Source of the DNA: Candidatus Peregrinibacteria bacterium RIFOXYA2_FULL_41_18 | GTDB taxonomy: Bacteria; Patescibacteriota; Gracilibacteria; UBA1369; UBA12470 | Length of the DNA stretch: 40,000 nt | Assembly: GCA_001788795.1 (NCBI GenBank) | Contig: MFXH01000010.1 | Span: 9,328 to 49,327, forward strand | Direction: 5' to 3' | Part shown: positions 1 to 40,000 of the stretch, piece after piece | Layout of the letters: each line of letters begins with the position of its first letter | Numbering within the stretch: the first letter of the stretch is position 1 | Made by a program: the position numbers and the translations under genes | Notes under the pieces: model-generated | Databases searched by the model: none | What the model was told of the DNA's origin: nothing | The model's input: only the letters and a program-made list of their open reading frames with translations

Positions 1-414
1 TGTCGCGAATTCTCTCCCGGGAGAATTTTGACAATCCTGCGCTTTTATATTGCGAGCATATGTTTCGAGTGTTGTTTTCGGGAGGGTTTTTACCATCTCG
101 ACAAGTTTATTTTCTTCAATAGGCAGATCGGCAACAGCTCGCACTTTCGAATATCCTTGCATTTCTATTTGGGCCTTTAATAAAGGTTTGTTTTCAACTT
201 TCTCATAAGTTCTCAATACTTCGTCAACTACGCGAACGCTCACTCCCCCAACCCTCGCCGCAAACTCATACACAGAATGAAATCCATACTTCTTATACAA
301 CTTGCGCCTCTCAACCTCCGGCAGAAGCGCCACAAATTTCTTGCGATACGCAAGTGCCAATCCACCATATTTTTGACACAAGCTCCACAATGCAGAATTC
401 GATAGTTTTTCCAT
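1..414 (-). CDS. Partial CDS (first 138 codons, runs off the window start); helical N-terminal region of the kind found in front of HNH nucleases (DUF222-like)
   Basis: ATG at 414..412. I checked all 138 reverse-frame triplets and found no stop down to position 1. Translation begins MEKLSNSALWSLCQKYGGLALAYRKKFVALLPEVERRKLYKKYGFHSVYEFAARVGGVS. It is absent from the ORF track because it has no in-window stop. The family call is from remembered similarity only. Confidence 0.45.
   Translation of the reverse strand, partial: MEKLSNSALWSLCQKYGGLALAYRKKFVALLPEVERRKLYKKYGFHSVYEFAARVGGVSVRVVDEVLRTYEKVENKPLLKAQIEMQGYSKVRAVADLPIEENKLVEMVKTLPKTTLETYARNIKAQDCQNSPGREFAT
9..30 (+). repeat. 22-nt palindromic hairpin repeat attctctcccgggagaattttg (copy 1, inside the partial CDS)
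   Basis: Its exact reverse complement occurs at 36433..36454. The core ttctcccgggagaa is a perfect 14-bp palindrome centred on CCCGGG. Confidence 0.8.
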
Positions 415-489
415 GAAATTTTTACTTAAAAGACGCCTACATATTAATGCCGGCAACAGATAGAATCAAGTATTCCGACTGGACGAATT

Positions 490-512
490 AAAAAGGTGAG
501 GCGCAGCTCACC
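490..512 (-). terminator. Rho-independent terminator of leuS
   Basis: The minus strand reads GGTGAG-ctgcgc-CTCACC followed by TTTTT, about 40 nt after the leuS stop. Confidence 0.6.
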
Positions 513-553
513 GCGCCGCCACTTCTGCAATAGGGATTTGCTCGCAAATCTCG

Positions 554-2959
554 CTATTTCACCACCAAGTTCACGATCTTCCCCGGCACATAAATCTCCT
601 TCACGACCTGACCAGCCAAGTATTTTTTCACATTTTCTTCCGCTTTCGCGCGCGCCAGAACGGCTTCTTTGCCCAAATCTTTTGGAATCAAAATAGTTCC
701 ACGAAGACGCCCGTTAACTTGAATCGCGATTGTTATTTCATCATCAACTATTTGTGCAGAATCGTAAGTCGGCCAACTCTCCTCAAAAACGCTTCCCTTG
801 CCTCCGACCTTAGACCAAATCTCCTCCGCCAAATGCGGAGCCAAAGGCGCGATCAGCCTAGTTGCGACCTGTTTTTGATCCTTCGACAAGACTTTGCCGG
901 AAGCTTCGTTCGCAAGCGCCATAAGCGCAGAAATCGCAGTGTTGAAATGCATCGCATCTATATCTTCGGTGACTTTTTTGACAGTCTTGTGGATAATCGC
1001 CGGAGCAATTTTCTCACCATCCTTAACCTCTTCCATCATCGCGCGCCAGAATTTTTCAACAAATCTCTTGATTCCGACAATCCCCTTATCGTTCCAATCA
1101 CCTCCTTGCGTAAATGGACCCATGAACATCAAATACATCCTGAAAACATCGCTTCCGTACATCTTCACGAACTCATCCGGACTCACAACATTCCCCTTCG
1201 ACTTGGACATCTTGGCGCCATTTTTGGTAATCATACCCTGATGCACCAATCGCTTAAACGGCTCGCTCGCCTTAACGTATCCCAAATCGTGCATCGCCTT
1301 GTGAATGAATCTTGCGTAAAGCAAATGCATGCACGCGTGCTCAGGACCCCCGATATACATATCTACCGGCAACCATTTCGAGAGCATTTTCTCTTCGAAA
1401 GGTTTTCCCTCAAGTTGCGAGCACGGATATCTCAAGAAATACCAACTCGAACAAACGAACGTATCCATCGTATCTGTTTCTCGCGTAGCAGGACCGCCGC
1501 ATGTCGGACATTTGGTCGTCACGAATTTCTTAGAAGTATTTAGTGGCGATTTTCCGTCACCTTTTGGCGTGAAATCTATATCCATCGGCAGCTTAACCGG
1601 TAAATCTTTTTCCGCTACTGCAACCTCTCCGCACTTATCGCAATAAACGATCGGAATCGGCGCGCCCCAATAGCGCTGACGTGAAATGAGCCAGTCGCGG
1701 AGACGGTAGTTTATCTTCAGTTTCGCAAGACCTTTTTTATCAAGAAATCTTGTTATATCAAGCCTTGCCTGAGCGGAAGGAGTGCCTCCGAACTCGCTTG
1801 AATTAATCAGTTTTCCGTCATCAACGAATGCTGCTTTCGGAAGAGTGGATTTTATCGAATTGTTAATCGGACTTATAACTTCTTTAATCGGTAACTTATA
1901 TTTTTTCGCAAAAGCAAAATCCCTCGTGTCATGCGCCGGTACCGCCATCACCGCCCCCGTTCCATAATGAACAAGCACATAGTCGGCAATCCAAATCGGT
2001 ATCTTGGCACCATTCACAGGATTTGTCGCATAAGCACCCGTGAAAACGCCGGTTTTCTCCCTATCTTCGGCACTTCGTTCAATATCTGTCGCCTTACGAG
2101 TTTTTTTAATATAATTTTCAACAGATTTCTTATTCTCGATAGTTGTAATCTTCTCGATAAGTTCATGCTCGGGCGCAAGTACCATATAAGTCGCGCCGTA
2201 AAGCGTATCGATTCTTGTCGTATAGACGGTTATTTTTTTATCATACCCTTGGATTTCAAAATCCACTTCGCTCCCCTCGCTTCTCCCTATCCAATTTTCC
2301 TGCATAAGGCGAGTTTTTTCAGGCCAATCCAATCCTTTGTAATCGAGAAGTTTCTGCGCGTATTGCTTAATATTCACAAACCATTGAGTGAGATCTTTCT
2401 TGGTAACTTCGCTATCACATCTATCACAGAGTCCATCCTGAGCCTGTTCATTCGCAAGAACGGTTTTGCAGCTTGGACACCAATTCACCGGAGCCGTCTT
2501 CCTGTAAACCAATCCGTTTTTGTATAATTGCAAGAAAACCCATTGAGTCCATTTGTAATAATCAGGTTCGGCGGTTACAACCTCGGCATCCCAATCCCAA
2601 AAAGCTCCCATCGCCTTCAACTGTTTTCGCATATAGGCAATATTCGTCTTGGTCGTTTGAGCAGGATGGACGCCTGTTTTTATTGCATAGTTCTCCGCAG
2701 GCAAACCGAATGCATCGAAACCTATCGGCTGAAAAACGTTAAACCCTTTCATTCTCATATATCTGCCCCACGAATCCGCAGGCGCGTAACTGTACCAGTG
2801 TCCGATATGGAGCTTGTCTCCGGACGGATACGGGAACATCACCAAGTTGTAATACTTAGGCTTGGTTGAATCTTGCAGATCTGTTTTGTAAAGCTTCTTG
2901 GCTTCCCAAAACTTGCGCCATTTCGTTTCCGCCTTTGAATGATCGTAATGTTTAAGCAT
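554..2959 (-). CDS. leuS: Leucine--tRNA ligase
   Basis: 801-aa ORF with a class I HIGH motif (PYPSGDKLHIGH), a KMSKS motif and the CP1 zinc-finger cysteines typical of bacterial LeuRS. Confidence 0.97.
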   Translation of the reverse strand: MLKHYDHSKAETKWRKFWEAKKLYKTDLQDSTKPKYYNLVMFPYPSGDKLHIGHWYSYAPADSWGRYMRMKGFNVFQPIGFDAFGLPAENYAIKTGVHPAQTTKTNIAYMRKQLKAMGAFWDWDAEVVTAEPDYYKWTQWVFLQLYKNGLVYRKTAPVNWCPSCKTVLANEQAQDGLCDRCDSEVTKKDLTQWFVNIKQYAQKLLDYKGLDWPEKTRLMQENWIGRSEGSEVDFEIQGYDKKITVYTTRIDTLYGATYMVLAPEHELIEKITTIENKKSVENYIKKTRKATDIERSAEDREKTGVFTGAYATNPVNGAKIPIWIADYVLVHYGTGAVMAVPAHDTRDFAFAKKYKLPIKEVISPINNSIKSTLPKAAFVDDGKLINSSEFGGTPSAQARLDITRFLDKKGLAKLKINYRLRDWLISRQRYWGAPIPIVYCDKCGEVAVAEKDLPVKLPMDIDFTPKGDGKSPLNTSKKFVTTKCPTCGGPATRETDTMDTFVCSSWYFLRYPCSQLEGKPFEEKMLSKWLPVDMYIGGPEHACMHLLYARFIHKAMHDLGYVKASEPFKRLVHQGMITKNGAKMSKSKGNVVSPDEFVKMYGSDVFRMYLMFMGPFTQGGDWNDKGIVGIKRFVEKFWRAMMEEVKDGEKIAPAIIHKTVKKVTEDIDAMHFNTAISALMALANEASGKVLSKDQKQVATRLIAPLAPHLAEEIWSKVGGKGSVFEESWPTYDSAQIVDDEITIAIQVNGRLRGTILIPKDLGKEAVLARAKAEENVKKYLAGQVVKEIYVPGKIVNLVVK

Positions 2960-3069
2960 TTTTGTGTTAAAAAAGATGACGGTTTTATTTTACAGCAATA
3001 GTGCCGGTAAATGAACATGAAAGCAAAAACCGCCTTTTAACAAGAGACGATATCGTGCAAGTCTTAGGA

Positions 3070-3723
3070 TTAAAAGCCAGTCGCCTTAAAAGCTGCGGAT
3101 TGCACTTTCGCTCGCTCTTCACGCAACCGAGGGGCATGAACATATCTCTCAAAATTCGAAATGAAATCACTAAGACGTCTCGACTCCGGAGTAGGATCTG
3201 CATGAGTAATTTGATACCCTCTTAAATTATCGCTTCCTGCAGGTAAAACTGAGAATTGGCTAAAGAGTTTCATATCCCTATAGATAGCGGCAAGGTTATC
3301 CGTTCCAATCTGAACCAACTCATCATTTAGAATCCTCAGATAATGTAGTTGTTGGTCTGAACCTTTCCAATAGATTCGCAATCCATCATTAGATCCAAGT
3401 GGAGGCGTTGTAATATACATAGTGCCAGGATTTGCTTTTTCAAATGCATCCCAAAGTACAACTCTTGCATCTGAGTATGTACCATCATGCTTTGGAATTT
3501 TATTGTCACCATATCCTTCTAACGCTTCCTCCATTGCCAAAAAGACAGCCTTATCTCCATCCTGAGAAATAGTTTCTCCTTTGCTTCGCATTAAATCCAA
3601 TATTTTACCTACGATTTCTCTCCTAGCCTTCTCATCGCTTTCATGAGTATCAGGAGTCTTTAATGAGTCATCAGTGCTATTCATAGAATGCAAGGTTGAC
3701 GAATAAATTTCGCTTCGGGACAA
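3070..3723 (-). CDS. Hypothetical protein (217 aa from a TTG start, or 204 aa from the ATG at 3684)
   Basis: Long ORF with no recognisable motif. It lies 11 nt downstream of the 67-aa ORF on the same strand. The start is uncertain. Confidence 0.55.
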   Translation of the reverse strand: MSRSEIYSSTLHSMNSTDDSLKTPDTHESDEKARREIVGKILDLMRSKGETISQDGDKAVFLAMEEALEGYGDNKIPKHDGTYSDARVVLWDAFEKANPGTMYITTPPLGSNDGLRIYWKGSDQQLHYLRILNDELVQIGTDNLAAIYRDMKLFSQFSVLPAGSDNLRGYQITHADPTPESRRLSDFISNFERYVHAPRLREERAKVQSAAFKATGF

Positions 3724-3734
3724 GAACCTCGCTA

Positions 3735-3938
3735 CTACTCTTCTTCCCCGCCGCCATGTGGAATCATCACCATATCGCTCGACACAGCATGCAACGGATT
3801 GTAATCAATTGTATCGCCCTTCTGTCCGGTCGAATTAAGACCGAAAGCAAGAAGCCCTATCGTCAGACTTACAAGGAAAATCGATAGGACGATGATCGCA
3901 ATTTTTGCTCTGTGCGTGAGTGATTGGACGTATTCCAT
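3735..3938 (-). CDS. Small single-pass membrane protein (67 aa)
   Basis: One clear hydrophobic helix (IAIIVLSIFLVSLTIGLLAFGL). It is the first gene of a two-gene unit downstream of a divergent promoter region. Confidence 0.5.
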   Translation of the reverse strand: MEYVQSLTHRAKIAIIVLSIFLVSLTIGLLAFGLNSTGQKGDTIDYNPLHAVSSDMVMIPHGGGEEE

Positions 3939-4024
3939 AATTTTTGATTATGCTATATGATAAAACATCTCGACTTAAATGTCAAGCTATTGATGTATGC
4001 AAATGGCTTAAACAAGCGGTTTCT

Positions 4025-4065
4025 CTGTAATTCTGCTTCCTGTAACTCTGTAATTCTGTTATAAT
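4025..4065 (+). promoter_or_regulatory. Extended -10 promoter (TGtTATAAT at 4057..4065) overlapped by CTGTAAYTCTG direct repeats
   Basis: ctgtaattctg occurs at 4025..4035 and 4048..4058, and the variant ctgtaactctg at 4040..4050. The TATAAT lies 22 nt before the ATG at 4088. Confidence 0.5.
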
Positions 4066-4087
4066 TGTAAGATAACAAAAAACAAAT

Positions 4088-4501
4088 ATGACCGATTTCT
4101 CGATTCTACCAATCCTTCAAAACATACCCCTTTTCAAGGGTCTCGATTCAAGCCTCCACGAAGAGATTATTAAACACATAACCTTGCAGTATTATCCTGC
4201 TAATTATCAACTTTTTACTGAAGGAGATGTAGGCACGAAGATGTATATTATGAAGAGGGGCTCTGTTCGCATTTATAAGCAAAAGACCGATGAACAAATC
4301 GCCATACTCGGAGAGAAGTCTTTTTTTGGCGAAATGGCTCTGATCGCGGATCAACCAAGAACGGCTTCCGCCAAGACTACAGAAGAATCTGAGATTTTTA
4401 TTCTGGAGAAAAACGATTTCGATCTTCTTTTATCCAAGAATCCTACGGCTCAAAAAGCCATAAAGGACACCTATACCGTAAGATCTTCACTCAATAAATA
4501 G
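4088..4501 (+). CDS. Stand-alone cyclic-nucleotide-binding (CAP/CNB) domain protein
   Basis: 137 aa with the FGEMALI...RTASA phosphate-binding-cassette signature. There is no attached DNA-binding or other output domain. Confidence 0.8.
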   Translation: MTDFSILPILQNIPLFKGLDSSLHEEIIKHITLQYYPANYQLFTEGDVGTKMYIMKRGSVRIYKQKTDEQIAILGEKSFFGEMALIADQPRTASAKTTEESEIFILEKNDFDLLLSKNPTAQKAIKDTYTVRSSLNK

Positions 4502-5076
4502 TGATCACTTATATCCTCATTTTCGGCCATCTCGCCACCGACTTTTTATTCCAACCTTCAAAACTTGTTACTTGGAAAGAACGCAGTTGGGTCGGCACTC
4601 TGGTACATGTCGCGATACTTGCGATTGTTTGTTTGATATTGTTATCTCCATTCCTTAGGCAATCCGTTGTTTTCGTTGCCATCGGCATACTTGCAATGAC
4701 ACATTTTGTGCAAGATTGGCTAAAAATCTGGTATGACCGCAAATACAATACTTCCAAGCGTTCCTATCCGTTTTTTACGGATCAATTTTTGCATATTTTC
4801 ATAATTTATTTGATCGGCGGATATCTTGATTCCAACCTGGCGGATCCCGTAATAATGAATGATTACATGTTCGCAATCTATACGAATCCGAACATATATA
4901 TCTGCTTCTCGTTATTGATAGTTTTCTCATATGCGCTCGACATCGCCAACTATCAGTTAAAAAGACATAAAAATCCCCACCTACCCTACGTCAGAAGGTA
5001 TGCATTTATATCAAAAGGAATACTCGCTTTCGGCGTGTTTTATGCAATATTTCTGATCGCCAGTTATCTGTTGTAA
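4501..5076 (+). CDS. DUF3307-type polytopic membrane protein
   Basis: GTG start overlaps the upstream TAG (TAGTG). It has H-x3-DF-x2-Q, HFxQD and DQxxH motifs and multiple hydrophobic helices. Confidence 0.7.
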   Translation: MITYILIFGHLATDFLFQPSKLVTWKERSWVGTLVHVAILAIVCLILLSPFLRQSVVFVAIGILAMTHFVQDWLKIWYDRKYNTSKRSYPFFTDQFLHIFIIYLIGGYLDSNLADPVIMNDYMFAIYTNPNIYICFSLLIVFSYALDIANYQLKRHKNPHLPYVRRYAFISKGILAFGVFYAIFLIASYLL

Positions 5077-5149
5077 CATAACCCACGTCATTTCATTTGA
5101 CTTATCGCCCGTTTATGCGCTAGGTTATGTTTCTTTAAAAAAATTCAAA

Positions 5150-5848
5150 ATGGATACACCATCTGCAAAAAACGTATTGAAACCGTTGGTATATGCCGCC
5201 TTGGGTGGCGCACTCGTAACGCAATGTCCGGAAGGCTCAGACCGTCAAATCACAGATTTAACAACCAAGATTAACAATGTTTGCGGCAAGGCGTTAACCG
5301 AAGGTGAGATCTCTTATGATCAAAATCCGGATGGGAGTATTGTTTTTCAGTTAACCGCCGATACGGATAATAAATTGGGATCATCTTATGCCGATTTATG
5401 TATTTGCAATGTACCTGCCGATTTCAGCGCGATCATGTGTACCGGAGCAAAAGATTTTAATCCTGACAACACCTTGCTAATGAAAGATTCGTTCATGGTT
5501 GATGTTGATGCGTCCGGATATATGAGCATGAATACATATAGCCCTCTTAACAATATCCTTGCTCTTCAAAACGGTATGTCCGAAGCAGAATTACTAGATG
5601 AAGTCGCCGAACAGGCGCAATCTTCCGTAATTGAAATTGATAATCAAGAAAGCGATGCGGCAAATAGCGCAAGACGTACAATGAATCTCTACAGAGATCA
5701 TCTTCATCAAGTATTAGATGCAGATCAAATGCCGGTCATTATGTATGATCCATCAACAGGTGAAATCATAGTTCCCGGAATGGAACAAGGAGGATGCGAT
5801 ACTAATGGAGGACTCGATCCGTTTGGCGAACCGATGCCATCGATCTAA
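5150..5848 (+). CDS. Hypothetical Cys-containing exported protein
   Basis: 232-aa ORF with a hydrophobic N-terminus and no recognised family. Confidence 0.55.
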   Translation: MDTPSAKNVLKPLVYAALGGALVTQCPEGSDRQITDLTTKINNVCGKALTEGEISYDQNPDGSIVFQLTADTDNKLGSSYADLCICNVPADFSAIMCTGAKDFNPDNTLLMKDSFMVDVDASGYMSMNTYSPLNNILALQNGMSEAELLDEVAEQAQSSVIEIDNQESDAANSARRTMNLYRDHLHQVLDADQMPVIMYDPSTGEIIVPGMEQGGCDTNGGLDPFGEPMPSI

Positions 5849-6819
5849 GTAGCATCTCTTGCTCCCAACTTAACGGGTCCCTTTTCGCGTGCGCTTATCT
5901 CTCCTTCTTCTGTTAACTGCAAGAATGTCAGCACCCAAACCGCATTGGCGAAAACTTCCAATATGCCTGTGAAATAAGCTGCAAAGAAAAGCGAAACAAT
6001 CCCGACTATTATACCGATTATTGTTCCTATTTTTGCGAGTGTTATGGTAGCGATCAGTCCGCCCGCAAGGAATATAAGCGATGGCACAAGCAAAACTAGG
6101 ATTATGTTCACTATGATTCTTGCGCTTATAAGCACCATCAAAATAAGAAGCAAAATCGTGTGCCTCCAGTGAAGAACGACAAGCTTCATGCTTTTACCCA
6201 TTGATTTAATAACACCAACTTCATCTATAACTATGTAATAATCCGTATAAGTCAGAAAAAGTGCCAAAATAAGTCCGAATATCATCAATAATATGAATGG
6301 CACTACAAGGAATTTAAATGCATCCCACCCCATATTCCTCAAGATAAACATAGCTTCTGTAACAATCGTAACGAATCCAAAAATCTTAATAAGCATATGA
6401 TACTCAAACAGCTTGAGGAACCCAAGTGCGCCATAAGTAACACCATCAATCATTGATGTCGGCTGACCATTTTTTATCCTCGCCGTAAGCTGTATAAGAG
6501 CCACTCTTGCAAAAGTAGGATAGACCGTATCAAGCAAGAATATTATAGCCGCGAATGTCACGAGAAGTATCCCCTGCGAGGTGTTGTTTTCTATAAGACT
6601 CAATATCCACACAACAAGCTCTTTCAGAAAACTTGTATGTTCGACATTTGCACCTTCGTTGAATATCGGTGAAAAACTGAAAGACATCACTTGATATCCG
6701 AAATAAACTATACCTACTATGATAGATAATAGAGCCGGAACAAAAGCCCAATACCAGAATAATTTTCTATTATGAGTTGTCAGAACCCAAGCATCTTTTA
6801 CGATGGCTTTATAATCCAT
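5845..6819 (-). CDS. Polytopic membrane protein (324 aa)
   Basis: I moved the start to the ATG at 6819 (MDYKAIVKDAW...). The 76-codon upstream extension in the ORF track overlaps corA and looks non-coding. The protein has 6 or more hydrophobic helices. Confidence 0.7.
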   Translation of the reverse strand: MDYKAIVKDAWVLTTHNRKLFWYWAFVPALLSIIVGIVYFGYQVMSFSFSPIFNEGANVEHTSFLKELVVWILSLIENNTSQGILLVTFAAIIFLLDTVYPTFARVALIQLTARIKNGQPTSMIDGVTYGALGFLKLFEYHMLIKIFGFVTIVTEAMFILRNMGWDAFKFLVVPFILLMIFGLILALFLTYTDYYIVIDEVGVIKSMGKSMKLVVLHWRHTILLLILMVLISARIIVNIILVLLVPSLIFLAGGLIATITLAKIGTIIGIIVGIVSLFFAAYFTGILEVFANAVWVLTFLQLTEEGEISAREKGPVKLGARDAT

Positions 6820-6922
6820 TGCACGATTTTTTTTCTTTATATTGACTTTAGCATATGGAGATTCTAAATTGAAGTAAAGGCTAAAAAATACGTAGTGCGA
6901 ATCGATAGCAGAGCACCTCATT

Positions 6923-7888
6923 ATGAGTCGTTTTGCATTAGCAAAACACCTTATGAACGAAACAAAAACACAATTCGAAAAAATTAGATTCAAAGATCTT
7001 GTCTGGACGGACATCATTTCGCCGAACAGGGAAGTCCTCACTTCCATTCAGAAAAAATATAAGTTCCATGAACTCGATATCGAGGACTGTTTGACAGAGA
7101 ATCAGAGATCTAAAATAGATGAATACGACAAGTATTTGTTTATGGTTTTGCATTTCCCTTTTTTCGACAGCACCAAGAAGCTTCTTGTAATACAGGAAAT
7201 CGATATCTTCATCGGTCAGGACTTCATTATTACGATACATGACGGGGTTTTGAGACCCGTGATGGATGTTTTCGGCAAGTGTATGTTATCCATAAAACAG
7301 AGAAAAAGATTTATGTCTAACGGGAGCGGATTTTTGCTGTATGAAATAATAGATTCGATGCTTGATGAAGGATTCCGTCTTGTCGATTATATCTCCAATA
7401 ATACCCATGTTATCGAGAAAAGCGTGTTTAACGTGGATGCAACTCGCAAGGATATGCTTAAAGATATTTTGATTTTGAAAAAAGATATCATCACGTTCAG
7501 GCGCGTTGTGTCTCCGCAAAGAACAGTTATTGCACAGCTTGAACATAAGAATAAGAAGTTTTTACCTGAAAATCTTGAGTTATATTTCGACGATCTTGTG
7601 GATAAGGTCGAGAAGACGTGGAGCAATCTTGAAAGTATGAAGGATTTGGTAATGTCGATTCAGGAGACTCACGAATCTATCATTTCGCATACGACAAACA
7701 ATGTAATTAAGGTACTTACCATATTCTCGGTCATTATGCTTCCTTTGACGGTTTTGACGGGCTTCTATGGGATGAATGTTAGTCTTCCGTTTGAACAACA
7801 CGAGGCGGCATATATGATTGTTATTGGAGGAATGATAGTTATCATAGGCGCCATGCTTGGGTATTTCAGATGGAGAAAGTGGCTGTAG
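6923..7888 (+). CDS. corA: CorA-family magnesium/cobalt transporter
   Basis: C-terminal two-TM region with the YGMN signature (GFYGMNVSLPF). An alternative start at 6953 is possible. Confidence 0.9.
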   Translation: MSRFALAKHLMNETKTQFEKIRFKDLVWTDIISPNREVLTSIQKKYKFHELDIEDCLTENQRSKIDEYDKYLFMVLHFPFFDSTKKLLVIQEIDIFIGQDFIITIHDGVLRPVMDVFGKCMLSIKQRKRFMSNGSGFLLYEIIDSMLDEGFRLVDYISNNTHVIEKSVFNVDATRKDMLKDILILKKDIITFRRVVSPQRTVIAQLEHKNKKFLPENLELYFDDLVDKVEKTWSNLESMKDLVMSIQETHESIISHTTNNVIKVLTIFSVIMLPLTVLTGFYGMNVSLPFEQHEAAYMIVIGGMIVIIGAMLGYFRWRKWL

Positions 7889-7890
7889 GG

Positions 7891-7915
7891 TAAGGAGCAA
7901 GACACAAGACACAGA
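7891..7915 (+). repeat. Stop-adjacent module M1 taaggaGcaagacacaagacacaga
   Basis: It matches 11270..11294 at 24 of 25 positions and begins 3 nt after the corA TAG. Confidence 0.8.
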
Positions 7916-7947
7916 TGGCAGATTGGGATGTGTTTTTTTGGAGAAAG

Positions 7948-7979
7948 AAAAAACCCCCGCGGATTAGGCGAGGGTTTTT
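7948..7979. terminator. Bidirectional intrinsic terminator (corA / 8001 gene)
   Basis: aaaaacccCcgc-ggattag-gcgAgggttttt: a GC stem with one mismatch, flanked by an A-run and a T-run. Confidence 0.6.
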
Positions 7980-8000
7980 AAGGGGAGATTAAACGCTTTT

Positions 8001-8492
8001 TTAGTTATTCTCGCAATCTTCACCTTCAGGATCTGTTTCTGACCTGTCGGTTGTCAATATGTACTCTTCTCTATTTGCATCCCAGCAGAAGCATCCTGCA
8101 TCTTGAGCATCTACATACCCGTCTCCATCATTATCAACACCATCTCCACAATCACCTTGTGTTGCATTGTTAGCAGTTTCATCATCAGATTCAAGTACTG
8201 CGCTTGATGGATTGTCGTCGCAAGCTCCATCGAAATCATCAATCGTTCCATCTCCGTCATTATCTATACCGTCATAACATTCGCCTTCTCCTTCCGGCGC
8301 ATATCCTGTATCTGCAGAAGCAGAATCCTTATCAATACCCCAAGGGTAATTCTCTCCGCAACCTGCATTAGGCAATGCGGCTGATGCAGCAATCATAAGA
8401 GCTGCAAATTTTGACCTCATTGGGTTAGATGCCGGCTTTTTTGCTGATGGTGCGACTGGCGCAACGTCAGCAGTTCTTGTAATTCTTTCCAT
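8001..8492 (-). CDS. Exported Asp-rich protein with DxDNDGDG calcium-binding-like repeats
   Basis: Two CxDGxDNDGDGxxDxxDxxC modules. An internal Met at 8420 precedes a lipobox-like LPNAGC, so the true start may be 8420. Confidence 0.65.
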   Translation of the reverse strand: MERITRTADVAPVAPSAKKPASNPMRSKFAALMIAASAALPNAGCGENYPWGIDKDSASADTGYAPEGEGECYDGIDNDGDGTIDDFDGACDDNPSSAVLESDDETANNATQGDCGDGVDNDGDGYVDAQDAGCFCWDANREEYILTTDRSETDPEGEDCENN

Positions 8493-8590
8493 GTTTGAAT
8501 TGGGTTAAAACTTATTAAGGGCGTGATTATAAGCACTATGTCGCGATTTGTCAAGCCTTTTCTGACACAAGATGTGATTTTGTAAAACCC

Positions 8591-8619
8591 TTGCCTTTCC
8601 ATTCCTGTTCGTGTAAAAT
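8591..8619 (+). promoter_or_regulatory. Putative rpsO promoter TTGCCT-17-TAAAAT
   Basis: The hexamers are at 8591..8596 and 8614..8619 with a 17-nt spacer, 37 nt before the ATG. Confidence 0.5.
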
Positions 8620-8655
8620 TTTTTTGTATTATTTTTACTCCTAAATCAAATTGAA

Positions 8656-8919
8656 ATGAAATCGGAACATAAGAAAAAAGTGATCAAAAAACACGCCGTA
8701 CATGATAAAGATACTGGTTCTCCTCAAGTACAGGTCGCAATTCTAACCGAAAGAATTACAGAATTAAGCGGTCATCTCAAGTCTCATCCTAAGGACAATC
8801 ATTCTAGGAGTGGACTCATCAAGATGGTAGGCAAGAGACGCAAGCTTCTCACCTATTTGAAGCAAAGGAGCAAAGAGGCTTATGATAAGGTTGTGGACGC
8901 GTTGGATTTGAGAAAATAA
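8656..8919 (+). CDS. rpsO: 30S ribosomal protein S15
   Basis: 87 aa with GSPEVQVA-like ([14 protein letters not shown]) and HLKxHxKDxHSRxGL motifs. Confidence 0.97.
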
Positions 8920-8924
8920 TTCAG

Positions 8925-8948
8925 AAGGCCCCCTCTTGGGGGCTTTTT
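8925..8948 (+). terminator. rpsO intrinsic terminator
   Basis: GCCCCC-tctt-GGGGGC followed by TTTTT. Confidence 0.75.
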
Positions 8949-9071
8949 ATGTTCTTTGAAAACTTGGCCAAGAAAAAGTTCCAAACGGTTTTTAAGAGGT
9001 GGATAGGAGGGAATATCGAATTCCGAATACGGAATACCGGTATTAGCTGCTACTTACTTCTTAGACCGTTC

Positions 9072-9094
9072 GCGCCACTGGCGCATTTTTTATT
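9072..9094 (+). promoter_or_regulatory. Short GC hairpin plus T-run in the pnp leader (possible attenuator or processing site)
   Basis: GCGCC-act-GGCGC followed by attttttatt, 52 nt before the pnp ATG. Confidence 0.35.
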
Positions 9095-9145
9095 AATCAA
9101 TCCTTATAGGGCCCTAAAGCCCTAATATCCTAAAACCCTATTCAT

Positions 9146-11272
9146 ATGGAAAATTCAGTTACATTAGATTTGGCTGGAAAACCTTTTACCTTAAAAACAG
9201 GTGAATTGGCTCTTCAAGCCGATGGTTCAGTTCTCGTTTCACTTGGCGATACGGTTGTTATCGCAACAGCTATGATGGGAGGCGTCAGACAAGGCACGGA
9301 TTTCTTCCCGTTAATGGTGGATTATGAAGAGAAGTTTTACGCTTCTGGCAAAATCAGCGGAAGCCGATTTATCAAGAGAGAAAGCAGACCTTCCGACAAT
9401 GCAGTTCTTACATCAAGACTTATAGACAGACCTCTTCGACCTCTTTTCCCTAAGAAAATGAGAAACGATGTGCAGGTTATCTGTACTGTTCTATCAGCGG
9501 ATCTTGAAGTAGATCCTGGGACTACGGCTCTTACAGGCGCTTCTATGGCGCTTATGTTATCAGGTATGCCTTTCAAAGGACCTGTTGCAGGTGTAAGAAT
9601 CGGACTTATCAAAGATGAAGCCGGAAACGAGAAATTGATCGTCAATCCGACTTATAAACAGGAGGAAGAAGGTCGATTGGACCTTGTCGTTGCAGGTACG
9701 GAAGATGCGATCACGATGGTTGAAGCCGGCGCGAAAGAGGTTTCTGAAGAAATAATGCTAAAGGCTCTTGATTTGGCTCACAAGCACATCAAGGAATTGT
9801 GCAAATTACAGAAGGAATTGGCTGCTAAAATCAAGGTTGAAGCTAAGGAATATATCGAGGTACCTATAAACCCTGAAGCTATCAAGGCTGTCTCTGAAAC
9901 AATTACAGAAAGTGAGCTTGATTCGATAAGCGGCATGACAAAACATGAAGTTAAGGAGAAAATTCATGTTCTCGAAGATAAATTGATCGAAAAATACAAA
10001 TCTCAAGTCGAAGAAGGAACCTTCACTGAAGGCGATCTTAAGGAGGCTTTTGATGAGGCTTTCAAGAAGAGGATGAGAAAAAACATTCTTGAAAAAGGCA
10101 TACGTTTGGATGCTCGAAAACCATCAGATATCAGACCTATCAAGTGTTCTGTCGGCGTATTGCCTAGAACTCATGGTTCAGCTCTGTTCCAAAGAGGTGA
10201 AACTCAAGCTCTTACAATCACAACTCTCGGTGCTCCCGGTGCCGCTCAATTGATCGACACTATGGATCAGGATACTACCAAGAGATACATGCATTATTAC
10301 AACTTCCCTCCTTATTCCACAGGCGAGGTAAAACCGCTTCGTGGCGCTTCAAGAAGAGAGGTTGGACATGGATATTTGGCTGAGAGATCTCTCGAACCGA
10401 TGATTCCTGCAAAAGAAGGTTTCGCTTATACGATGAGAGTCGTTTCTGAAATCCTGTCTTGCAACGGATCGAGCTCAATGGCTTCGGTTTGCGGATCGAC
10501 GCTTAGCTTGATGGATGCCGGCGTACCGCTTAAAGAACCTGTCGCAGGTATTGCGATGGGCCTTGTTACGGAAAATACAGATGGCGTTTTGACTCCTGGG
10601 GGCAAATATACGATCTTGAGCGACATTCAAGGTATGGAAGATTTCGCAGGTGATATGGACTTCAAGGTAACAGGTACAAAAAACGGAATTACAGCTTTGC
10701 AGATGGATATCAAGGTCAAGGGTTTGACTGTTGAAATCATGAAGGAAGCTCTGGCTAAGGCGACTGAAGGACGCGCTCATATTATGAGCAAAATGCTCGA
10801 GGCTTTGCCTGCTTCAAGAGCGCAACTTTCACCTTATGCTCCTCTTATCACCACAATCAAAATCAATCCTGAGAAAATCAGAGAGGTCATCGGGAAAGGT
10901 GGCGAAACGATTCAGAAAATCACTGCCGAATGTGGCGTTGAAATCGATATTGAGGACGAAGGTCTCGTTATGGTTACAGCTCCAAATCAAGAGAGCGGAC
11001 AAAAAGCTGTTGATTGGATTAACAGCATTGTCGCTGATCCGATTGTTGGAAACACATATGATGCCAAGGTCGTCAAAATTATGGAGTTCGGCGCATTCGT
11101 AGAGTTCATGCCCGGTAAACAAGGACTTGTTCATGTCTCAAAGCTTTCAGCTAAGAGAGTTGATAACGTTGAAGATGTTGTGCAAATGGGACAAGTGATT
11201 AAGGTTAAATTGATGGAAGTCGATAGAGAGGGAAGATATAATTTGTCTTATAAGGATGCGAAGCAGGAGTAA
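9146..11272 (+). CDS. pnp: Polyribonucleotide nucleotidyltransferase (PNPase)
   Basis: 708 aa with two RNase PH domains, a KH domain (GKGGETIQKI) and an S1 domain, in classical rpsO-pnp synteny. Confidence 0.97.
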   Translation: MENSVTLDLAGKPFTLKTGELALQADGSVLVSLGDTVVIATAMMGGVRQGTDFFPLMVDYEEKFYASGKISGSRFIKRESRPSDNAVLTSRLIDRPLRPLFPKKMRNDVQVICTVLSADLEVDPGTTALTGASMALMLSGMPFKGPVAGVRIGLIKDEAGNEKLIVNPTYKQEEEGRLDLVVAGTEDAITMVEAGAKEVSEEIMLKALDLAHKHIKELCKLQKELAAKIKVEAKEYIEVPINPEAIKAVSETITESELDSISGMTKHEVKEKIHVLEDKLIEKYKSQVEEGTFTEGDLKEAFDEAFKKRMRKNILEKGIRLDARKPSDIRPIKCSVGVLPRTHGSALFQRGETQALTITTLGAPGAAQLIDTMDQDTTKRYMHYYNFPPYSTGEVKPLRGASRREVGHGYLAERSLEPMIPAKEGFAYTMRVVSEILSCNGSSSMASVCGSTLSLMDAGVPLKEPVAGIAMGLVTENTDGVLTPGGKYTILSDIQGMEDFAGDMDFKVTGTKNGITALQMDIKVKGLTVEIMKEALAKATEGRAHIMSKMLEALPASRAQLSPYAPLITTIKINPEKIREVIGKGGETIQKITAECGVEIDIEDEGLVMVTAPNQESGQKAVDWINSIVADPIVGNTYDAKVVKIMEFGAFVEFMPGKQGLVHVSKLSAKRVDNVEDVVQMGQVIKVKLMEVDREGRYNLSYKDAKQE

Positions 11273-11294
11273 GGATCAAGACACAAGACACAGA
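11270..11294 (+). repeat. Stop-adjacent module M1 taaggaTcaagacacaagacacaga
   Basis: Its first three bases are the pnp TAA stop. The sibling copy is at 7891..7915. Confidence 0.8.
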
Positions 11295-11299
11295 CAGCA

Positions 11300-11343
11300 G
11301 AGGAGAAGTAGGGGAAGTTGGGGAAGTGACATAGTGACATAGT
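11300..11343 (+). repeat. Module M2: gaggagaagta-ggggaagtt-ggggaagt-gacatagt-gacatagt
   Basis: Tandem 8-9-nt purine-rich words ending in a duplicated GTGACATAG core. Related copies are at 12635, 14761 and 35047. Confidence 0.8.
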
Positions 11344-11366
11344 CGGGATTCGATATTCGACTCACA

Positions 11367-12644
11367 ATGAACATTCTCAAAGAAGTCTTAAGTCATGAAG
11401 TGATGCCGTCCATGGGTTGCACAGAACCCGTGGCGGTTGCGCTTGCGGCGGCTCATGCTAGTCGTGCTGTCGGTGGTAAGGTTTGGCGAGTTGTTGCCGA
11501 ATTGGATCCGGGGACTTTTAAGAATGGAATGAATGTATTTATTCCGGGTACTAATGGGGCTGTCGGCATACCTATAGCGATGGCTCTCGGTGCTATTTGC
11601 GGAGATCCTAAGAATGGACTCAATTTACTCAAAAATATAGATTCGAAATGCCTGAAAGAGGCTGAAAAACTTGTTGCTCAGCATGAGATTTCCATCAAGC
11701 CGAATTTCTCAAAAGATTATCTTTATATAAAAGTAAAAGTTAAGACTGATAAGGGTGAAGGAATCGCGAAAATCGTTAGAGGACATACAAATCTCGTCGA
11801 GCTGAAAAAAAATGGCTTGCGAATAAAAGGTACCGGTGCGAAAACCGGCTGCGAGGTTGAAAATTACAGGGAGTTTTTGAGAAAATTAAGCATAAAAGAT
11901 CTTATAAAAGCTGCTGAAAATGCAGACAAGAAAGAGCTCGCATATATGAAGGAAGGTGTTGAAATGAATCTCAAAGCATCAAAAGAAGGCATGAAGTACA
12001 AAGGGTTCGCTCATCAAATTTCTCAAATGGTTAAATCAGGTGTTTTGAAAGATGATTTTTTCTCTAAAACAAAGGTAATCGTTTCTGCGGCTTCCGATGG
12101 ACGTATGGCCGGAATGAGCCTTCCCGTAATGAGTAGCGGAAGTTCCGGTAATCAAGGAGTTGTAGCCGTCCTCGTACCTTACCTGTTCGGAAAAGAAAAC
12201 GGAGTTGCCAATGAGAAGATAATGAAAAGTATCGCCTTATCTCACCTATTGAATGCTTATGTAAAAGCTTTTGCCGGAGAACTCTCCCCTATCTGCCAAT
12301 GTGCGATTGCAGCAGGAGTTGGTGCGGCCGCAGCGTGCGTTTATCAACGCAAAAACGATATGAAATTGATTGGGCACGCAATAAATAATGTTGCTAACGA
12401 TCTTGGCGGAATGTTCTGCAATGGTGCAAACCTCGGATGTGCCATAAAAGTAGCCAGTTCCGCTGAAGCTGCCATCACATCGGCATTGGTTGCTCTCAAT
12501 GGATTCTGCATTTCCGATTCAAACGGAATCATTGGTGCCACGCCTGAGGAAACCCTGCAGAATCTTGCCAAAATAACGTGCGAAGGTATGGGCAAGACTA
12601 ATGAAGTTATTCTCGGGATTATGAAGAGGCAGGCGGAGGTGTAG
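11367..12644 (+). CDS. UPF0597/YhaM-like protein (serine dehydratase alpha-like, L-cysteine desulfidase family)
   Basis: 425 aa with the N-terminal PSMGCTEPVAVALAAA motif characteristic of this family. Confidence 0.8.
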   Translation: MNILKEVLSHEVMPSMGCTEPVAVALAAAHASRAVGGKVWRVVAELDPGTFKNGMNVFIPGTNGAVGIPIAMALGAICGDPKNGLNLLKNIDSKCLKEAEKLVAQHEISIKPNFSKDYLYIKVKVKTDKGEGIAKIVRGHTNLVELKKNGLRIKGTGAKTGCEVENYREFLRKLSIKDLIKAAENADKKELAYMKEGVEMNLKASKEGMKYKGFAHQISQMVKSGVLKDDFFSKTKVIVSAASDGRMAGMSLPVMSSGSSGNQGVVAVLVPYLFGKENGVANEKIMKSIALSHLLNAYVKAFAGELSPICQCAIAAGVGAAAACVYQRKNDMKLIGHAINNVANDLGGMFCNGANLGCAIKVASSAEAAITSALVALNGFCISDSNGIIGATPEETLQNLAKITCEGMGKTNEVILGIMKRQAEV

Positions 12645-12680
12645 GGAGAAGTTGGGGAAGTAGGAGGAGTGACGTAGTGA
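12635..12680 (+). repeat. Module M2 copy spanning the stop codon of the YhaM-like gene
   Basis: ggaggtgTAGggagaagttggggaagtaggaggagtgacgtagtga. The gene's TAG is at 12642..12644, inside the module. Confidence 0.8.
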
Positions 12681-12711
12681 AAGGCCCTCGGTTTTTCACG
12701 AGAGCCTTTTT
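12681..12711 (+). terminator. Intrinsic terminator (possibly shared with the convergent 12723 gene)
   Basis: aaggcCctcg-gtttttca-cgagAgcctt (9 of 10 bp) followed by a T-run. The reverse orientation has only a short T-run. Confidence 0.65.
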
Positions 12712-12722
12712 GTGATTATTAC

Positions 12723-13178
12723 TTACAATGTTGGCGTTTTCAGAGCGAATGTTTCAATTATATTCGGGATTTGATCCATTTGCTGACCGTATTGCTGATT
12801 ATAGTCTTGAGCGATTGAATATGCGAAGATGCAGTTTCCGTTCTCTCCAAGGTACTGAGGTCTTGGCCCATCAGATGCTTCGATCTGAGTCCATTGAGTT
12901 TTTGAATGAATGCTTATATTGAAGAAAGAATCTTCTTCAAATCCGAAATCTACAGAATCGCTTGTGCCTAAGTCTCCCCAATCCAATATCCTACCTGCAG
13001 ATCCGTATCCTTCCCATGAATCTGGGAATGTTAATATGAATCCATATTCGGAATTTTCATAAGTGGAGTTCACTACTTCTTCCGCTTGCGTTTGGATGTA
13101 ATAGAATCCTCCGCTCACTATGATCGCGCTCAGAAGCAATCCGACGATCATAATTTTTGCATTGTTTTGTCTTTCCAT
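12723..13178 (-). CDS. N-terminally anchored or exported hypothetical protein
   Basis: 151 aa with one N-terminal hydrophobic helix and no recognised family. Confidence 0.55.
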   Translation of the reverse strand: MERQNNAKIMIVGLLLSAIIVSGGFYYIQTQAEEVVNSTYENSEYGFILTFPDSWEGYGSAGRILDWGDLGTSDSVDFGFEEDSFFNISIHSKTQWTQIEASDGPRPQYLGENGNCIFAYSIAQDYNQQYGQQMDQIPNIIETFALKTPTL

Positions 13179-13296
13179 AGTTGTTTTTGGTTAGTGATTA
13201 AGACGCTTATATAATTCTGGATTTGCATTTTTATTACATTTTTCAGCGAATAATGTTATCATTTTCCCCTTTCTACCATTTAAAATTCGTATACCC

Positions 13297-14796
13297 ATGA
13301 CAAAAGGACCAACCACTCTTCCTTCTTGGGTTCACTCAAATCCTGTTGCTCTCGGCCATGCCGAACGCATTGCGCCGACTATTGAAGATGCTCAAGAGGA
13401 TATAGGAAGACACATCCGTGCTGTCATTAAGAAAGTTTTTGAAGATCCTGATATCCGAAAAGCCGGTAAAGGTGCTGTAATCAGATACACAACAATGTGC
13501 GGTGAAGTTATCCGTAGAATCTTGGCAATGAAGGAGATGGATCCTGGGCTTATAAATGTTCTTGCTATCGGTGATGTCACTCTACCTCCCGAAGCGAAAA
13601 CAACTATGGATGAGCTTGTTGAGGCGGCACATGGATATGAACGTGAACTTACAGCAGAAGGATACGGATATGATTTAGCTTCTCAGGGTTCGCTTAGAGC
13701 AAGAAGCGCTACTATTGATTATCTAGATAGTCATTATGGATTTTCGGCGCAAGAAGGATTGAGAGATGTCTTGGTTAAAAATACCGGAGTTTCAAGTGGA
13801 GGCATGCGCGCGCTCAACGATATAGCATCTTCATTTGTTCTCAGTGCAACTAGGGATAGAGAACACCCCTCACGACCTCGCTTCATACAACCTGATAACA
13901 GCTTCGGGACATGGCGACAGATAGCGAAAAATTCAAGCATGGATGGACGGGAAGCCGATATCCACACTATCAATACCGAACAGAAGAATTTACTGCATTT
14001 AACGGCATCTCAAGTTGATGATTTTTACGCCTCAAATCCTCATGAAACCGAAGATCGGAAATATAGCGATTTATGGTATATCACCCCTGTTGGGAATCCT
14101 TCCGGCACAAGAATGACGCCTTCCCAATTGTCAGATGTCGCTAAGGCGATCGTTAGGAATAATCCAAATGCAACAATAGTTTTGGATTGCGTATATGTCA
14201 GAACTCTTCGGAAAGAGGATGCCAACGCATTGCTTAAAGATATTATTTCCGACCCTACCGTAATGGATAGAGTGCTTTTTGTTGAAAGCTTATCGAAAAC
14301 CCATGGCATACCTGGGAAGAGAGTTGGAGTTTATTTCTCTAAAAATCCGGATATTTTCGGGAAAGTTCTGAATCTCAATATGACAGTATCCGCCGGTAAC
14401 GGATATGATAAAGATGCATTGCTGCTTGCGGTCGCAAATTCCACTCCGGAACAAGAGAAGGTTTTCAAAGACCTGCATGAATTCTGGGCTCGCGAAAGGC
14501 GCGGACTTTTCCACTACTTAAGGCAGCCTCAATTCTCGTATTTATTCGATGAAGATCAGAGCCATATAACTCCCGAACAGATGGAAAACCCTCTCGGGCT
14601 TTATTTATTTATGAAGCTTGAATCAGGTGTCACTTATCAAGATGTTGCAATTGCAACAGGCTGTTTGGGTGTTGAAGATAAGGATATGGGCGCCGGAACG
14701 TTTATTCGATTCTCCGTTGGAAAAATAACCGAACCGACCTATGCGAAGTATATTCCGGAAGTAGAAGAAGTTGGGGAAGTTGGAGAAGTGACGTAG
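13297..14796 (+). CDS. Class I/II (fold type I) PLP-dependent aminotransferase, long form
   Basis: Contains GNPSGT, a DxVY-like LDCVY, and SLSKTHGIPGKRVG (the SxSKxxxxxGxRxG PLP-lysine motif). The C-terminal EVEEVGEVGEVT is encoded by an M2 repeat. Confidence 0.8.
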   Translation: MTKGPTTLPSWVHSNPVALGHAERIAPTIEDAQEDIGRHIRAVIKKVFEDPDIRKAGKGAVIRYTTMCGEVIRRILAMKEMDPGLINVLAIGDVTLPPEAKTTMDELVEAAHGYERELTAEGYGYDLASQGSLRARSATIDYLDSHYGFSAQEGLRDVLVKNTGVSSGGMRALNDIASSFVLSATRDREHPSRPRFIQPDNSFGTWRQIAKNSSMDGREADIHTINTEQKNLLHLTASQVDDFYASNPHETEDRKYSDLWYITPVGNPSGTRMTPSQLSDVAKAIVRNNPNATIVLDCVYVRTLRKEDANALLKDIISDPTVMDRVLFVESLSKTHGIPGKRVGVYFSKNPDIFGKVLNLNMTVSAGNGYDKDALLLAVANSTPEQEKVFKDLHEFWARERRGLFHYLRQPQFSYLFDEDQSHITPEQMENPLGLYLFMKLESGVTYQDVAIATGCLGVEDKDMGAGTFIRFSVGKITEPTYAKYIPEVEEVGEVGEVT

Positions 14797-14797
14797 T
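14761..14797 (+). repeat. Module M2 copy translated as the aminotransferase C-terminus
   Basis: gtagaagaagttggggaagttggagaagtgacgTAGt. The core TAG is the gene's stop codon. Confidence 0.8.
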
Positions 14798-14859
14798 TTG
14801 CAATTTCAGGTTGAAAAAAGAATGGGTTTCGTATAGATTTGATGCGCAAAAAAAATCGC

Positions 14860-14934
14860 GCAGGTATCGTATAGTGGCTATTATGCAGCCTTGCCAAGGC
14901 TGAGAGACGGGTTCGATTCCCGTTACCTGCTCCA
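14860..14934 (+). tRNA. tRNA-Gly (anticodon GCC), CCA encoded
   Basis: Hand-folded. Acceptor gcaggta/tacctgc, anticodon stem cagcc/ggctg with loop ttGCCaa, T arm acggg-ttcgatt-cccgt, discriminator T, then CCA. The D stem has one GU pair and one mismatch. Confidence 0.92.
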
Positions 14935-14994
14935 CAGGCCGGAAGCGAAGCGAACGGCCCATATTATCAAACTGATTGCGGATGCAATCTCCTT
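14932..14994 (+). repeat. Two-hairpin element, copy A (starts within the tRNA CCA end)
   Basis: Hairpin 1 is GGCCG-13 nt-CGGCC and hairpin 2 is GATTGC-ggat-GCAATC. It is homologous to 23410..23473. Confidence 0.8.
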
Positions 14995-15025
14995 ATACGA
15001 ATCCTAAAGGTTTGTTTTAGCATTT

Positions 15026-16348
15026 TTAAAATTCTTCACATCCGATTCTTCCGCCATCCAATTCATAATCCATTTTAAGCCAACTGAAATCCATTTCATT
15101 CGCTTGAGCGCAAAACTCTTCCGGTTCAAGTTCGTATTCGACACCGAAAACAGCTTTGTTTTGATCTATAAATTCAGTTAATGACTCGCACTCGTCATAT
15201 TCGAAGCATTGTTCATTCACGGCAAAATCAAAGTAATCAACTAAGTCATCGATTTGGTCCAGTGCGTTTTTAAGTCCCACGGATAAATTTCTTTCATGAG
15301 CTTCTTCTGCAATCCATTTGCTATAAATAATCTGATCATCATAAGTCAAATCAAATCCGCTATCATTCGAATATCCATCCATATTATCAGGCTCTACACC
15401 ATCACATTCTTTCTCTACGGCCAAATCCAGCCTATCTTCCATTATTGATGCAAATTCTTGATAACTTGAAACATCGAGCCATTTTTCATCTTCCCATCCT
15501 TCAAGAGTTTCTCCCAAAACTTCTTCCGGAAAATCTTCGGCATCATCTCGAAATTCCTCAAAACTTCCGGCTGAAAAATAACAAATAACTTTTTTATTTT
15601 CCGAATGCAAATCATCGATCACGCTCTGAGGAGTGTCGAAAAGATCAATATCGTACATATCAACATCATAATCCGTATCTATATCTCCCGATAATTGCCA
15701 TTGCCATGAAGTTTCCGGAGTCGGTTGGTACCAAGCAGCATCATCATTAAAAATCAAAACATCATCTTCATAAATCATCGAATCAGAATCCAATATGTTT
15801 TCTCTTAGCCTATAAATCATTTCCACCATATCTCCACGAGTAATTTCCTTATCAATCTCGGTAATTGTTGTAGGGATTGCGTTCTTGTCTGATAACTCCT
15901 GTATAAAAGGTTGATACCAAATATCCCAATCCGAATTTGTCTCAATCTCAAATCCAAGGAGAATGATTTTTGCAGCTTCGACAAAGGAAATGTCATATTC
16001 AGGATGGAAAAAACCGTCAGGATACCCTTCTATTATCAAATTTGTTTTCGCCGTGCATACATATTTTGCAAACCATTCGTTTGATACATCGGGAAAGCAA
16101 TTTTCTCCTGATATTTCTTCCGAATCAAGAATGGATTCGATTATTATTTTTACGAATTCCGCTCTGTTTATGTTGTCGTCAGGACGAAAAGTATTGTCAT
16201 CGTACCCCTCAATAATTCCTTCTTCTTGTGCATATAAAATTGCTTCATAAAACTGATTTCCGCTATTAACATCTGAAAAATAACCGTAAGAAGGCATTAT
16301 TTGCACGAAAAACAGGAATACTATTATGAGTTGTAATGTTTTTTTCAT
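15026..16348 (-). CDS. Secreted SLH-domain protein with a GH114 (endo-alpha-1,4-polygalactosaminidase-like) catalytic domain
   Basis: Signal peptide, then SLH motifs (FSDV...FRPDDNINRAEFVKII). The GH114 signature runs WQWQL...VICYFSAGSFE...DGVEPDNMDGY...GLKN. Confidence 0.85.
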   Translation of the reverse strand: MKKTLQLIIVFLFFVQIMPSYGYFSDVNSGNQFYEAILYAQEEGIIEGYDDNTFRPDDNINRAEFVKIIIESILDSEEISGENCFPDVSNEWFAKYVCTAKTNLIIEGYPDGFFHPEYDISFVEAAKIILLGFEIETNSDWDIWYQPFIQELSDKNAIPTTITEIDKEITRGDMVEMIYRLRENILDSDSMIYEDDVLIFNDDAAWYQPTPETSWQWQLSGDIDTDYDVDMYDIDLFDTPQSVIDDLHSENKKVICYFSAGSFEEFRDDAEDFPEEVLGETLEGWEDEKWLDVSSYQEFASIMEDRLDLAVEKECDGVEPDNMDGYSNDSGFDLTYDDQIIYSKWIAEEAHERNLSVGLKNALDQIDDLVDYFDFAVNEQCFEYDECESLTEFIDQNKAVFGVEYELEPEEFCAQANEMDFSWLKMDYELDGGRIGCEEF

Positions 16349-16490
16349 ATTTGTTTTAATAAAAACAGTAGAAGTATAAGTTTATTATTTGTAATTGTTC
16401 AATAGCTTTGCATTACTAATGTTGTTTTCAATGGCGATGGAGTGTATATGCTTTATCTGTATCCTTCGATATATTTTCTAAGAAATCAAA

Positions 16491-17450
16491 ATGAGAAAAA
16501 TCATAATTCTACTTCTGGTTTTATCTCTCTCCGGATGTTCCGATTCTATAGAATCCAATATAAATACTCCTGTCGAACAGGGTTCTTCTACCACTTATGA
16601 ACAGGTTTGTGTGCTAGGAGAAGACATCTCCGGACCTTGGACGGGCAGTTTATTCGGAAAATGGCTTGATTCTGATGGCAATCAGAAAACACCGGAAAAT
16701 TTCATGTTTGTTGAAGGTGCTGGGGTTCCTTCATTGATAAATGACGGCAATGGTAGATTAATCGCAGCATTTCAGTGGTTCACATGTGACGATCCGGATG
16801 CTTTTGATAAAATTGCTGTTTCTTTTTCGGAAGATGATGGCAAGACTTGGTCAGAACCCGAGTCGATAAAAATAGATGGCATGGCTGACAATCTCTCCAG
16901 ACCTTTCGATCCGACTTTGGCAATTACTCCTGATGGAGAAATTCGCATGTTTTTTACGGTTAATCTGAATAGCATGATGCTTGGGAAAGATACAGATATT
17001 TATTCCGCAGTTTCAACCGATGGCGTGAATTATGTTTTTGAAGATGTGCCAAGCTTCTCTCTTGATGACACTGCCGTGTATGATTCGGCTGAGATTTATT
17101 GGAATGACTTATGGTATTTGATTGCGCCAAAAAACATCTCTGAACCTTATGGCGCTTATTTCGCAACATCTGAAGATGGCGTGAATTTCACGGAGCAAGA
17201 AACCATTTATCAGCCTACCGACTTCAATTGGCTCGGTAATTTCTATGATGGTGGAGATACTCTTTATTTCTACGGCATGGATATGGGCATGGAGGGTAGC
17301 AAAGGAATCGGAATAATCGAAACGACAGACGGCATAAACTGGTCCGATCCGAAATATGTCGGTCTTTTTGGAGGAGATCCGGCTTATGCGTGTACGGATA
17401 GTGGTGATTGCCTTCTTATAGCTACGGGGGGGCAGACTAAGGATTTATAA
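16491..17450 (+). CDS. Lipoprotein with BNR/Asp-box repeats (sialidase-like beta-propeller)
   Basis: Lipobox LSLSGC. Asp-box-like SEDDGKTW, STDGVNY, SEDGVNF and TTDGINW. Confidence 0.7.
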   Translation: MRKIIILLLVLSLSGCSDSIESNINTPVEQGSSTTYEQVCVLGEDISGPWTGSLFGKWLDSDGNQKTPENFMFVEGAGVPSLINDGNGRLIAAFQWFTCDDPDAFDKIAVSFSEDDGKTWSEPESIKIDGMADNLSRPFDPTLAITPDGEIRMFFTVNLNSMMLGKDTDIYSAVSTDGVNYVFEDVPSFSLDDTAVYDSAEIYWNDLWYLIAPKNISEPYGAYFATSEDGVNFTEQETIYQPTDFNWLGNFYDGGDTLYFYGMDMGMEGSKGIGIIETTDGINWSDPKYVGLFGGDPAYACTDSGDCLLIATGGQTKDL

Positions 17451-17479
17451 ATTTCTATTTATTTAAAATTGTAAGGTCT

Positions 17480-18640
17480 ATGCGTAAAAAATATTTCGTC
17501 ATTCAGTTGGTACTATTATCGTTTGTTATTGGCGCTTTTGGCTGTGCCGAAGAGACACAACAGGATCAAGTTGTTGTTCCTGACGTACTTGATGTTTCCG
17601 AACAACTTCCCGTACCGGAACTGACGAGTCTCGCATCCTATGAATTTCAGGACTCAACTCATCGACCCGAAATTTTATTTTATGAAAATAAACTTTATGT
17701 GCTTGTTGTTGATCACGATTTTCAACAAGATATTAGTATTAAACATCAGGGATATATTTATGACGTTTCCGATCCTCTGAGTATTGATTTCGACAACCCC
17801 GATGTGAATTTTGTCATTTCAAAAGAAACTGACGAATATGGAAGTCCTTCCGATCATCGCGTGGCAATCGTAAACGATGAGTTATGGGTTGTTTTTCAAT
17901 CATCTATAGTCGATGAGGCGAAGAGAGAGGAATGTGTGGGTGGACCTCTCGAACCTTGCGTAGAAAGCCAGCATTTGATGTTTACGAGATTCACTCTCGA
18001 TGGAGAAGAAATTTTGACTACGGAAATCGCCAGCACTACGGAATTCCCAGAAGATAATTATCCAGACATGTCCGTTGTTGCCAACGGAGATACGCTGCTT
18101 GTCAGTACAGGTACATCCGATCTGGGATTGAAAATAAGGGAAGTTGATTTGGATGGGGAGATTTTGAACACTTACGAATATCAAACTTCTACCGATGGAA
18201 TCCCCGGTAGCATCGGGAACAGTTTGTTCCGTGGAGAAGATGGTAATTTGCTTGTGTTTAGTGGCACTATGAATCAGACGAGTGTCACCGTTCTTGATGA
18301 GAATTTTGAAGCTGGGAATGCCTTGTTATTTGATCTTCCCGACGATGAAAATACTTTTCAGACCGGAGTTGATTATAAAGATGGTTATTATTATGTCGGA
18401 TACAGTGCTCGAGAAAAAGGTGATATCGCAATTGAAACAAATCCCCTCTCGCCTCGCATGATTATACTTAATCAGGATTTAGAAGTCGTGAAAACGATTT
18501 CGATTTCAGAAGAGGCCGGACATGGACACGTTCATCCTTCAATCGTCTTTGTGGAAGATTATTTATTCTACGCGTGGAGCAAGTCCGAGAACGGAAAACC
18601 TCAGGTGATTATAGAGATTTTTGAGGACGCAAACTCCTAA
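17480..18640 (+). CDS. Lipoprotein, hypothetical (probable beta-rich fold)
   Basis: Signal peptide with GAFGC, 386 aa, no recognised family. Its 3' end overlaps ilvC by 32 nt in convergent orientation. Confidence 0.6.
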   Translation: MRKKYFVIQLVLLSFVIGAFGCAEETQQDQVVVPDVLDVSEQLPVPELTSLASYEFQDSTHRPEILFYENKLYVLVVDHDFQQDISIKHQGYIYDVSDPLSIDFDNPDVNFVISKETDEYGSPSDHRVAIVNDELWVVFQSSIVDEAKREECVGGPLEPCVESQHLMFTRFTLDGEEILTTEIASTTEFPEDNYPDMSVVANGDTLLVSTGTSDLGLKIREVDLDGEILNTYEYQTSTDGIPGSIGNSLFRGEDGNLLVFSGTMNQTSVTVLDENFEAGNALLFDLPDDENTFQTGVDYKDGYYYVGYSAREKGDIAIETNPLSPRMIILNQDLEVVKTISISEEAGHGHVHPSIVFVEDYLFYAWSKSENGKPQVIIEIFEDANS

Positions 18641-19658
18641 CCGTCTTGCCGGCTTGCCACATCTCGGAGTCGCCAATTTCTTTCAGCTCTTTTTCAAGTT
18701 TCGCTCTATAGTCAGGCGCGCTATTTGCCTTGAGCACTATTTCGGTTTCGTGTCCGCTTGCTACGCTATCATATAGACGCGTGAAGACCGGTTCGACAGC
18801 TTTTCTGAATTCATGTCGCCAATCCAGAGCGCCTCTTTGGGCTGTTGTGGAGCAGTTTGCGAACATCCACTCCATGCCGTTTTGATCGATAAGCGGAATA
18901 AGGCTTCTTGTAGCCTCTTCCACTGTTTCGTTGAACGCTTCGCTCGGCGTGTGTCCGCGTTTGCGAAGTTCCGCATATTGCGCCTCCATAATACCGGCGA
19001 TAGCACCCATAAGAACTCCCCTTTCTCCGGTCAGGTCGCTGTAAACTTCCTTCTGAAAAGTTGTCTCGAACATAAATCCCGAACCTATGCCCATGCCTAG
19101 CGCGAGTGTGCGTTCTTTCGCTCGACCTGTTGCATCTTGAAAAACCGCGAAACTCGCATTAACACCTTTCCCTTCGAGAAATAATTTCCTGACAAAAGCT
19201 CCCGGACCTTTTGGCGCAACCATTATTACATCTATTCCTTCCGGTGGGATAACGCCTGTCTGTTCCTTATAAACGATTGAGAAGCCGTGTGAAAAATAAA
19301 GTGCTTTCCCTTTTGTAAGATATTTTTTTATTGTTGGCCAAAGTTCTTTTTGACCTGCGTCCGAAAGGAGATAACAGAGTATCGTACCTTTTTCGCAAGC
19401 TTCTTCTATCGGAAAAAGCGTCTTGCCTTCGATCCAGCCGTCTTTTACGGCTTTGTCCCATGAATCGCCACCTTCTCTCTGACCGATTATTACATTAAAT
19501 CCATTGTCTCTTAGATTTAGTGCTTGACCCGGACCTTGTACTCCGTAGCCGATCACTGCGATAGTTTCATCTTTTAGAGTTTCGAGTGCTTTTTCCATTG
19601 GGAACTCTTCGCGCGTGACAACAGGTTCGATAGTGCCGCCGAAATTCATTTGAGGCAT
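18609..19658 (-). CDS. ilvC: Ketol-acid reductoisomerase (class I)
   Basis: 349 aa with a GYGxQGxxxALNLRDxG Rossmann motif and a conserved C-terminal knotted domain. Confidence 0.95.
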   Translation of the reverse strand: MPQMNFGGTIEPVVTREEFPMEKALETLKDETIAVIGYGVQGPGQALNLRDNGFNVIIGQREGGDSWDKAVKDGWIEGKTLFPIEEACEKGTILCYLLSDAGQKELWPTIKKYLTKGKALYFSHGFSIVYKEQTGVIPPEGIDVIMVAPKGPGAFVRKLFLEGKGVNASFAVFQDATGRAKERTLALGMGIGSGFMFETTFQKEVYSDLTGERGVLMGAIAGIMEAQYAELRKRGHTPSEAFNETVEEATRSLIPLIDQNGMEWMFANCSTTAQRGALDWRHEFRKAVEPVFTRLYDSVASGHETEIVLKANSAPDYRAKLEKELKEIGDSEMWQAGKTVRSLRPQKSL

Positions 19659-19713
19659 GGGGGATAGATTAAAGGTTAGAGATAATAGATTAGAGATGGC
19701 GCAAATGAGCGTT

Positions 19714-20091
19714 TCACTTCCTTTGCGCTGTTGCTTCGATTTCGACTTTTACATCTTTTGGCAGGCGTGCGACTTGGACAGTGGCGCGTGCAGGAGGGTT
19801 CGACACGAAATAAGAACCGTAGATTTCGTTCACCGCCGCAAAATCGTTCATGTCAGCCAAAAAAATTGTCGTCTTAACGACATTCTCAAGAGTTGTTCCG
19901 GCAGCTTCCAGTACAGCTTTCAGATTTTCTAGAACCTGTGTCGTTTGAGCCTTGATATCGCCCTGTTCTAGCTCGCCGGTTGGTTTGAGAGGTATTTGAC
20001 CGGAACAGAAAACGAATCCGTTAACTGAGACTGCTTGTGAGTATGGCCCGATGGCTTTTGGAGCTTTGTCTGTTGAGATGATTTGTTTCAT
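19714..20091 (-). CDS. ridA: RidA/YjgF-family reactive enamine/imine deaminase
   Basis: 125 aa with [12 protein letters not shown]...GQIP...[19 protein letters not shown]. Its ATG overlaps the ilvN stop (ATGA). Confidence 0.9.
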
Positions 20092-20540
20092 AATGGAAGT
20101 GTTGTTATTCCGCTTCGTGAAATTTCAATGAGTCCGAGCGGTTTGGATTTTTCTATAAATAAGTCTACTTCATCCGGCGTGCCGATGAAACCTACAATTA
20201 TTTCGTCATTTGCCTTGTAAAGCTCTTTGCAGCGCGGAAGCTTGTCGAGCATACCTTCTTTAGATCTGAATTTTGCCAATAACATTTCGCTCATTATCGA
20301 TTTGTCCCGAGCGATCTCTACAACTTCTACGACCTCTATCAGTCTATCTATTTGCTTGATGATTTTTGCCGTTCTTTCTTCCGTGTCATCAATCGTTATC
20401 GCGAATCGCGACATATTAGGCTCGAGCGTCGGCCCGGCAGTGATGCCGACGATGTTGAAGCGCTTGCGCCTGAGGAGAGAGGTAACTCTATTCAGTACGC
20501 CCGGTTTGTCTTCCGATAATAATAAAATTGTACTTCTCAT
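20088..20540 (-). CDS. ilvN: Acetolactate synthase small (regulatory) subunit
   Basis: 150 aa with an N-terminal ACT domain ([20 protein letters not shown]). It lies 2 nt after ilvB. Confidence 0.88.
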
Positions 20541-20542
20541 AA

Positions 20543-22216
20543 TTATTTTCCGATTAAAGTATCTTTCAGCCCTTTTCCGGGGGCGACCATCGGGAAGACA
20601 TTGTCTTCCGGCTCAACCAAAAATTCGCAAATCACCGTGCCTTTCATATCGCGCGCGGCCTTGATTGTACTTGCAATATCCGAAGGCTTCTCACACCTCA
20701 AATGATTAAGTCCATAAGCTTGCGCTATAAGTGAAAAATCCGGACTTGTTATAGGCGTACCTTCGTAATTTTTATCATAAAATAATTCCTGCCATTGTCT
20801 GACCATTCCCAAAAATCCATTATTCATTATCGCGATTTTGATCTCGAGACCTTCTTGAACTATCGTCATCAATTCCTGAATATTCATCTGTATTCCACCG
20901 TCTCCGTTGATAAGCCAAATCTCTTCATTGGGACGCGCGAATCTTGCGCCTATGGCGGCAGGCAAACCGAAACCCATAGAGCCGAGTCCGCCCGAAGTAA
21001 GAAATTTATTCGACTCATCTTGCGGATAATACTGCGCTGTCCACATTTGATGCTGGCCGACATCCGTAACTATTATAGATTTTCCTTCTGTTATTTTGTG
21101 AAGTTCGGTTAGCATTTTCGGAACGGTAATTCTGTGCGTGTCTTTTGTCGAGAGCGGATAAGTGCGAGTCCAGCCTTCTATTTCCCCCACCCAGTCGTGG
21201 TGTTTTTTCTCCGGCAAAACCTCCAAGATTTGTTTGAGTACATCTTTTATATTTCCTACAACCGGCAGATAAGGCTTAACATTTTTCCCGATTTCCGCCG
21301 GATCTATGTCGATGTGGATTATCTTTGCGTTTTTTGCAAAAGTATCGAGACTCCCTGTTATTCTGTCATCGAAACGAGTACCGATTCCTATCACGAGATC
21401 GGCATTGTGAACCGCGAAATTCGCATAAGCCATTCCGTGCATACCGAGCATCCCATAAGAGAGTTCGTGACTTTCAGGGAAAGCGCCTTTACCCAATATC
21501 GTATGAACGACTGGGATATGACTTCTGACAGCCAATTCCCGCAACTCCTTCTCTGCGCGTGAAATGATCGCGCCATGTCCGCAGATGATTACCGGTTTCT
21601 GAGAGTTTTTTATTAAATTTACGACCTCTGTAACTGTCTTATCGTCTGTACCTGCTGGAATTTTGAAACCCGGAAGGTTAATTTTTTCAGAATAATTAAA
21701 TGAGTCCACCTGTTGCTTAAATACATTTGTCGGAATATCTATGTGGACCGGACCTGGACGACCATTTTTCGCTATATAAAAAGCCTCTTTCATAACTTGC
21801 GGAATATCGCGAGCGTCTTCTACGAAATAATTATGCTTGGTTATCGGAAGAGTTATCCCCAGAATATCCACCTCTTGAAAAGCGTCCGAACCGATCATAT
21901 CACCTCTCACCTGCCCAGTTATCGCAACCATCGGGATCGAATCCATATAGGCATCGGCTATACCTGTAACAAGATTTGTCGCACCCGGACCGGAAGTCGC
22001 AAGACAAACTCCAACCTTGCCACTCGCGCGAGCATATCCATCTGCAGCGAAAGCCGCGCCTTGCTCGTGTCTTACGAGAACATGATGAAGAGTCTTGTAA
22101 TCAGAAAAAGCATCGAAAAAAGGTATTACAGTTCCACCCGGATATCCGAACATGACGGATGTGCCTTCTGCAAGAAGGCTTTCGAGAACTATATGTGCGC
22201 CTGTGAGGGTAGTCAT
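20543..22216 (-). CDS. ilvB: Acetolactate synthase large subunit (ThDP-dependent)
   Basis: 557 aa with the ThDP motif GDGGIQMNIQEL...NN and an N-terminal GYPGG pyrimidine-binding domain. Confidence 0.95.
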   Translation of the reverse strand: MTTLTGAHIVLESLLAEGTSVMFGYPGGTVIPFFDAFSDYKTLHHVLVRHEQGAAFAADGYARASGKVGVCLATSGPGATNLVTGIADAYMDSIPMVAITGQVRGDMIGSDAFQEVDILGITLPITKHNYFVEDARDIPQVMKEAFYIAKNGRPGPVHIDIPTNVFKQQVDSFNYSEKINLPGFKIPAGTDDKTVTEVVNLIKNSQKPVIICGHGAIISRAEKELRELAVRSHIPVVHTILGKGAFPESHELSYGMLGMHGMAYANFAVHNADLVIGIGTRFDDRITGSLDTFAKNAKIIHIDIDPAEIGKNVKPYLPVVGNIKDVLKQILEVLPEKKHHDWVGEIEGWTRTYPLSTKDTHRITVPKMLTELHKITEGKSIIVTDVGQHQMWTAQYYPQDESNKFLTSGGLGSMGFGLPAAIGARFARPNEEIWLINGDGGIQMNIQELMTIVQEGLEIKIAIMNNGFLGMVRQWQELFYDKNYEGTPITSPDFSLIAQAYGLNHLRCEKPSDIASTIKAARDMKGTVICEFLVEPEDNVFPMVAPGKGLKDTLIGK

Positions 22217-22226
22217 AAACTTGTAA

Positions 22227-23930
22227 CTAGTAACTTGTAGTTTTTTGAGATGAGTGATCCTTACGGAAACGTTCCAAGACCGGTGTCGTTTTTCGTCTTG
22301 GAATTTTGATATTTTTTAATCTTTTTTTAATTTCGGTTGCGGTCAATCGTACATTCAATCGACGAGCCGGAATATCTATTTCGATAATATCTCCATCTTT
22401 TATTGCGCCGATTGCTCCACCGTTATAAGCCTCAGGTTCGATATGCGCTATGCAAGGACCCGAAGTCCCACCTGAAAATCTACCATCTGTTATCAATGCA
22501 ACCCGTGTATATCCGGCACCTTTCAGCGCGTCTGTCGGCGTAAGCATTTCCGGCATTCCTGGGGCGCCTGCCGGACCCATGAAACTCAAAACGACTGTGT
22601 CACCCTCGTGAATTTTTTTATTCTTAATCGCCTTAAGAAGAGACTCTTCCGAAGTGAAAACTTTTGCCGGCCCAGTATGCGTCATCATTTCCTCACTTAC
22701 CGCCGTTTGTTTAATGACTGAACTATGCGCAATATTTCCTTTGAGGACAGCAATTCCGCCTTGCCTGAAATAAGGTTTACTGAGCGGTCTTATCACTTCG
22801 GAATCAAGCACTTTTCCAGATGATGCTATCTGTTTTATGGTCTTGCCGTTTATAGTCGGATTATCTTTTATGTAACTGATTATTCTATTCAAAACCGCAG
22901 GAATTCCACCGGCTCTTCCGAGGTCAGCCATCTCGTGATCTCCTGCCGGAATCAAGTGGCAAATGTTTGGTATTTTTTGCGCGATTTTATCAAAAAGATC
23001 TGTCTTTATTTCTATTCCGAGTTCGTGTGCGATTGCCGGAATATGCAAAACCGCATTCGTAGAACCGCCCATAGTCATATCGACCATAATCGCGTTTTCA
23101 AAAGCGGATCGAGTCATTATTTGAGAAGGTTTTATATCTTTTTTTACCAACTCTACAATCTTTCGCCCAGATTCGTAAGCCTGTTTTTTCTTCTCTTCGC
23201 TGATTGCCAAAGTCGTTGCGCAATTCGTAACCGACATGCCGAGAGTTTCTGTTACGCAAGCCATCGTGTTGGCTGTATAAAGTCCGACACAAGAACCAGA
23301 TTTACAATTTGAACATAGCTTCATTTGAGCTTCAGCATCTTCGAGGCGCATTTTCCCCGATGCAACCTGTCCAGCATAAGCGAAACCTTGAATCGGGTGA
23401 ATTTTTTTACCACAGGCCGGAAGCGAAGCGGACGGCCCATTATTATTAGCCTGATCGCGTAAGCGATCTCCTTTCAGCTCATAAGCCTTCATCGGCCCAC
23501 CCGTTAAAATCACTGCAGGCAAATCCAATCGTCCAGCCGCCATAAGCATACCCGGAGTTATCTTGTCGCAATTTGTCACACCAACCCATCCGTCGAGCGA
23601 ATGAGAAAGCATCATGATTTCTATATTGTCCGCAATATGGTCGCGCGAAGGAAGCGATAGACGCATCTCCGCATACATTGCAATTCCATCGCAAACTGCC
23701 GGCACACCCCATTCGAAAGGGACTCCTCCTGCATCGCGTATACCCTTCTTCACTTCTTCCGTAAGAGCGCGAAGATGAATATGCCCGGGGACAATATCGT
23801 TAAACGAGTTGGCGACTCCGATGAAAGGCTTTTTGAAATCGGCATCGCACAGACCGACTGAACGAAGCAATCCTCTATGAGGAAGCGTTGCAGGATTGTT
23901 TTTCAATATGTCGGATTTAAGATGATACAT
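22227..23930 (-). CDS. ilvD: Dihydroxy-acid dehydratase, carrying a roughly 19-20 aa in-frame insertion
   Basis: 567 aa with the IlvD/Edd motifs CDKITPGMLMAA, GGPM, CxxCxSGSC..TANTM and TDGRFSGGT. There are extra residues, DRLRDQANNNGPSASLPAC, between GGPM and the Fe-S cysteine motif. Confidence 0.95.
   Translation of the reverse strand: MYHLKSDILKNNPATLPHRGLLRSVGLCDADFKKPFIGVANSFNDIVPGHIHLRALTEEVKKGIRDAGGVPFEWGVPAVCDGIAMYAEMRLSLPSRDHIADNIEIMMLSHSLDGWVGVTNCDKITPGMLMAAGRLDLPAVILTGGPMKAYELKGDRLRDQANNNGPSASLPACGKKIHPIQGFAYAGQVASGKMRLEDAEAQMKLCSNCKSGSCVGLYTANTMACVTETLGMSVTNCATTLAISEEKKKQAYESGRKIVELVKKDIKPSQIMTRSAFENAIMVDMTMGGSTNAVLHIPAIAHELGIEIKTDLFDKIAQKIPNICHLIPAGDHEMADLGRAGGIPAVLNRIISYIKDNPTINGKTIKQIASSGKVLDSEVIRPLSKPYFRQGGIAVLKGNIAHSSVIKQTAVSEEMMTHTGPAKVFTSEESLLKAIKNKKIHEGDTVVLSFMGPAGAPGMPEMLTPTDALKGAGYTRVALITDGRFSGGTSGPCIAHIEPEAYNGGAIGAIKDGDIIEIDIPARRLNVRLTATEIKKRLKNIKIPRRKTTPVLERFRKDHSSQKTTSY
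23410..23473 (+). repeat. Two-hairpin element, copy B, in frame inside ilvD
   Basis: The first 31 nt match copy A at 30 of 31 positions. Hairpin 2 is GATCGC-gtaa-GCGATC, against GATTGC/GCAATC in copy A. Both copies end in atctcctt. Confidence 0.8.
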
Positions 23931-24014
23931 AATGAGCTGGTTATGGTGTTTTGCTAACGCAAAACGACTTGATAGTATTGCGCAAGTAAGCGATCGCCCG
24001 AGAGGCGACCTTTC

Positions 24015-25865
24015 CTAGCGCTGTTTATAATATAACATATTGTATCCGCGTTCGAACGCTTCTATCGAGGCAACAATAATATCCGGAGAAGTTGCAGAGG
24101 CAATAACCTCCGTTCCGTCTTTTGATTTAACCCCCATCCTCACCTCAACGACGGCGTCAGTACCTTTCGTTTTGATTTCGACGTTGAATGAAGTAAGCCA
24201 ACACTCAAGTTTATCTTTTTTCTGTATAGCTTTTCTTGCAGCCTTGATAATCGCATCCACCGGACCGGCGCCTTCCGCTTCGGTTTTCAAGATCTCACCC
24301 AAATAAGATACGACAACTTTCGCATGAGGTTTCTTGTGGCGAGTAACCGATAGAGCATAATCTTTCACGAAGAAAACTTTTTCCTTGCCCGTGAATTCTT
24401 TCAGCACGTTCTCGACTATATATTGCAAGTCGGCCTTTCTCATTTTGGAGACTTTTTCGTGAAAAAGTTTCACTTCCTTGCATACTTCTTTCAAGTAATC
24501 ATCCGAAAGTACAAAATTAAATTCCGACTTAACTATTTCTTTCACTTTTGCAGGTTGAGGCGTTTTCTCCCACAAGACATTCTCCTTGCCTGCAACCGAT
24601 GAAGCGCGGATTTCGTAAACTTTGTTTTTCAAGTATTTATTTATATCTTCATCAGTAGGCTCCAATACAGGAGGGTCGGGCATGATTTGAGTTGCGGATT
24701 TCGGGTCTTTCAGTCCTACTCCTGTCGCGACACAAACGACTATATCATCCGGCTTTATTATTTTTCTTTTGAGAAGTTTTTTGAGACACGCAACCGGTAA
24801 GGCCGCAGAAGGTTCAACAAATATCGATTCCTTATGAGCCATATCTTTTTCAGCTTCAAGTATCGTTATATCATCGGCCGTTTCTCCGCATCCTTTTGAT
24901 TCTCTAAGCGCATTTAATGCCTTTATGTCATCAAGTGGCTCGCCTATTCCGACCGCAGAAGCGACAGAAGCGGGTTTATCGACGCGCACATATCTTTTTT
25001 TCTTCTCGTCAAAAGCTTTCACGATAGTTGGCACCGATTCCGGCTGTACCCCTATTATACGTGGCAATTTATCTGTAAATCCCATTTCATAAAACTCCTT
25101 AAACCCTTTCCATATCGCCGAAATATTCGTGCCACATCCCATCGGAACTATTACAACATCGGGAACCTTCCAAAATAGTTGTTCCACTATTTCGTAAGCG
25201 CAAGATTTCTGCCCTTCGGCTCTGAAAACATAATCTCCCGCCAAATAAAAATTATGTTTTTTCGCCATTCGTTCACATAATTTACAACAGTCCGCATATG
25301 TACCTCTGATCTGCAATATTCTCGCCCCGTATATAAGGCTCTGCGCAAGTTTGCCGATAGGAGTTCCATCAGGCACAAGCACATAACAAGGCATGTCCGC
25401 TATCGCCGCATAAGCAGAAACCGAAGCCGCCATATTACCCGTCGAAGCGCAACAGACCGCTTTCGCTCCCAACTCTCTGGCTTTTGTAAGTTCCACTAGA
25501 GATCCCCTATCTTTGAATACACCTGTCGGATTTTCACCTTCGTTTTTTATGTAAAGCTTCTTGAGCCCCAGCTCTTTCCCAAGCCTATCGCATTTACGCA
25601 AAGGCGTTCCACCTTCACTAAGCGTAACAAGCAAGTTGAGATTTTTGAGAGGGTAAAATTCAAGATATTTCCGTGCTGAAACCGGTGCATTTCGGAGCGA
25701 ATAAAAGTTCAAGTGCGATTTCATATATTCGTAATCGTACTCGACATCAAGAGCGCCATTGCATTTCGGACATACTGTCGCAGACACCTCTTCTGTCGTA
25801 TATGCGCCACAATTGACGCACTTGAGACGATAACAGCTTGGATTTTCGCATTTTGTTTTTTTCAT
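24015..25865 (-). CDS. Threonine-synthase-like PLP enzyme fused to a C-terminal LeuA-type allosteric (LeuA_dimer-like) domain
   Basis: N-terminal Zn ribbon (CxxC...CPKC), then the ThrC motifs NPTGVFKDRGS, ASTGNMAASVSAYAA and GCGTNISAIWKGFKEF. Residues ~496-612 carry GAGPVDAIIKA...GTDAVVEVRMGV...SPDIIVASIEAFERGYN, which matches the regulatory domain of isopropylmalate and citramalate synthases. Confidence 0.85.
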   Translation of the reverse strand: MKKTKCENPSCYRLKCVNCGAYTTEEVSATVCPKCNGALDVEYDYEYMKSHLNFYSLRNAPVSARKYLEFYPLKNLNLLVTLSEGGTPLRKCDRLGKELGLKKLYIKNEGENPTGVFKDRGSLVELTKARELGAKAVCCASTGNMAASVSAYAAIADMPCYVLVPDGTPIGKLAQSLIYGARILQIRGTYADCCKLCERMAKKHNFYLAGDYVFRAEGQKSCAYEIVEQLFWKVPDVVIVPMGCGTNISAIWKGFKEFYEMGFTDKLPRIIGVQPESVPTIVKAFDEKKKRYVRVDKPASVASAVGIGEPLDDIKALNALRESKGCGETADDITILEAEKDMAHKESIFVEPSAALPVACLKKLLKRKIIKPDDIVVCVATGVGLKDPKSATQIMPDPPVLEPTDEDINKYLKNKVYEIRASSVAGKENVLWEKTPQPAKVKEIVKSEFNFVLSDDYLKEVCKEVKLFHEKVSKMRKADLQYIVENVLKEFTGKEKVFFVKDYALSVTRHKKPHAKVVVSYLGEILKTEAEGAGPVDAIIKAARKAIQKKDKLECWLTSFNVEIKTKGTDAVVEVRMGVKSKDGTEVIASATSPDIIVASIEAFERGYNMLYYKQR

Positions 25866-25891
25866 AAATTATTAATTTAATTGTTGATGAT

Positions 25892-25923
25892 AAAAAAAAT
25901 CCCGCTTTCTTCTTAGCGGGCTT
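25892..25923 (-). terminator. Attenuator terminator of the ilv leader
   Basis: The minus strand reads CCCGCT-aagaagaa-AGCGGG followed by A and 8 T. The T-run ends 26 nt before the thrC-like ATG. Confidence 0.75.
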
Positions 25924-25952
25924 ATTATTCTTTGCACGTGAACTCAAGCTCG

Positions 25953-26000
25953 CTAGTAGCGGGTGTTAATAATAATCCCAATAATTGATACATTCTTCAT
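25953..26000 (-). CDS. Ile-rich leader peptide MKNVSIIGIIINTRY (15 codons plus TAG)
   Basis: ATG AAG AAT GTA TCA ATT ATT GGG ATT ATT ATT AAC ACC CGC TAC TAG. Five of 15 codons are Ile (all ATT). The stop codon forms the first 3 nt of the antiterminator strand. Confidence 0.65.
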   Translation of the reverse strand: MKNVSIIGIIINTRY

Positions 26001-26030
26001 CACTTGCGAGTCGGTTTATTGAACGCTCTT

Positions 26031-26058
26031 ATTTTATTATGCATTTTTTTTAAGTCAA
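26031..26058 (-). promoter_or_regulatory. Putative ilv-operon promoter TTGACT-16-TAAAAT
   Basis: On the minus strand the -35 is at 26058..26053 and the -10 at 26036..26031. The predicted TSS is about 25 nt before the leader ATG. Confidence 0.5.
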
Positions 26059-26110
26059 ATCTTTTGTCACTTCTATGAATATTATTTCGCAATCTTATAT
26101 TCAACTTGTC

Positions 26111-26150
26111 GTGTCAATCGCTTGACACAGTTTCGTTTTCGTGCAATATT
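26111..26150 (+). promoter_or_regulatory. Promoter TTGACA-17-AATATT (TG-extended) with the overlapping inverted repeat GTGTCAA-tcgc-TTGACAC
   Basis: The -35 is at 26122..26127 and the -10 at 26145..26150, preceded by TGc. The 7-bp inverted-repeat arms at 26111..26128 include the -35. Confidence 0.5.
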
Positions 26151-26198
26151 CTTATCTTAATTAAGCTCTTAATTAAGCCTCTTAACCCAAACAAGTCT

Positions 26199-28619
26199 AT
26201 GAAAAGACTAGTATCTATTTTTGCCGGATTGGCAATGATGGTATCCGTTGCGGTACCGCAAGCATTCGCGTTAACACCTAACGCTTCCGCTTCATCAACA
26301 TCAGTATTGGTTGGTGAAACAATTACATTATCCGTATCAGCTACCGACTTGGCAGCGGAAACGGATGAAGCTTCGGCTATGATATATTGGGGTGATAGCA
26401 CTACGACTTCAATATTGAAATCCGAATGTTCTGTCGATACATCAACCGCATCTGCATCGTGCGTATCGGCATCTCATTCTTATGCAAGCGCCGATACTTA
26501 TACCGTTACGATCTACGTATATGAGTATGATGCCGATCTTGGCTCTTCTCCAACTGGATATGAAACTACAACTGTTGCAGTTACTGTTACGGAACCTCTT
26601 CCTGACTTGGTTATGCAAACTGTCACTTACGATCCTTCTTATAGAGATGTTACTTATACTGTTGCAAATAAAGGATCTGCTAATATCGATTCGTCAACTG
26701 CAGGTTTGAATCAACTATCTGTTGTTTATACCGATGGGACAACAGAATCTCAGACTCATAACTGGACAGTACTTTCATCTTCACTAACTGCATTCTTAAC
26801 TGTCGGCAACAGTTCCGATATCCATTATTACCTTTCCGATTCGGGTAAGATTATTGATTCTATTACGGTTTGTGCGGATTCTATCAATGTCATGACTGGA
26901 TCTGAGGCTGTAATTGAAAGCGACGAGACAAACAACTGCTCAACTCTAGAATTCAGTTATCCTGATTTATTACCTACTGCAATAACAGTAGATGAATACG
27001 GATCTTTGTCTTATACGATTGAGAATCAAGGTGATGAAAACATTGCAACCGGCTCTGTTATTGAAGCGACTATAGACATCACTCCTCCTTCTTCAGCATC
27101 TTATACATTAACCGATGTACCTACGACTTCTTCCGATCTTGCATTCGCAGGACAAGGCGGTTCAAGCACGATTGCCACTGCAACACTTGCAAGTTATGGG
27201 ATTTATACTGTCGAAGTTTGCGTAGATTCAACAGATCAAGCTGCAGAAAGCAATGAGGATAATAACTGCATAACGGCATTGGTCAATTATGCGGATCCGG
27301 CAGTATATTATTATGATCTTGGAGTAGACAATTTGACTTACAATTATGTTTTTGGCGATGATTATTATTACATCGGTTATACGGTTTCAAATCTTGGGAC
27401 TTTGGACATAGATACTTCAGTTTATGATGGAGCTAACATTTGTACTATAAATTACCTTGATGGCAGTTCCAGATCTGTTTCTTACTCTTGGCAATACTCC
27501 TCTTTAACGGAATTTTTGACTGCTGGAGGAGTGTCTTCAGATTTTTCATTCTCTTTGAGCGGTGAAGATGTTTCTACAATTGATTCGGTCACGATCTGTG
27601 CAGATGGTTCATACATCCTTGCAGAAAGCGATGAAGACAACAACTGCAACAATATACAAATCGCTTCTGATGAAGAAGAAACTCCTCAATCTACTTTCAC
27701 AGTAGAAGCAGGATCAGATCAATCTGTAACTCTTGGTACAATTGTAACTGTTAGCGCGCTTGCAACAAATCTTGATGCTTCCGCTACCGGCATTACTGCA
27801 AATATCAACTGGAACGATGGTACCCTGACTCATGTTATAGGATCTTTCGATGATGCATCAGGTGTATATCTTATAGACAATCACGAATATACGGCTGCAG
27901 GTACTTACACTGTAACTGTCGAGGCTACTCAGTATAATAACGATTCAGTCGAAATAAGCACCGTATCTGATAGTTTGACTATTACTGTTACCGAAACTGC
28001 TTCTTCAGGCGGCGGATCAAGTGGTTCAAGCAGCACTCCTACTTATGGTGGAGGTGCAGGCTCAAGTAGCAGCACGTCGTCATCTTCAAGTACAACTTAT
28101 GGTGGCGGAGACCAAACTGAAACCGTAGAAGACGAACAAGATGTTATTGTCACTGAAGACAATACCACTACAGATGTTTGCGCAGAACTTCCTTTCACTG
28201 ATGTAAGCCCTGAAGCATCTTACTATGATGCGATTTATCAGGCTTGGTGCGATGGAATCGTTCACGGAAGAACTGAAACTTTATTTGCACCGGAAGATGC
28301 GATTTTGAGAGGTGAAGTTGCCAAGGTTGTTGTAGGAGTATTCGGTTATTCAATCAATTCCGAATTGACTGAAACATCTTATAGCGATCTTGATGCAAGC
28401 GAACCTTTGGCTCCTTACATCCAATCGTTAACCGACGAAGGAATCCTTCAAGGTTATGAAAGCGATGGGACATTCAAGCTCGATCAGGCAATAACCGTTT
28501 CTGAAGTTGACTCTATCTTATCAAGACTTGGAGTCACCGACAGTATTACTGAATACAGCGCAGGCGGATATGTTACAAGAGGCAAGTTTATGGAGTTCAT
28601 TCTTCAATACCTCTATTAA
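26199..28619 (+). CDS. Large secreted surface protein: PKD-like and CARDB repeats, Ser/Gly linker, C-terminal SLH domains
   Basis: I moved the start to the ATG at 26199 (MKRLVSIFAGLAMMVSVAVPQAFA signal peptide). It has repeated PDL...ESDETNNC / ESNEDNNC / ESDEDNNC CARDB endings. The C-terminal SLH motif is FTDVSPEASYYDAIYQAW...FAPEDAILRGEVAKVV. Confidence 0.85.
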   Translation: MKRLVSIFAGLAMMVSVAVPQAFALTPNASASSTSVLVGETITLSVSATDLAAETDEASAMIYWGDSTTTSILKSECSVDTSTASASCVSASHSYASADTYTVTIYVYEYDADLGSSPTGYETTTVAVTVTEPLPDLVMQTVTYDPSYRDVTYTVANKGSANIDSSTAGLNQLSVVYTDGTTESQTHNWTVLSSSLTAFLTVGNSSDIHYYLSDSGKIIDSITVCADSINVMTGSEAVIESDETNNCSTLEFSYPDLLPTAITVDEYGSLSYTIENQGDENIATGSVIEATIDITPPSSASYTLTDVPTTSSDLAFAGQGGSSTIATATLASYGIYTVEVCVDSTDQAAESNEDNNCITALVNYADPAVYYYDLGVDNLTYNYVFGDDYYYIGYTVSNLGTLDIDTSVYDGANICTINYLDGSSRSVSYSWQYSSLTEFLTAGGVSSDFSFSLSGEDVSTIDSVTICADGSYILAESDEDNNCNNIQIASDEEETPQSTFTVEAGSDQSVTLGTIVTVSALATNLDASATGITANINWNDGTLTHVIGSFDDASGVYLIDNHEYTAAGTYTVTVEATQYNNDSVEISTVSDSLTITVTETASSGGGSSGSSSTPTYGGGAGSSSSTSSSSSTTYGGGDQTETVEDEQDVIVTEDNTTTDVCAELPFTDVSPEASYYDAIYQAWCDGIVHGRTETLFAPEDAILRGEVAKVVVGVFGYSINSELTETSYSDLDASEPLAPYIQSLTDEGILQGYESDGTFKLDQAITVSEVDSILSRLGVTDSITEYSAGGYVTRGKFMEFILQYLY

Positions 28620-28635
28620 GAACTAGAAGAACTAC

Positions 28636-28672
28636 AAAAAAAGCTCTGCCACAAATCGGCAGGGCTTTTTTT
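28636..28672. terminator. Bidirectional intrinsic terminator
   Basis: An A-run, then AGCTCTGCC-acaaatc-GGCAGGGCT (one G-U pair), then a T-run of 7. The T-run overlaps the stop of the minus-strand gene. Confidence 0.75.
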
Positions 28673-29534
28673 AACTATGATACAACATTCTGGATTTCCA
28701 CCTTATAACAGGTTTTTTATTATTGAATAATACTTGAACGAAAGATTTAAAATCATAACGCTCATTGAGGATTATCGGTACTTTCCCGCTCGTATCCGAC
28801 ACCAAAACTATTCTTTCTATAATAACCGTTACACCCGGATACATTTTTTTCGTTCCTTCAATAAACTCGGAGATGGTCGATGCATTGACAGTCATTTTTT
28901 TTCCAAGCTCGTCAATTTCTTTTTTAATTTTCAACAAATCTTTATTTACTACAAATTTATCCCCTATCCACAACATCACCATCTTGAATATCACCTCCTT
29001 TACCTCCCATGGCTTAACCTCGGACGACCACGGGATAAATCCAAATTTCGCAAATTTAACAGTAATACTGCCTATATCCCTTGCGCAAACCACGTTCCAC
29101 CTGTTCCTTAACCATGCGAAATAGAGCGTAATGATTATAATACCTGTTGGTATCCCAAAAAGATAAGCCGGTTGAAACGCTGTATCAGGTACATCTGCGG
29201 CACACGCAATGACAGTCAACAAGATCGAAATTATCAAAATTGCAATAAACAATGCCGGTGCCATGCCTAGAGCGGATTTTTTGAAATAAAAAACATATCC
29301 TTCTTTTTTTCTTACAACCGCATATCCGAATTTAAACCTGCCAGCTATCTGCAATATTAGTGCCGCCAATATAGCAATCGCCTCAAATCCAATAGCATAT
29401 GGCAAAACTTTTTCTTGCATTTCGGTGATGCCGTTTGCACCTGCTGTGTAAGCAGTTATTTGAGTCGCCAACATTATGCCCAAAATACATGCATACGAGT
29501 AGCCGCTGAATATAAATTTAAGTATAGCAATCAT
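28671..29534 (-). CDS. Hypothetical membrane protein (about 4 TM plus a cytoplasmic C-terminal domain)
   Basis: 287-aa ORF, 13 nt downstream of the beta-CASP gene, no recognised family. Confidence 0.6.
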   Translation of the reverse strand: MIAILKFIFSGYSYACILGIMLATQITAYTAGANGITEMQEKVLPYAIGFEAIAILAALILQIAGRFKFGYAVVRKKEGYVFYFKKSALGMAPALFIAILIISILLTVIACAADVPDTAFQPAYLFGIPTGIIIITLYFAWLRNRWNVVCARDIGSITVKFAKFGFIPWSSEVKPWEVKEVIFKMVMLWIGDKFVVNKDLLKIKKEIDELGKKMTVNASTISEFIEGTKKMYPGVTVIIERIVLVSDTSGKVPIILNERYDFKSFVQVLFNNKKPVIRWKSRMLYHS

Positions 29535-29547
29535 TTATTTGATTGTA

Positions 29548-30945
29548 TTACAACTCAAACACCTCTCCAAATTGCGGTATTTGAATCCACTTAAATCCGT
29601 TTTGCGTCAAAGCATCTTTGAAAGCCATTTGCGCTTTCTCTTCCCCGTGTACCAGAAATACTTTTTTGATTCCTTTTATGTGAGTCGCAAAAGACAACAA
29701 ATCAGATCTGTCCGCATGAGCCGAATAAGCGTCTATAACTTCTACAGTACAATTCACTTCATAAGGCTTGCCGAAAATATTAACCTTCCTCTCTTTCTCA
29801 AGAAGTTTCCTGCCAAGAGTGTTTTCAGCCATATATCCGACTATCAAGACCGTATTTCTATGATCTTCTATGTTGTTTCTTAAGTGATGAAGTATTCGAC
29901 CGAACTCGCACATACCTGAAGCGGAAATTATTATACAAGGCCCGATGTGGTTGTTGAGAGCCTTAGAATCATCAACACTTGTGATGTATGTAAGACGAGC
30001 GAAAGAGAAAGGATCTTGCTTATCGTTCACAAACTCCTTCAAGGTTTCCTGATCGTAGAACTCCTTATGTTTCTTGAAAACTTCCGTTACGTTGACCGCA
30101 AGAGGACTGTCCACATAGACCGGAAGGTCTTGAGGAATTTTTCCGTTTTTGGATAGTTTATTAAGTGAATAGACTATCTCCTGCGTACGCTCCAATGCGA
30201 AAGCCGGAATTATAAGTTTTCCACCTTTTGCGGCAGTTTTGTTTATGATTTCCGCGAGTTTTGATTCCGCGTCCACAAAAGATTCATGCAATCTGTTGCC
30301 GTAAGTGCTTTCAGTAATCAAAATTTCAGCTTCCGGTACTTCATAAGGATCTCGCAAAAGCGGAAGGCCTTTTCTGCCGAGATCGCCCGTGAAGACGATT
30401 TTTTTCAACTGTGCATTTTCGTCAATAACTTCTATTTCGATAAGCGCGGCTCCGAGAATATGACCTGCTTCCCTGAATGTTACCGAGAAGCCCGGATAAA
30501 TTTCCGTTTTTTCATTAAAATTAACTTCTCTCAATTGTTTAATTGCGTCGTCCGCATCTTTTTCAGTATATAGCGGCTCTATTGGCGGTTCGCCTTTCTT
30601 AGCTTTTTTTTCATTTATATATTGAGCCTCTTTCTCCTGTATAAACGCACTGTCGCGCAACATATAATCGCAAAGATCTTTTGTAGCAGCAGTACAATAA
30701 ATCGGACCTTTGAATCCTTGTTTCACCAGAGTTGGCAAGTTGCCGGAATGATCGATATGCGCATGAGAAAGTACAACAGCTGTCAATTCACTTGGATTAA
30801 AAGGCAATTTCTCGTTTTTTGCCCTAGCTTCGTCTCTGCGACCTTGAAAACTTCCGCAATCAAATAAGACCTTTTTACCGTTTGCGACAAACATGTGCTT
30901 TGAACCTGTTACTTCTCTTGCAGCACCGTAAGATACGAATTGCAT
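29548..30945 (-). CDS. Metallo-beta-lactamase / beta-CASP family RNA-metabolising nuclease
   Basis: 465 aa with the HAHIDHSG motif, beta-CASP motifs and a C-terminal SAHADRSDL (motif C). Confidence 0.85.
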   Translation of the reverse strand: MQFVSYGAAREVTGSKHMFVANGKKVLFDCGSFQGRRDEARAKNEKLPFNPSELTAVVLSHAHIDHSGNLPTLVKQGFKGPIYCTAATKDLCDYMLRDSAFIQEKEAQYINEKKAKKGEPPIEPLYTEKDADDAIKQLREVNFNEKTEIYPGFSVTFREAGHILGAALIEIEVIDENAQLKKIVFTGDLGRKGLPLLRDPYEVPEAEILITESTYGNRLHESFVDAESKLAEIINKTAAKGGKLIIPAFALERTQEIVYSLNKLSKNGKIPQDLPVYVDSPLAVNVTEVFKKHKEFYDQETLKEFVNDKQDPFSFARLTYITSVDDSKALNNHIGPCIIISASGMCEFGRILHHLRNNIEDHRNTVLIVGYMAENTLGRKLLEKERKVNIFGKPYEVNCTVEVIDAYSAHADRSDLLSFATHIKGIKKVFLVHGEEKAQMAFKDALTQNGFKWIQIPQFGEVFEL

Positions 30946-30971
30946 ATATTGTTTTGGTTTTTATTTATAAT

Positions 30972-30980
30972 ATTATACCA
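30972..30980 (-). promoter_or_regulatory. Extended -10 element TGgTATAAT upstream of the beta-CASP gene
   Basis: The minus strand reads tggtataat, ending 26 nt before the ATG at 30945. I could not identify a convincing -35. Confidence 0.4.
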
Positions 30981-31012
30981 CAAAAAGGCCATGATTGGTA
31001 GGCTTAATAATG

Positions 31013-31540
31013 TTAATAATGGTTGATTTTGGCATAAGTCATTATATCTCTCCACTTCCCATGCTTGAATACCGAATCTTTATGCACGCCTTCCAGCTTG
31101 AATCCGCATCTTTCAAGTACTTTTTGAGATTGTAAATTTTCTTGAAAAACCTTCGCATATATTCTGTGCAGTTTTTTCTTTTGAAAAGCCATCTCCAATA
31201 TTTGTCGAACCGATTTCGTCATTATACCTTTCCCCCAAAATTTCTTACCCAGCCAATAACCCAATTCCGCGCGTTTATGAGTTTTGTTTATATGCATCAA
31301 ACTTATTACTCCGATTATGCTGCCGTCATATTCAATACCGAGAATCAGATCCTTATCTTTATCGGCATGATACTGTGCATGTCTTATGAATTTCACCGCA
31401 CCATCTTTTGGATATGGATACGGTATTGTCGCGGTCCATTTCGAGACCTCTTTATCTTTTACATTCTTATAAATATCATGCGCATCCGATAATCTCAGAT
31501 GTCTAAGCAGCGCCGAACATTTTTGAAATGAAGTCTCCAA
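31013..31540 (-). CDS. GNAT-family N-acetyltransferase (RimJ/RimL-like)
   Basis: 175 aa with ELGYWLGKKFWGKGIMTKSV (the acetyl-CoA-binding Q/RxxGxG/A region). The ORF start overlaps the upstream gene by 38 nt. Confidence 0.8.
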   Translation of the reverse strand: METSFQKCSALLRHLRLSDAHDIYKNVKDKEVSKWTATIPYPYPKDGAVKFIRHAQYHADKDKDLILGIEYDGSIIGVISLMHINKTHKRAELGYWLGKKFWGKGIMTKSVRQILEMAFQKKKLHRIYAKVFQENLQSQKVLERCGFKLEGVHKDSVFKHGKWRDIMTYAKINHY

Positions 31541-31988
31541 CGAAATGAGTAATAATTATAACTAAAATTGCTATAAACATATGCTCTGCAACTGCATGAA
31601 AAGGCTTCCCTTCTTTACTGTTTTTACCTATGAAATAGCTGAAAATACCTAGGAGTGAAAGCCCCCAAGCTATGCTCGCCCAAATCGCAATTTCTAGAGG
31701 AAGCATCATTATCGGAACCGCAAATGTAAGCGCGAAAAGACATTTAAAAACAAATGTTGAACCTGTTGATTCCCATATATCCCTGATTGAATTCTTGCCT
31801 TCCGATTCCTGAGAAATATGAATCCCGAGCGCATCTGAAAAAGCATCGGCTATCGCTATAGTTAAAATACCTCCGATAATTACCTCCTGAGAATGAGTGC
31901 CAGAATGAAGTCCGACTATAAGACCGAGCGTCGTAATAATACCTGATGTTAGCCCGAAGCTAAGACCGGTAAGGAGGGATTTGCGCAT
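31503..31988 (-). CDS. Small VIT1/CCC1-like (DUF125/TIGR00267-type) membrane protein
   Basis: 161 aa and about 5 TM. GLSFGLTSGIITTLGLIVG and IADAFSDALGIHISQES resemble short VIT-family proteins. This is from memory only. Confidence 0.55.
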   Translation of the reverse strand: MRKSLLTGLSFGLTSGIITTLGLIVGLHSGTHSQEVIIGGILTIAIADAFSDALGIHISQESEGKNSIRDIWESTGSTFVFKCLFALTFAVPIMMLPLEIAIWASIAWGLSLLGIFSYFIGKNSKEGKPFHAVAEHMFIAILVIIITHFVGDFISKMFGAA

Positions 31989-32022
31989 AATAGATAATAG
32001 ATAAAAGATAACAGGCTAGAGA

Positions 32023-33117
32023 TTACCATGGCCTTAATATTCCGTCATCAAAATTCATATTTTCGTCTATCATAACTCCTATCGTTTCCGAATATTTTTT
32101 TAGACGTGCGAGCATACTCGTTTTCTGTTCACCTTCCATAAGATATGGGTCTCCTTTGTTATCGGTAAGTTTAAGAGGTATGAGTGTAAAAGTCGGATCG
32201 TCCACTTCATCCTTGTCTTCAATTTTTATCATAACACCAAGACCTTCTTGCGTACCCGCAGACCAATACTGATCGAATGCAAGATTCCCTAGAGAATAGA
32301 AAATCATCCCATCGCTATAGTTCTCGATCGATTCGATAACATGAGGATGCGTTCCCCAAACAACATCAGCGCCCGCATCTATAAATTGATGCCCATAATC
32401 TTGAATCTTAGAGGAAGGCGTATTCACATATTCCGTACCCCAATGAATTGCAACTATTGTGAAGTCCGACTCTTCCGCAACTTGCTTAGTGAGTGAAATC
32501 GCTTGCGTATAATCGAGAGTTGCTTCCACTTCATTGAATCCGAGCCAGCCTATCTTTATTCCATTTATTTCTTGAATATATGATGAGAGCTCGTTTATTT
32601 CATTCGGTACTCCGACATAATTCACCCCTGCTTCAGTTAAGTAGATTCGAGTGTCTTCATATCCATTCTCGCCTTGATTGCGCATGTGATTATTTGCAAG
32701 CATTGCCATCGTTATACCCTGCTGTTTGATTAGCGATGCGACTTCCGGCTTGAAACTGAAACACAAATCGCAATAAGAGATTGTCTCATCTGTTATAGGG
32801 CCTTCAAGATTAACCGCCACTATTTCCGGATCTTCCGAATAAGTGCTTATTATTTCTTGAAAATGCGATAATGGAAAAGTCGGATCCGACTCTGCATATT
32901 TGCCGCGGAGCGTTGCTATATATCGACCGAGCATAAGGTCGCCGAAGAGAAAAATTTCCGTAGGATCTTTTTGAATATAAAGCTCCGGTTCCAGCACACG
33001 AGTCGGCAATCGGCTTACCGTTGCGTAGATTTTTTGCAACTGCAAAATATCGTCTTGGAAAATCCAAGATGGTATCTGTGAAATCAATATAACTATAATT
33101 GTGATAAATTTGGACAT
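32023..33117 (-). CDS. CapA/PgsA-family metallophosphatase-like protein
   Basis: Contains FGDLMLGR, ANNHMRNQG, VAIHWGTEY, GTHPHV and YSLGNLAFDQ, which are PGA_cap family motifs. Confidence 0.85.
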   Translation of the reverse strand: MSKFITIIVILISQIPSWIFQDDILQLQKIYATVSRLPTRVLEPELYIQKDPTEIFLFGDLMLGRYIATLRGKYAESDPTFPLSHFQEIISTYSEDPEIVAVNLEGPITDETISYCDLCFSFKPEVASLIKQQGITMAMLANNHMRNQGENGYEDTRIYLTEAGVNYVGVPNEINELSSYIQEINGIKIGWLGFNEVEATLDYTQAISLTKQVAEESDFTIVAIHWGTEYVNTPSSKIQDYGHQFIDAGADVVWGTHPHVIESIENYSDGMIFYSLGNLAFDQYWSAGTQEGLGVMIKIEDKDEVDDPTFTLIPLKLTDNKGDPYLMEGEQKTSMLARLKKYSETIGVMIDENMNFDDGILRPW

Positions 33118-33120
33118 TGT

Positions 33121-33579
33121 CTAATAATGATATTTTTTACCACTTATTATCGTGCTTGCTCTGAATATCTGCTCGAGCAGAATTACATAAGCAAACTGAT
33201 GAGTAAAAGTCAGGCGTGAAAATGATAATCTCAAGTGTGCCTTGCGCATGAGATCTTGTGATAAGCCGTAAGGACCACCGATTACAAACGTGATTTGAGT
33301 TTTGCCGAAATCTCTTTGCGTCTTGATAACTTGAGCAAACTCTTCTGATGAAAACTGTTTGCCTTCGCGATCGAGCGCGATTATGTAAGAATCTTGAGGT
33401 AAATGCTTGCACAGAGCGGTGCTTTCCTCCTCTATCGCAGGCCCAACTTCTTTTTTGCTTTCTTTAATTTCTCTCATTTCAACTTTCGCAAAAGAGCTTA
33501 GACGCTTCAAGAATTCCGCTTCCAGAGCGGTATATTCACTTTTCAGCTTCCCGACTTTTAGGATTGTGATTTTTAGCAT
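33121..33579 (-). CDS. rlmH: 23S rRNA (pseudouridine1915-N3)-methyltransferase RlmH
   Basis: 152-aa SPOUT protein with MLKITILKVGKLK... and a C-terminal GGPYGLS...LSFSRLTFTHQ. Confidence 0.9.
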   Translation of the reverse strand: MLKITILKVGKLKSEYTALEAEFLKRLSSFAKVEMREIKESKKEVGPAIEEESTALCKHLPQDSYIIALDREGKQFSSEEFAQVIKTQRDFGKTQITFVIGGPYGLSQDLMRKAHLRLSFSRLTFTHQFAYVILLEQIFRASTIISGKKYHY

Positions 33580-33598
33580 AACAGTTTAGAGTTTAGGT

Positions 33599-35065
33599 AT
33601 GAAGATGCAAAAAGGTCAAATAATAAATCTTGAAATCAAGAAACTTGCTTTCGGCGGCCAGGGTTTGGGCGTACTCGAAAATGTAATTTCTCAAAAACAA
33701 GAAGACGAGACTTATGTCGCCAGAACTTCTTCTCGTGCGGAAGATAACGGATTCAGAGTTTTTGCCGATGGCGTTGTGCCGGGAGATAAAATCGAAGCAC
33801 GTATCAAGAAAATCAAGAAAAACTATGCGGAAGCAGATGTTGTTAGCATTATAGAGCCTTCTCCTCTTCGCATTGCGCCAAAATGCAAACATTTCGGCAA
33901 GTGCGGCGGATGCAAGTGGCAGATGCTCGCTTATGAAGAGCAGTTGAAGTTCAAAGAGTCGCAGGTGCGCGAGGCTATGTCGCATGTCGGCGGTCTTAAG
34001 AATGTTGAAACCTTGGTTAAGCCTATAATAGGATGCTCCGAACCTTGGTTCTATCGAAATAAGATGGAGTTTTCTTTTGGAAATGAATCAAAAGAAGATA
34101 CCGAATTACGCCTTGGACTACATCCTGCAGGCAGACATGTTGATATATTTGATGTCGAAGAGTGCTTCTTGCAGTCCGAGAAATCGAGTGAGATTCTTGC
34201 GCGAGTGCGTGATTTTGCAAGAAAAAACAATTTGTCTTTTTACAACTCCGCTACCAATGCAGGGCTTTTATCCTCTCTTTATATAAGGGATGGCAAGAAT
34301 ACCGGAGAGATAATGGTCAATCTGGTTACTTGCGAAGAGTTTATGCTTGGTAAAGAATTCTGTGAGTTATTCGAAGACATGCCGGAGATTGTATCGATTT
34401 ATTGGACAAAAATTGCGAGAAAACGCGGTATGAAAACGCAAGTCGGAGAGGTTTTATTAAAAGGAAAACCTTCGATAAGAGAGGAATTAGGCATGAGGCA
34501 TGAGGCAGAAGGCAGAAGTTTGAAATTCAAGATTTCGCCGCAGGCTTTTTTTCAACCAAATACTCATCAAGCTGAAATATTATATTCGCAGGCCGTAAAA
34601 GCCGCCGGACTAACAGGTTCGGAAGTCGTATTTGATCTATATTGCGGAACCGGTACGATAGGACTTTTTTGCGCGCATAAAGCGAAGAAAATCTACGGGC
34701 TCGAGCTGAACGAAAGTGCGATTGCAAATGCAAAACAAAACGCAATGCTGAATGGGATTGAGAATTCATGGTTTAAGGCCGGCGATGTTGACAAGAGCAT
34801 TCGTGAAATACCAGACACGCCCGATGTCGTTATCGTCGATCCGCCAAGGGCCGGACTTGGAGAAAGCGTCGTTCTCAAGATTGTAGACTTCCAACCGAAA
34901 ACTGTCGTTTATGTTTCTTGTGATCCTGTGAATCTTGCTCGCGACCTTAAGACTTTTGAAGAAAATGGCTATAAAGTCGAAAGCATCCAGCCGGTCGACA
35001 TGTTCCCCCACACTTATCATATTGAGAATGTGGCGAGGATAGTTAAGGGGAAGTTTGGGAAGTAG
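33599..35065 (+). CDS. rlmD: RumA/RlmD-type 23S rRNA (uracil-C5)-methyltransferase
   Basis: It has a TRAM-like N-terminus, a 4Fe-4S cysteine motif (CKHFGKCGGCKWQ), SAM-binding LYCGTGTIG and a catalytic DPPRAGL. The exact paralogue (RlmD versus RlmCD/TrmA-like) is uncertain. Confidence 0.85.
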   Translation: MKMQKGQIINLEIKKLAFGGQGLGVLENVISQKQEDETYVARTSSRAEDNGFRVFADGVVPGDKIEARIKKIKKNYAEADVVSIIEPSPLRIAPKCKHFGKCGGCKWQMLAYEEQLKFKESQVREAMSHVGGLKNVETLVKPIIGCSEPWFYRNKMEFSFGNESKEDTELRLGLHPAGRHVDIFDVEECFLQSEKSSEILARVRDFARKNNLSFYNSATNAGLLSSLYIRDGKNTGEIMVNLVTCEEFMLGKEFCELFEDMPEIVSIYWTKIARKRGMKTQVGEVLLKGKPSIREELGMRHEAEGRSLKFKISPQAFFQPNTHQAEILYSQAVKAAGLTGSEVVFDLYCGTGTIGLFCAHKAKKIYGLELNESAIANAKQNAMLNGIENSWFKAGDVDKSIREIPDTPDVVIVDPPRAGLGESVVLKIVDFQPKTVVYVSCDPVNLARDLKTFEENGYKVESIQPVDMFPHTYHIENVARIVKGKFGK

Positions 35066-35089
35066 GAGAAGTAGAAGAAGTGACATAGT
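35047..35089 (+). repeat. Module M2 copy spanning the rlmD-like stop codon
   Basis: ggggaagtttgggaagTAGgagaagtagaagaagtgacatagt. The gene's TAG is at 35063..35065. Confidence 0.8.
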
Positions 35090-35163
35090 TAATGGAGAAA
35101 ATTTTACAAATTCCTACAAAAGAGTTATTTTTATATTTAGTGAAATTTTAAATAAAAACAAAA

Positions 35164-36330
35164 ATGAAAAAAACACTGCTCGCATGCGTTGTCGCATCTC
35201 TTCTAATTGCGACGATAATTGCTGTTCCGGCATATGCCGCGAATTTTCAAACAGGAGAGTCTGTTACGGTACAATCGCCAGTAACTGATGATCTTTATAT
35301 CGCTGGCCAAAATATCGTTGTAAGCCAAGATGTTACAGGTGATCTTTATGTCGCCGGTATGTCCGTTCAGATAAATGCTAATGTTTCCGGAGATTTGACT
35401 GTTGTGGCTCAGACAATCACTATTAACGGCAATGTAGGAGATGATACGAAACTTCTTGGCGAAAGTATCTCGCTGAATGGAAGCGTTGGAGATGATCTTA
35501 TGACAGGAGGATCGGGGTTAAACATATCGGCTACAAGTACAATCGGAGGAACGATTTATGCCTTCTCAAATACTGCCGATATAGGTGGAGTAATAACTGG
35601 TGATCTCAAGATTTTCGCAGATTCGTTATCTCTGTCGGCTCAAGTTGGCGGTGATGCTGAAATCGATTCCGGCACCTCATTATCGATAGCTGATACTGCA
35701 AAGATTAATGGCGGACTTACATACTCTTCTCCAAAAGAGTCTGAAATACCTACCGGTGTTGTCCTTGGAGAGGTCGCTTATACTAGCAATCTTGTTCCTG
35801 AAGTTGATTTGCAAAAAAACGAAAGAAGCATACAAGATGTTATGAGTGGTGTTGTCAGCCAAGTTTCAAAATTCCTGGGGCTTCTGTTTATAGGCTTCAT
35901 CATGTTGATCGGCCTACCATATTCATTTAAGACTGTTTCCGAAACAACGAAAGCAAGCCCTTTGAAAGCTCTTTGGTATGGACTTCTTTTTGTTATCGCA
36001 GTACCGGTTCTTTCATTCTTCTTGATATTTACAATTATCGGTCTTAAGTTTGCAGGAATTATGATGGTGATTTGGCTTGTTGTTTGGCCTTTTGGAAAAA
36101 TTTATGGAAGCTATTATGTTATGAGATTGCTAATCAAGCCTTCGAAAGAAGTTAAATTCTGGCGTGAATTCGGCGTCTTAACGCTCGGTTTATTTGCGCT
36201 TGTTGTAGCTCGCATGATCCCATTCGTAGGATGGATCGTTTGGTGGGGCGTTACATTTGTTGGAATCGGCGGTCTTCTATTATTGAAGTTTAAGGTCTTG
36301 GAAATGCTGAGAGGGAAGAAGATGGTTTAG
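35164..36330 (+). CDS. Exported beta-helical repeat domain (bactofilin/DUF583-like repeats) with a C-terminal multi-TM anchor
   Basis: Signal peptide ending AYA|A. There are degenerate repeats xVxGDLxVxGxxIxIxG and 4-5 C-terminal hydrophobic helices. Confidence 0.6.
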   Translation: MKKTLLACVVASLLIATIIAVPAYAANFQTGESVTVQSPVTDDLYIAGQNIVVSQDVTGDLYVAGMSVQINANVSGDLTVVAQTITINGNVGDDTKLLGESISLNGSVGDDLMTGGSGLNISATSTIGGTIYAFSNTADIGGVITGDLKIFADSLSLSAQVGGDAEIDSGTSLSIADTAKINGGLTYSSPKESEIPTGVVLGEVAYTSNLVPEVDLQKNERSIQDVMSGVVSQVSKFLGLLFIGFIMLIGLPYSFKTVSETTKASPLKALWYGLLFVIAVPVLSFFLIFTIIGLKFAGIMMVIWLVVWPFGKIYGSYYVMRLLIKPSKEVKFWREFGVLTLGLFALVVARMIPFVGWIVWWGVTFVGIGGLLLLKFKVLEMLRGKKMV

Positions 36331-36348
36331 CTGAGTGATATATTGAAA

Positions 36349-36378
36349 GAGGCTGCCTGAAAAGGTGGTCTCTTTTTT
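36349..36378 (+). terminator. Intrinsic terminator of the 35164 gene
   Basis: GAGGCTGCC-tgaaaa-GGTGGTCTC (three G-U pairs, so it folds on the plus strand only) followed by TTTTTT. Confidence 0.6.
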
Positions 36379-36432
36379 AAATCGGGACGTCCTAGGAAGT
36401 ATTGTCGTTTTTCAATGATTTTTCGATTTACG

Positions 36433-36454
36433 CAAAATTCTCCCGGGAGAGAAT
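36433..36454 (-). repeat. 22-nt palindromic hairpin repeat, copy 2 (probable terminator touching the stop of the hydrolase gene)
   Basis: The minus strand reads attctctcccgggagaattttg: a hairpin followed by a T-run, beginning at the last base of the TGA stop (36456..36454). Confidence 0.6.
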
Positions 36455-37008
36455 CACAAAATCGTTTTTAATTTCTCCATTAGCAATTCGAATTTCGTAT
36501 ATCCCGATCTCGCATTGAAATGACCCGCATCTTTTAATCTTATCAATTCCGCCCCGACTTCTTTTGCAATTTTTTCACCATTCTCCACGCAAATAAAAGG
36601 ATCGTCTTCTGAATGAAAAACAAAAAAATGTTTTGCGGATGTGCGGATTTTTCGCCAGTCGAACTCTGGTTCAACAAGTGGACGATCGACTTCGTAATAT
36701 TTGATCGGCTTTATGCCTGCGGAAGCTGCAACAAAAACTGCGGCATGAATTTTTATGTGTAATTTTTCCAGAATTCTTAACAAAAAAGCTCCTCCATAAC
36801 TGTGACCAATAAGAATCGTTCCGTTATTAAAATCTTGCTCATAAGGCTTAAGTGTTTCAAACCAATGTTTCGGTGTCTGATTTTTCGGAGTCGGGAATTT
36901 CGGAACAGATACTTTATACCCGTATTGTTCTAATTGTTTTTTCAACCACGGGAACCAGTTTTCTTCTGGATAACCTTCTGTGCCGTGGATTATGAGGGCG
37001 TTTTTCAT
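36454..37008 (-). CDS. Alpha/beta serine hydrolase, YdeN/RBBP9 family
   Basis: 184 aa with the nucleophile elbow GHSYGG. The N-terminal IIHGTEGYPEENWFPWLK is typical of the family. Its ATG overlaps the cca stop (ATGA). Confidence 0.8.
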   Translation of the reverse strand: MKNALIIHGTEGYPEENWFPWLKKQLEQYGYKVSVPKFPTPKNQTPKHWFETLKPYEQDFNNGTILIGHSYGGAFLLRILEKLHIKIHAAVFVAASAGIKPIKYYEVDRPLVEPEFDWRKIRTSAKHFFVFHSEDDPFICVENGEKIAKEVGAELIRLKDAGHFNARSGYTKFELLMEKLKTIL

Positions 37009-38309
37009 GATTTATTTTTTAACCACAGAGTCGCCTCTTTCTTCGTCTTAATCTCATGCGCCAACTGTTTCTCGCGCAGTTCTTCAAGTATCGCGCCAAT
37101 CTCCGGTCCGGGCGACATACCTAACATCTTCATAATATCTTCCCCAGCCAACAGTTTCTTAGGTTCTTTCTTGATCTTCGCGCGAGCTTCATCATAAATC
37201 GCCTTCAGCTTATTAAACATCGAGTAATCACTCGGCGTTGTGCCTGCTATATCCGCCTCGAAAACTGTCATCAAAATCGGGAATTCAGGTTTGAGAAACC
37301 AGCTTCGCTGACGACCGATCGGCATCTCGATCAACTGCTCCATCATGAAGTGATGCTTCACTCCGAACACAACTTTATTAATGAATTTTCGCGGAAATTT
37401 CAGGCGGTTTAAAATTTTAGTCGCCAGCTCTCCCGACATCTCGGCATGATGGTCGTACCGAATGCGCTCCTTCTGCTGGAATGTCTGTGGCTTCGCGATA
37501 TCGTGAAGCAATACCGCCCATTTTTCCTCGAGCGTATGAGTTGGCTTGAGCGACCCCAGTGCCTGCATCGAATGATCCCAAACATCACCTTCCTTGTGAT
37601 ACTGAAGCGGTTGCGCGACACCTTTGAGTGCAAGCACTTCCGGTAAGACGTGTTCAAGCACGCCCGTATCTTCCATGTCGTTTAGAGCCTTGACCGCGTG
37701 TTCGCTCGCGAGCATCTTATTAAGTTCGTCGCGGAGGCGTTCTTTTGACACCTTTGCCGATAAATGTGCGTGATTTTTCACAGCTTTATAAGTTTCAGGG
37801 TGATATTGGAAGTCGAGAGTATTTTTAAATCTTATCGCGCGGATTATGCGGAGGTGGTCTTCAAGTATGCGTTCGTGCGCAGTGCCGATAAATCTGATAA
37901 GTTTATCTTTTAAATCTTTCTCGCCTTCGATGAAGTCATATAGTTTTTTCTCAATAGGATCATAAAAAAGTCCGTTGATAGTGAAATCCCTACGCTTCGC
38001 GTCCTCTTCCGCGTGCGTGAACTCAATCGCGTCAGGACGGCGACCATCCGAATATCCGCTATCTGATCTGAAAGTCGCAATCTCAAAATGATGTCCGTTC
38101 TCTACCGCCAAAATCACACCGAACTCCTTCCCCACCGGAATCGTATGTTCCAATAAGGCCTCTATCTCTTCCGGCTTCGCGCTTGTTACTATATCGAAAT
38201 CTTTCGGCTCGTGTCCCAACAAGAAATCGCGAACGCAACCACCGGCCCAATATGCGGAGTGGCCTTTGGACTGAAGAAGTTCTACGATTGAGATGGAGGT
38301 GTTTTTCAT
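37005..38309 (-). CDS. cca: CCA-adding tRNA nucleotidyltransferase with an HD domain
   Basis: 434 aa with GGCVRDxLLGxxPKDFDIVT and RRDFTINGLFYD head-domain motifs plus a C-terminal HD region (LLHDIAKP). Confidence 0.9.
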   Translation of the reverse strand: MKNTSISIVELLQSKGHSAYWAGGCVRDFLLGHEPKDFDIVTSAKPEEIEALLEHTIPVGKEFGVILAVENGHHFEIATFRSDSGYSDGRRPDAIEFTHAEEDAKRRDFTINGLFYDPIEKKLYDFIEGEKDLKDKLIRFIGTAHERILEDHLRIIRAIRFKNTLDFQYHPETYKAVKNHAHLSAKVSKERLRDELNKMLASEHAVKALNDMEDTGVLEHVLPEVLALKGVAQPLQYHKEGDVWDHSMQALGSLKPTHTLEEKWAVLLHDIAKPQTFQQKERIRYDHHAEMSGELATKILNRLKFPRKFINKVVFGVKHHFMMEQLIEMPIGRQRSWFLKPEFPILMTVFEADIAGTTPSDYSMFNKLKAIYDEARAKIKKEPKKLLAGEDIMKMLGMSPGPEIGAILEELREKQLAHEIKTKKEATLWLKNKS

Positions 38310-38338
38310 TTTTTGTGTTTATCAGGTAAAATTGTAAC

Positions 38339-39358
38339 ATGAAAATTCTCGCCTTCGAAACATCTTGTGATGAAACTGCAGTTGCCGTTGTTGAAAACGG
38401 CACGAAGGTTTTGCATAGCGCGGTTTTTTCTCAAATAGATATTCATAAAGAACTTGGCGGCGTTGTGCCTGAAGTTGCCGCACGCGAGCACATCCTGAAA
38501 ATCATCCCCGTTCTGAATGAGGCGCTTGCTAAATCTGGCACGTCTCTCGAGGAAGTTGACGCCATCGCAGTCACTCGCGCTCCCGGTCTAATCAGCTCTC
38601 TTCTTACCGGAACCGTTACCGCATCTACCTTGGCACTTGCGCTTGGGAAGCCGATAATTCCCGTCAATCATATTCATGGACATATTTACGCGAACTGGCT
38701 TGATCGACATACTGAAGAGATCGAATTCCCGATTGTTGTTTTGACAGTTTCGGGCGGACATAACGAACTTGTGCTTATGAAAGAGCATTGTTCGTTTGAG
38801 ATTTTGGGTGAAACTCTTGATGATGCGGCGGGAGAGGCTTTTGATAAGGTCGCACGACTGATCGGACTTGGCTATCCCGGAGGACCTGCGATATCGAAAA
38901 CGGCTGTCGGTGGTGATAAATATAAGTTCGATTTACCACGAGCTTGGTTGAAAAATGGCAGTCTGGATTTTAGTTTTTCAGGATTAAAAAGCGCTGTTGC
39001 GCGAGTTGTTGCCTCTCATAAGATTGATGCGAAGTTTCAGGCCGATATGTCTGCAAGTTTTGAGGAGGCCGTTTGCGATGTCTTATCTTCTAAGCTCATT
39101 ACAGCTGCAAAAAAATATAAGGCAAAGGAAATCCATTTGGCCGGTGGAGTTTCCGCAAATAAAAGACTCCGAGAAGTTGTTGCAGAAAGAGCTACGCGAG
39201 ATTTTGTACTAAGGTATCCTGCAAATATGCATTATTGCACGGATAACGCCGCTATGATCGGATCTGCGGGATATTTTATGTTCGTGAAGAATCCTTCTAT
39301 TTATAGCGAGTGGAAGAATGTGAATGCGAGCGCGAGTGTTAATTCATCTGCTGTCTGA
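38339..39358 (+). CDS. tsaD: tRNA N6-adenosine threonylcarbamoyltransferase
   Basis: 339 aa with ETSCDETAVAVV, the metal site HIHGHIYA and SGGHNELV (Kae1/TsaD signature). Confidence 0.95.
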   Translation: MKILAFETSCDETAVAVVENGTKVLHSAVFSQIDIHKELGGVVPEVAAREHILKIIPVLNEALAKSGTSLEEVDAIAVTRAPGLISSLLTGTVTASTLALALGKPIIPVNHIHGHIYANWLDRHTEEIEFPIVVLTVSGGHNELVLMKEHCSFEILGETLDDAAGEAFDKVARLIGLGYPGGPAISKTAVGGDKYKFDLPRAWLKNGSLDFSFSGLKSAVARVVASHKIDAKFQADMSASFEEAVCDVLSSKLITAAKKYKAKEIHLAGGVSANKRLREVVAERATRDFVLRYPANMHYCTDNAAMIGSAGYFMFVKNPSIYSEWKNVNASASVNSSAV

Positions 39359-39391
39359 TCCTTGCTGTTTGCGGTCTGTCTTAAAAAGCAT

Positions 39392-39419
39392 TTTACTTAA
39401 TCCGTAAAACAAGTATAAT
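39392..39419 (+). promoter_or_regulatory. Putative hisS promoter TTTACT-16-TATAAT
   Basis: The hexamers are at 39392..39397 and 39414..39419, with the ATG 36 nt downstream. Confidence 0.45.
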
Positions 39420-39454
39420 TTACCTTAGGCTTTTTATCCTTAAACTTTTTCCAG

Positions 39455-40000
39455 ATGTCTGACGAAGGAAATCCGCAACAAGCACCAACCGCTCATAAGC
39501 TTCAAACTCCGATCGGAATGCACGATATCCTTCCTGATGATCATGAGTTTTTTACATTTATTAAAAAAGTTGTCAGACATCGAGCGAGACAATGCGGATT
39601 TCGACGCATTACAACTCCAATACTGGAAGCTACAGAAGTATTTCAGCGTGGCATTGGCGATGCGACTGATATTGTCGATAAAGAGATGTACACATTTACT
39701 GATAAAGGCGATCGAAGCATGACCCTAAAGCCCGAAGGCACCGCCGGTGTTGTCAGATCTTATATAGAACATGGTATGAAGGAGTTGCCTCAACCGGTTC
39801 AGCTCTATTATATAGAGCCTCATTTCCGCTACGACAAGCCTCAAAAAGGACGATATCGACAATTCTGGCAGTTCGGAATCGAGATTATAGGTGAAACCGA
39901 TCCTGCTCTCGATGCGCAAATAATAGATCTTGCAAATAGAATCAATGAAGATCTCGGGATTGCCCATCTTTTCCAAATCCAAATCAATAATATCGGCTGT
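39455..40000 (+). CDS. hisS: Histidine--tRNA ligase, N-terminal 182 codons (runs off the window end)
   Basis: ATG at 39455, open to position 40000. It has class II motif 1 and the HisA region (GMHDILP...EMYTFTDKGDRSMTLKPEGTAGVVR...FRYDKPQKGRYRQFWQFG). Confidence 0.93.
   Translation, partial: MSDEGNPQQAPTAHKLQTPIGMHDILPDDHEFFTFIKKVVRHRARQCGFRRITTPILEATEVFQRGIGDATDIVDKEMYTFTDKGDRSMTLKPEGTAGVVRSYIEHGMKELPQPVQLYYIEPHFRYDKPQKGRYRQFWQFGIEIIGETDPALDAQIIDLANRINEDLGIAHLFQIQINNIGC

Follow-up and report, generated by a model that had tools for sequence, protein, structure and literature searches.

The ilvD gene in the 40-kb window (the whole stretch of Peregrinibacteria DNA analyzed here, 40,000 nt) carries an in-frame two-hairpin element, which is one of a family of small hairpin repeats that has not been described before. 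We interpret this segment as a copy of a lineage-specific, non-autonomous dispersed hairpin repeat of ~60 nt that is mobile now or was mobile recently, and we assign a probability of about 0.6 to this reading.

The ilvD gene encodes a dihydroxy-acid dehydratase of 567 aa and occupies positions 22227..23930 on the minus strand. The element lies within it at 23413..23472 on the plus strand (antisense to the gene), as defined by filled and empty alleles, folds, and a covariance-model match (E 4e-7). It begins with CAG (23413-15), followed by hairpin 1 (stems at 23415-19 and 23433-37, loop GAAGCGAAGCGGA), a linker CATTATTATTAGCCT at 23438-52, hairpin 2 (GATCGC at 23453-58, loop GTAA, GCGATC at 23463-68), and a TCCT tail (23469-72). 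The two closest ilvD alleles (L118 and L119), one of which comes from a near-identical strain, do not contain the insert and read ..TTTACCA^TT.. at the insertion site. The empty site corresponds to GAGCTTAA^TGGTAAA, and the filled site differs from it by exactly 60 additional nt with no target-site duplication. Because the CCA directly 5' of the insert (23410..23412 on the plus strand, the antisense of codons AA^T GG) is already present in the empty alleles, it is the target sequence and lies outside the element. An earlier note, made from the DNA letters alone, had described a 64-nt unit (23410-23473), whose leading CCA thus turns out to be flank. The comparison shows that the ilvD copy was gained as a discrete 60-nt unit behind a pre-existing CCA on the antisense strand, and the same CCA^CAG junction recurs at tRNA genes. 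The insert is not an artefact, since the identical filled allele was found on 13 contigs and the seven loci compared, from seven samples, have the same nucleotide sequence. Precise deletion by slippage was also considered and rejected, as the flanking direct repeat is only CC and the AAT GGT of the empty alleles would not be restored.

At the protein level, the insert encodes IlvD residues ~153-173, where KGDRLRDQANNNGPSASLPAC stands in place of a single N. It had been proposed that the ORF reads through the element and that ~19 residues are added; the ORF does read ..KGDRLRDQANNNGPSASLPACG.. between the GGPM and CxxCxxGSC motifs, and alignment gives 20 extra residues, which are lacking in all 119 other aligned IlvD sequences, including those with 84% and 81% identity. 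An AlphaFold2 model of IlvD built with 120 sequences (a run with 15 sequences gave an unusable pLDDT of 45.6) has a pLDDT of 84. Among long segments, the value falls below 50 only at residues 155-172, which sit between the strands at 150-151 and 176-177. Three circumstances keep the gene intact: the length of 60 nt is divisible by three; the frame used (-2) is one of only two out of six (the other being -3) that contain no stop codon in the insert; and the 20 added residues are placed by the model at the tip of a beta-hairpin, where their low confidence points to a probably disordered loop.

Another copy follows the gene for tRNA-Gly(GCC), which has an encoded CCA end (14860..14934 on the plus strand; predicted by ARAGORN and by Rfam RF00005 with 58.6 bits). 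This copy runs from the first base behind the CCA (14935..14995, plus strand) and comprises hairpin 1 (14937-41 and 14955-59), a linker (14960-73), hairpin 2 (GATTGC at 14974-79, loop GGAT, GCAATC at 14984-89), and a TCCTTA tail. The homology between the ilvD insert and this tRNA flank, which the earlier note had pointed out, is retained under proper statistics: identity is 83-86% across ~64 nt (BLAST E 1.3e-13 and 1.5e-11), the 31-nt block described there matches at 30 of 31 positions, and a pattern search for this block produced two matches versus none expected in shuffles. The tRNA-flank segment, previously placed at 14932..14994, starts at 14935, after the CCA end, and its 60 nt up to 14994 are homologous to the insert. 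Of seven tRNA genes in the clade, five are followed by an element that starts at +1 behind the CCA and has the orientation of the tRNA, and related genomes have copies behind tRNA-Lys, His, Trp, and Cys. Typically, members of the family are located directly behind a tRNA CCA end or in an intergenic spacer; the tRNA association could reflect function instead of targeting.

The general plan of the family is A^CAG, hairpin 1, an AT-rich linker CATATTATnAAGTT, hairpin 2, and CTCCTTA. A covariance model detected four copies in the window at E <1e-6, with the next match at E >2. The third and fourth copies are more diverged than those at ilvD and tRNA-Gly. The third (23945..24023, minus strand; covariance-model E 2e-7) is located, in sense orientation, in the spacer from the PALP/LeuA_dimer gene to ilvD, and contains a long hairpin 1 (GCGCTAG..CTTGCGC) with a nested hairpin, a linker AATACTATCAAGTC, and hairpin 2 GTTTTGCGTTAGCAAAAC at 23948-23965. 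The fourth (6893..6952, plus strand), directly upstream of the corA ATG (6953), is the best covariance-model match (E 7e-8) and has a weak hairpin 1 (GTGC..GCAC), a linker CTCATTATGAGTC, hairpin 2 GTTTTGCATTAGCAAAAC at 6930-6947, and an ACCTT tail. A fifth copy (L124) was found in the same species, in flanking DNA 20 kb beyond the window. It lies behind a CCA and in antisense orientation, within the leader of an ORF that resembles prepilin genes; the N-methylation motif of this ORF begins unusually late (residue 26), and its leader is a candidate second in-frame residence. The host species has five copies in ~60 kb and related genomes contain more, contrary to the possibility, raised previously, that no other genomic copies exist.

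In related genomes, intergenic-spacer copies occur in either orientation. For example, an antisense copy is present between rpsO and pnp in L122, where the window has an ordinary terminator. In addition, ORFs of L113 and L116 have their terminal codons supplied by copies, and a hairpin-1 copy is located inside pnp in L110. Most copies are extragenic, and the contexts comprise tRNA CCA ends, intergenic spacers, ORF ends, and, occasionally, the inside of ORFs. The 5' flank is CCA at seven sites (five tRNA genes, ilvD, and L124) and AAA, TAA, GAA, or ACG elsewhere; CAG precedes hairpin 1 in most copies and TAG in two. The clade DNA covered amounts to ~135 kb, overlapping copies of the same regions included, and ascertainment is biased by the retrieval of the relatives' loci via the hairpin-1 pattern. 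An exact-core scan of 596 Gb of genomes and a metagenome collection found true copies only in three related Gracilibacteria/Peregrinibacteria MAGs, and 35 kb from more distant Peregrinibacteria contained no copies. The single match in viral contigs, located in a GC-rich contig, was put down to chance. A six-frame peptide query for other in-frame copies yielded 38 word-sharing candidates, none of which could be scored, and was hence uninformative. Rfam covariance models did not match the element, the tRNA alone scoring. None of the copies was flagged as an intrinsic terminator (GC-rich hairpin plus U tract), canonical terminators being found elsewhere in the genome, or as a sigma-70 promoter, and manual spacing checks revealed no -35 element. 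Dif/Xer sites, CRISPR repeats, and 16S 3' end mimicry were compared by sequence and dropped as unsupported.

Folding of the ilvD and tRNA-Gly copies confirms the two hairpins reported in the earlier note (GGCCG-13 nt-CGGCC and a 6-bp stem with a 4-nt loop), and the difference between GATCGC/GCGATC and GATTGC/GCAATC is a true compensatory change. The accompanying suggestion of selection on structure holds for hairpin 2, in whose alignment 95.7% of cells are paired, double changes occur in three of seven pairs, and none of 500 shuffles reaches the covariation score. In hairpin 1, the only variable positions are one compensated pair and the N of each of its three GNA triplets. Both hairpins have GCGNAGC or GCGNNAGC as caps, which constitute the published consensus of mini-hairpin DNA, including GCGTTAGC and GCGTAAGC (PMC13037366). 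Among ten hairpin-2 loops, seven agree with GNNA, the pattern of DNA mini-hairpins, and the only loop that fits RNA GNRA is GTAA, found in the two ilvD copies. Both strands of the insert fold stably, with modest fold z-scores (-1.0 to -1.95).

The presence or absence of copies at three orthologous sites contradicts the phylogeny of the flanking sequences. Both the ilvD insert and the 23945-24023 copy are present in the window and L116, and both are missing in L118 and L119; of the informative sites between these two copies, 22 group L116 with L118, and the alternatives receive four each. The insert is the best-conserved 60-nt stretch of the 5.4-kb alignment between the window and L116, being identical at 59 of 60 positions (78.6% identity overall) with one synonymous change in 20 codons. 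Such identity between alleles that are ~80% identical can also be explained by nucleotide-level selection or short-patch recombination. L119 is ~98% identical to the window outside ilvD and ~80% identical within it. A recombination breakpoint at the element, considered from the split of the window-L119 BLAST alignment, was rejected because the divergent patch extends over the greater part of ilvD and its limits do not coincide with the element.

From these patterns, we infer that the family is non-autonomous mobile DNA, active now or recently. Its active form would be the single-stranded top strand, in which the GCGNAGC and GCGNNAGC caps would give two very stable DNA mini-hairpins. A short target (A, preferably CCA) would receive the element on its 3' side, and removal would be precise. 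An HUH/Y1 enzyme may be supplied in trans, as for REP elements and IS200/IS605 ends; the ORFs of the 40-kb window include neither a transposase nor an HUH enzyme. Copies at tRNA and gene ends may also be kept for host function, such as 3'-end protection or processing. A bolder proposal, about which we are doubtful, is that these repeats represent a new miniature class of mobile DNA in CPR: 60-nt, duplication-free, strand-specific elements with two DNA mini-hairpins, which would dock at CCA (tRNA 3' ends or CCA within ORFs), be gained and lost seamlessly, and owe their mobility to an ssDNA enzyme or to template switching onto the CCA ends of tRNAs.

A different account, which we consider possible but rather unlikely, regards the family as a module of the host that serves regulation or processing in tRNA trailers and intergenic spacers, and the ilvD copy as a one-off templated patch. 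A broken or stalled replication end in ilvD would have switched to a tRNA trailer via ACCA and returned at T/TT microhomology, and the copy would afterwards have been inherited or moved between alleles by recombination. Microhomology is indeed possible at both junctions (ACCA on the left, as at tRNA-Lys and tRNA-Leu ends, and T/TT on the right), and most copies are located behind tRNAs or at gene boundaries. The ilv operon is also a recombination hot spot among co-occurring strains, as seen in the contrast between L119 identities outside and inside ilvD, and contig breaks and variant ilvD-ilvB spacers fit this picture. However, a templated patch leaves unexplained the lineage-specific copies in either orientation (the rpsO-pnp spacer of L122, the prepilin leader of L124, and pnp of L110), as well as the joint presence or absence of two copies against the flank phylogeny, and the copies of the supposed host module match neither canonical terminators nor sigma-70 promoters in a genome that uses ordinary terminators elsewhere.

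The high identity of the insert between otherwise diverged alleles, its single synonymous change, and its stable folds on both strands would also suit a functional RNA in ilvD, with the hairpins acting in the mRNA or an antisense transcript (pausing, stability, or antisense-termination). We think this improbable, given that the closest alleles, L118 and L119, work without the insert, the fold z-scores are modest, Rfam offers no match, and the hairpin-2 loops largely follow the DNA pattern, GTAA alone fitting the RNA one. That the segment is an ancestral loop of IlvD, or that it resembles the tRNA flank by chance, has a probability close to nil: the insertion site is length-variable in IlvD alignments, but these same alignments refute ancestry by the absence of the insert from every orthologue, and a BLAST E of ~1e-13 with no match expected in shuffles argues against chance.

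The host is an uncultured groundwater bacterium (Peregrinibacteria), and to our knowledge, small dispersed repeats have hardly been described in streamlined CPR genomes. The family stands out for its exact junction with the tRNA CCA, the hallmark of ultra-stable DNA mini-hairpins in both hairpins, and its variation among close relatives, and it offers a compact system for studying how hairpin repeats spread without an obvious transposase. The ilvD copy illustrates that a conserved Fe-S enzyme tolerates 20 extra residues. On the practical side, such repeats break assemblies, provide strain markers, and risk being mis-annotated as protein sequence.

Among known systems, Rickettsia palindromic elements (RPEs) are small palindromic repeats of a reduced genome that reside in frame in housekeeping genes, typically in surface loops (PMC10969869). 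The likeness to RPEs proposed in the earlier note holds for behavior (a palindromic repeat in frame in a conserved enzyme) and fails for membership (60 nt, two hairpins, no shared frame). Both are multi-copy palindromic repeats, here with five copies in ~60 kb of the host species, and both show in-frame residence with the ORF kept (ilvD, the candidate prepilin leader, and the hairpin-1 copy in pnp). RPEs, however, measure ~100-150 bp, have a conserved peptide-coding frame, and are frequently inserted in ORFs, whereas the element here is 60 nt long with two separate short hairpins, and most of its other copies have stops in the ilvD frame, no reading frame being conserved across copies. Unlike RPEs, most copies are also extragenic or tRNA-adjacent, and the host phylum (CPR) is unrelated.

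The element resembles REPs in its short GC-rich hairpins and its mostly extragenic, strain-variable location at gene ends, and its 5' foot motif (CAG, or TAG in two copies) may correspond to that of REPs, from which it differs in sequence (GTAG). A REPIN consists of two like hairpins in inverted order, whereas the hairpins of the element are unlike, follow each other in direct order, and are separated by a conserved AT-rich linker, and no RAYT/Y1 gene was found among the window ORFs. Elements of the IS200/IS605 type integrate on the 3' side of a tetra- or pentanucleotide and are excised precisely (PMC5027513). With their ends and with PATEs, the element shares a hairpin near each end, a strand-specific architecture, seamless empty sites, the absence of target-site duplication, and possibly insertion 3' of a short sequence (PMC5027513, PMC3201880). 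In contrast to IS608 ends, its two hairpins are dissimilar in both stem and loop. The left hairpin is only 2 nt from the junction, the target is loose (A, often CCA), the element is much smaller than known IS200/IS605-type examples, and TnpA is absent from the window ORFs. A classical MITE has terminal inverted repeats and a target-site duplication; the element lacks the duplication, and its ends (CAGGCC.. and ..ATCTCCT) do not form inverted repeats. The start at +1 after the CCA in five of seven clade tRNA genes recalls tRNA 3' trailers or external transcribed spacers, but unlike these, the element is also found far from any tRNA gene, in antisense orientation to genes, and within ORFs. Priming sites of ssDNA phages and plasmids (G4, St-1/alpha3, RSF1010 ssiA) have the same caps, including GCGTTAGC and GCGTAAGC (PMC13037366), but their mini-hairpins are single functional sites in replication origins, whereas the element is a chromosomal multi-copy repeat. 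By analogy, the family appears akin in behavior to REP elements or IS200/IS605 ends, with an RPE-like tolerance in frame, and would be a member of none of them.

The ilvD segment and the flank of tRNA-Gly are clearly homologous (window positions 23410-23473 and 14931-14994), as the earlier note had claimed, and the match at 30 of the first 31 nucleotides was confirmed. Within the window, a 30-nt pattern is found twice, compared with 0.00 expected from shuffled sequences, and a BLAST search with the tRNA-flank copy as query gave 83-86% identity to the ilvD copy over about 64 nt (E-values of 1.3e-13 and 1.5e-11). Folding reproduces the two hairpins said to be common to both copies, and the compensatory change between them, GATCGC/GCGATC versus GATTGC/GCAATC, is also present. 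The tRNA-Gly(GCC) gene (14860-14934, plus strand) encodes its CCA, and the element begins at the base directly 3' of it. In-frame read-through was borne out by the ilvD ORF (22227..23930, minus strand, 567 aa), which spans the segment; only two of this copy's six reading frames are stop-free, and ilvD uses one of them. We conclude with high confidence that the segment belongs to a new, lineage-restricted family of dispersed 60-nt repeats with two hairpins, one copy of which is inserted in frame in ilvD.

Alignments of 15 and then 120 IlvD sequences place 20 extra residues in the window protein only, in agreement with the proposed lineage-specific insertion; the one other sequence containing them (P0001) is a partial, 100% identical copy of the window IlvD. 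The window protein matches, at 100% identity, a partial protein from 'Candidatus Peregrinibacteria bacterium RIFOXYB2_FULL'. The nearest other IlvD proteins, P0002 (84%) and P0003 (81%), read ..KAYELN-GKKIHP.. without an insert. In the DNA of the corresponding alleles, L118 and L119, the empty site is GAGCT(T/G)AA^TGGTAAAAAAAT, such that the filled site has gained exactly 60 bases and carries no target-site duplication. Viewed on the element strand, the insertion directly follows a pre-existing CCA (TTTTTTTACCA^TT..), the same junction as that seen at tRNA genes. Because this CCA is already present in the empty alleles, it belongs to the flank and the unit is 23413-23472; thus, the insertion reported at 23410-23473 stands, but its extent is 60 rather than 64 nt. 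An assembly artefact can be excluded for the filled allele, since the identical protein is found on 13 contigs, and the nucleotide sequence is the same at all seven loci inspected, which come from seven samples. The window DNA recurs in assemblies from Rifle groundwater, among them a 460-kb scaffold.

The AlphaFold2 model of IlvD built on the 120-sequence alignment is confident nearly throughout (pLDDT 84.3, pTM 0.88). Residues 155-172 are the only long stretch with pLDDT below 50, and short strands (150-151 and 176-177) lie on either side, so in the model the insert sits at the tip of a beta-hairpin as a loop that is probably disordered. Alignment to the solved dihydroxy-acid dehydratases 6ovt and 6nte also places it in an indel-prone loop past the GGPM strand.

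The search for copies elsewhere that had been proposed revealed further members in the window, in flanking DNA and in relatives. When 596 Gb of species-representative genomes and a metagenome collection were scanned for exact matches to the hairpin-1 core, true copies came only from three related MAGs labelled Gracilibacteria, the remaining hits being chance matches in GC-rich genomes. The clade DNA covered amounts to about 135 kb, including overlapping copies of the same regions, and the loci of relatives were retrieved through the hairpin-1 pattern, which introduces an ascertainment bias. The family follows a modular plan: A|CAG, hairpin 1, CATATTATnAAGTT, hairpin 2 and (A/T)CTCCTTA. A covariance model built on the linker plus hairpin 2 detects exactly four copies in the window (E-values of 7e-8 to 9e-7; next match above 2), one further copy in 20 kb of same-species flanking DNA, and no copy in 35 kb from two more distant Peregrinibacteria. 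The element starts at +1 after the CCA in five of seven tRNA genes across the clade. In SO_2016_GW1_135, it follows the CCA of tRNA-Lys and tRNA-His, hairpin 1 and the linker alone stand between the CCA of tRNA-Trp and tRNA-Leu, and a version with a different hairpin 1 follows tRNA-Cys. Two more diverged copies in the window were detected, one in the intergenic spacer preceding ilvD (23945-24023, minus strand; an orthologous copy is present in L116, the relative whose ilvD contains the insert) and one immediately before the start codon of corA (6893-6952, plus strand). Another copy (locus L122) is located between rpsO and pnp, antisense to both; the corresponding site in the window is occupied by an ordinary terminator, a hairpin plus T run. 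Two copies consist of hairpin 1 only: one supplies the final ten codons of the ORF for an SLH/DPBB protein (L113, 8658-8685), and the other lies in a variable linker of PNPase (L110, 1326-1353; net gain of three residues). These two, from two other MAGs, share the compensated stem GACCG/CGGTC and both translate as EQTGSEA(D/N)G. The fifth copy (L124, approximately 21972-22030), about 20 kb outside the window, follows CCA in antisense orientation and has the linker closest to that of the ilvD copy. It falls in the leader of a prepilin-like ORF of the same species (21513-22046, minus strand). This leader is unusually long (MRRKGSRISCVCIRKQANSKRPSGVG|FTLIELL), and the N-methylation motif begins only at residue 26, not close to the N-terminus; residues ~8-25 are encoded by the reverse complement of the element, and this is a possible second in-frame insertion. 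In addition, the copy tails ..CTCTTT (L114, 7879) and ..ACCTT (window, 6953) abut the ATG of the downstream ORF, leaving no space for a Shine-Dalgarno sequence and placing an anti-SD-like CTCCTT where it would be expected.

The test for covariation across copies supports the structure. In ten copies of hairpin 2, 95.7% of cells are paired and three of the seven pairs show double-sided changes; none of 500 shuffles attains the observed covariation score, and in slid registers, pairing drops to 30-54%. Pairing is 100% in hairpins 1 of the GGCCG type, in which a single pair shows compensation (G-C replaced by A-T in two genomes); the other positions that vary within the hairpin are the middle bases of three GNA triplets in the layout stem, GNA, GC-GNA-GC, GNA, stem. 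Copies outside this type also have a hairpin here, although its stem and loop sequences differ. Hairpin 1 is capped by GCGAAGC or GCGGAGC, and hairpin 2 in seven of ten copies by GCGTTAGC, GCGTAAGC or GCGTCAGC; all of these caps fit the consensus of extraordinarily stable DNA mini-hairpins, GCGNAGC and GCGNNAGC, for which two of the exact hairpin-2 octamers are tabulated with Tm of 69.5-71.5 C, and which are found at primase sites of single-stranded DNA phages and plasmids (PMC13037366). The RNA GNRA rule is followed by GTAA only, the loop of both ilvD copies. We infer, short of proof, that the structured species is the top DNA strand.

The source strain of L119 is ~98% identical to the window (100% in places), but its ilvD allele and upstream spacer are only ~80% identical and lack both local copies. 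L116, ~79% identical overall, has both, and L118 has neither. Among informative sites in the 457 nt between the two copies, 22 join L116 to L118, while the alternatives receive 4 each; thus, the pattern of presence and absence conflicts with the flank phylogeny, and to explain it one needs repeated gains or losses, each of them clean, or transfer of the elements without their flanks. The ilvD copy matches at 59/60 positions between the window and L116, more than any other 60-nt stretch of the 5.4 kb compared (56/60 for the runner-up, 78.6% overall), and similarity in the adjacent flanks is unremarkable. Both L118 and L122 originate from sequencing run SRR22388352 and may represent one organism; if so, it lacks the ilvD-locus copies and has the rpsO-pnp copy, which the window lacks.

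Several other features of the locus were observed. Window positions 22500-24015 show allelic replacement relative to L119, L121, L132 and L136, with ~80% identity across most of ilvD in co-occurring strains that are otherwise 98-100% identical; a break in one assembly falls within ilvB, and contigs differ in the length of the ilvD-ilvB spacer (10 or 73 nt). The ilv operon appears to be a hot spot of recombination. Immediately upstream of ilvD is a 616-aa fusion of PALP (threonine dehydratase/synthase-like) with a LeuA allosteric dimerisation domain (24015-25865, minus strand). Outside the few close relatives, the IlvD homologues of highest identity (~70%) carry annotations as DPANN archaea (Aenigmarchaeota, Woesearchaeota, Nanoarchaeota), methanogen relatives and Deltaproteobacteria, a distribution that may point to horizontal transfer of the ilv genes into this CPR lineage. 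An unrelated repeat family consists of three or four tandem 9-mers (GGRGAAGTW) followed by GTGACRTAGT (11301-11335, 12644-12678, 14754-14797 and 35046-35089), each at or just past the stop codon of a plus-strand ORF and one ~60 nt upstream of tRNA-Gly; a similar sequence occurs in the relative L123 (~1014-1060). A third short repeat, GTAAGGAnCAAGACACAAGACACAGAnnGCAGA, lies at gene ends (7890-7922, 11269-11301 and, weakly, 34484-34516) and adjoins the 9-mer repeat at 11269-11335. Same-species locus L127 (7402-10001) has no called genes where the window and L128/L129 have three (a 388-aa DUF8173 protein, a serine hydrolase and a CCA-adding enzyme), which could reflect a scaffold gap or a strain deletion.

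With moderate confidence, the element has the characteristics of elements that are processed as hairpins of single-stranded DNA, such as IS200/IS605 ends and REPs (PMC5027513, PMC3201880). Such handling would fit the strand-specific architecture with hairpins at both ends, and insertion 3' of a short sequence without target duplication and with seamless empty sites. Against a mobile-element mechanism, no transposase is encoded in the window, the two hairpins are dissimilar, and conservation of the 5' flank is only loose. CCA precedes two of seven independent non-tRNA copies (chance expectation, about 1 in 64). In the main rival explanation, the family would serve the host as a module of tRNA trailers and spacers, the ilvD copy being a single templated patch mediated by microhomology. 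Its junctions would allow microhomology (ACCA on the left, T/TT on the right), but this covers one event and leaves the antisense, in-ORF and lineage-specific copies elsewhere unexplained. The ilvD copy itself may conceivably have a regulatory role, which would account for its conservation.

The element matches no Rfam family. Its suggested likeness to Rickettsia palindromic elements holds for in-frame residence, although its size and coding frame do not fit their definition. It also lacks the inverted like hairpins that define REPINs, the like ends and strict target of IS200/IS605, and the terminal inverted repeats plus target duplication of MITEs. In behaviour, however, it resembles REP or IS200/IS605-type hairpin elements.

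Follow-up and report, generated by a model that had tools for sequence, protein, structure and literature searches.

A threonine synthase-derived PLP enzyme with a LeuA/CimA-type regulatory module as a candidate replacement for IlvA

The first gene of an ilv operon in Candidatus Peregrinibacteria bacterium RIFOXYA2_FULL_41_18 encodes a ThrC-derived PLP enzyme fused to a regulatory module of the LeuA/CimA type. The loss of ThrC phosphate-site residues, the Ile-sensor-type domain and the linkage to ridA and ilv genes suggest that the fusion is most likely an IlvA replacement in several poorly known microbial lineages. From sequence and genomic context, we consider it somewhat probable that the protein is an isoleucine-inhibited analogue of threonine ammonia-lyase that forms 2-oxobutanoate. 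The window analysed here is the whole stretch of 40,000 nt (GCA_001788795.1, contig MFXH01000010.1, forward-strand positions 9,328-49,327), and coordinates refer to positions within it.

The fusion gene, its operon and its leader

The operon order is fusion-ilvD-ilvB-ilvN-ridA-ilvC, with the fusion gene placed first, downstream of an Ile-codon leader and a terminator. The features of the locus are as follows.

26031..26058, minus strand: sigma-70-like promoter, TTGACT-16 nt spacer-TAAAAT; 10/12 consensus matches, a consensus match only
25953..26000, minus strand: leader peptide ORF MKNVSIIGIIINTRY*; 5 Ile, 1 Val and 0 Leu in 15 residues
25892..25963, minus strand: attenuator; terminator hairpin CCCGCU-N8-AGCGGG followed by T8 at 25920-25892
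24015..25865, minus strand: fusion gene, 616 aa; Zn ribbon, ThrC-derived PLP domain, helical linker and LeuA/CimA regulatory domain
22227..23930, minus strand: ilvD, dihydroxy-acid dehydratase; TIGR00110, 640 bits (cutoff 618)
20543..22216, minus strand: ilvB, acetolactate synthase large subunit; TIGR00118, 743 bits (cutoff 538)
20088..20540, minus strand: ilvN, acetolactate synthase small subunit with ACT domain; TIGR00119, 92 bits (cutoff 57)
19714..20091, minus strand: ridA, enamine/imine deaminase, with a 4-nt overlap with ilvN; TIGR00004, 185.8 bits (cutoff 106.25)
18609..19658, minus strand: ilvC, ketol-acid reductoisomerase; TIGR00465, 327 bits (cutoff 226)

The five genes downstream of the fusion thus each score above the cutoff of their own TIGR equivalog or subfamily model. 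The window RidA carries its catalytic arginine (R102) in a PAR motif, and its solved relatives include 2-iminobutanoate/2-iminopropanoate deaminases. No ilvA-, cimA/leuA-, thrB- or second-thrC-like ORF was found among the window ORFs of at least 110 aa. An earlier note on this DNA had described a ThrC-like PLP enzyme fused to a LeuA-type domain, standing first in a leader-attenuated operon with ilvD, ilvBN, ridA and ilvC, in a window with neither ilvA nor a citramalate synthase. The family models, the Ile-rich leader and T8 hairpin upstream of the fusion, and the ORF survey bear this description out, and every ThrC and LeuA-domain motif that it named is found in the translated 616-aa ORF.

The promoter-like site (26058-26031) is the best on the minus strand in this region and lies upstream of the leader. 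A second copy of CCCGCU (25963-25958), located over the last leader codons, could pair with the AGCGGG arm of the terminator instead of its usual partner. The duplicated arm makes the two structures mutually exclusive. On folding, the terminator appears in the MFE structure and the alternative pairing in the centroid; the leader RNA has a folding energy of -26.6 kcal/mol (z = -2.2 vs shuffles). No Rfam family matched the leader/attenuator region of the window. Ile-rich leaders also precede the fusion in L001 (MRKSIQIISIIINTRS), L002 (MKFSAKNIINLVIIITQ) and L084 (MYRYIKVNFIISIILGKPL), so that they recur in four loci spanning 42-93% identity, with a hairpin and then a T-run downstream of each. 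An Ile-codon ORF, an intrinsic terminator, a competing pairing and recurrence in relatives, the marks of a leader-peptide attenuator, are all present in the computed analysis. The arrangement resembles the E. coli ilvGMEDA and ilvBN leaders in its short regulatory-codon ORF, competing hairpins and intrinsic terminator. Classical ilv leader peptides such as these contain mixed Ile, Val and Leu codons, whereas Ile predominates almost completely in the fusion-locus leaders (5-6 Ile, with no more than 1 Val and 2 Leu).

The catalytic domain and its active site

The following features are located in the catalytic portion of the protein.

25761..25820, minus strand: N-terminal Zn ribbon C16-x2-C19...C32-x2-C35; CxxC...CxxC retained in the family consensus
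24720..25628, minus strand: PLP catalytic domain (Pfam PALP), residues 80-382; 249.1 bits, E 8e-74
25419..25445, minus strand: motif STGNMAASV, with M145 in place of Thr88 (T. thermophilus numbering)
25221..25238, minus strand: loop G210-D211-Y212-V-F-R215, in place of canonical N154-S155-V-N157-P-x-R160, the Arg alone being retained
25128..25136, minus strand: loop C244-G245-T246, in place of canonical N188-A189-G190

Motifs present in the fusion protein include the Zn ribbon, FKDRG, ASTGNMAASVSAYAA, WKGFKE and GAGPVDA. Its fold and PLP lysine are ThrC-like. The lysine, K118 (25512-25514), lies in the FKDRG motif and aligns to K61 of T. thermophilus ThrC; the catalytic domain shows 36-40% identity to solved threonine synthases in structural alignment, with a target-normalised TM of ~0.85 (Foldseek), and the Foldseek E-value is ~1e-31 for ThrC vs ~1e-19 for IlvA/TdcB. 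The AF2 model of the whole fusion has a mean pLDDT of 87.1 and a pTM of 0.79. The best NCBIfam matches are threonine synthase models, with TIGR00260 giving 242.8 bits (cutoff 167.1), although canonical Zn-ribbon ThrCs reach ~336 bits on this model vs 243 for the fusion; PRK08197 gives 301.5 bits, marginally below its cutoff of 303. The NCBIfam IlvA models score 53-90 bits vs cutoffs of 378-801 (best 90.4 vs a cutoff of 421). An IlvA/TdcB orthologue is ruled out, all IlvA/TdcB models being far below cutoff.

T88, N154, S155, R160 and N188, which we take to be the set that binds the phosphate of substrate and product in ThrC following an assignment said to come from the structures of Omi et al. 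(2003) and Murakawa et al. (2011), are identical in five solved ThrCs from bacteria to plants. In the HMMER pairwise alignment, the window protein has M145, G210, D211, R215 and C244 at these positions. R160 alone is therefore retained and the other four of five are replaced; the invariance and the replacement are measured, the phosphate-binding role assumed. A gap-free alignment moves the loop by one residue, and N154 and S155 are absent under both alignments. The replacements hold throughout the family. Position 88 is Met in 131/131 fusions vs Thr in 31/31 canonical ThrCs; D211, Y212, R215 and T246 are each found in 131/131 fusions; and G210 is invariant both in a 32-sequence family alignment and in 39/39 GDY sequences. 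S155 and N157 stand at 100% in canonical ThrCs. Position 244 is more variable, with Cys in 103/131 fusions and the canonical Asn in 3/131, next to the invariant G245 and T246. An unbiased scan of the whole domain returned six positions fixed differently in the fusion subfamily and in canonical ThrCs (T88M, F134Y, S155G, N157Y, A189G and G190T), five of them within the three altered active-site motifs. The canonical-invariant set replaced in the subfamily comprises T88, N154, S155, N157, N188, A189 and G190.

The nearest single-domain relatives are archaeal Zn-ribbon ThrCs, including that of Methanocaldococcus (L067), and they retain the full canonical motifs, which indicates that the active-site change is derived. 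The altered subfamily was monophyletic in 50/50 NJ bootstrap replicates. Judged by sequence, then, the catalytic domain falls within a ThrC subfamily that is monophyletic and whose active site has been rebuilt, a placement that is new here. The earlier note, which had listed the ThrC hallmarks, overlooked this loss of ThrC-invariant residues around the substrate-phosphate site.

Comparison with canonical ThrC (EC 4.2.3.1; TIGR00260) therefore reveals a common fold, PLP lysine and S-T-G-N and E-G-Q-K motifs, together with a Zn ribbon that is common to the fusion and archaeal canonical ThrCs. In contrast, the substrate-site residues are replaced, a C-terminal module is added, and the ridA/ilv linkage has no counterpart at canonical loci. 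A genuine threonine synthase with an allosteric domain, through which branched-chain amino acids tune the threonine supply for isoleucine synthesis, would account for the presence of the gene in ilv operons; it agrees with the top family matches and the passing of TIGR00260, with public annotation as threonine synthase (or hypothetical) and with a fold closest to solved ThrCs, and allosteric ThrCs exist, the plant enzyme being activated by S-adenosylmethionine (cited in PMC13381585). We nevertheless regard such an enzyme as unlikely, since the residues replaced throughout the fusion clade are invariant in bacterial, plant and nearest archaeal ThrCs, and a cell whose threonine synthesis was shut down by isoleucine would be deprived of threonine.

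The family-wide loss of the canonical phosphate-site residues also bears on the two chemistries that the earlier note had left side by side. It favours deamination of threonine, or of a non-phosphorylated substrate, and disfavours elimination from O-phosphohomoserine. An O-phosphohomoserine phospho-lyase would eliminate phosphate and release aminocrotonate without adding water, giving 2-oxobutanoate directly and bypassing threonine. Aminocrotonate is likewise an intermediate of ThrC chemistry, canonical ThrC yields 2-oxobutanoate as a side product, and mammalian THNSL2, a ThrC homologue, is said to have been found by Donini et al. (2006) to degrade O-phosphohomoserine to 2-oxobutanoate. The RidA and ilv context is equally compatible with this route and with threonine deamination. 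R215, the counterpart of R160, is invariant, and an anionic group could still be bound because this arginine is retained in every member. However, with four of the five canonical-invariant positions (the presumed phosphate ligands) replaced, and with the invariant acidic Asp211 among the replacements, phosphate binding should be disfavoured. Several ridA-fusion pairs also occur in small CPR genomes and on an archaeal-looking contig, and O-phosphohomoserine may be unavailable because relatives of the window organism reportedly lack most amino-acid biosynthesis and use imported amino acids (PMC4736985). We therefore consider the phospho-lyase quite unlikely.

The invariant Asp/Tyr pair and the retained Arg have the look of a redesigned pocket for a distal group. 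The source of 2-oxobutanoate might be another amino acid with a gamma or beta substituent (O-succinyl- or O-acetyl-homoserine, homoserine, cystathionine or methionine), with Arg215 binding a carboxylate, and Asp211 an amine or hydroxyl, at the distal end. In E. coli, isoleucine synthesis can be sustained by cleaving O-succinylhomoserine to 2-oxobutanoate (PMC7476758), and ThrC homologues have diverged elsewhere, to cysteate synthase (TIGR03844) and MetM (PMC12172450). This combination of substrate and pocket nevertheless appears improbable: nothing specifically favours any of the listed substrates, met genes or a homoserine acyltransferase are linked in no locus, and, of the substrates on which CPR organisms scavenging amino acids could draw, threonine is the simplest.

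As to threonine itself, a threonine deaminase activity, though weak, is seen in vitro with the canonical ThrCs of T. thermophilus and B. subtilis (PMC12172450). The slowness with which known ThrCs deaminate threonine counts against threonine deamination, as do the passing of the TIGR00260 thrC cutoff and the retained arginine. The same two enzymes and the MetM-like 'ThrC' of Microcystis illustrate that the ThrC scaffold can release 2-oxobutanoate (PMC12172450). In these homologues and THNSL2, the activity is either secondary to another reaction or directed at phosphorylated substrates, and none has a LeuA-type domain; the Microcystis protein is ~433 aa long, and ilv/ridA linkage is not reported for it.

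The C-terminal regulatory module

24018..24596, minus strand: regulatory module, residues 424-616; three linker helices and a beta-beta-beta-alpha x2 domain

Pfam LeuA_dimer (PF08502) matches residues 476-611 (nt 24033-24440) with 89.2 bits (cutoff 24.9, E 2.8e-25), spanning model positions 3-130 of 131. The AF2 model of the module has a pLDDT of 87.5, and its best 12 Foldseek matches are exclusively the Ile-bound regulatory domain of Leptospira LiCMS and M. tuberculosis LeuA. Superposition on LiCMS (3f6h/3f6g) gives a TM of 0.78-0.86 and an rmsd of 2.2-2.8 Å at 28% identity, and M. tuberculosis LeuA is matched with a Foldseek E-value of ~1e-8, the next other fold following at 6e-4. The family profile detects one solved sequence only, 3f6g (E 1.7e-14). 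The GxGPVDA and SPD motifs are conserved throughout the fusion family. Among NCBIfam models, the IPMS models score higher (77 bits) than the CimA models (44 bits), whereas the Ile-binding CimA domain comes out ahead in the searches by structure and by profile. The C-terminal ~190-220 residues are, by sequence match and predicted structure, a regulatory module of the CimA/LeuA type, and the LeuA-type assignment made earlier is thereby upheld with LiCMS, a CimA, as the closest structure.

The fusion module has the beta-beta-beta-alpha x2 fold in common with LiCMS (3f6g/3f6h) and M. tuberculosis LeuA (1sr9/3fig), and its linker helices also align to LeuA. In LiCMS and LeuA, however, the module is carried by an HMGL-like TIM barrel, and in the fusion by a PLP enzyme. 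CimA uses its PF08502 domain to sense Ile, and LeuA to sense Leu (PMC13381585). The Ile-rich leaders and the closest modelled fold, that of the Ile-bound CimA domain, point to isoleucine as the predicted ligand.

Family distribution, proposed function and significance

At least 131 full-length sequences with PALP and LeuA_dimer domains were gathered from public data. The earlier note could not tell whether this architecture had been catalogued; it proves to be common, with every public label reading 'threonine synthase' or 'hypothetical', and no functional description was found in the literature searched. Complete-genome records with the fusion include OY969931.1, CP065009.1 and OY970067.1. 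About nine distinct arrangements of the subfamily gene with ilv genes and/or ridA were seen, among them the following.

Window and L001: fusion-ilvD-ilvB-ilvN-ridA-ilvC
L084: fusion-ilvE-ilvD-ilvC-ridA-ilvB-ilvN
L094: fusion-...-ilvE-ilvD-x-ilvB-ilvN-ilvC-...-ridA
L088: ilvC-fusion-ilvD
L002: fusion-ilvB-ilvN
L011, L031 and the archaeal-looking L096: ridA-fusion, adjacent or overlapping
L090 and L092: ridA, then the single-domain form
A further arrangement: HMGL-like gene, single-domain form, ridA

The fusions in the differently ordered ilv operons (L084, L094, L088 and L002) are just 39-55% identical to the window protein, and ridA directly adjoins the subfamily gene in both bacterial and archaeal contigs (L011, L031, L096, L090 and L092). 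Clustering of RidA with threonine dehydratase has been reported (PMC4433059). Outside NC10, ridA is present at 10/17 subfamily loci vs 0/38 canonical ThrC loci (Fisher p = 7e-7, a test that overstates independence because several of the ridA-counted loci share synteny), and ilv genes are present at 6/17 vs 0/38. This difference in ridA linkage, the absence of threonine synthase among reported RidA partners and the lack of hom/thrB linkage at any locus examined all speak against the allosteric threonine synthase considered above; neither hom nor thrB is annotated close to the gene, whether in the window or in those loci that were annotated with Pfam. The ~30 NC10/Methylomirabilota loci have ridA in none and ilv neighbours in 1/30, and NC10 loci without ridA count against threonine deamination.

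Five loci (L011, L031, L092, L096 and L090) contain the ridA pair only, among housekeeping genes, and CPR organisms ferment and scavenge amino acids. At such loci at least, the enzyme could be a catabolic or detoxifying Ser/Thr dehydratase whose oxo-acid product feeds energy metabolism. We consider this highly improbable. A feedback sensor of the Ile/Leu type and attenuation through Ile codons are characteristic of biosynthesis, four further arrangements besides that of the window place the gene within ilv operons, and the ilv genes of the pair-only genomes could sit elsewhere.

The ilv/ridA linkage, the Ile leaders and the CimA/LeuA-type module together support the earlier proposal of an enzyme that forms 2-oxobutanoate at the entry to isoleucine synthesis under feedback through its LeuA-type domain. 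In the preferred reading, a ThrC-derived PLP enzyme would have changed its job and would no longer make threonine from O-phosphohomoserine. The fusion would instead dehydrate and deaminate L-threonine, the presumed substrate, to 2-aminocrotonate/2-iminobutanoate, which the RidA of the same operon would hydrolyse to 2-oxobutanoate, and IlvBN, IlvC and IlvD would carry this product towards isoleucine. The invariant Asp211/Tyr212 may assume the acid/base role of the ThrC product phosphate, and Met145 may pack against the threonine methyl group. Isoleucine would bind the C-terminal module at a dimer interface and inhibit the enzyme as in citramalate synthase. With an Ile-codon leader and a putative Ile-binding module, control would be exerted at two levels, Ile-tRNA charging governing transcription by attenuation and free isoleucine governing enzyme activity by allostery.

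Read in this way, the fusion resembles IlvA (EC 4.3.1.19) in its reaction, its place at the first Ile-specific step, its ilv operons, its RidA partnership and its end-product feedback, and both are fold-type II PLP enzymes. They differ in that the fusion belongs to another branch of the fold, has an N-terminal Zn ribbon, and carries a LeuA/CimA-type domain where IlvA has an ACT-like one. The replacement would thus be non-orthologous, with a catalytic domain taken from ThrC rather than from the IlvA/TdcB branch and a sensor taken from LeuA/CimA rather than from an ACT-like domain. The broader proposition, for which we see the chances as evenly balanced, is that of an unrecognised and widespread IlvA-replacing family. 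A ThrC lineage with a rebuilt phosphate pocket would have become a dedicated threonine deaminase, one branch of which later acquired, from citramalate/isopropylmalate synthase, the linker and regulatory module that sense Ile. The family would catalyse the entry into isoleucine synthesis in Patescibacteria, Peregrinibacteria among them, as well as in NC10/Methylomirabilota and some archaea. The invariant Asp-Tyr pair and Met would replace the phosphate ligands, the built-in carboxylate taking the role of the ThrC product phosphate.

The LeuA/CimA regulatory module appears portable, because the fusion combines it with an unrelated catalytic fold, and this portability is relevant to feedback-control engineering and Ile biosensors (compare PMC13381585). 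The occurrence of single-domain and fused forms in one clade would offer a natural series for the study of how allostery is acquired. If the proposed function is correct, the family would also be a clear natural case of reaction-specificity switching within the PLP fold. The specificity of ThrC is thought to depend on the product phosphate, and a lineage in which the phosphate site has been removed and a carboxylate installed would be a direct test of that idea. Hundreds of 'threonine synthase' database entries would then be misannotated and auxotrophy predictions in these lineages affected. Reconstructions of CPR bacteria, NC10 methanotrophs and some small archaea that count the gene as thrC would over-predict threonine synthesis and under-predict isoleucine synthesis ("missing ilvA"), and the auxotrophies and dependencies on other organisms inferred for them would change.

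The fusion gene, its operon and leader

The features at the head of the operon, together with the sole Rfam match in the window, are as follows.

24015-25865, minus strand: fusion gene, an ORF of 616 residues
26000-25953, minus strand: leader ORF MKNVSIIGIIINTRY, 15 codons, 5' of the fusion gene
14860-14931, plus strand: a single tRNA gene

The fusion protein comprises a full-length PALP domain (residues 80-382, 249 bits in Pfam) and a full-length LeuA_dimer domain (residues 476-611, 89 bits against a gathering score of 24.9), the latter bearing out the C-terminal assignment of the earlier note. The motifs read there from the sequence are all present, namely a CxxC...CxxC zinc ribbon, FKDRG, ASTGNMAASVSAYAA, WKGFKE and GAGPVDA. 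The top NCBIfam models are those of threonine synthase (TIGR00260, 243 bits, cutoff 167), and no IlvA model exceeds 90 bits (cutoffs ~380-800). The TIGR00260 score and the database annotations agree with a genuine threonine synthase that has acquired allosteric tuning; the active-site changes and the RidA linkage conflict with that reading.

The genes ilvD, ilvB, ilvN, ridA and ilvC lie 3' of the fusion gene on the same strand, and every one exceeds its curated cutoff, so that the operon stands as first proposed. The ilvN and ridA genes overlap by 4 nt, and the RidA of the operon passes TIGR00004 and contains the catalytic arginine. Among the ORFs of at least 110 aa in the window, none is like ilvA, cimA/leuA or thrB and none is a further thrC-like gene, in agreement with the initial reading that neither ilvA nor a citramalate synthase is present there.

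A promoter-like site and a GC hairpin that leads into T8 are located 5' of the fusion gene. Folding of the leader yields two mutually exclusive structures, because the AGCGGG arm of the terminator can take as its partner its own CCCGCU or a second, identical copy that overlaps the final codons of the leader ORF. Ribosome-dependent attenuation would be expected to have such an arrangement, in line with the attenuated leader of the earlier note; a search of the leader against Rfam returned no known RNA family.

The ilv operon of the window lacks ilvE. Two further genes lie ~4-7 kb from the operon: one encodes a 499-aa protein (13297-14796, plus strand) whose residues 217-409 weakly match class I/II aminotransferases (44 bits), and the other a serine-dehydratase-alpha-like protein (11367-12644, plus strand). 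Either might provide the transamination that the operon lacks. The ilv region is flanked on one side by a GH114 glycosidase with SLH repeats (15026-16348, minus strand) and on the other by an 837-aa CARDB/PKD/SLH protein (26106-28619, plus strand). These two large SLH-domain surface proteins suggest that the envelope of this Peregrinibacteria lineage is S-layer-anchored.

Distribution, active site and clade history

A word-indexed search for related proteins gave 1960 hits, of which the best 120 all combine PALP with LeuA_dimer in ~610-635 aa. They come from Peregrinibacteria/Gracilibacteria, other Patescibacteria, NC10/Methylomirabilota and MAGs, and sources that give them a name always call them "threonine synthase". 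When representatives of 50%-identity clusters were searched exhaustively, ~15 full-length fusion clusters came up, with identities down to 36%; the window protein's own cluster holds EKD64133.1 (ACD_51C) and RIFOXY entries labelled "Candidatus Peregrinibacteria". The gene also occurs in OY969931.1 (Patescibacteria, 1.37 Mb), CP065009.1 (GCA_016699755.1), ERZ1757541 contig_6554 (1.05 Mb) and OY970067.1 (NC10, 5.6 Mb), all complete or nearly so. A full-text literature search found no functional description of a ThrC+LeuA_dimer enzyme, the nearest paper dealing with a 433-aa MetM-like ThrC that lacks the LeuA domain (PMC12172450). The architecture is common but unstudied.

The catalytic domain aligns to the solved ThrCs of Aquifex, Bacillus, Mycobacterium, Thermus and Arabidopsis, and its AF2 model (pLDDT 87) superposes on solved ThrCs with a target-normalised TM of ~0.85; the ThrC fold and the PLP lysine are retained. 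The Thermus alignment set the numbering of the site (K61, S84-T85-G86-N87-T88, N154-S155, R160 and G187-N188-A189-G190-N191). Residues T88, N154, S155, R160 and N188 of T. thermophilus ThrC presumably hold the substrate or product phosphate, as reportedly seen in the complex structures of Omi and colleagues from 2003 and in the work of Murakawa and colleagues from 2011 on product-assisted catalysis. The argument is built on measured invariance and replacement, independently of these phosphate roles.

All five residues are identical in the five solved ThrCs and in 27 more canonical sequences, a set that includes the closest archaeal zinc-ribbon ThrCs, such as that of Methanocaldococcus (L067). 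The fusion family has lost four of these five canonical site residues. M145, D211, Y212 and T246 (window-protein numbering) are fixed replacements, each found in 131/131 fusions, and C244 occurs in 103/131; R215 is kept in all 131. When the whole domain was scanned without bias, only six columns proved to be at least 90% fixed within each group, canonical and altered, yet to differ between the groups (T88M, F134Y, S155G, N157Y, A189G and G190T); five of the six fall in the three altered motifs. These changes are at odds with a genuine threonine synthase. Elimination from O-phosphohomoserine is kept alive by the retained Arg215 and is disfavoured by the lost site residues together with the gain of an acidic one.

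Two single-domain ThrC-like genes of Thermococci MAGs (L054:2789-3967 and L056:169-1365) contain STGNM, TGNYHYR and GAGTH. They were rejected as carriers of the same signature because TGNYHYR has Asn at the position of the fusion family's invariant Asp, and represent a sister variant; possibly a sister subfamily in cultivable archaea, they may offer an experimental entry point.

The altered clade, termed GDY after its G210-D211-Y212 loop, is monophyletic relative to canonical ThrCs in 50/50 NJ bootstrap replicates and comprises the fusions and single-domain proteins of 390-437 aa. Since the single-domain forms branch basally and also occur interspersed with the fusions, which are monophyletic in 0/50 replicates, the active site changed first and the LeuA-type module was added later. 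Apparent secondary losses of the module followed, exemplified by P0131, a protein without the module that shares a syntenic block with a fused relative (L031).

Several neighbouring cases were noted. On the contig of P0156 (JGI sample 3300071358), a 410-aa HMGL-like gene, which corresponds to the LeuA/CimA catalytic domain with no LeuA_dimer match, overlaps the start of a single-domain GDY-type gene that is followed by ridA; this pairing may hint at the origin of the domain fusion or may place two 2-oxobutanoate routes side by side. A ridA-adjacent GDY-type gene of a Gracilibacteria MAG (L077:9977-11202) is frameshifted after ~residue 297 under codes 11 and 25 alike, which rejects a genetic-code-25 effect and leaves either a pseudogene or an assembly error. 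At two NC10/Methylomirabilota loci (L004:1291-2559 and L028:4482-5888), the fusion is directly preceded by a second zinc-ribbon ThrC-like paralogue. It was rejected as a canonical thrC, being divergent (LKDRS, VSTGNAGSS, no canonical phosphate loop), and its motifs match neither canonical ThrC nor the GDY subfamily. As another divergent paralogue, it is uninformative on whether the fusion is the sole ThrC.

The regulatory module and its effector

The full-length fold search of the fusion gave only PALP-fold matches, and the C-terminal module was therefore modelled separately. The C-terminal 193 residues (pLDDT 87.5) form three helices and a domain of two beta-beta-beta-alpha units. The best 12 PDB matches of this model comprise only the regulatory domain of Leptospira citramalate synthase and M. 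tuberculosis LeuA, the two families with which the earlier note had associated this region; the next-ranked fold trails them by five orders of magnitude in E-value. The Ile-bound Leptospira domain superposes with a TM of 0.78-0.86 and an rmsd of 2.2-2.8 Å at 28% identity. The alignment with LeuA, at 14-16% identity, includes the linker helices.

A family profile run against solved sequences detected only the CimA domain (57 bits, E 1.7e-14). In contrast, the NCBIfam IPMS models score higher on the module (77 bits) than the CimA models (44 bits). PF08502 is documented as an Ile sensor in CimA and a Leu sensor in LeuA (PMC13381585), and because NCBIfam favours IPMS whereas structure and profile favour CimA, homology alone does not settle the effector. 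The family profile of the second beta-beta-beta-alpha unit (alignment A2 positions 132-192, window residues ~555-615) also matches the anti-CRISPR protein AcrIIA4 weakly (5vzl, 5vw1; 20 bits, E 0.003), probably a chance likeness of small beta-beta-beta-alpha folds.

Four fusion-led operons are preceded by Ile-rich leader peptides almost devoid of Val or Leu, each followed by a terminator, in keeping with Ile-codon attenuation. Taken together, the leaders and the module favour isoleucine as the regulating amino acid.

Leader peptides of the fusion-led operons
Window: MKNVSIIGIIINTRY
L001: MRKSIQIISIIINTRS
L002: MKFSAKNIINLVIIITQ
L084: MYRYIKVNFIISIILGKPL

Gene neighbourhoods and proposed function

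Besides the window itself and its 93% relative (L001), the following arrangements were found.

Arrangements at loci with related genes
L084 (42% identity): fusion-ilvE-ilvD-ilvC-ridA-ilvB-ilvN
L094: fusion-rpiB-x-x-ilvE-ilvD-x-ilvB-ilvN-ilvC-...-ridA
L088 (39% identity): ilvC-fusion-ilvD, genes overlapping
L002: fusion-ilvB-ilvN
L011, L031, L096: ridA directly upstream of the fusion
L090, L092: ridA directly upstream of single-domain forms
P0156 locus: HMGL-like gene, single-domain form, ridA

L096 carries the archaeal markers RadA and Pus10. At L094 (11860-13558), rpiB, an OMPdecase-family gene and a SIS-domain gene lie between the fusion and ilvE, an insert that looks like a hexulose-phosphate synthase/isomerase pair inside an ilv operon.

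Outside the NC10 group, 10/17 distinct loci contain ridA and 6/17 contain ilv genes; canonical ThrC loci in the same scan have each at 0/38 (Fisher p = 7e-7 for ridA, an optimistic value because several counted loci share ancestry). The variety of arrangements is a stronger argument than the p-value. The ~30 NC10 loci have no informative neighbours, with no conserved amino-acid-biosynthesis gene under greedy ORF calling, which is noisy at high GC. RidA genes are consistently clustered with those of threonine dehydratase and of further PLP enzymes that produce enamines (Niehaus et al., PMC4433059), among which threonine synthase does not figure. The RidA linkage is thus also at odds with a genuine threonine synthase, and the neighbourhoods suggest an isoleucine enzyme that releases an enamine. 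Elimination from O-phosphohomoserine fits this context equally well; the host lifestyle is unfavourable to it, related Peribacteria being without most amino-acid biosynthesis and importing amino acids (PMC4736985). A catabolic role is conceivable where the ridA pair alone is seen.

In the favoured route, threonine deamination, the enzyme would bind L-threonine and eliminate water to give PLP-bound aminocrotonate, the last half-reaction of ThrC run backwards. The enamine/imine would be released and hydrolysed by RidA to 2-oxobutanoate for IlvBN. Asp211 and Tyr212 plausibly assume the acid/base role of the phosphate, as they are located where canonical ThrC holds its catalytic phosphate, and Met145 would pack onto the methyl group of threonine. 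As in citramalate synthase, catalysis would be inhibited when Ile binds the C-terminal module at a dimer interface. Canonical ThrCs exhibit weak threonine deaminase activity in vitro, a precedent for the proposed chemistry (PMC12172450). Other homoserine-derived substrates are possible, as O-succinylhomoserine cleavage sustains Ile synthesis in E. coli (PMC7476758); the present data hold no specific support for them.

The earlier suggestion of a 2-oxobutanoate-forming entry enzyme for isoleucine is supported and sharpened by the active-site changes, the RidA/ilv linkage, the CimA/LeuA-type module and the Ile leaders, all read from sequence. PLP fold-II dehydratase chemistry, LeuA-type allostery and leader attenuation are each already known; no description of their combination was found. 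The clade of the fusion is uniformly called threonine synthase in public databases, and the best description of the gene product is a ThrC-derived, probably Ile-inhibited enzyme that would form 2-oxobutanoate in place of IlvA.

Follow-up and report, generated by a model that had tools for sequence, protein, structure and literature searches.

The locus described here raises the question of whether a cluster of branched-chain amino acid genes in a bacterium belonging to the Candidate Phyla Radiation (CPR) is controlled by transcription attenuation through a translated leader peptide. A sequence-only reading of the window, i.e. of the entire stretch of 40,000 nucleotides that was analysed, had proposed such an element upstream of a thrC-like gene. 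According to our analysis, this element most probably acts as a leader-peptide attenuator of transcription, with charged tRNA-Ile as its signal and the genes thrC-like, ilvD, ilvB, ilvN, ridA and ilvC as its targets; we assign this reading a probability of about 85%. Judged by homologues, the window comes from Candidatus Peregrinibacteria/Peribacteria, a part of the CPR. The host bacterium is uncultured.

The gene cluster and its first enzyme

The features of the locus are compiled in Table 1. The six genes share one strand, are separated by -4 to 84 nt (those behind the first gene span positions 18609..23930) and are presumably co-transcribed as a putative operon. The product of the first gene combines an N-terminal Zn-ribbon-like Cys motif with a C-terminal LeuA allosteric/dimerisation domain. 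It scores 242.8 bits with the thrC model TIGR00260 (cut-off 167.1), and threonine synthases from the PDB match it at E = 1e-74. Judged by these sequence matches, the catalytic domain is a genuine member of the ThrC family and is joined to a LeuA allosteric domain. A literature search on ThrC-LeuA fusions returned nothing relevant.

Table 1. Positions of the putative attenuator elements and of the downstream genes in the window
Feature	Position	Strand	Remarks
Sigma-70-like promoter TTGACT-16-TAAAAT	26031..26058	minus	pattern scan; boxes kept in L081 and L001
-35 box TTGACT	26058..26053	minus	followed by 16-nt spacer
-10 box TAAAAT	26036..26031	minus	
Leader ORF MKNVSIIGIIINTRY + UAG	25953..26000	minus	15 codons; ATG at 26000, TAG at 25955..25953
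Regulatory codons AUU AUU GGG AUU AUU AUU	25968..25985	minus	codons 6-11
Segment 1, CCCGCU	25958..25963	minus	in codons 13-15 (ACC CGC UAC); exact copy of terminator 5' arm
Segment 2, UAGCGAGCUU	25946..25955	minus	antiterminator 5' strand; starts with the stop codon
Segment 3, AAGCCCGCUA	25914..25923	minus	antiterminator 3' strand; includes the entire terminator 5' arm
Antiterminator hairpin	25955..25914	minus	-13.1 kcal/mol; -13.9 kcal/mol with flanks
Terminator hairpin CCCGCU-aagaagaa-AGCGGG	25901..25920	minus	-9.5 kcal/mol; arms 25920..25915 and 25906..25901, then A and U8
U8 tract of intrinsic terminator	25892..25899	minus	ends 26 nt before the ThrC-like ATG
ThrC-family PLP enzyme, 616 aa	24015..25865	minus	Pfam PALP + LeuA_dimer; ATG at 25865
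ilvD	22227-23930	minus	Pfam
ilvB, acetohydroxy-acid synthase large subunit	20543-22216	minus	Pfam
ilvN, acetohydroxy-acid synthase small subunit	20088-20540	minus	Pfam
ridA (RidA family)	19714-20091	minus	Pfam
ilvC	18609-19658	minus	Pfam

A short reading frame with a run of isoleucine codons

The promoter-like sequence claimed by the sequence-only reading is present on the minus strand and is the top sigma-70-like match of the region, agreeing in 10 of 12 positions in a pattern scan. The upstream neighbour is a divergent gene for a surface protein with SLH and CARDB domains; the 337-nt intergenic region is therefore taken to hold back-to-back promoters. At a distance of 30 nt from the -10 box begins the predicted leader ORF, whose 15 codons had likewise been recognized correctly. 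They read ATG AAG AAT GTA TCA ATT ATT GGG ATT ATT ATT AAC ACC CGC TAC TAG, so that all five AUU triplets fall within six codons. Across the window genes, Ile accounts for 7.6% of the codons. A GTG at position 26003, one codon 5' of the ATG, is an alternative start of this ORF.

The predicted 5' untranslated region of the leader ORF comprises about 23 nt and contains no Shine-Dalgarno (SD) sequence. The claim that genes of this genome lack SD signals holds for the window as a whole: a SD-like 4-mer was found at -20..-4 in 1 of 28 window genes, compared to 14% of random windows. A further ORF in an alternative frame (25993..25925, MYQLLGLLLTPATSELEFTCKE) owes its Leu run to the AUU run being read in the +1 frame. 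It was treated as a chance product because it has no start codon in L081, the relative with 93% protein identity described below.

Four segments with alternative pairings

The terminator described previously, a hairpin with a short stem of 6 bp and an 8-nt loop followed by A and U8, was recovered independently by a terminator scan. The postulated antiterminator also exists: segments 2 and 3 pair in 9 of 10 positions with a single A.C mismatch, and as this helix takes in the entire 5' arm of the terminator, the two hairpins are indeed mutually exclusive. The element consists of four segments and not of three as first read, because a copy of CCCGCU is found inside the codons ACC CGC UAC. Segment 1 thus resembles segment 3, and segment 2 resembles segment 4, the 3' arm of the terminator. 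Possible partners of segment 1 are segment 4 and, in a weak pairing, segment 2; the 1:2 hairpin of the window amounts to only -3.5 kcal/mol. An equivalent of segment 1 was found in relatives. In the MFE structure of the ribosome-free RNA, 1:4 is nested around 2:3, and the same nesting occurs in many relatives.

The additional complementarity noted between the Ile codons and the sequence just 5' of the terminator stood up in part. It does exist (GGGAUUAUUAUU, 25979..25968, with AAUAAUAAGCCC, 25929..25918; 11 of 12 positions), but it is not a conserved feature, being absent in L081 and in most other leaders. Furthermore, AAUAAUAAG already forms the 3' side when the antiterminator stem is extended. 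This complementarity is probably a by-product of the AU-rich sequence.

When the whole region (25885-26030) is folded without constraint, the U-run becomes paired to the 5' end. This pairing was treated as an artefact, and the z-score of the fold, -2.19, is modest; the elements were therefore folded individually and under the constraint of a ribosome footprint. The modest z-score, the short terminator stem, the A.C mismatch of the antiterminator and the weak 1:2 hairpin all count against the attenuator reading.

Leaders ahead of orthologous genes

The sequence-only reading had suggested searching related genomes for a mini-ORF rich in Ile and Val with covarying stems. The comparison was based on 80 genome and 80 metagenome loci encoding a ThrC-LeuA-domain protein, and it was positive. 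In low-GC (Patescibacteria) loci, a mini-ORF rich in Ile, Val and Leu recurs 70-160 nt 5' of the gene and is followed by a hairpin and a U-run. In total, 22 further leaders of the same layout were found ahead of the orthologous gene in Peregrinibacteria/Patescibacteria MAGs and metagenomes. The leader peptides of the two relatives with protein identities of 93% (L081) and 78% (L001) are MRKSIQIISIIINTRS and MKFLRGTKLISIILILALS; other examples are MNIRKNFYIVAQIIIL (L082), MKFSAKNIINLVIIITQ (L003), MNNSVVSIVGIVMIPPIGG (L021) and MNIVNLIIISIIIAT (L024). The leader of L056 starts with GTG and that of L064 with TTG, and the leader of L074 is cut off by the end of the contig. The remaining leaders are those of L037, L039, L043, L046, L061, L062, L063, L065, L066, L072, L075, L077 and L078.

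A generic detector was applied that accepts ORFs of 8-40 codons with at least five I/L/V in seven residues and a perfect hairpin plus U-run within 90 nt. It returned 28 matches in the 2.05 Mb scanned, and 20 of these are located directly 5' of the ThrC-like gene of the window or of its relatives. Given this concentration and the 7.6% of Ile among the window codons, the combination of leader features exceeds chance. In the leaders, Ile makes up 33% of the residues (I 110, L 45, V 32 of 331), compared to 7.2% in the downstream gene. The codons AUU/AUC/AUA are used 77/21/12 times in the leaders and 432/253/240 times in the gene; AUA is therefore under-used in the leaders (12/110 vs 240/925; Fisher p = 2.5e-4). 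This bias towards AUU and AUC would be in line with a sensor for the major tRNA-Ile.

Nearly all relatives have promoter-like boxes ahead of the leader ORF. The hexamers of L081 are those of the window, and L001 has TTGACA-16-TAAAAT. A three-way alignment of the window, L081 and L001 shows that the -35 and -10 boxes, TAGCGAG, CGCTAA, AAGCGGG and the U-run are invariant; the N-terminal codons, the spacer and the loop vary. The distance from the end of the -10 box to the leader AUG is 6-8 nt in L037, L039, L046, L063, L065, L066 and L077, compared to 30 nt in the window. This short distance suggests that the leader mRNA of these seven relatives is leaderless.

Several homologues do not possess the leader, which counts against the attenuator reading. 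Immediately ahead of the gene lies another gene in L002 (70% identity) and L044, and ridA in L015, L028, L057 and L068. L054 has a weak T-box match plus a terminator instead (30.3 bits, E = 4.8e-5, gathering score 93). The idea that T-boxes generally replace the leader in such relatives was abandoned, as only L054 gave a match; L070, L069 and L059 gave neither a T-box nor any other Rfam match despite a common aGGUGGUACC motif. In none of the high-GC (NC10/Methylomirabilota) homologues did the detector find a leader, a result that argues only weakly for true absence because the detector requires U-rich terminators.

Conservation and covariation of the antiterminator

For each leader, the terminator was located independently, and the sequence from just 5' of the stop codon to the terminator loop was folded. 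In all 23 leaders, the MFE structure has the terminator's 5' arm paired to a stretch whose first nucleotide lies at -6 to +5 nt relative to the first base of the stop codon. An earlier fold starting exactly at the stop codon had given the same pairing in 20 of 23 cases, as read from the output. A terminator is found in 23/23 leaders with a mean of -9.9 kcal/mol, which is evidence at the level of patterns, and the mean of the antiterminators is -14.1 kcal/mol. The duplex of segments 2 and 3 is more stable than that of dinucleotide shuffles (p<=0.05 in 19 of the 23 leaders; mean z = -2.8).

The paired sequences differ between lineages. At least eight stem types occur: CCCGCU, CCCCUU, UCAACCU, GCCACC, CCUCUCUGG, CCUCCG, AACCGC and AUCCGCC. 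In an alignment-free comparison of eight family representatives, duplexes with the own partner have a mean of -12.2 kcal/mol, those across families one of -5.7 kcal/mol, and the observed duplex mean was reached in 0 of 20000 permutations. In a MAFFT alignment trimmed at segment 2 (A4), 68.6% of the cells are paired (55.5+-2.1 after shuffling, 0/500), and in a CM-refined alignment (A5) this value is 75.9% (57.7+-2.4, 0/500). The latter shows double-sided changes in 8 of 9 pairs. The covariation score is 0.41, compared to 0.17 after shuffling (0/500) and to at most 0.24 for slid controls. Note that A4 and A5 were trimmed or fitted with the structure known, and both lean towards it; the permutation test is therefore the more neutral evidence. 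Two previous MAFFT alignments (A2 and A3, from stop-17 to the U-run) were out of structural register and were replaced by A4 and A5. A search of 357 kb on both strands with the covariance model gave no other match at E<=1.

Ribosome position and the proposed switch

The effect of a ribosome on the fold was modelled by masking the RNA around the A-site codon, over about 15 nt on its 5' side and 12-13 nt on its 3' side, a footprint size that is established knowledge. With this assumed footprint, the switch postulated by the sequence-only reading was reproduced: masking at the stop codon yields the terminator as MFE structure, and masking at Ile codon 11 yields the antiterminator. In the model, the ribosome at the stop codon hides segment 2, and the ribosome at Ile codon 11 leaves it free. 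A ribosome at Ile codon 9 does not cover segment 1, and stalls at codons 6-9 in general leave this segment free. In this static model, a clean antiterminated state results solely from stalls at codons 10-11, a point against the attenuator reading. The last Ile codons should be the most effective ones, because the stalled ribosome must cover segment 1 and leave segment 2 free.

The sequence of events given here is a model: where transcription starts, how the footprint is placed, that the polymerase terminates at the U-run and that the outcome depends on Ile are all predicted. Transcription would start from the TTGACT-16-TAAAAT promoter, and the 15-codon leader would be translated without a SD sequence. 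If Ile-tRNA is plentiful, the ribosome would reach the UAG and cover segments 1 and 2. Segment 3 could then pair with segment 4 (CCCGCU/AGCGGG, U8), and the polymerase would terminate at about 25892-25899. If Ile-tRNA is scarce, the ribosome would stall on the AUU run, best at codons 10-11, such that segment 1 is covered and segment 2 is free. Segment 2 would then pair with segment 3 (-13 to -14 kcal/mol vs -9.5 kcal/mol for the terminator); segment 4 would be left without a partner and the polymerase would read through. Without any translation of the leader, segment 1 would be free to pair with segment 4 or segment 2, and termination would again be favoured. From these folds we infer that segment 1 may enforce termination whenever the leader remains untranslated.

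Other explanations of the mini-ORF and the hairpins

The product of the mini-ORF might instead be a small hydrophobic peptide with a function of its own, e.g. a toxin or a membrane peptide; the hairpin and U-run would then be the terminator of this small gene, and the operon would be expressed by readthrough or from another promoter. In line with this idea, each mini-ORF has a terminator behind it, and in many relatives the peptide, e.g. MKKLALSLLIIVIIIL or MKRLILIISVLIIIL, looks like a short helix of hydrophobic residues behind a basic N-terminus. However, the peptides of the window and of L021 are not convincing transmembrane helices, and conservation of the peptides does not extend past the I/V/L run. 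A functional peptide also leaves unexplained why the segment at the stop codon is complementary to the 5' arm of the terminator and covaries with it, why the mini-ORF keeps a fixed place ahead of one biosynthetic gene, and why AUU and AUC are preferred. We therefore consider this explanation very improbable. A RNA-only switch would work independently of translation, be it as a riboswitch, a T-box-like element or a protein-binding attenuator, and the ORF would be incidental. This idea would be compatible with the weak T-box match of L054, which indicates that RNA-only sensing ahead of the same gene exists in the wider group. The window, however, yields no Rfam match in this region at gathering scores and no T-box signal at E<=10. 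There is no conserved aptamer-like domain, and what separates segments 2 and 3 is a short, variable spacer; the features that are conserved are the ORF, the Ile run and the position of the stop codon relative to segment 2. It would thus be quite surprising if the switch worked without a ribosome.

Within the attenuator model, it is conceivable that the leader reports the general speed of translation or the supply of all three branched-chain amino acids, and not of Ile specifically. The mixture of Ile, Val and Leu codons in the leaders of relatives speaks for such a broader signal, as does the fact that ilvB, ilvN, ilvC and ilvD serve the synthesis of Val and Leu as well as that of Ile. On the other hand, the run of the window consists of Ile almost throughout (5 Ile, 1 Val, 0 Leu), every leader is dominated by Ile, and many of the Leu CUC codons are due to the constraint that the segment-1 sequence AUCCUCUAG imposes. 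We give this option little credence; it is a refinement of the attenuator model and not a contradiction to it.

Implications for CPR bacteria

The mechanism as such is unsurprising. The interest of the element is moderate and lies in the host lineage, in translation that is SD-less and sometimes leaderless, and in the ThrC-LeuA-domain gene. If the covarying and well-conserved family found in the CPR operates as proposed, leader-peptide attenuation reaches a very different branch of the bacteria. It would also imply that in these CPR bacteria the lead ribosome is close behind the RNA polymerase, despite SD-less genes. Transcription-translation coupling is not known to have been demonstrated in CPR bacteria, a point that counts against the model. 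According to their description, the first complete Peribacteria genomes are devoid of most amino-acid biosynthesis (PMC4736985); the present locus indicates that some Peregrinibacteria produce branched-chain amino acids and also regulate their synthesis. The leaders furthermore provide a handle for the annotation of such mini-ORFs and of the unusual ThrC-LeuA-domain gene under their control.

A more far-reaching proposal combines these aspects. It holds that a lineage-wide attenuator family of Peregrinibacteria/CPR, with leaders that are SD-less and in several cases leaderless, their AUG lying at the transcription start or right beside it, works by tight transcription-translation coupling in bacteria of reduced genome size and guards an uncharacterised ThrC-LeuA fusion that possibly supplies 2-oxobutanoate for isoleucine synthesis and replaces IlvA. 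In its full extent, this proposal is speculative, and we regard it as rather doubtful.

Comparison with known attenuation systems

The literature searched contains no report of leader peptides or attenuation in Peregrinibacteria or Patescibacteria/CPR. At gathering thresholds, Rfam detected only one tRNA in the whole window and nothing in the leader region. A search of positions 25700-26300 at E<=10 gave solely sub-threshold leader-like matches and no T-box. The best of these is Trp_leader (RF00513, 21.6 bits, gathering score 41), which extends over 25892..25986; Phe_leader (RF01859) reaches 17.8 of 55 bits and Thr_leader (RF00506) 15.7 of 55 bits. In its architecture and presumed mode of action, the element resembles the Trp, Phe and Thr leaders, but it is a member of no Rfam leader family. 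Its presumed mode of action is also that of the enterobacterial ilv, trp and his attenuators.

The closest known counterparts are the enterobacterial leaders of ilvGMEDA (ilvL) and ilvBN (ivbL). Common to these and to the window are a short ORF close to the promoter in which Ile, Val or Leu codons form runs, a choice between an antiterminator and a terminator hairpin with a U-run, and regulated genes that include acetohydroxy-acid synthase and dihydroxy-acid dehydratase. The ilvL peptide contains the motif ...VVVIIIPP..., and similar motifs are seen in some relatives of the window, namely ...IVGIVMIPPIGG in L021 and ...VVVVSLIIPT in L077. In contrast, no homology to ilvL or ivbL was found in the window by sequence or at the level of Rfam. 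With 15 codons, its leader is about half as long, and its version is restricted to Ile. It has no SD sequence, and several relatives are apparently leaderless. The stop codon itself forms the start of segment 2. The host belongs to the CPR, and the first regulated gene is a ThrC-LeuA-domain fusion and not ilvG or ilvB.

With trpL, the element shares the four-segment logic of 1:2, 2:3 and 3:4 pairing. In both, the regulatory codons lie shortly 5' of the stop codon, segment 1 overlaps the end of the ORF, and segment 2 is located just past it. The window differs in having Ile instead of Trp codons and a very weak 1:2 hairpin. The T-boxes of Firmicutes (RF00230; ilv-leu, ileS) also sense tRNA charging, switch between an antiterminator and a terminator, and control the same kinds of genes. 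However, a T-box binds uncharged tRNA directly and without translation, and the window has no T-box features.

Attenuators outside the enterobacteria offer a further comparison. The Bacteroid-trp leader of Rfam is a leader-peptide attenuator outside the Proteobacteria. Like this family, the leaders of Actinobacteria and Firmicutes are independent occurrences in other phyla that were recognised by comparative genomics; the sensed amino acid and the regulated operon differ from those of the window. Leader peptides are known mainly from Proteobacteria and Actinobacteria, and new cases in Firmicutes include a hisS/hisZ leader (PMC2965389, Naville & Gautheret 2010). The replacement of a T-box by a leader peptide between lineages is documented (PMC2965389), and such an exchange appears to have taken place here as well, at L054. 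At the level of sequence, the element of the window displays every defining feature of leader-peptide attenuators that was tested.

Translation start of the leader peptides

In seven of the related loci encoding an orthologous ThrC-like protein (L037, L039, L046, L063, L065, L066, L077), only 6–8 nt separate the end of the -10 box from the AUG of the leader ORF. Given this spacing, the mRNA of these leader peptides would, as judged from sequence, be leaderless or nearly so. Among the 28 genes of the window, one is preceded by an SD-like 4-mer, compared to 14% of random windows; the start regions of these genes are A/U-rich.

The leader ORF of the window, a 15-codon Ile-rich mini-ORF, is overlapped by an ORF in the +1 frame. 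In this frame the AUU run becomes a series of UUA codons, which make up the Leu run of the second ORF; the stop of this ORF precedes the terminator arm by 4 nt. The 93% identical relative (L081) has no start codon for the +1-frame ORF. The promoter-like site of the divergently oriented neighbouring gene and the leader promoter are arranged back-to-back. The coordinates of these and further features are compiled in the table.

Features of the window and of two related loci
Feature	Sequence	Position	Strand
ThrC-family PLP enzyme, first operon gene		window 24015-25865	-
+1-frame ORF overlapping the leader ORF	MYQLLGLLLTPATSELEFTCKE	window 25925-25993	-
Divergent neighbour, coding for a large secreted CARDB- and SLH-domain protein		window 26199-28619	+
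Promoter-like site of the CARDB/SLH gene	TTGACA-17-AATATT	window 26122..26150	
Terminator-like hairpin and U-run within the ridA coding region	TGTCGTTAAGACGACA ATTTTTTT	window 19867-19882	-
Sub-threshold T-box match and terminator		L054 3644-3811	
Segment from the terminator of the attenuator to the ThrC-like gene		L001 3674-3982	

Other elements upstream of the ThrC-like gene

In L054, a sub-threshold T-box match plus terminator takes the place of the leader ORF. The upstream regions of L059, L069 and L070 have the motif aGGUGGUACC in common, and an Rfam search of these three regions gave no match. Divergent T-boxes of CPR bacteria are one possible identity of the elements in these four loci, a different kind of element another. 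In the 78% identical relative (L001), the terminator of the attenuator and the ThrC-like gene are about 310 nt apart, and this segment contains a short ORF (about 55 codons) with the start ATGGATCCCGAA.

The ThrC-LeuA fusion and its operon

The ThrC-like protein possesses a Cys-rich, Zn-ribbon-like motif at its N-terminus and a fused LeuA allosteric/dimerisation domain (PF08502) at its C-terminus. Such fusions are widespread in Peregrinibacteria and NC10/Methylomirabilota, and are annotated as 'threonine synthase' in every case. In the window, the gene is accompanied by ilvD-ilvB-ilvN-ridA-ilvC; no ilvA was seen with this operon. The terminator-like hairpin upstream of ilvC is weak and possibly a chance occurrence. 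By way of hypothesis only, the fusion protein may produce 2-oxobutanoate under BCAA feedback, and RidA may remove the enamine alongside it.
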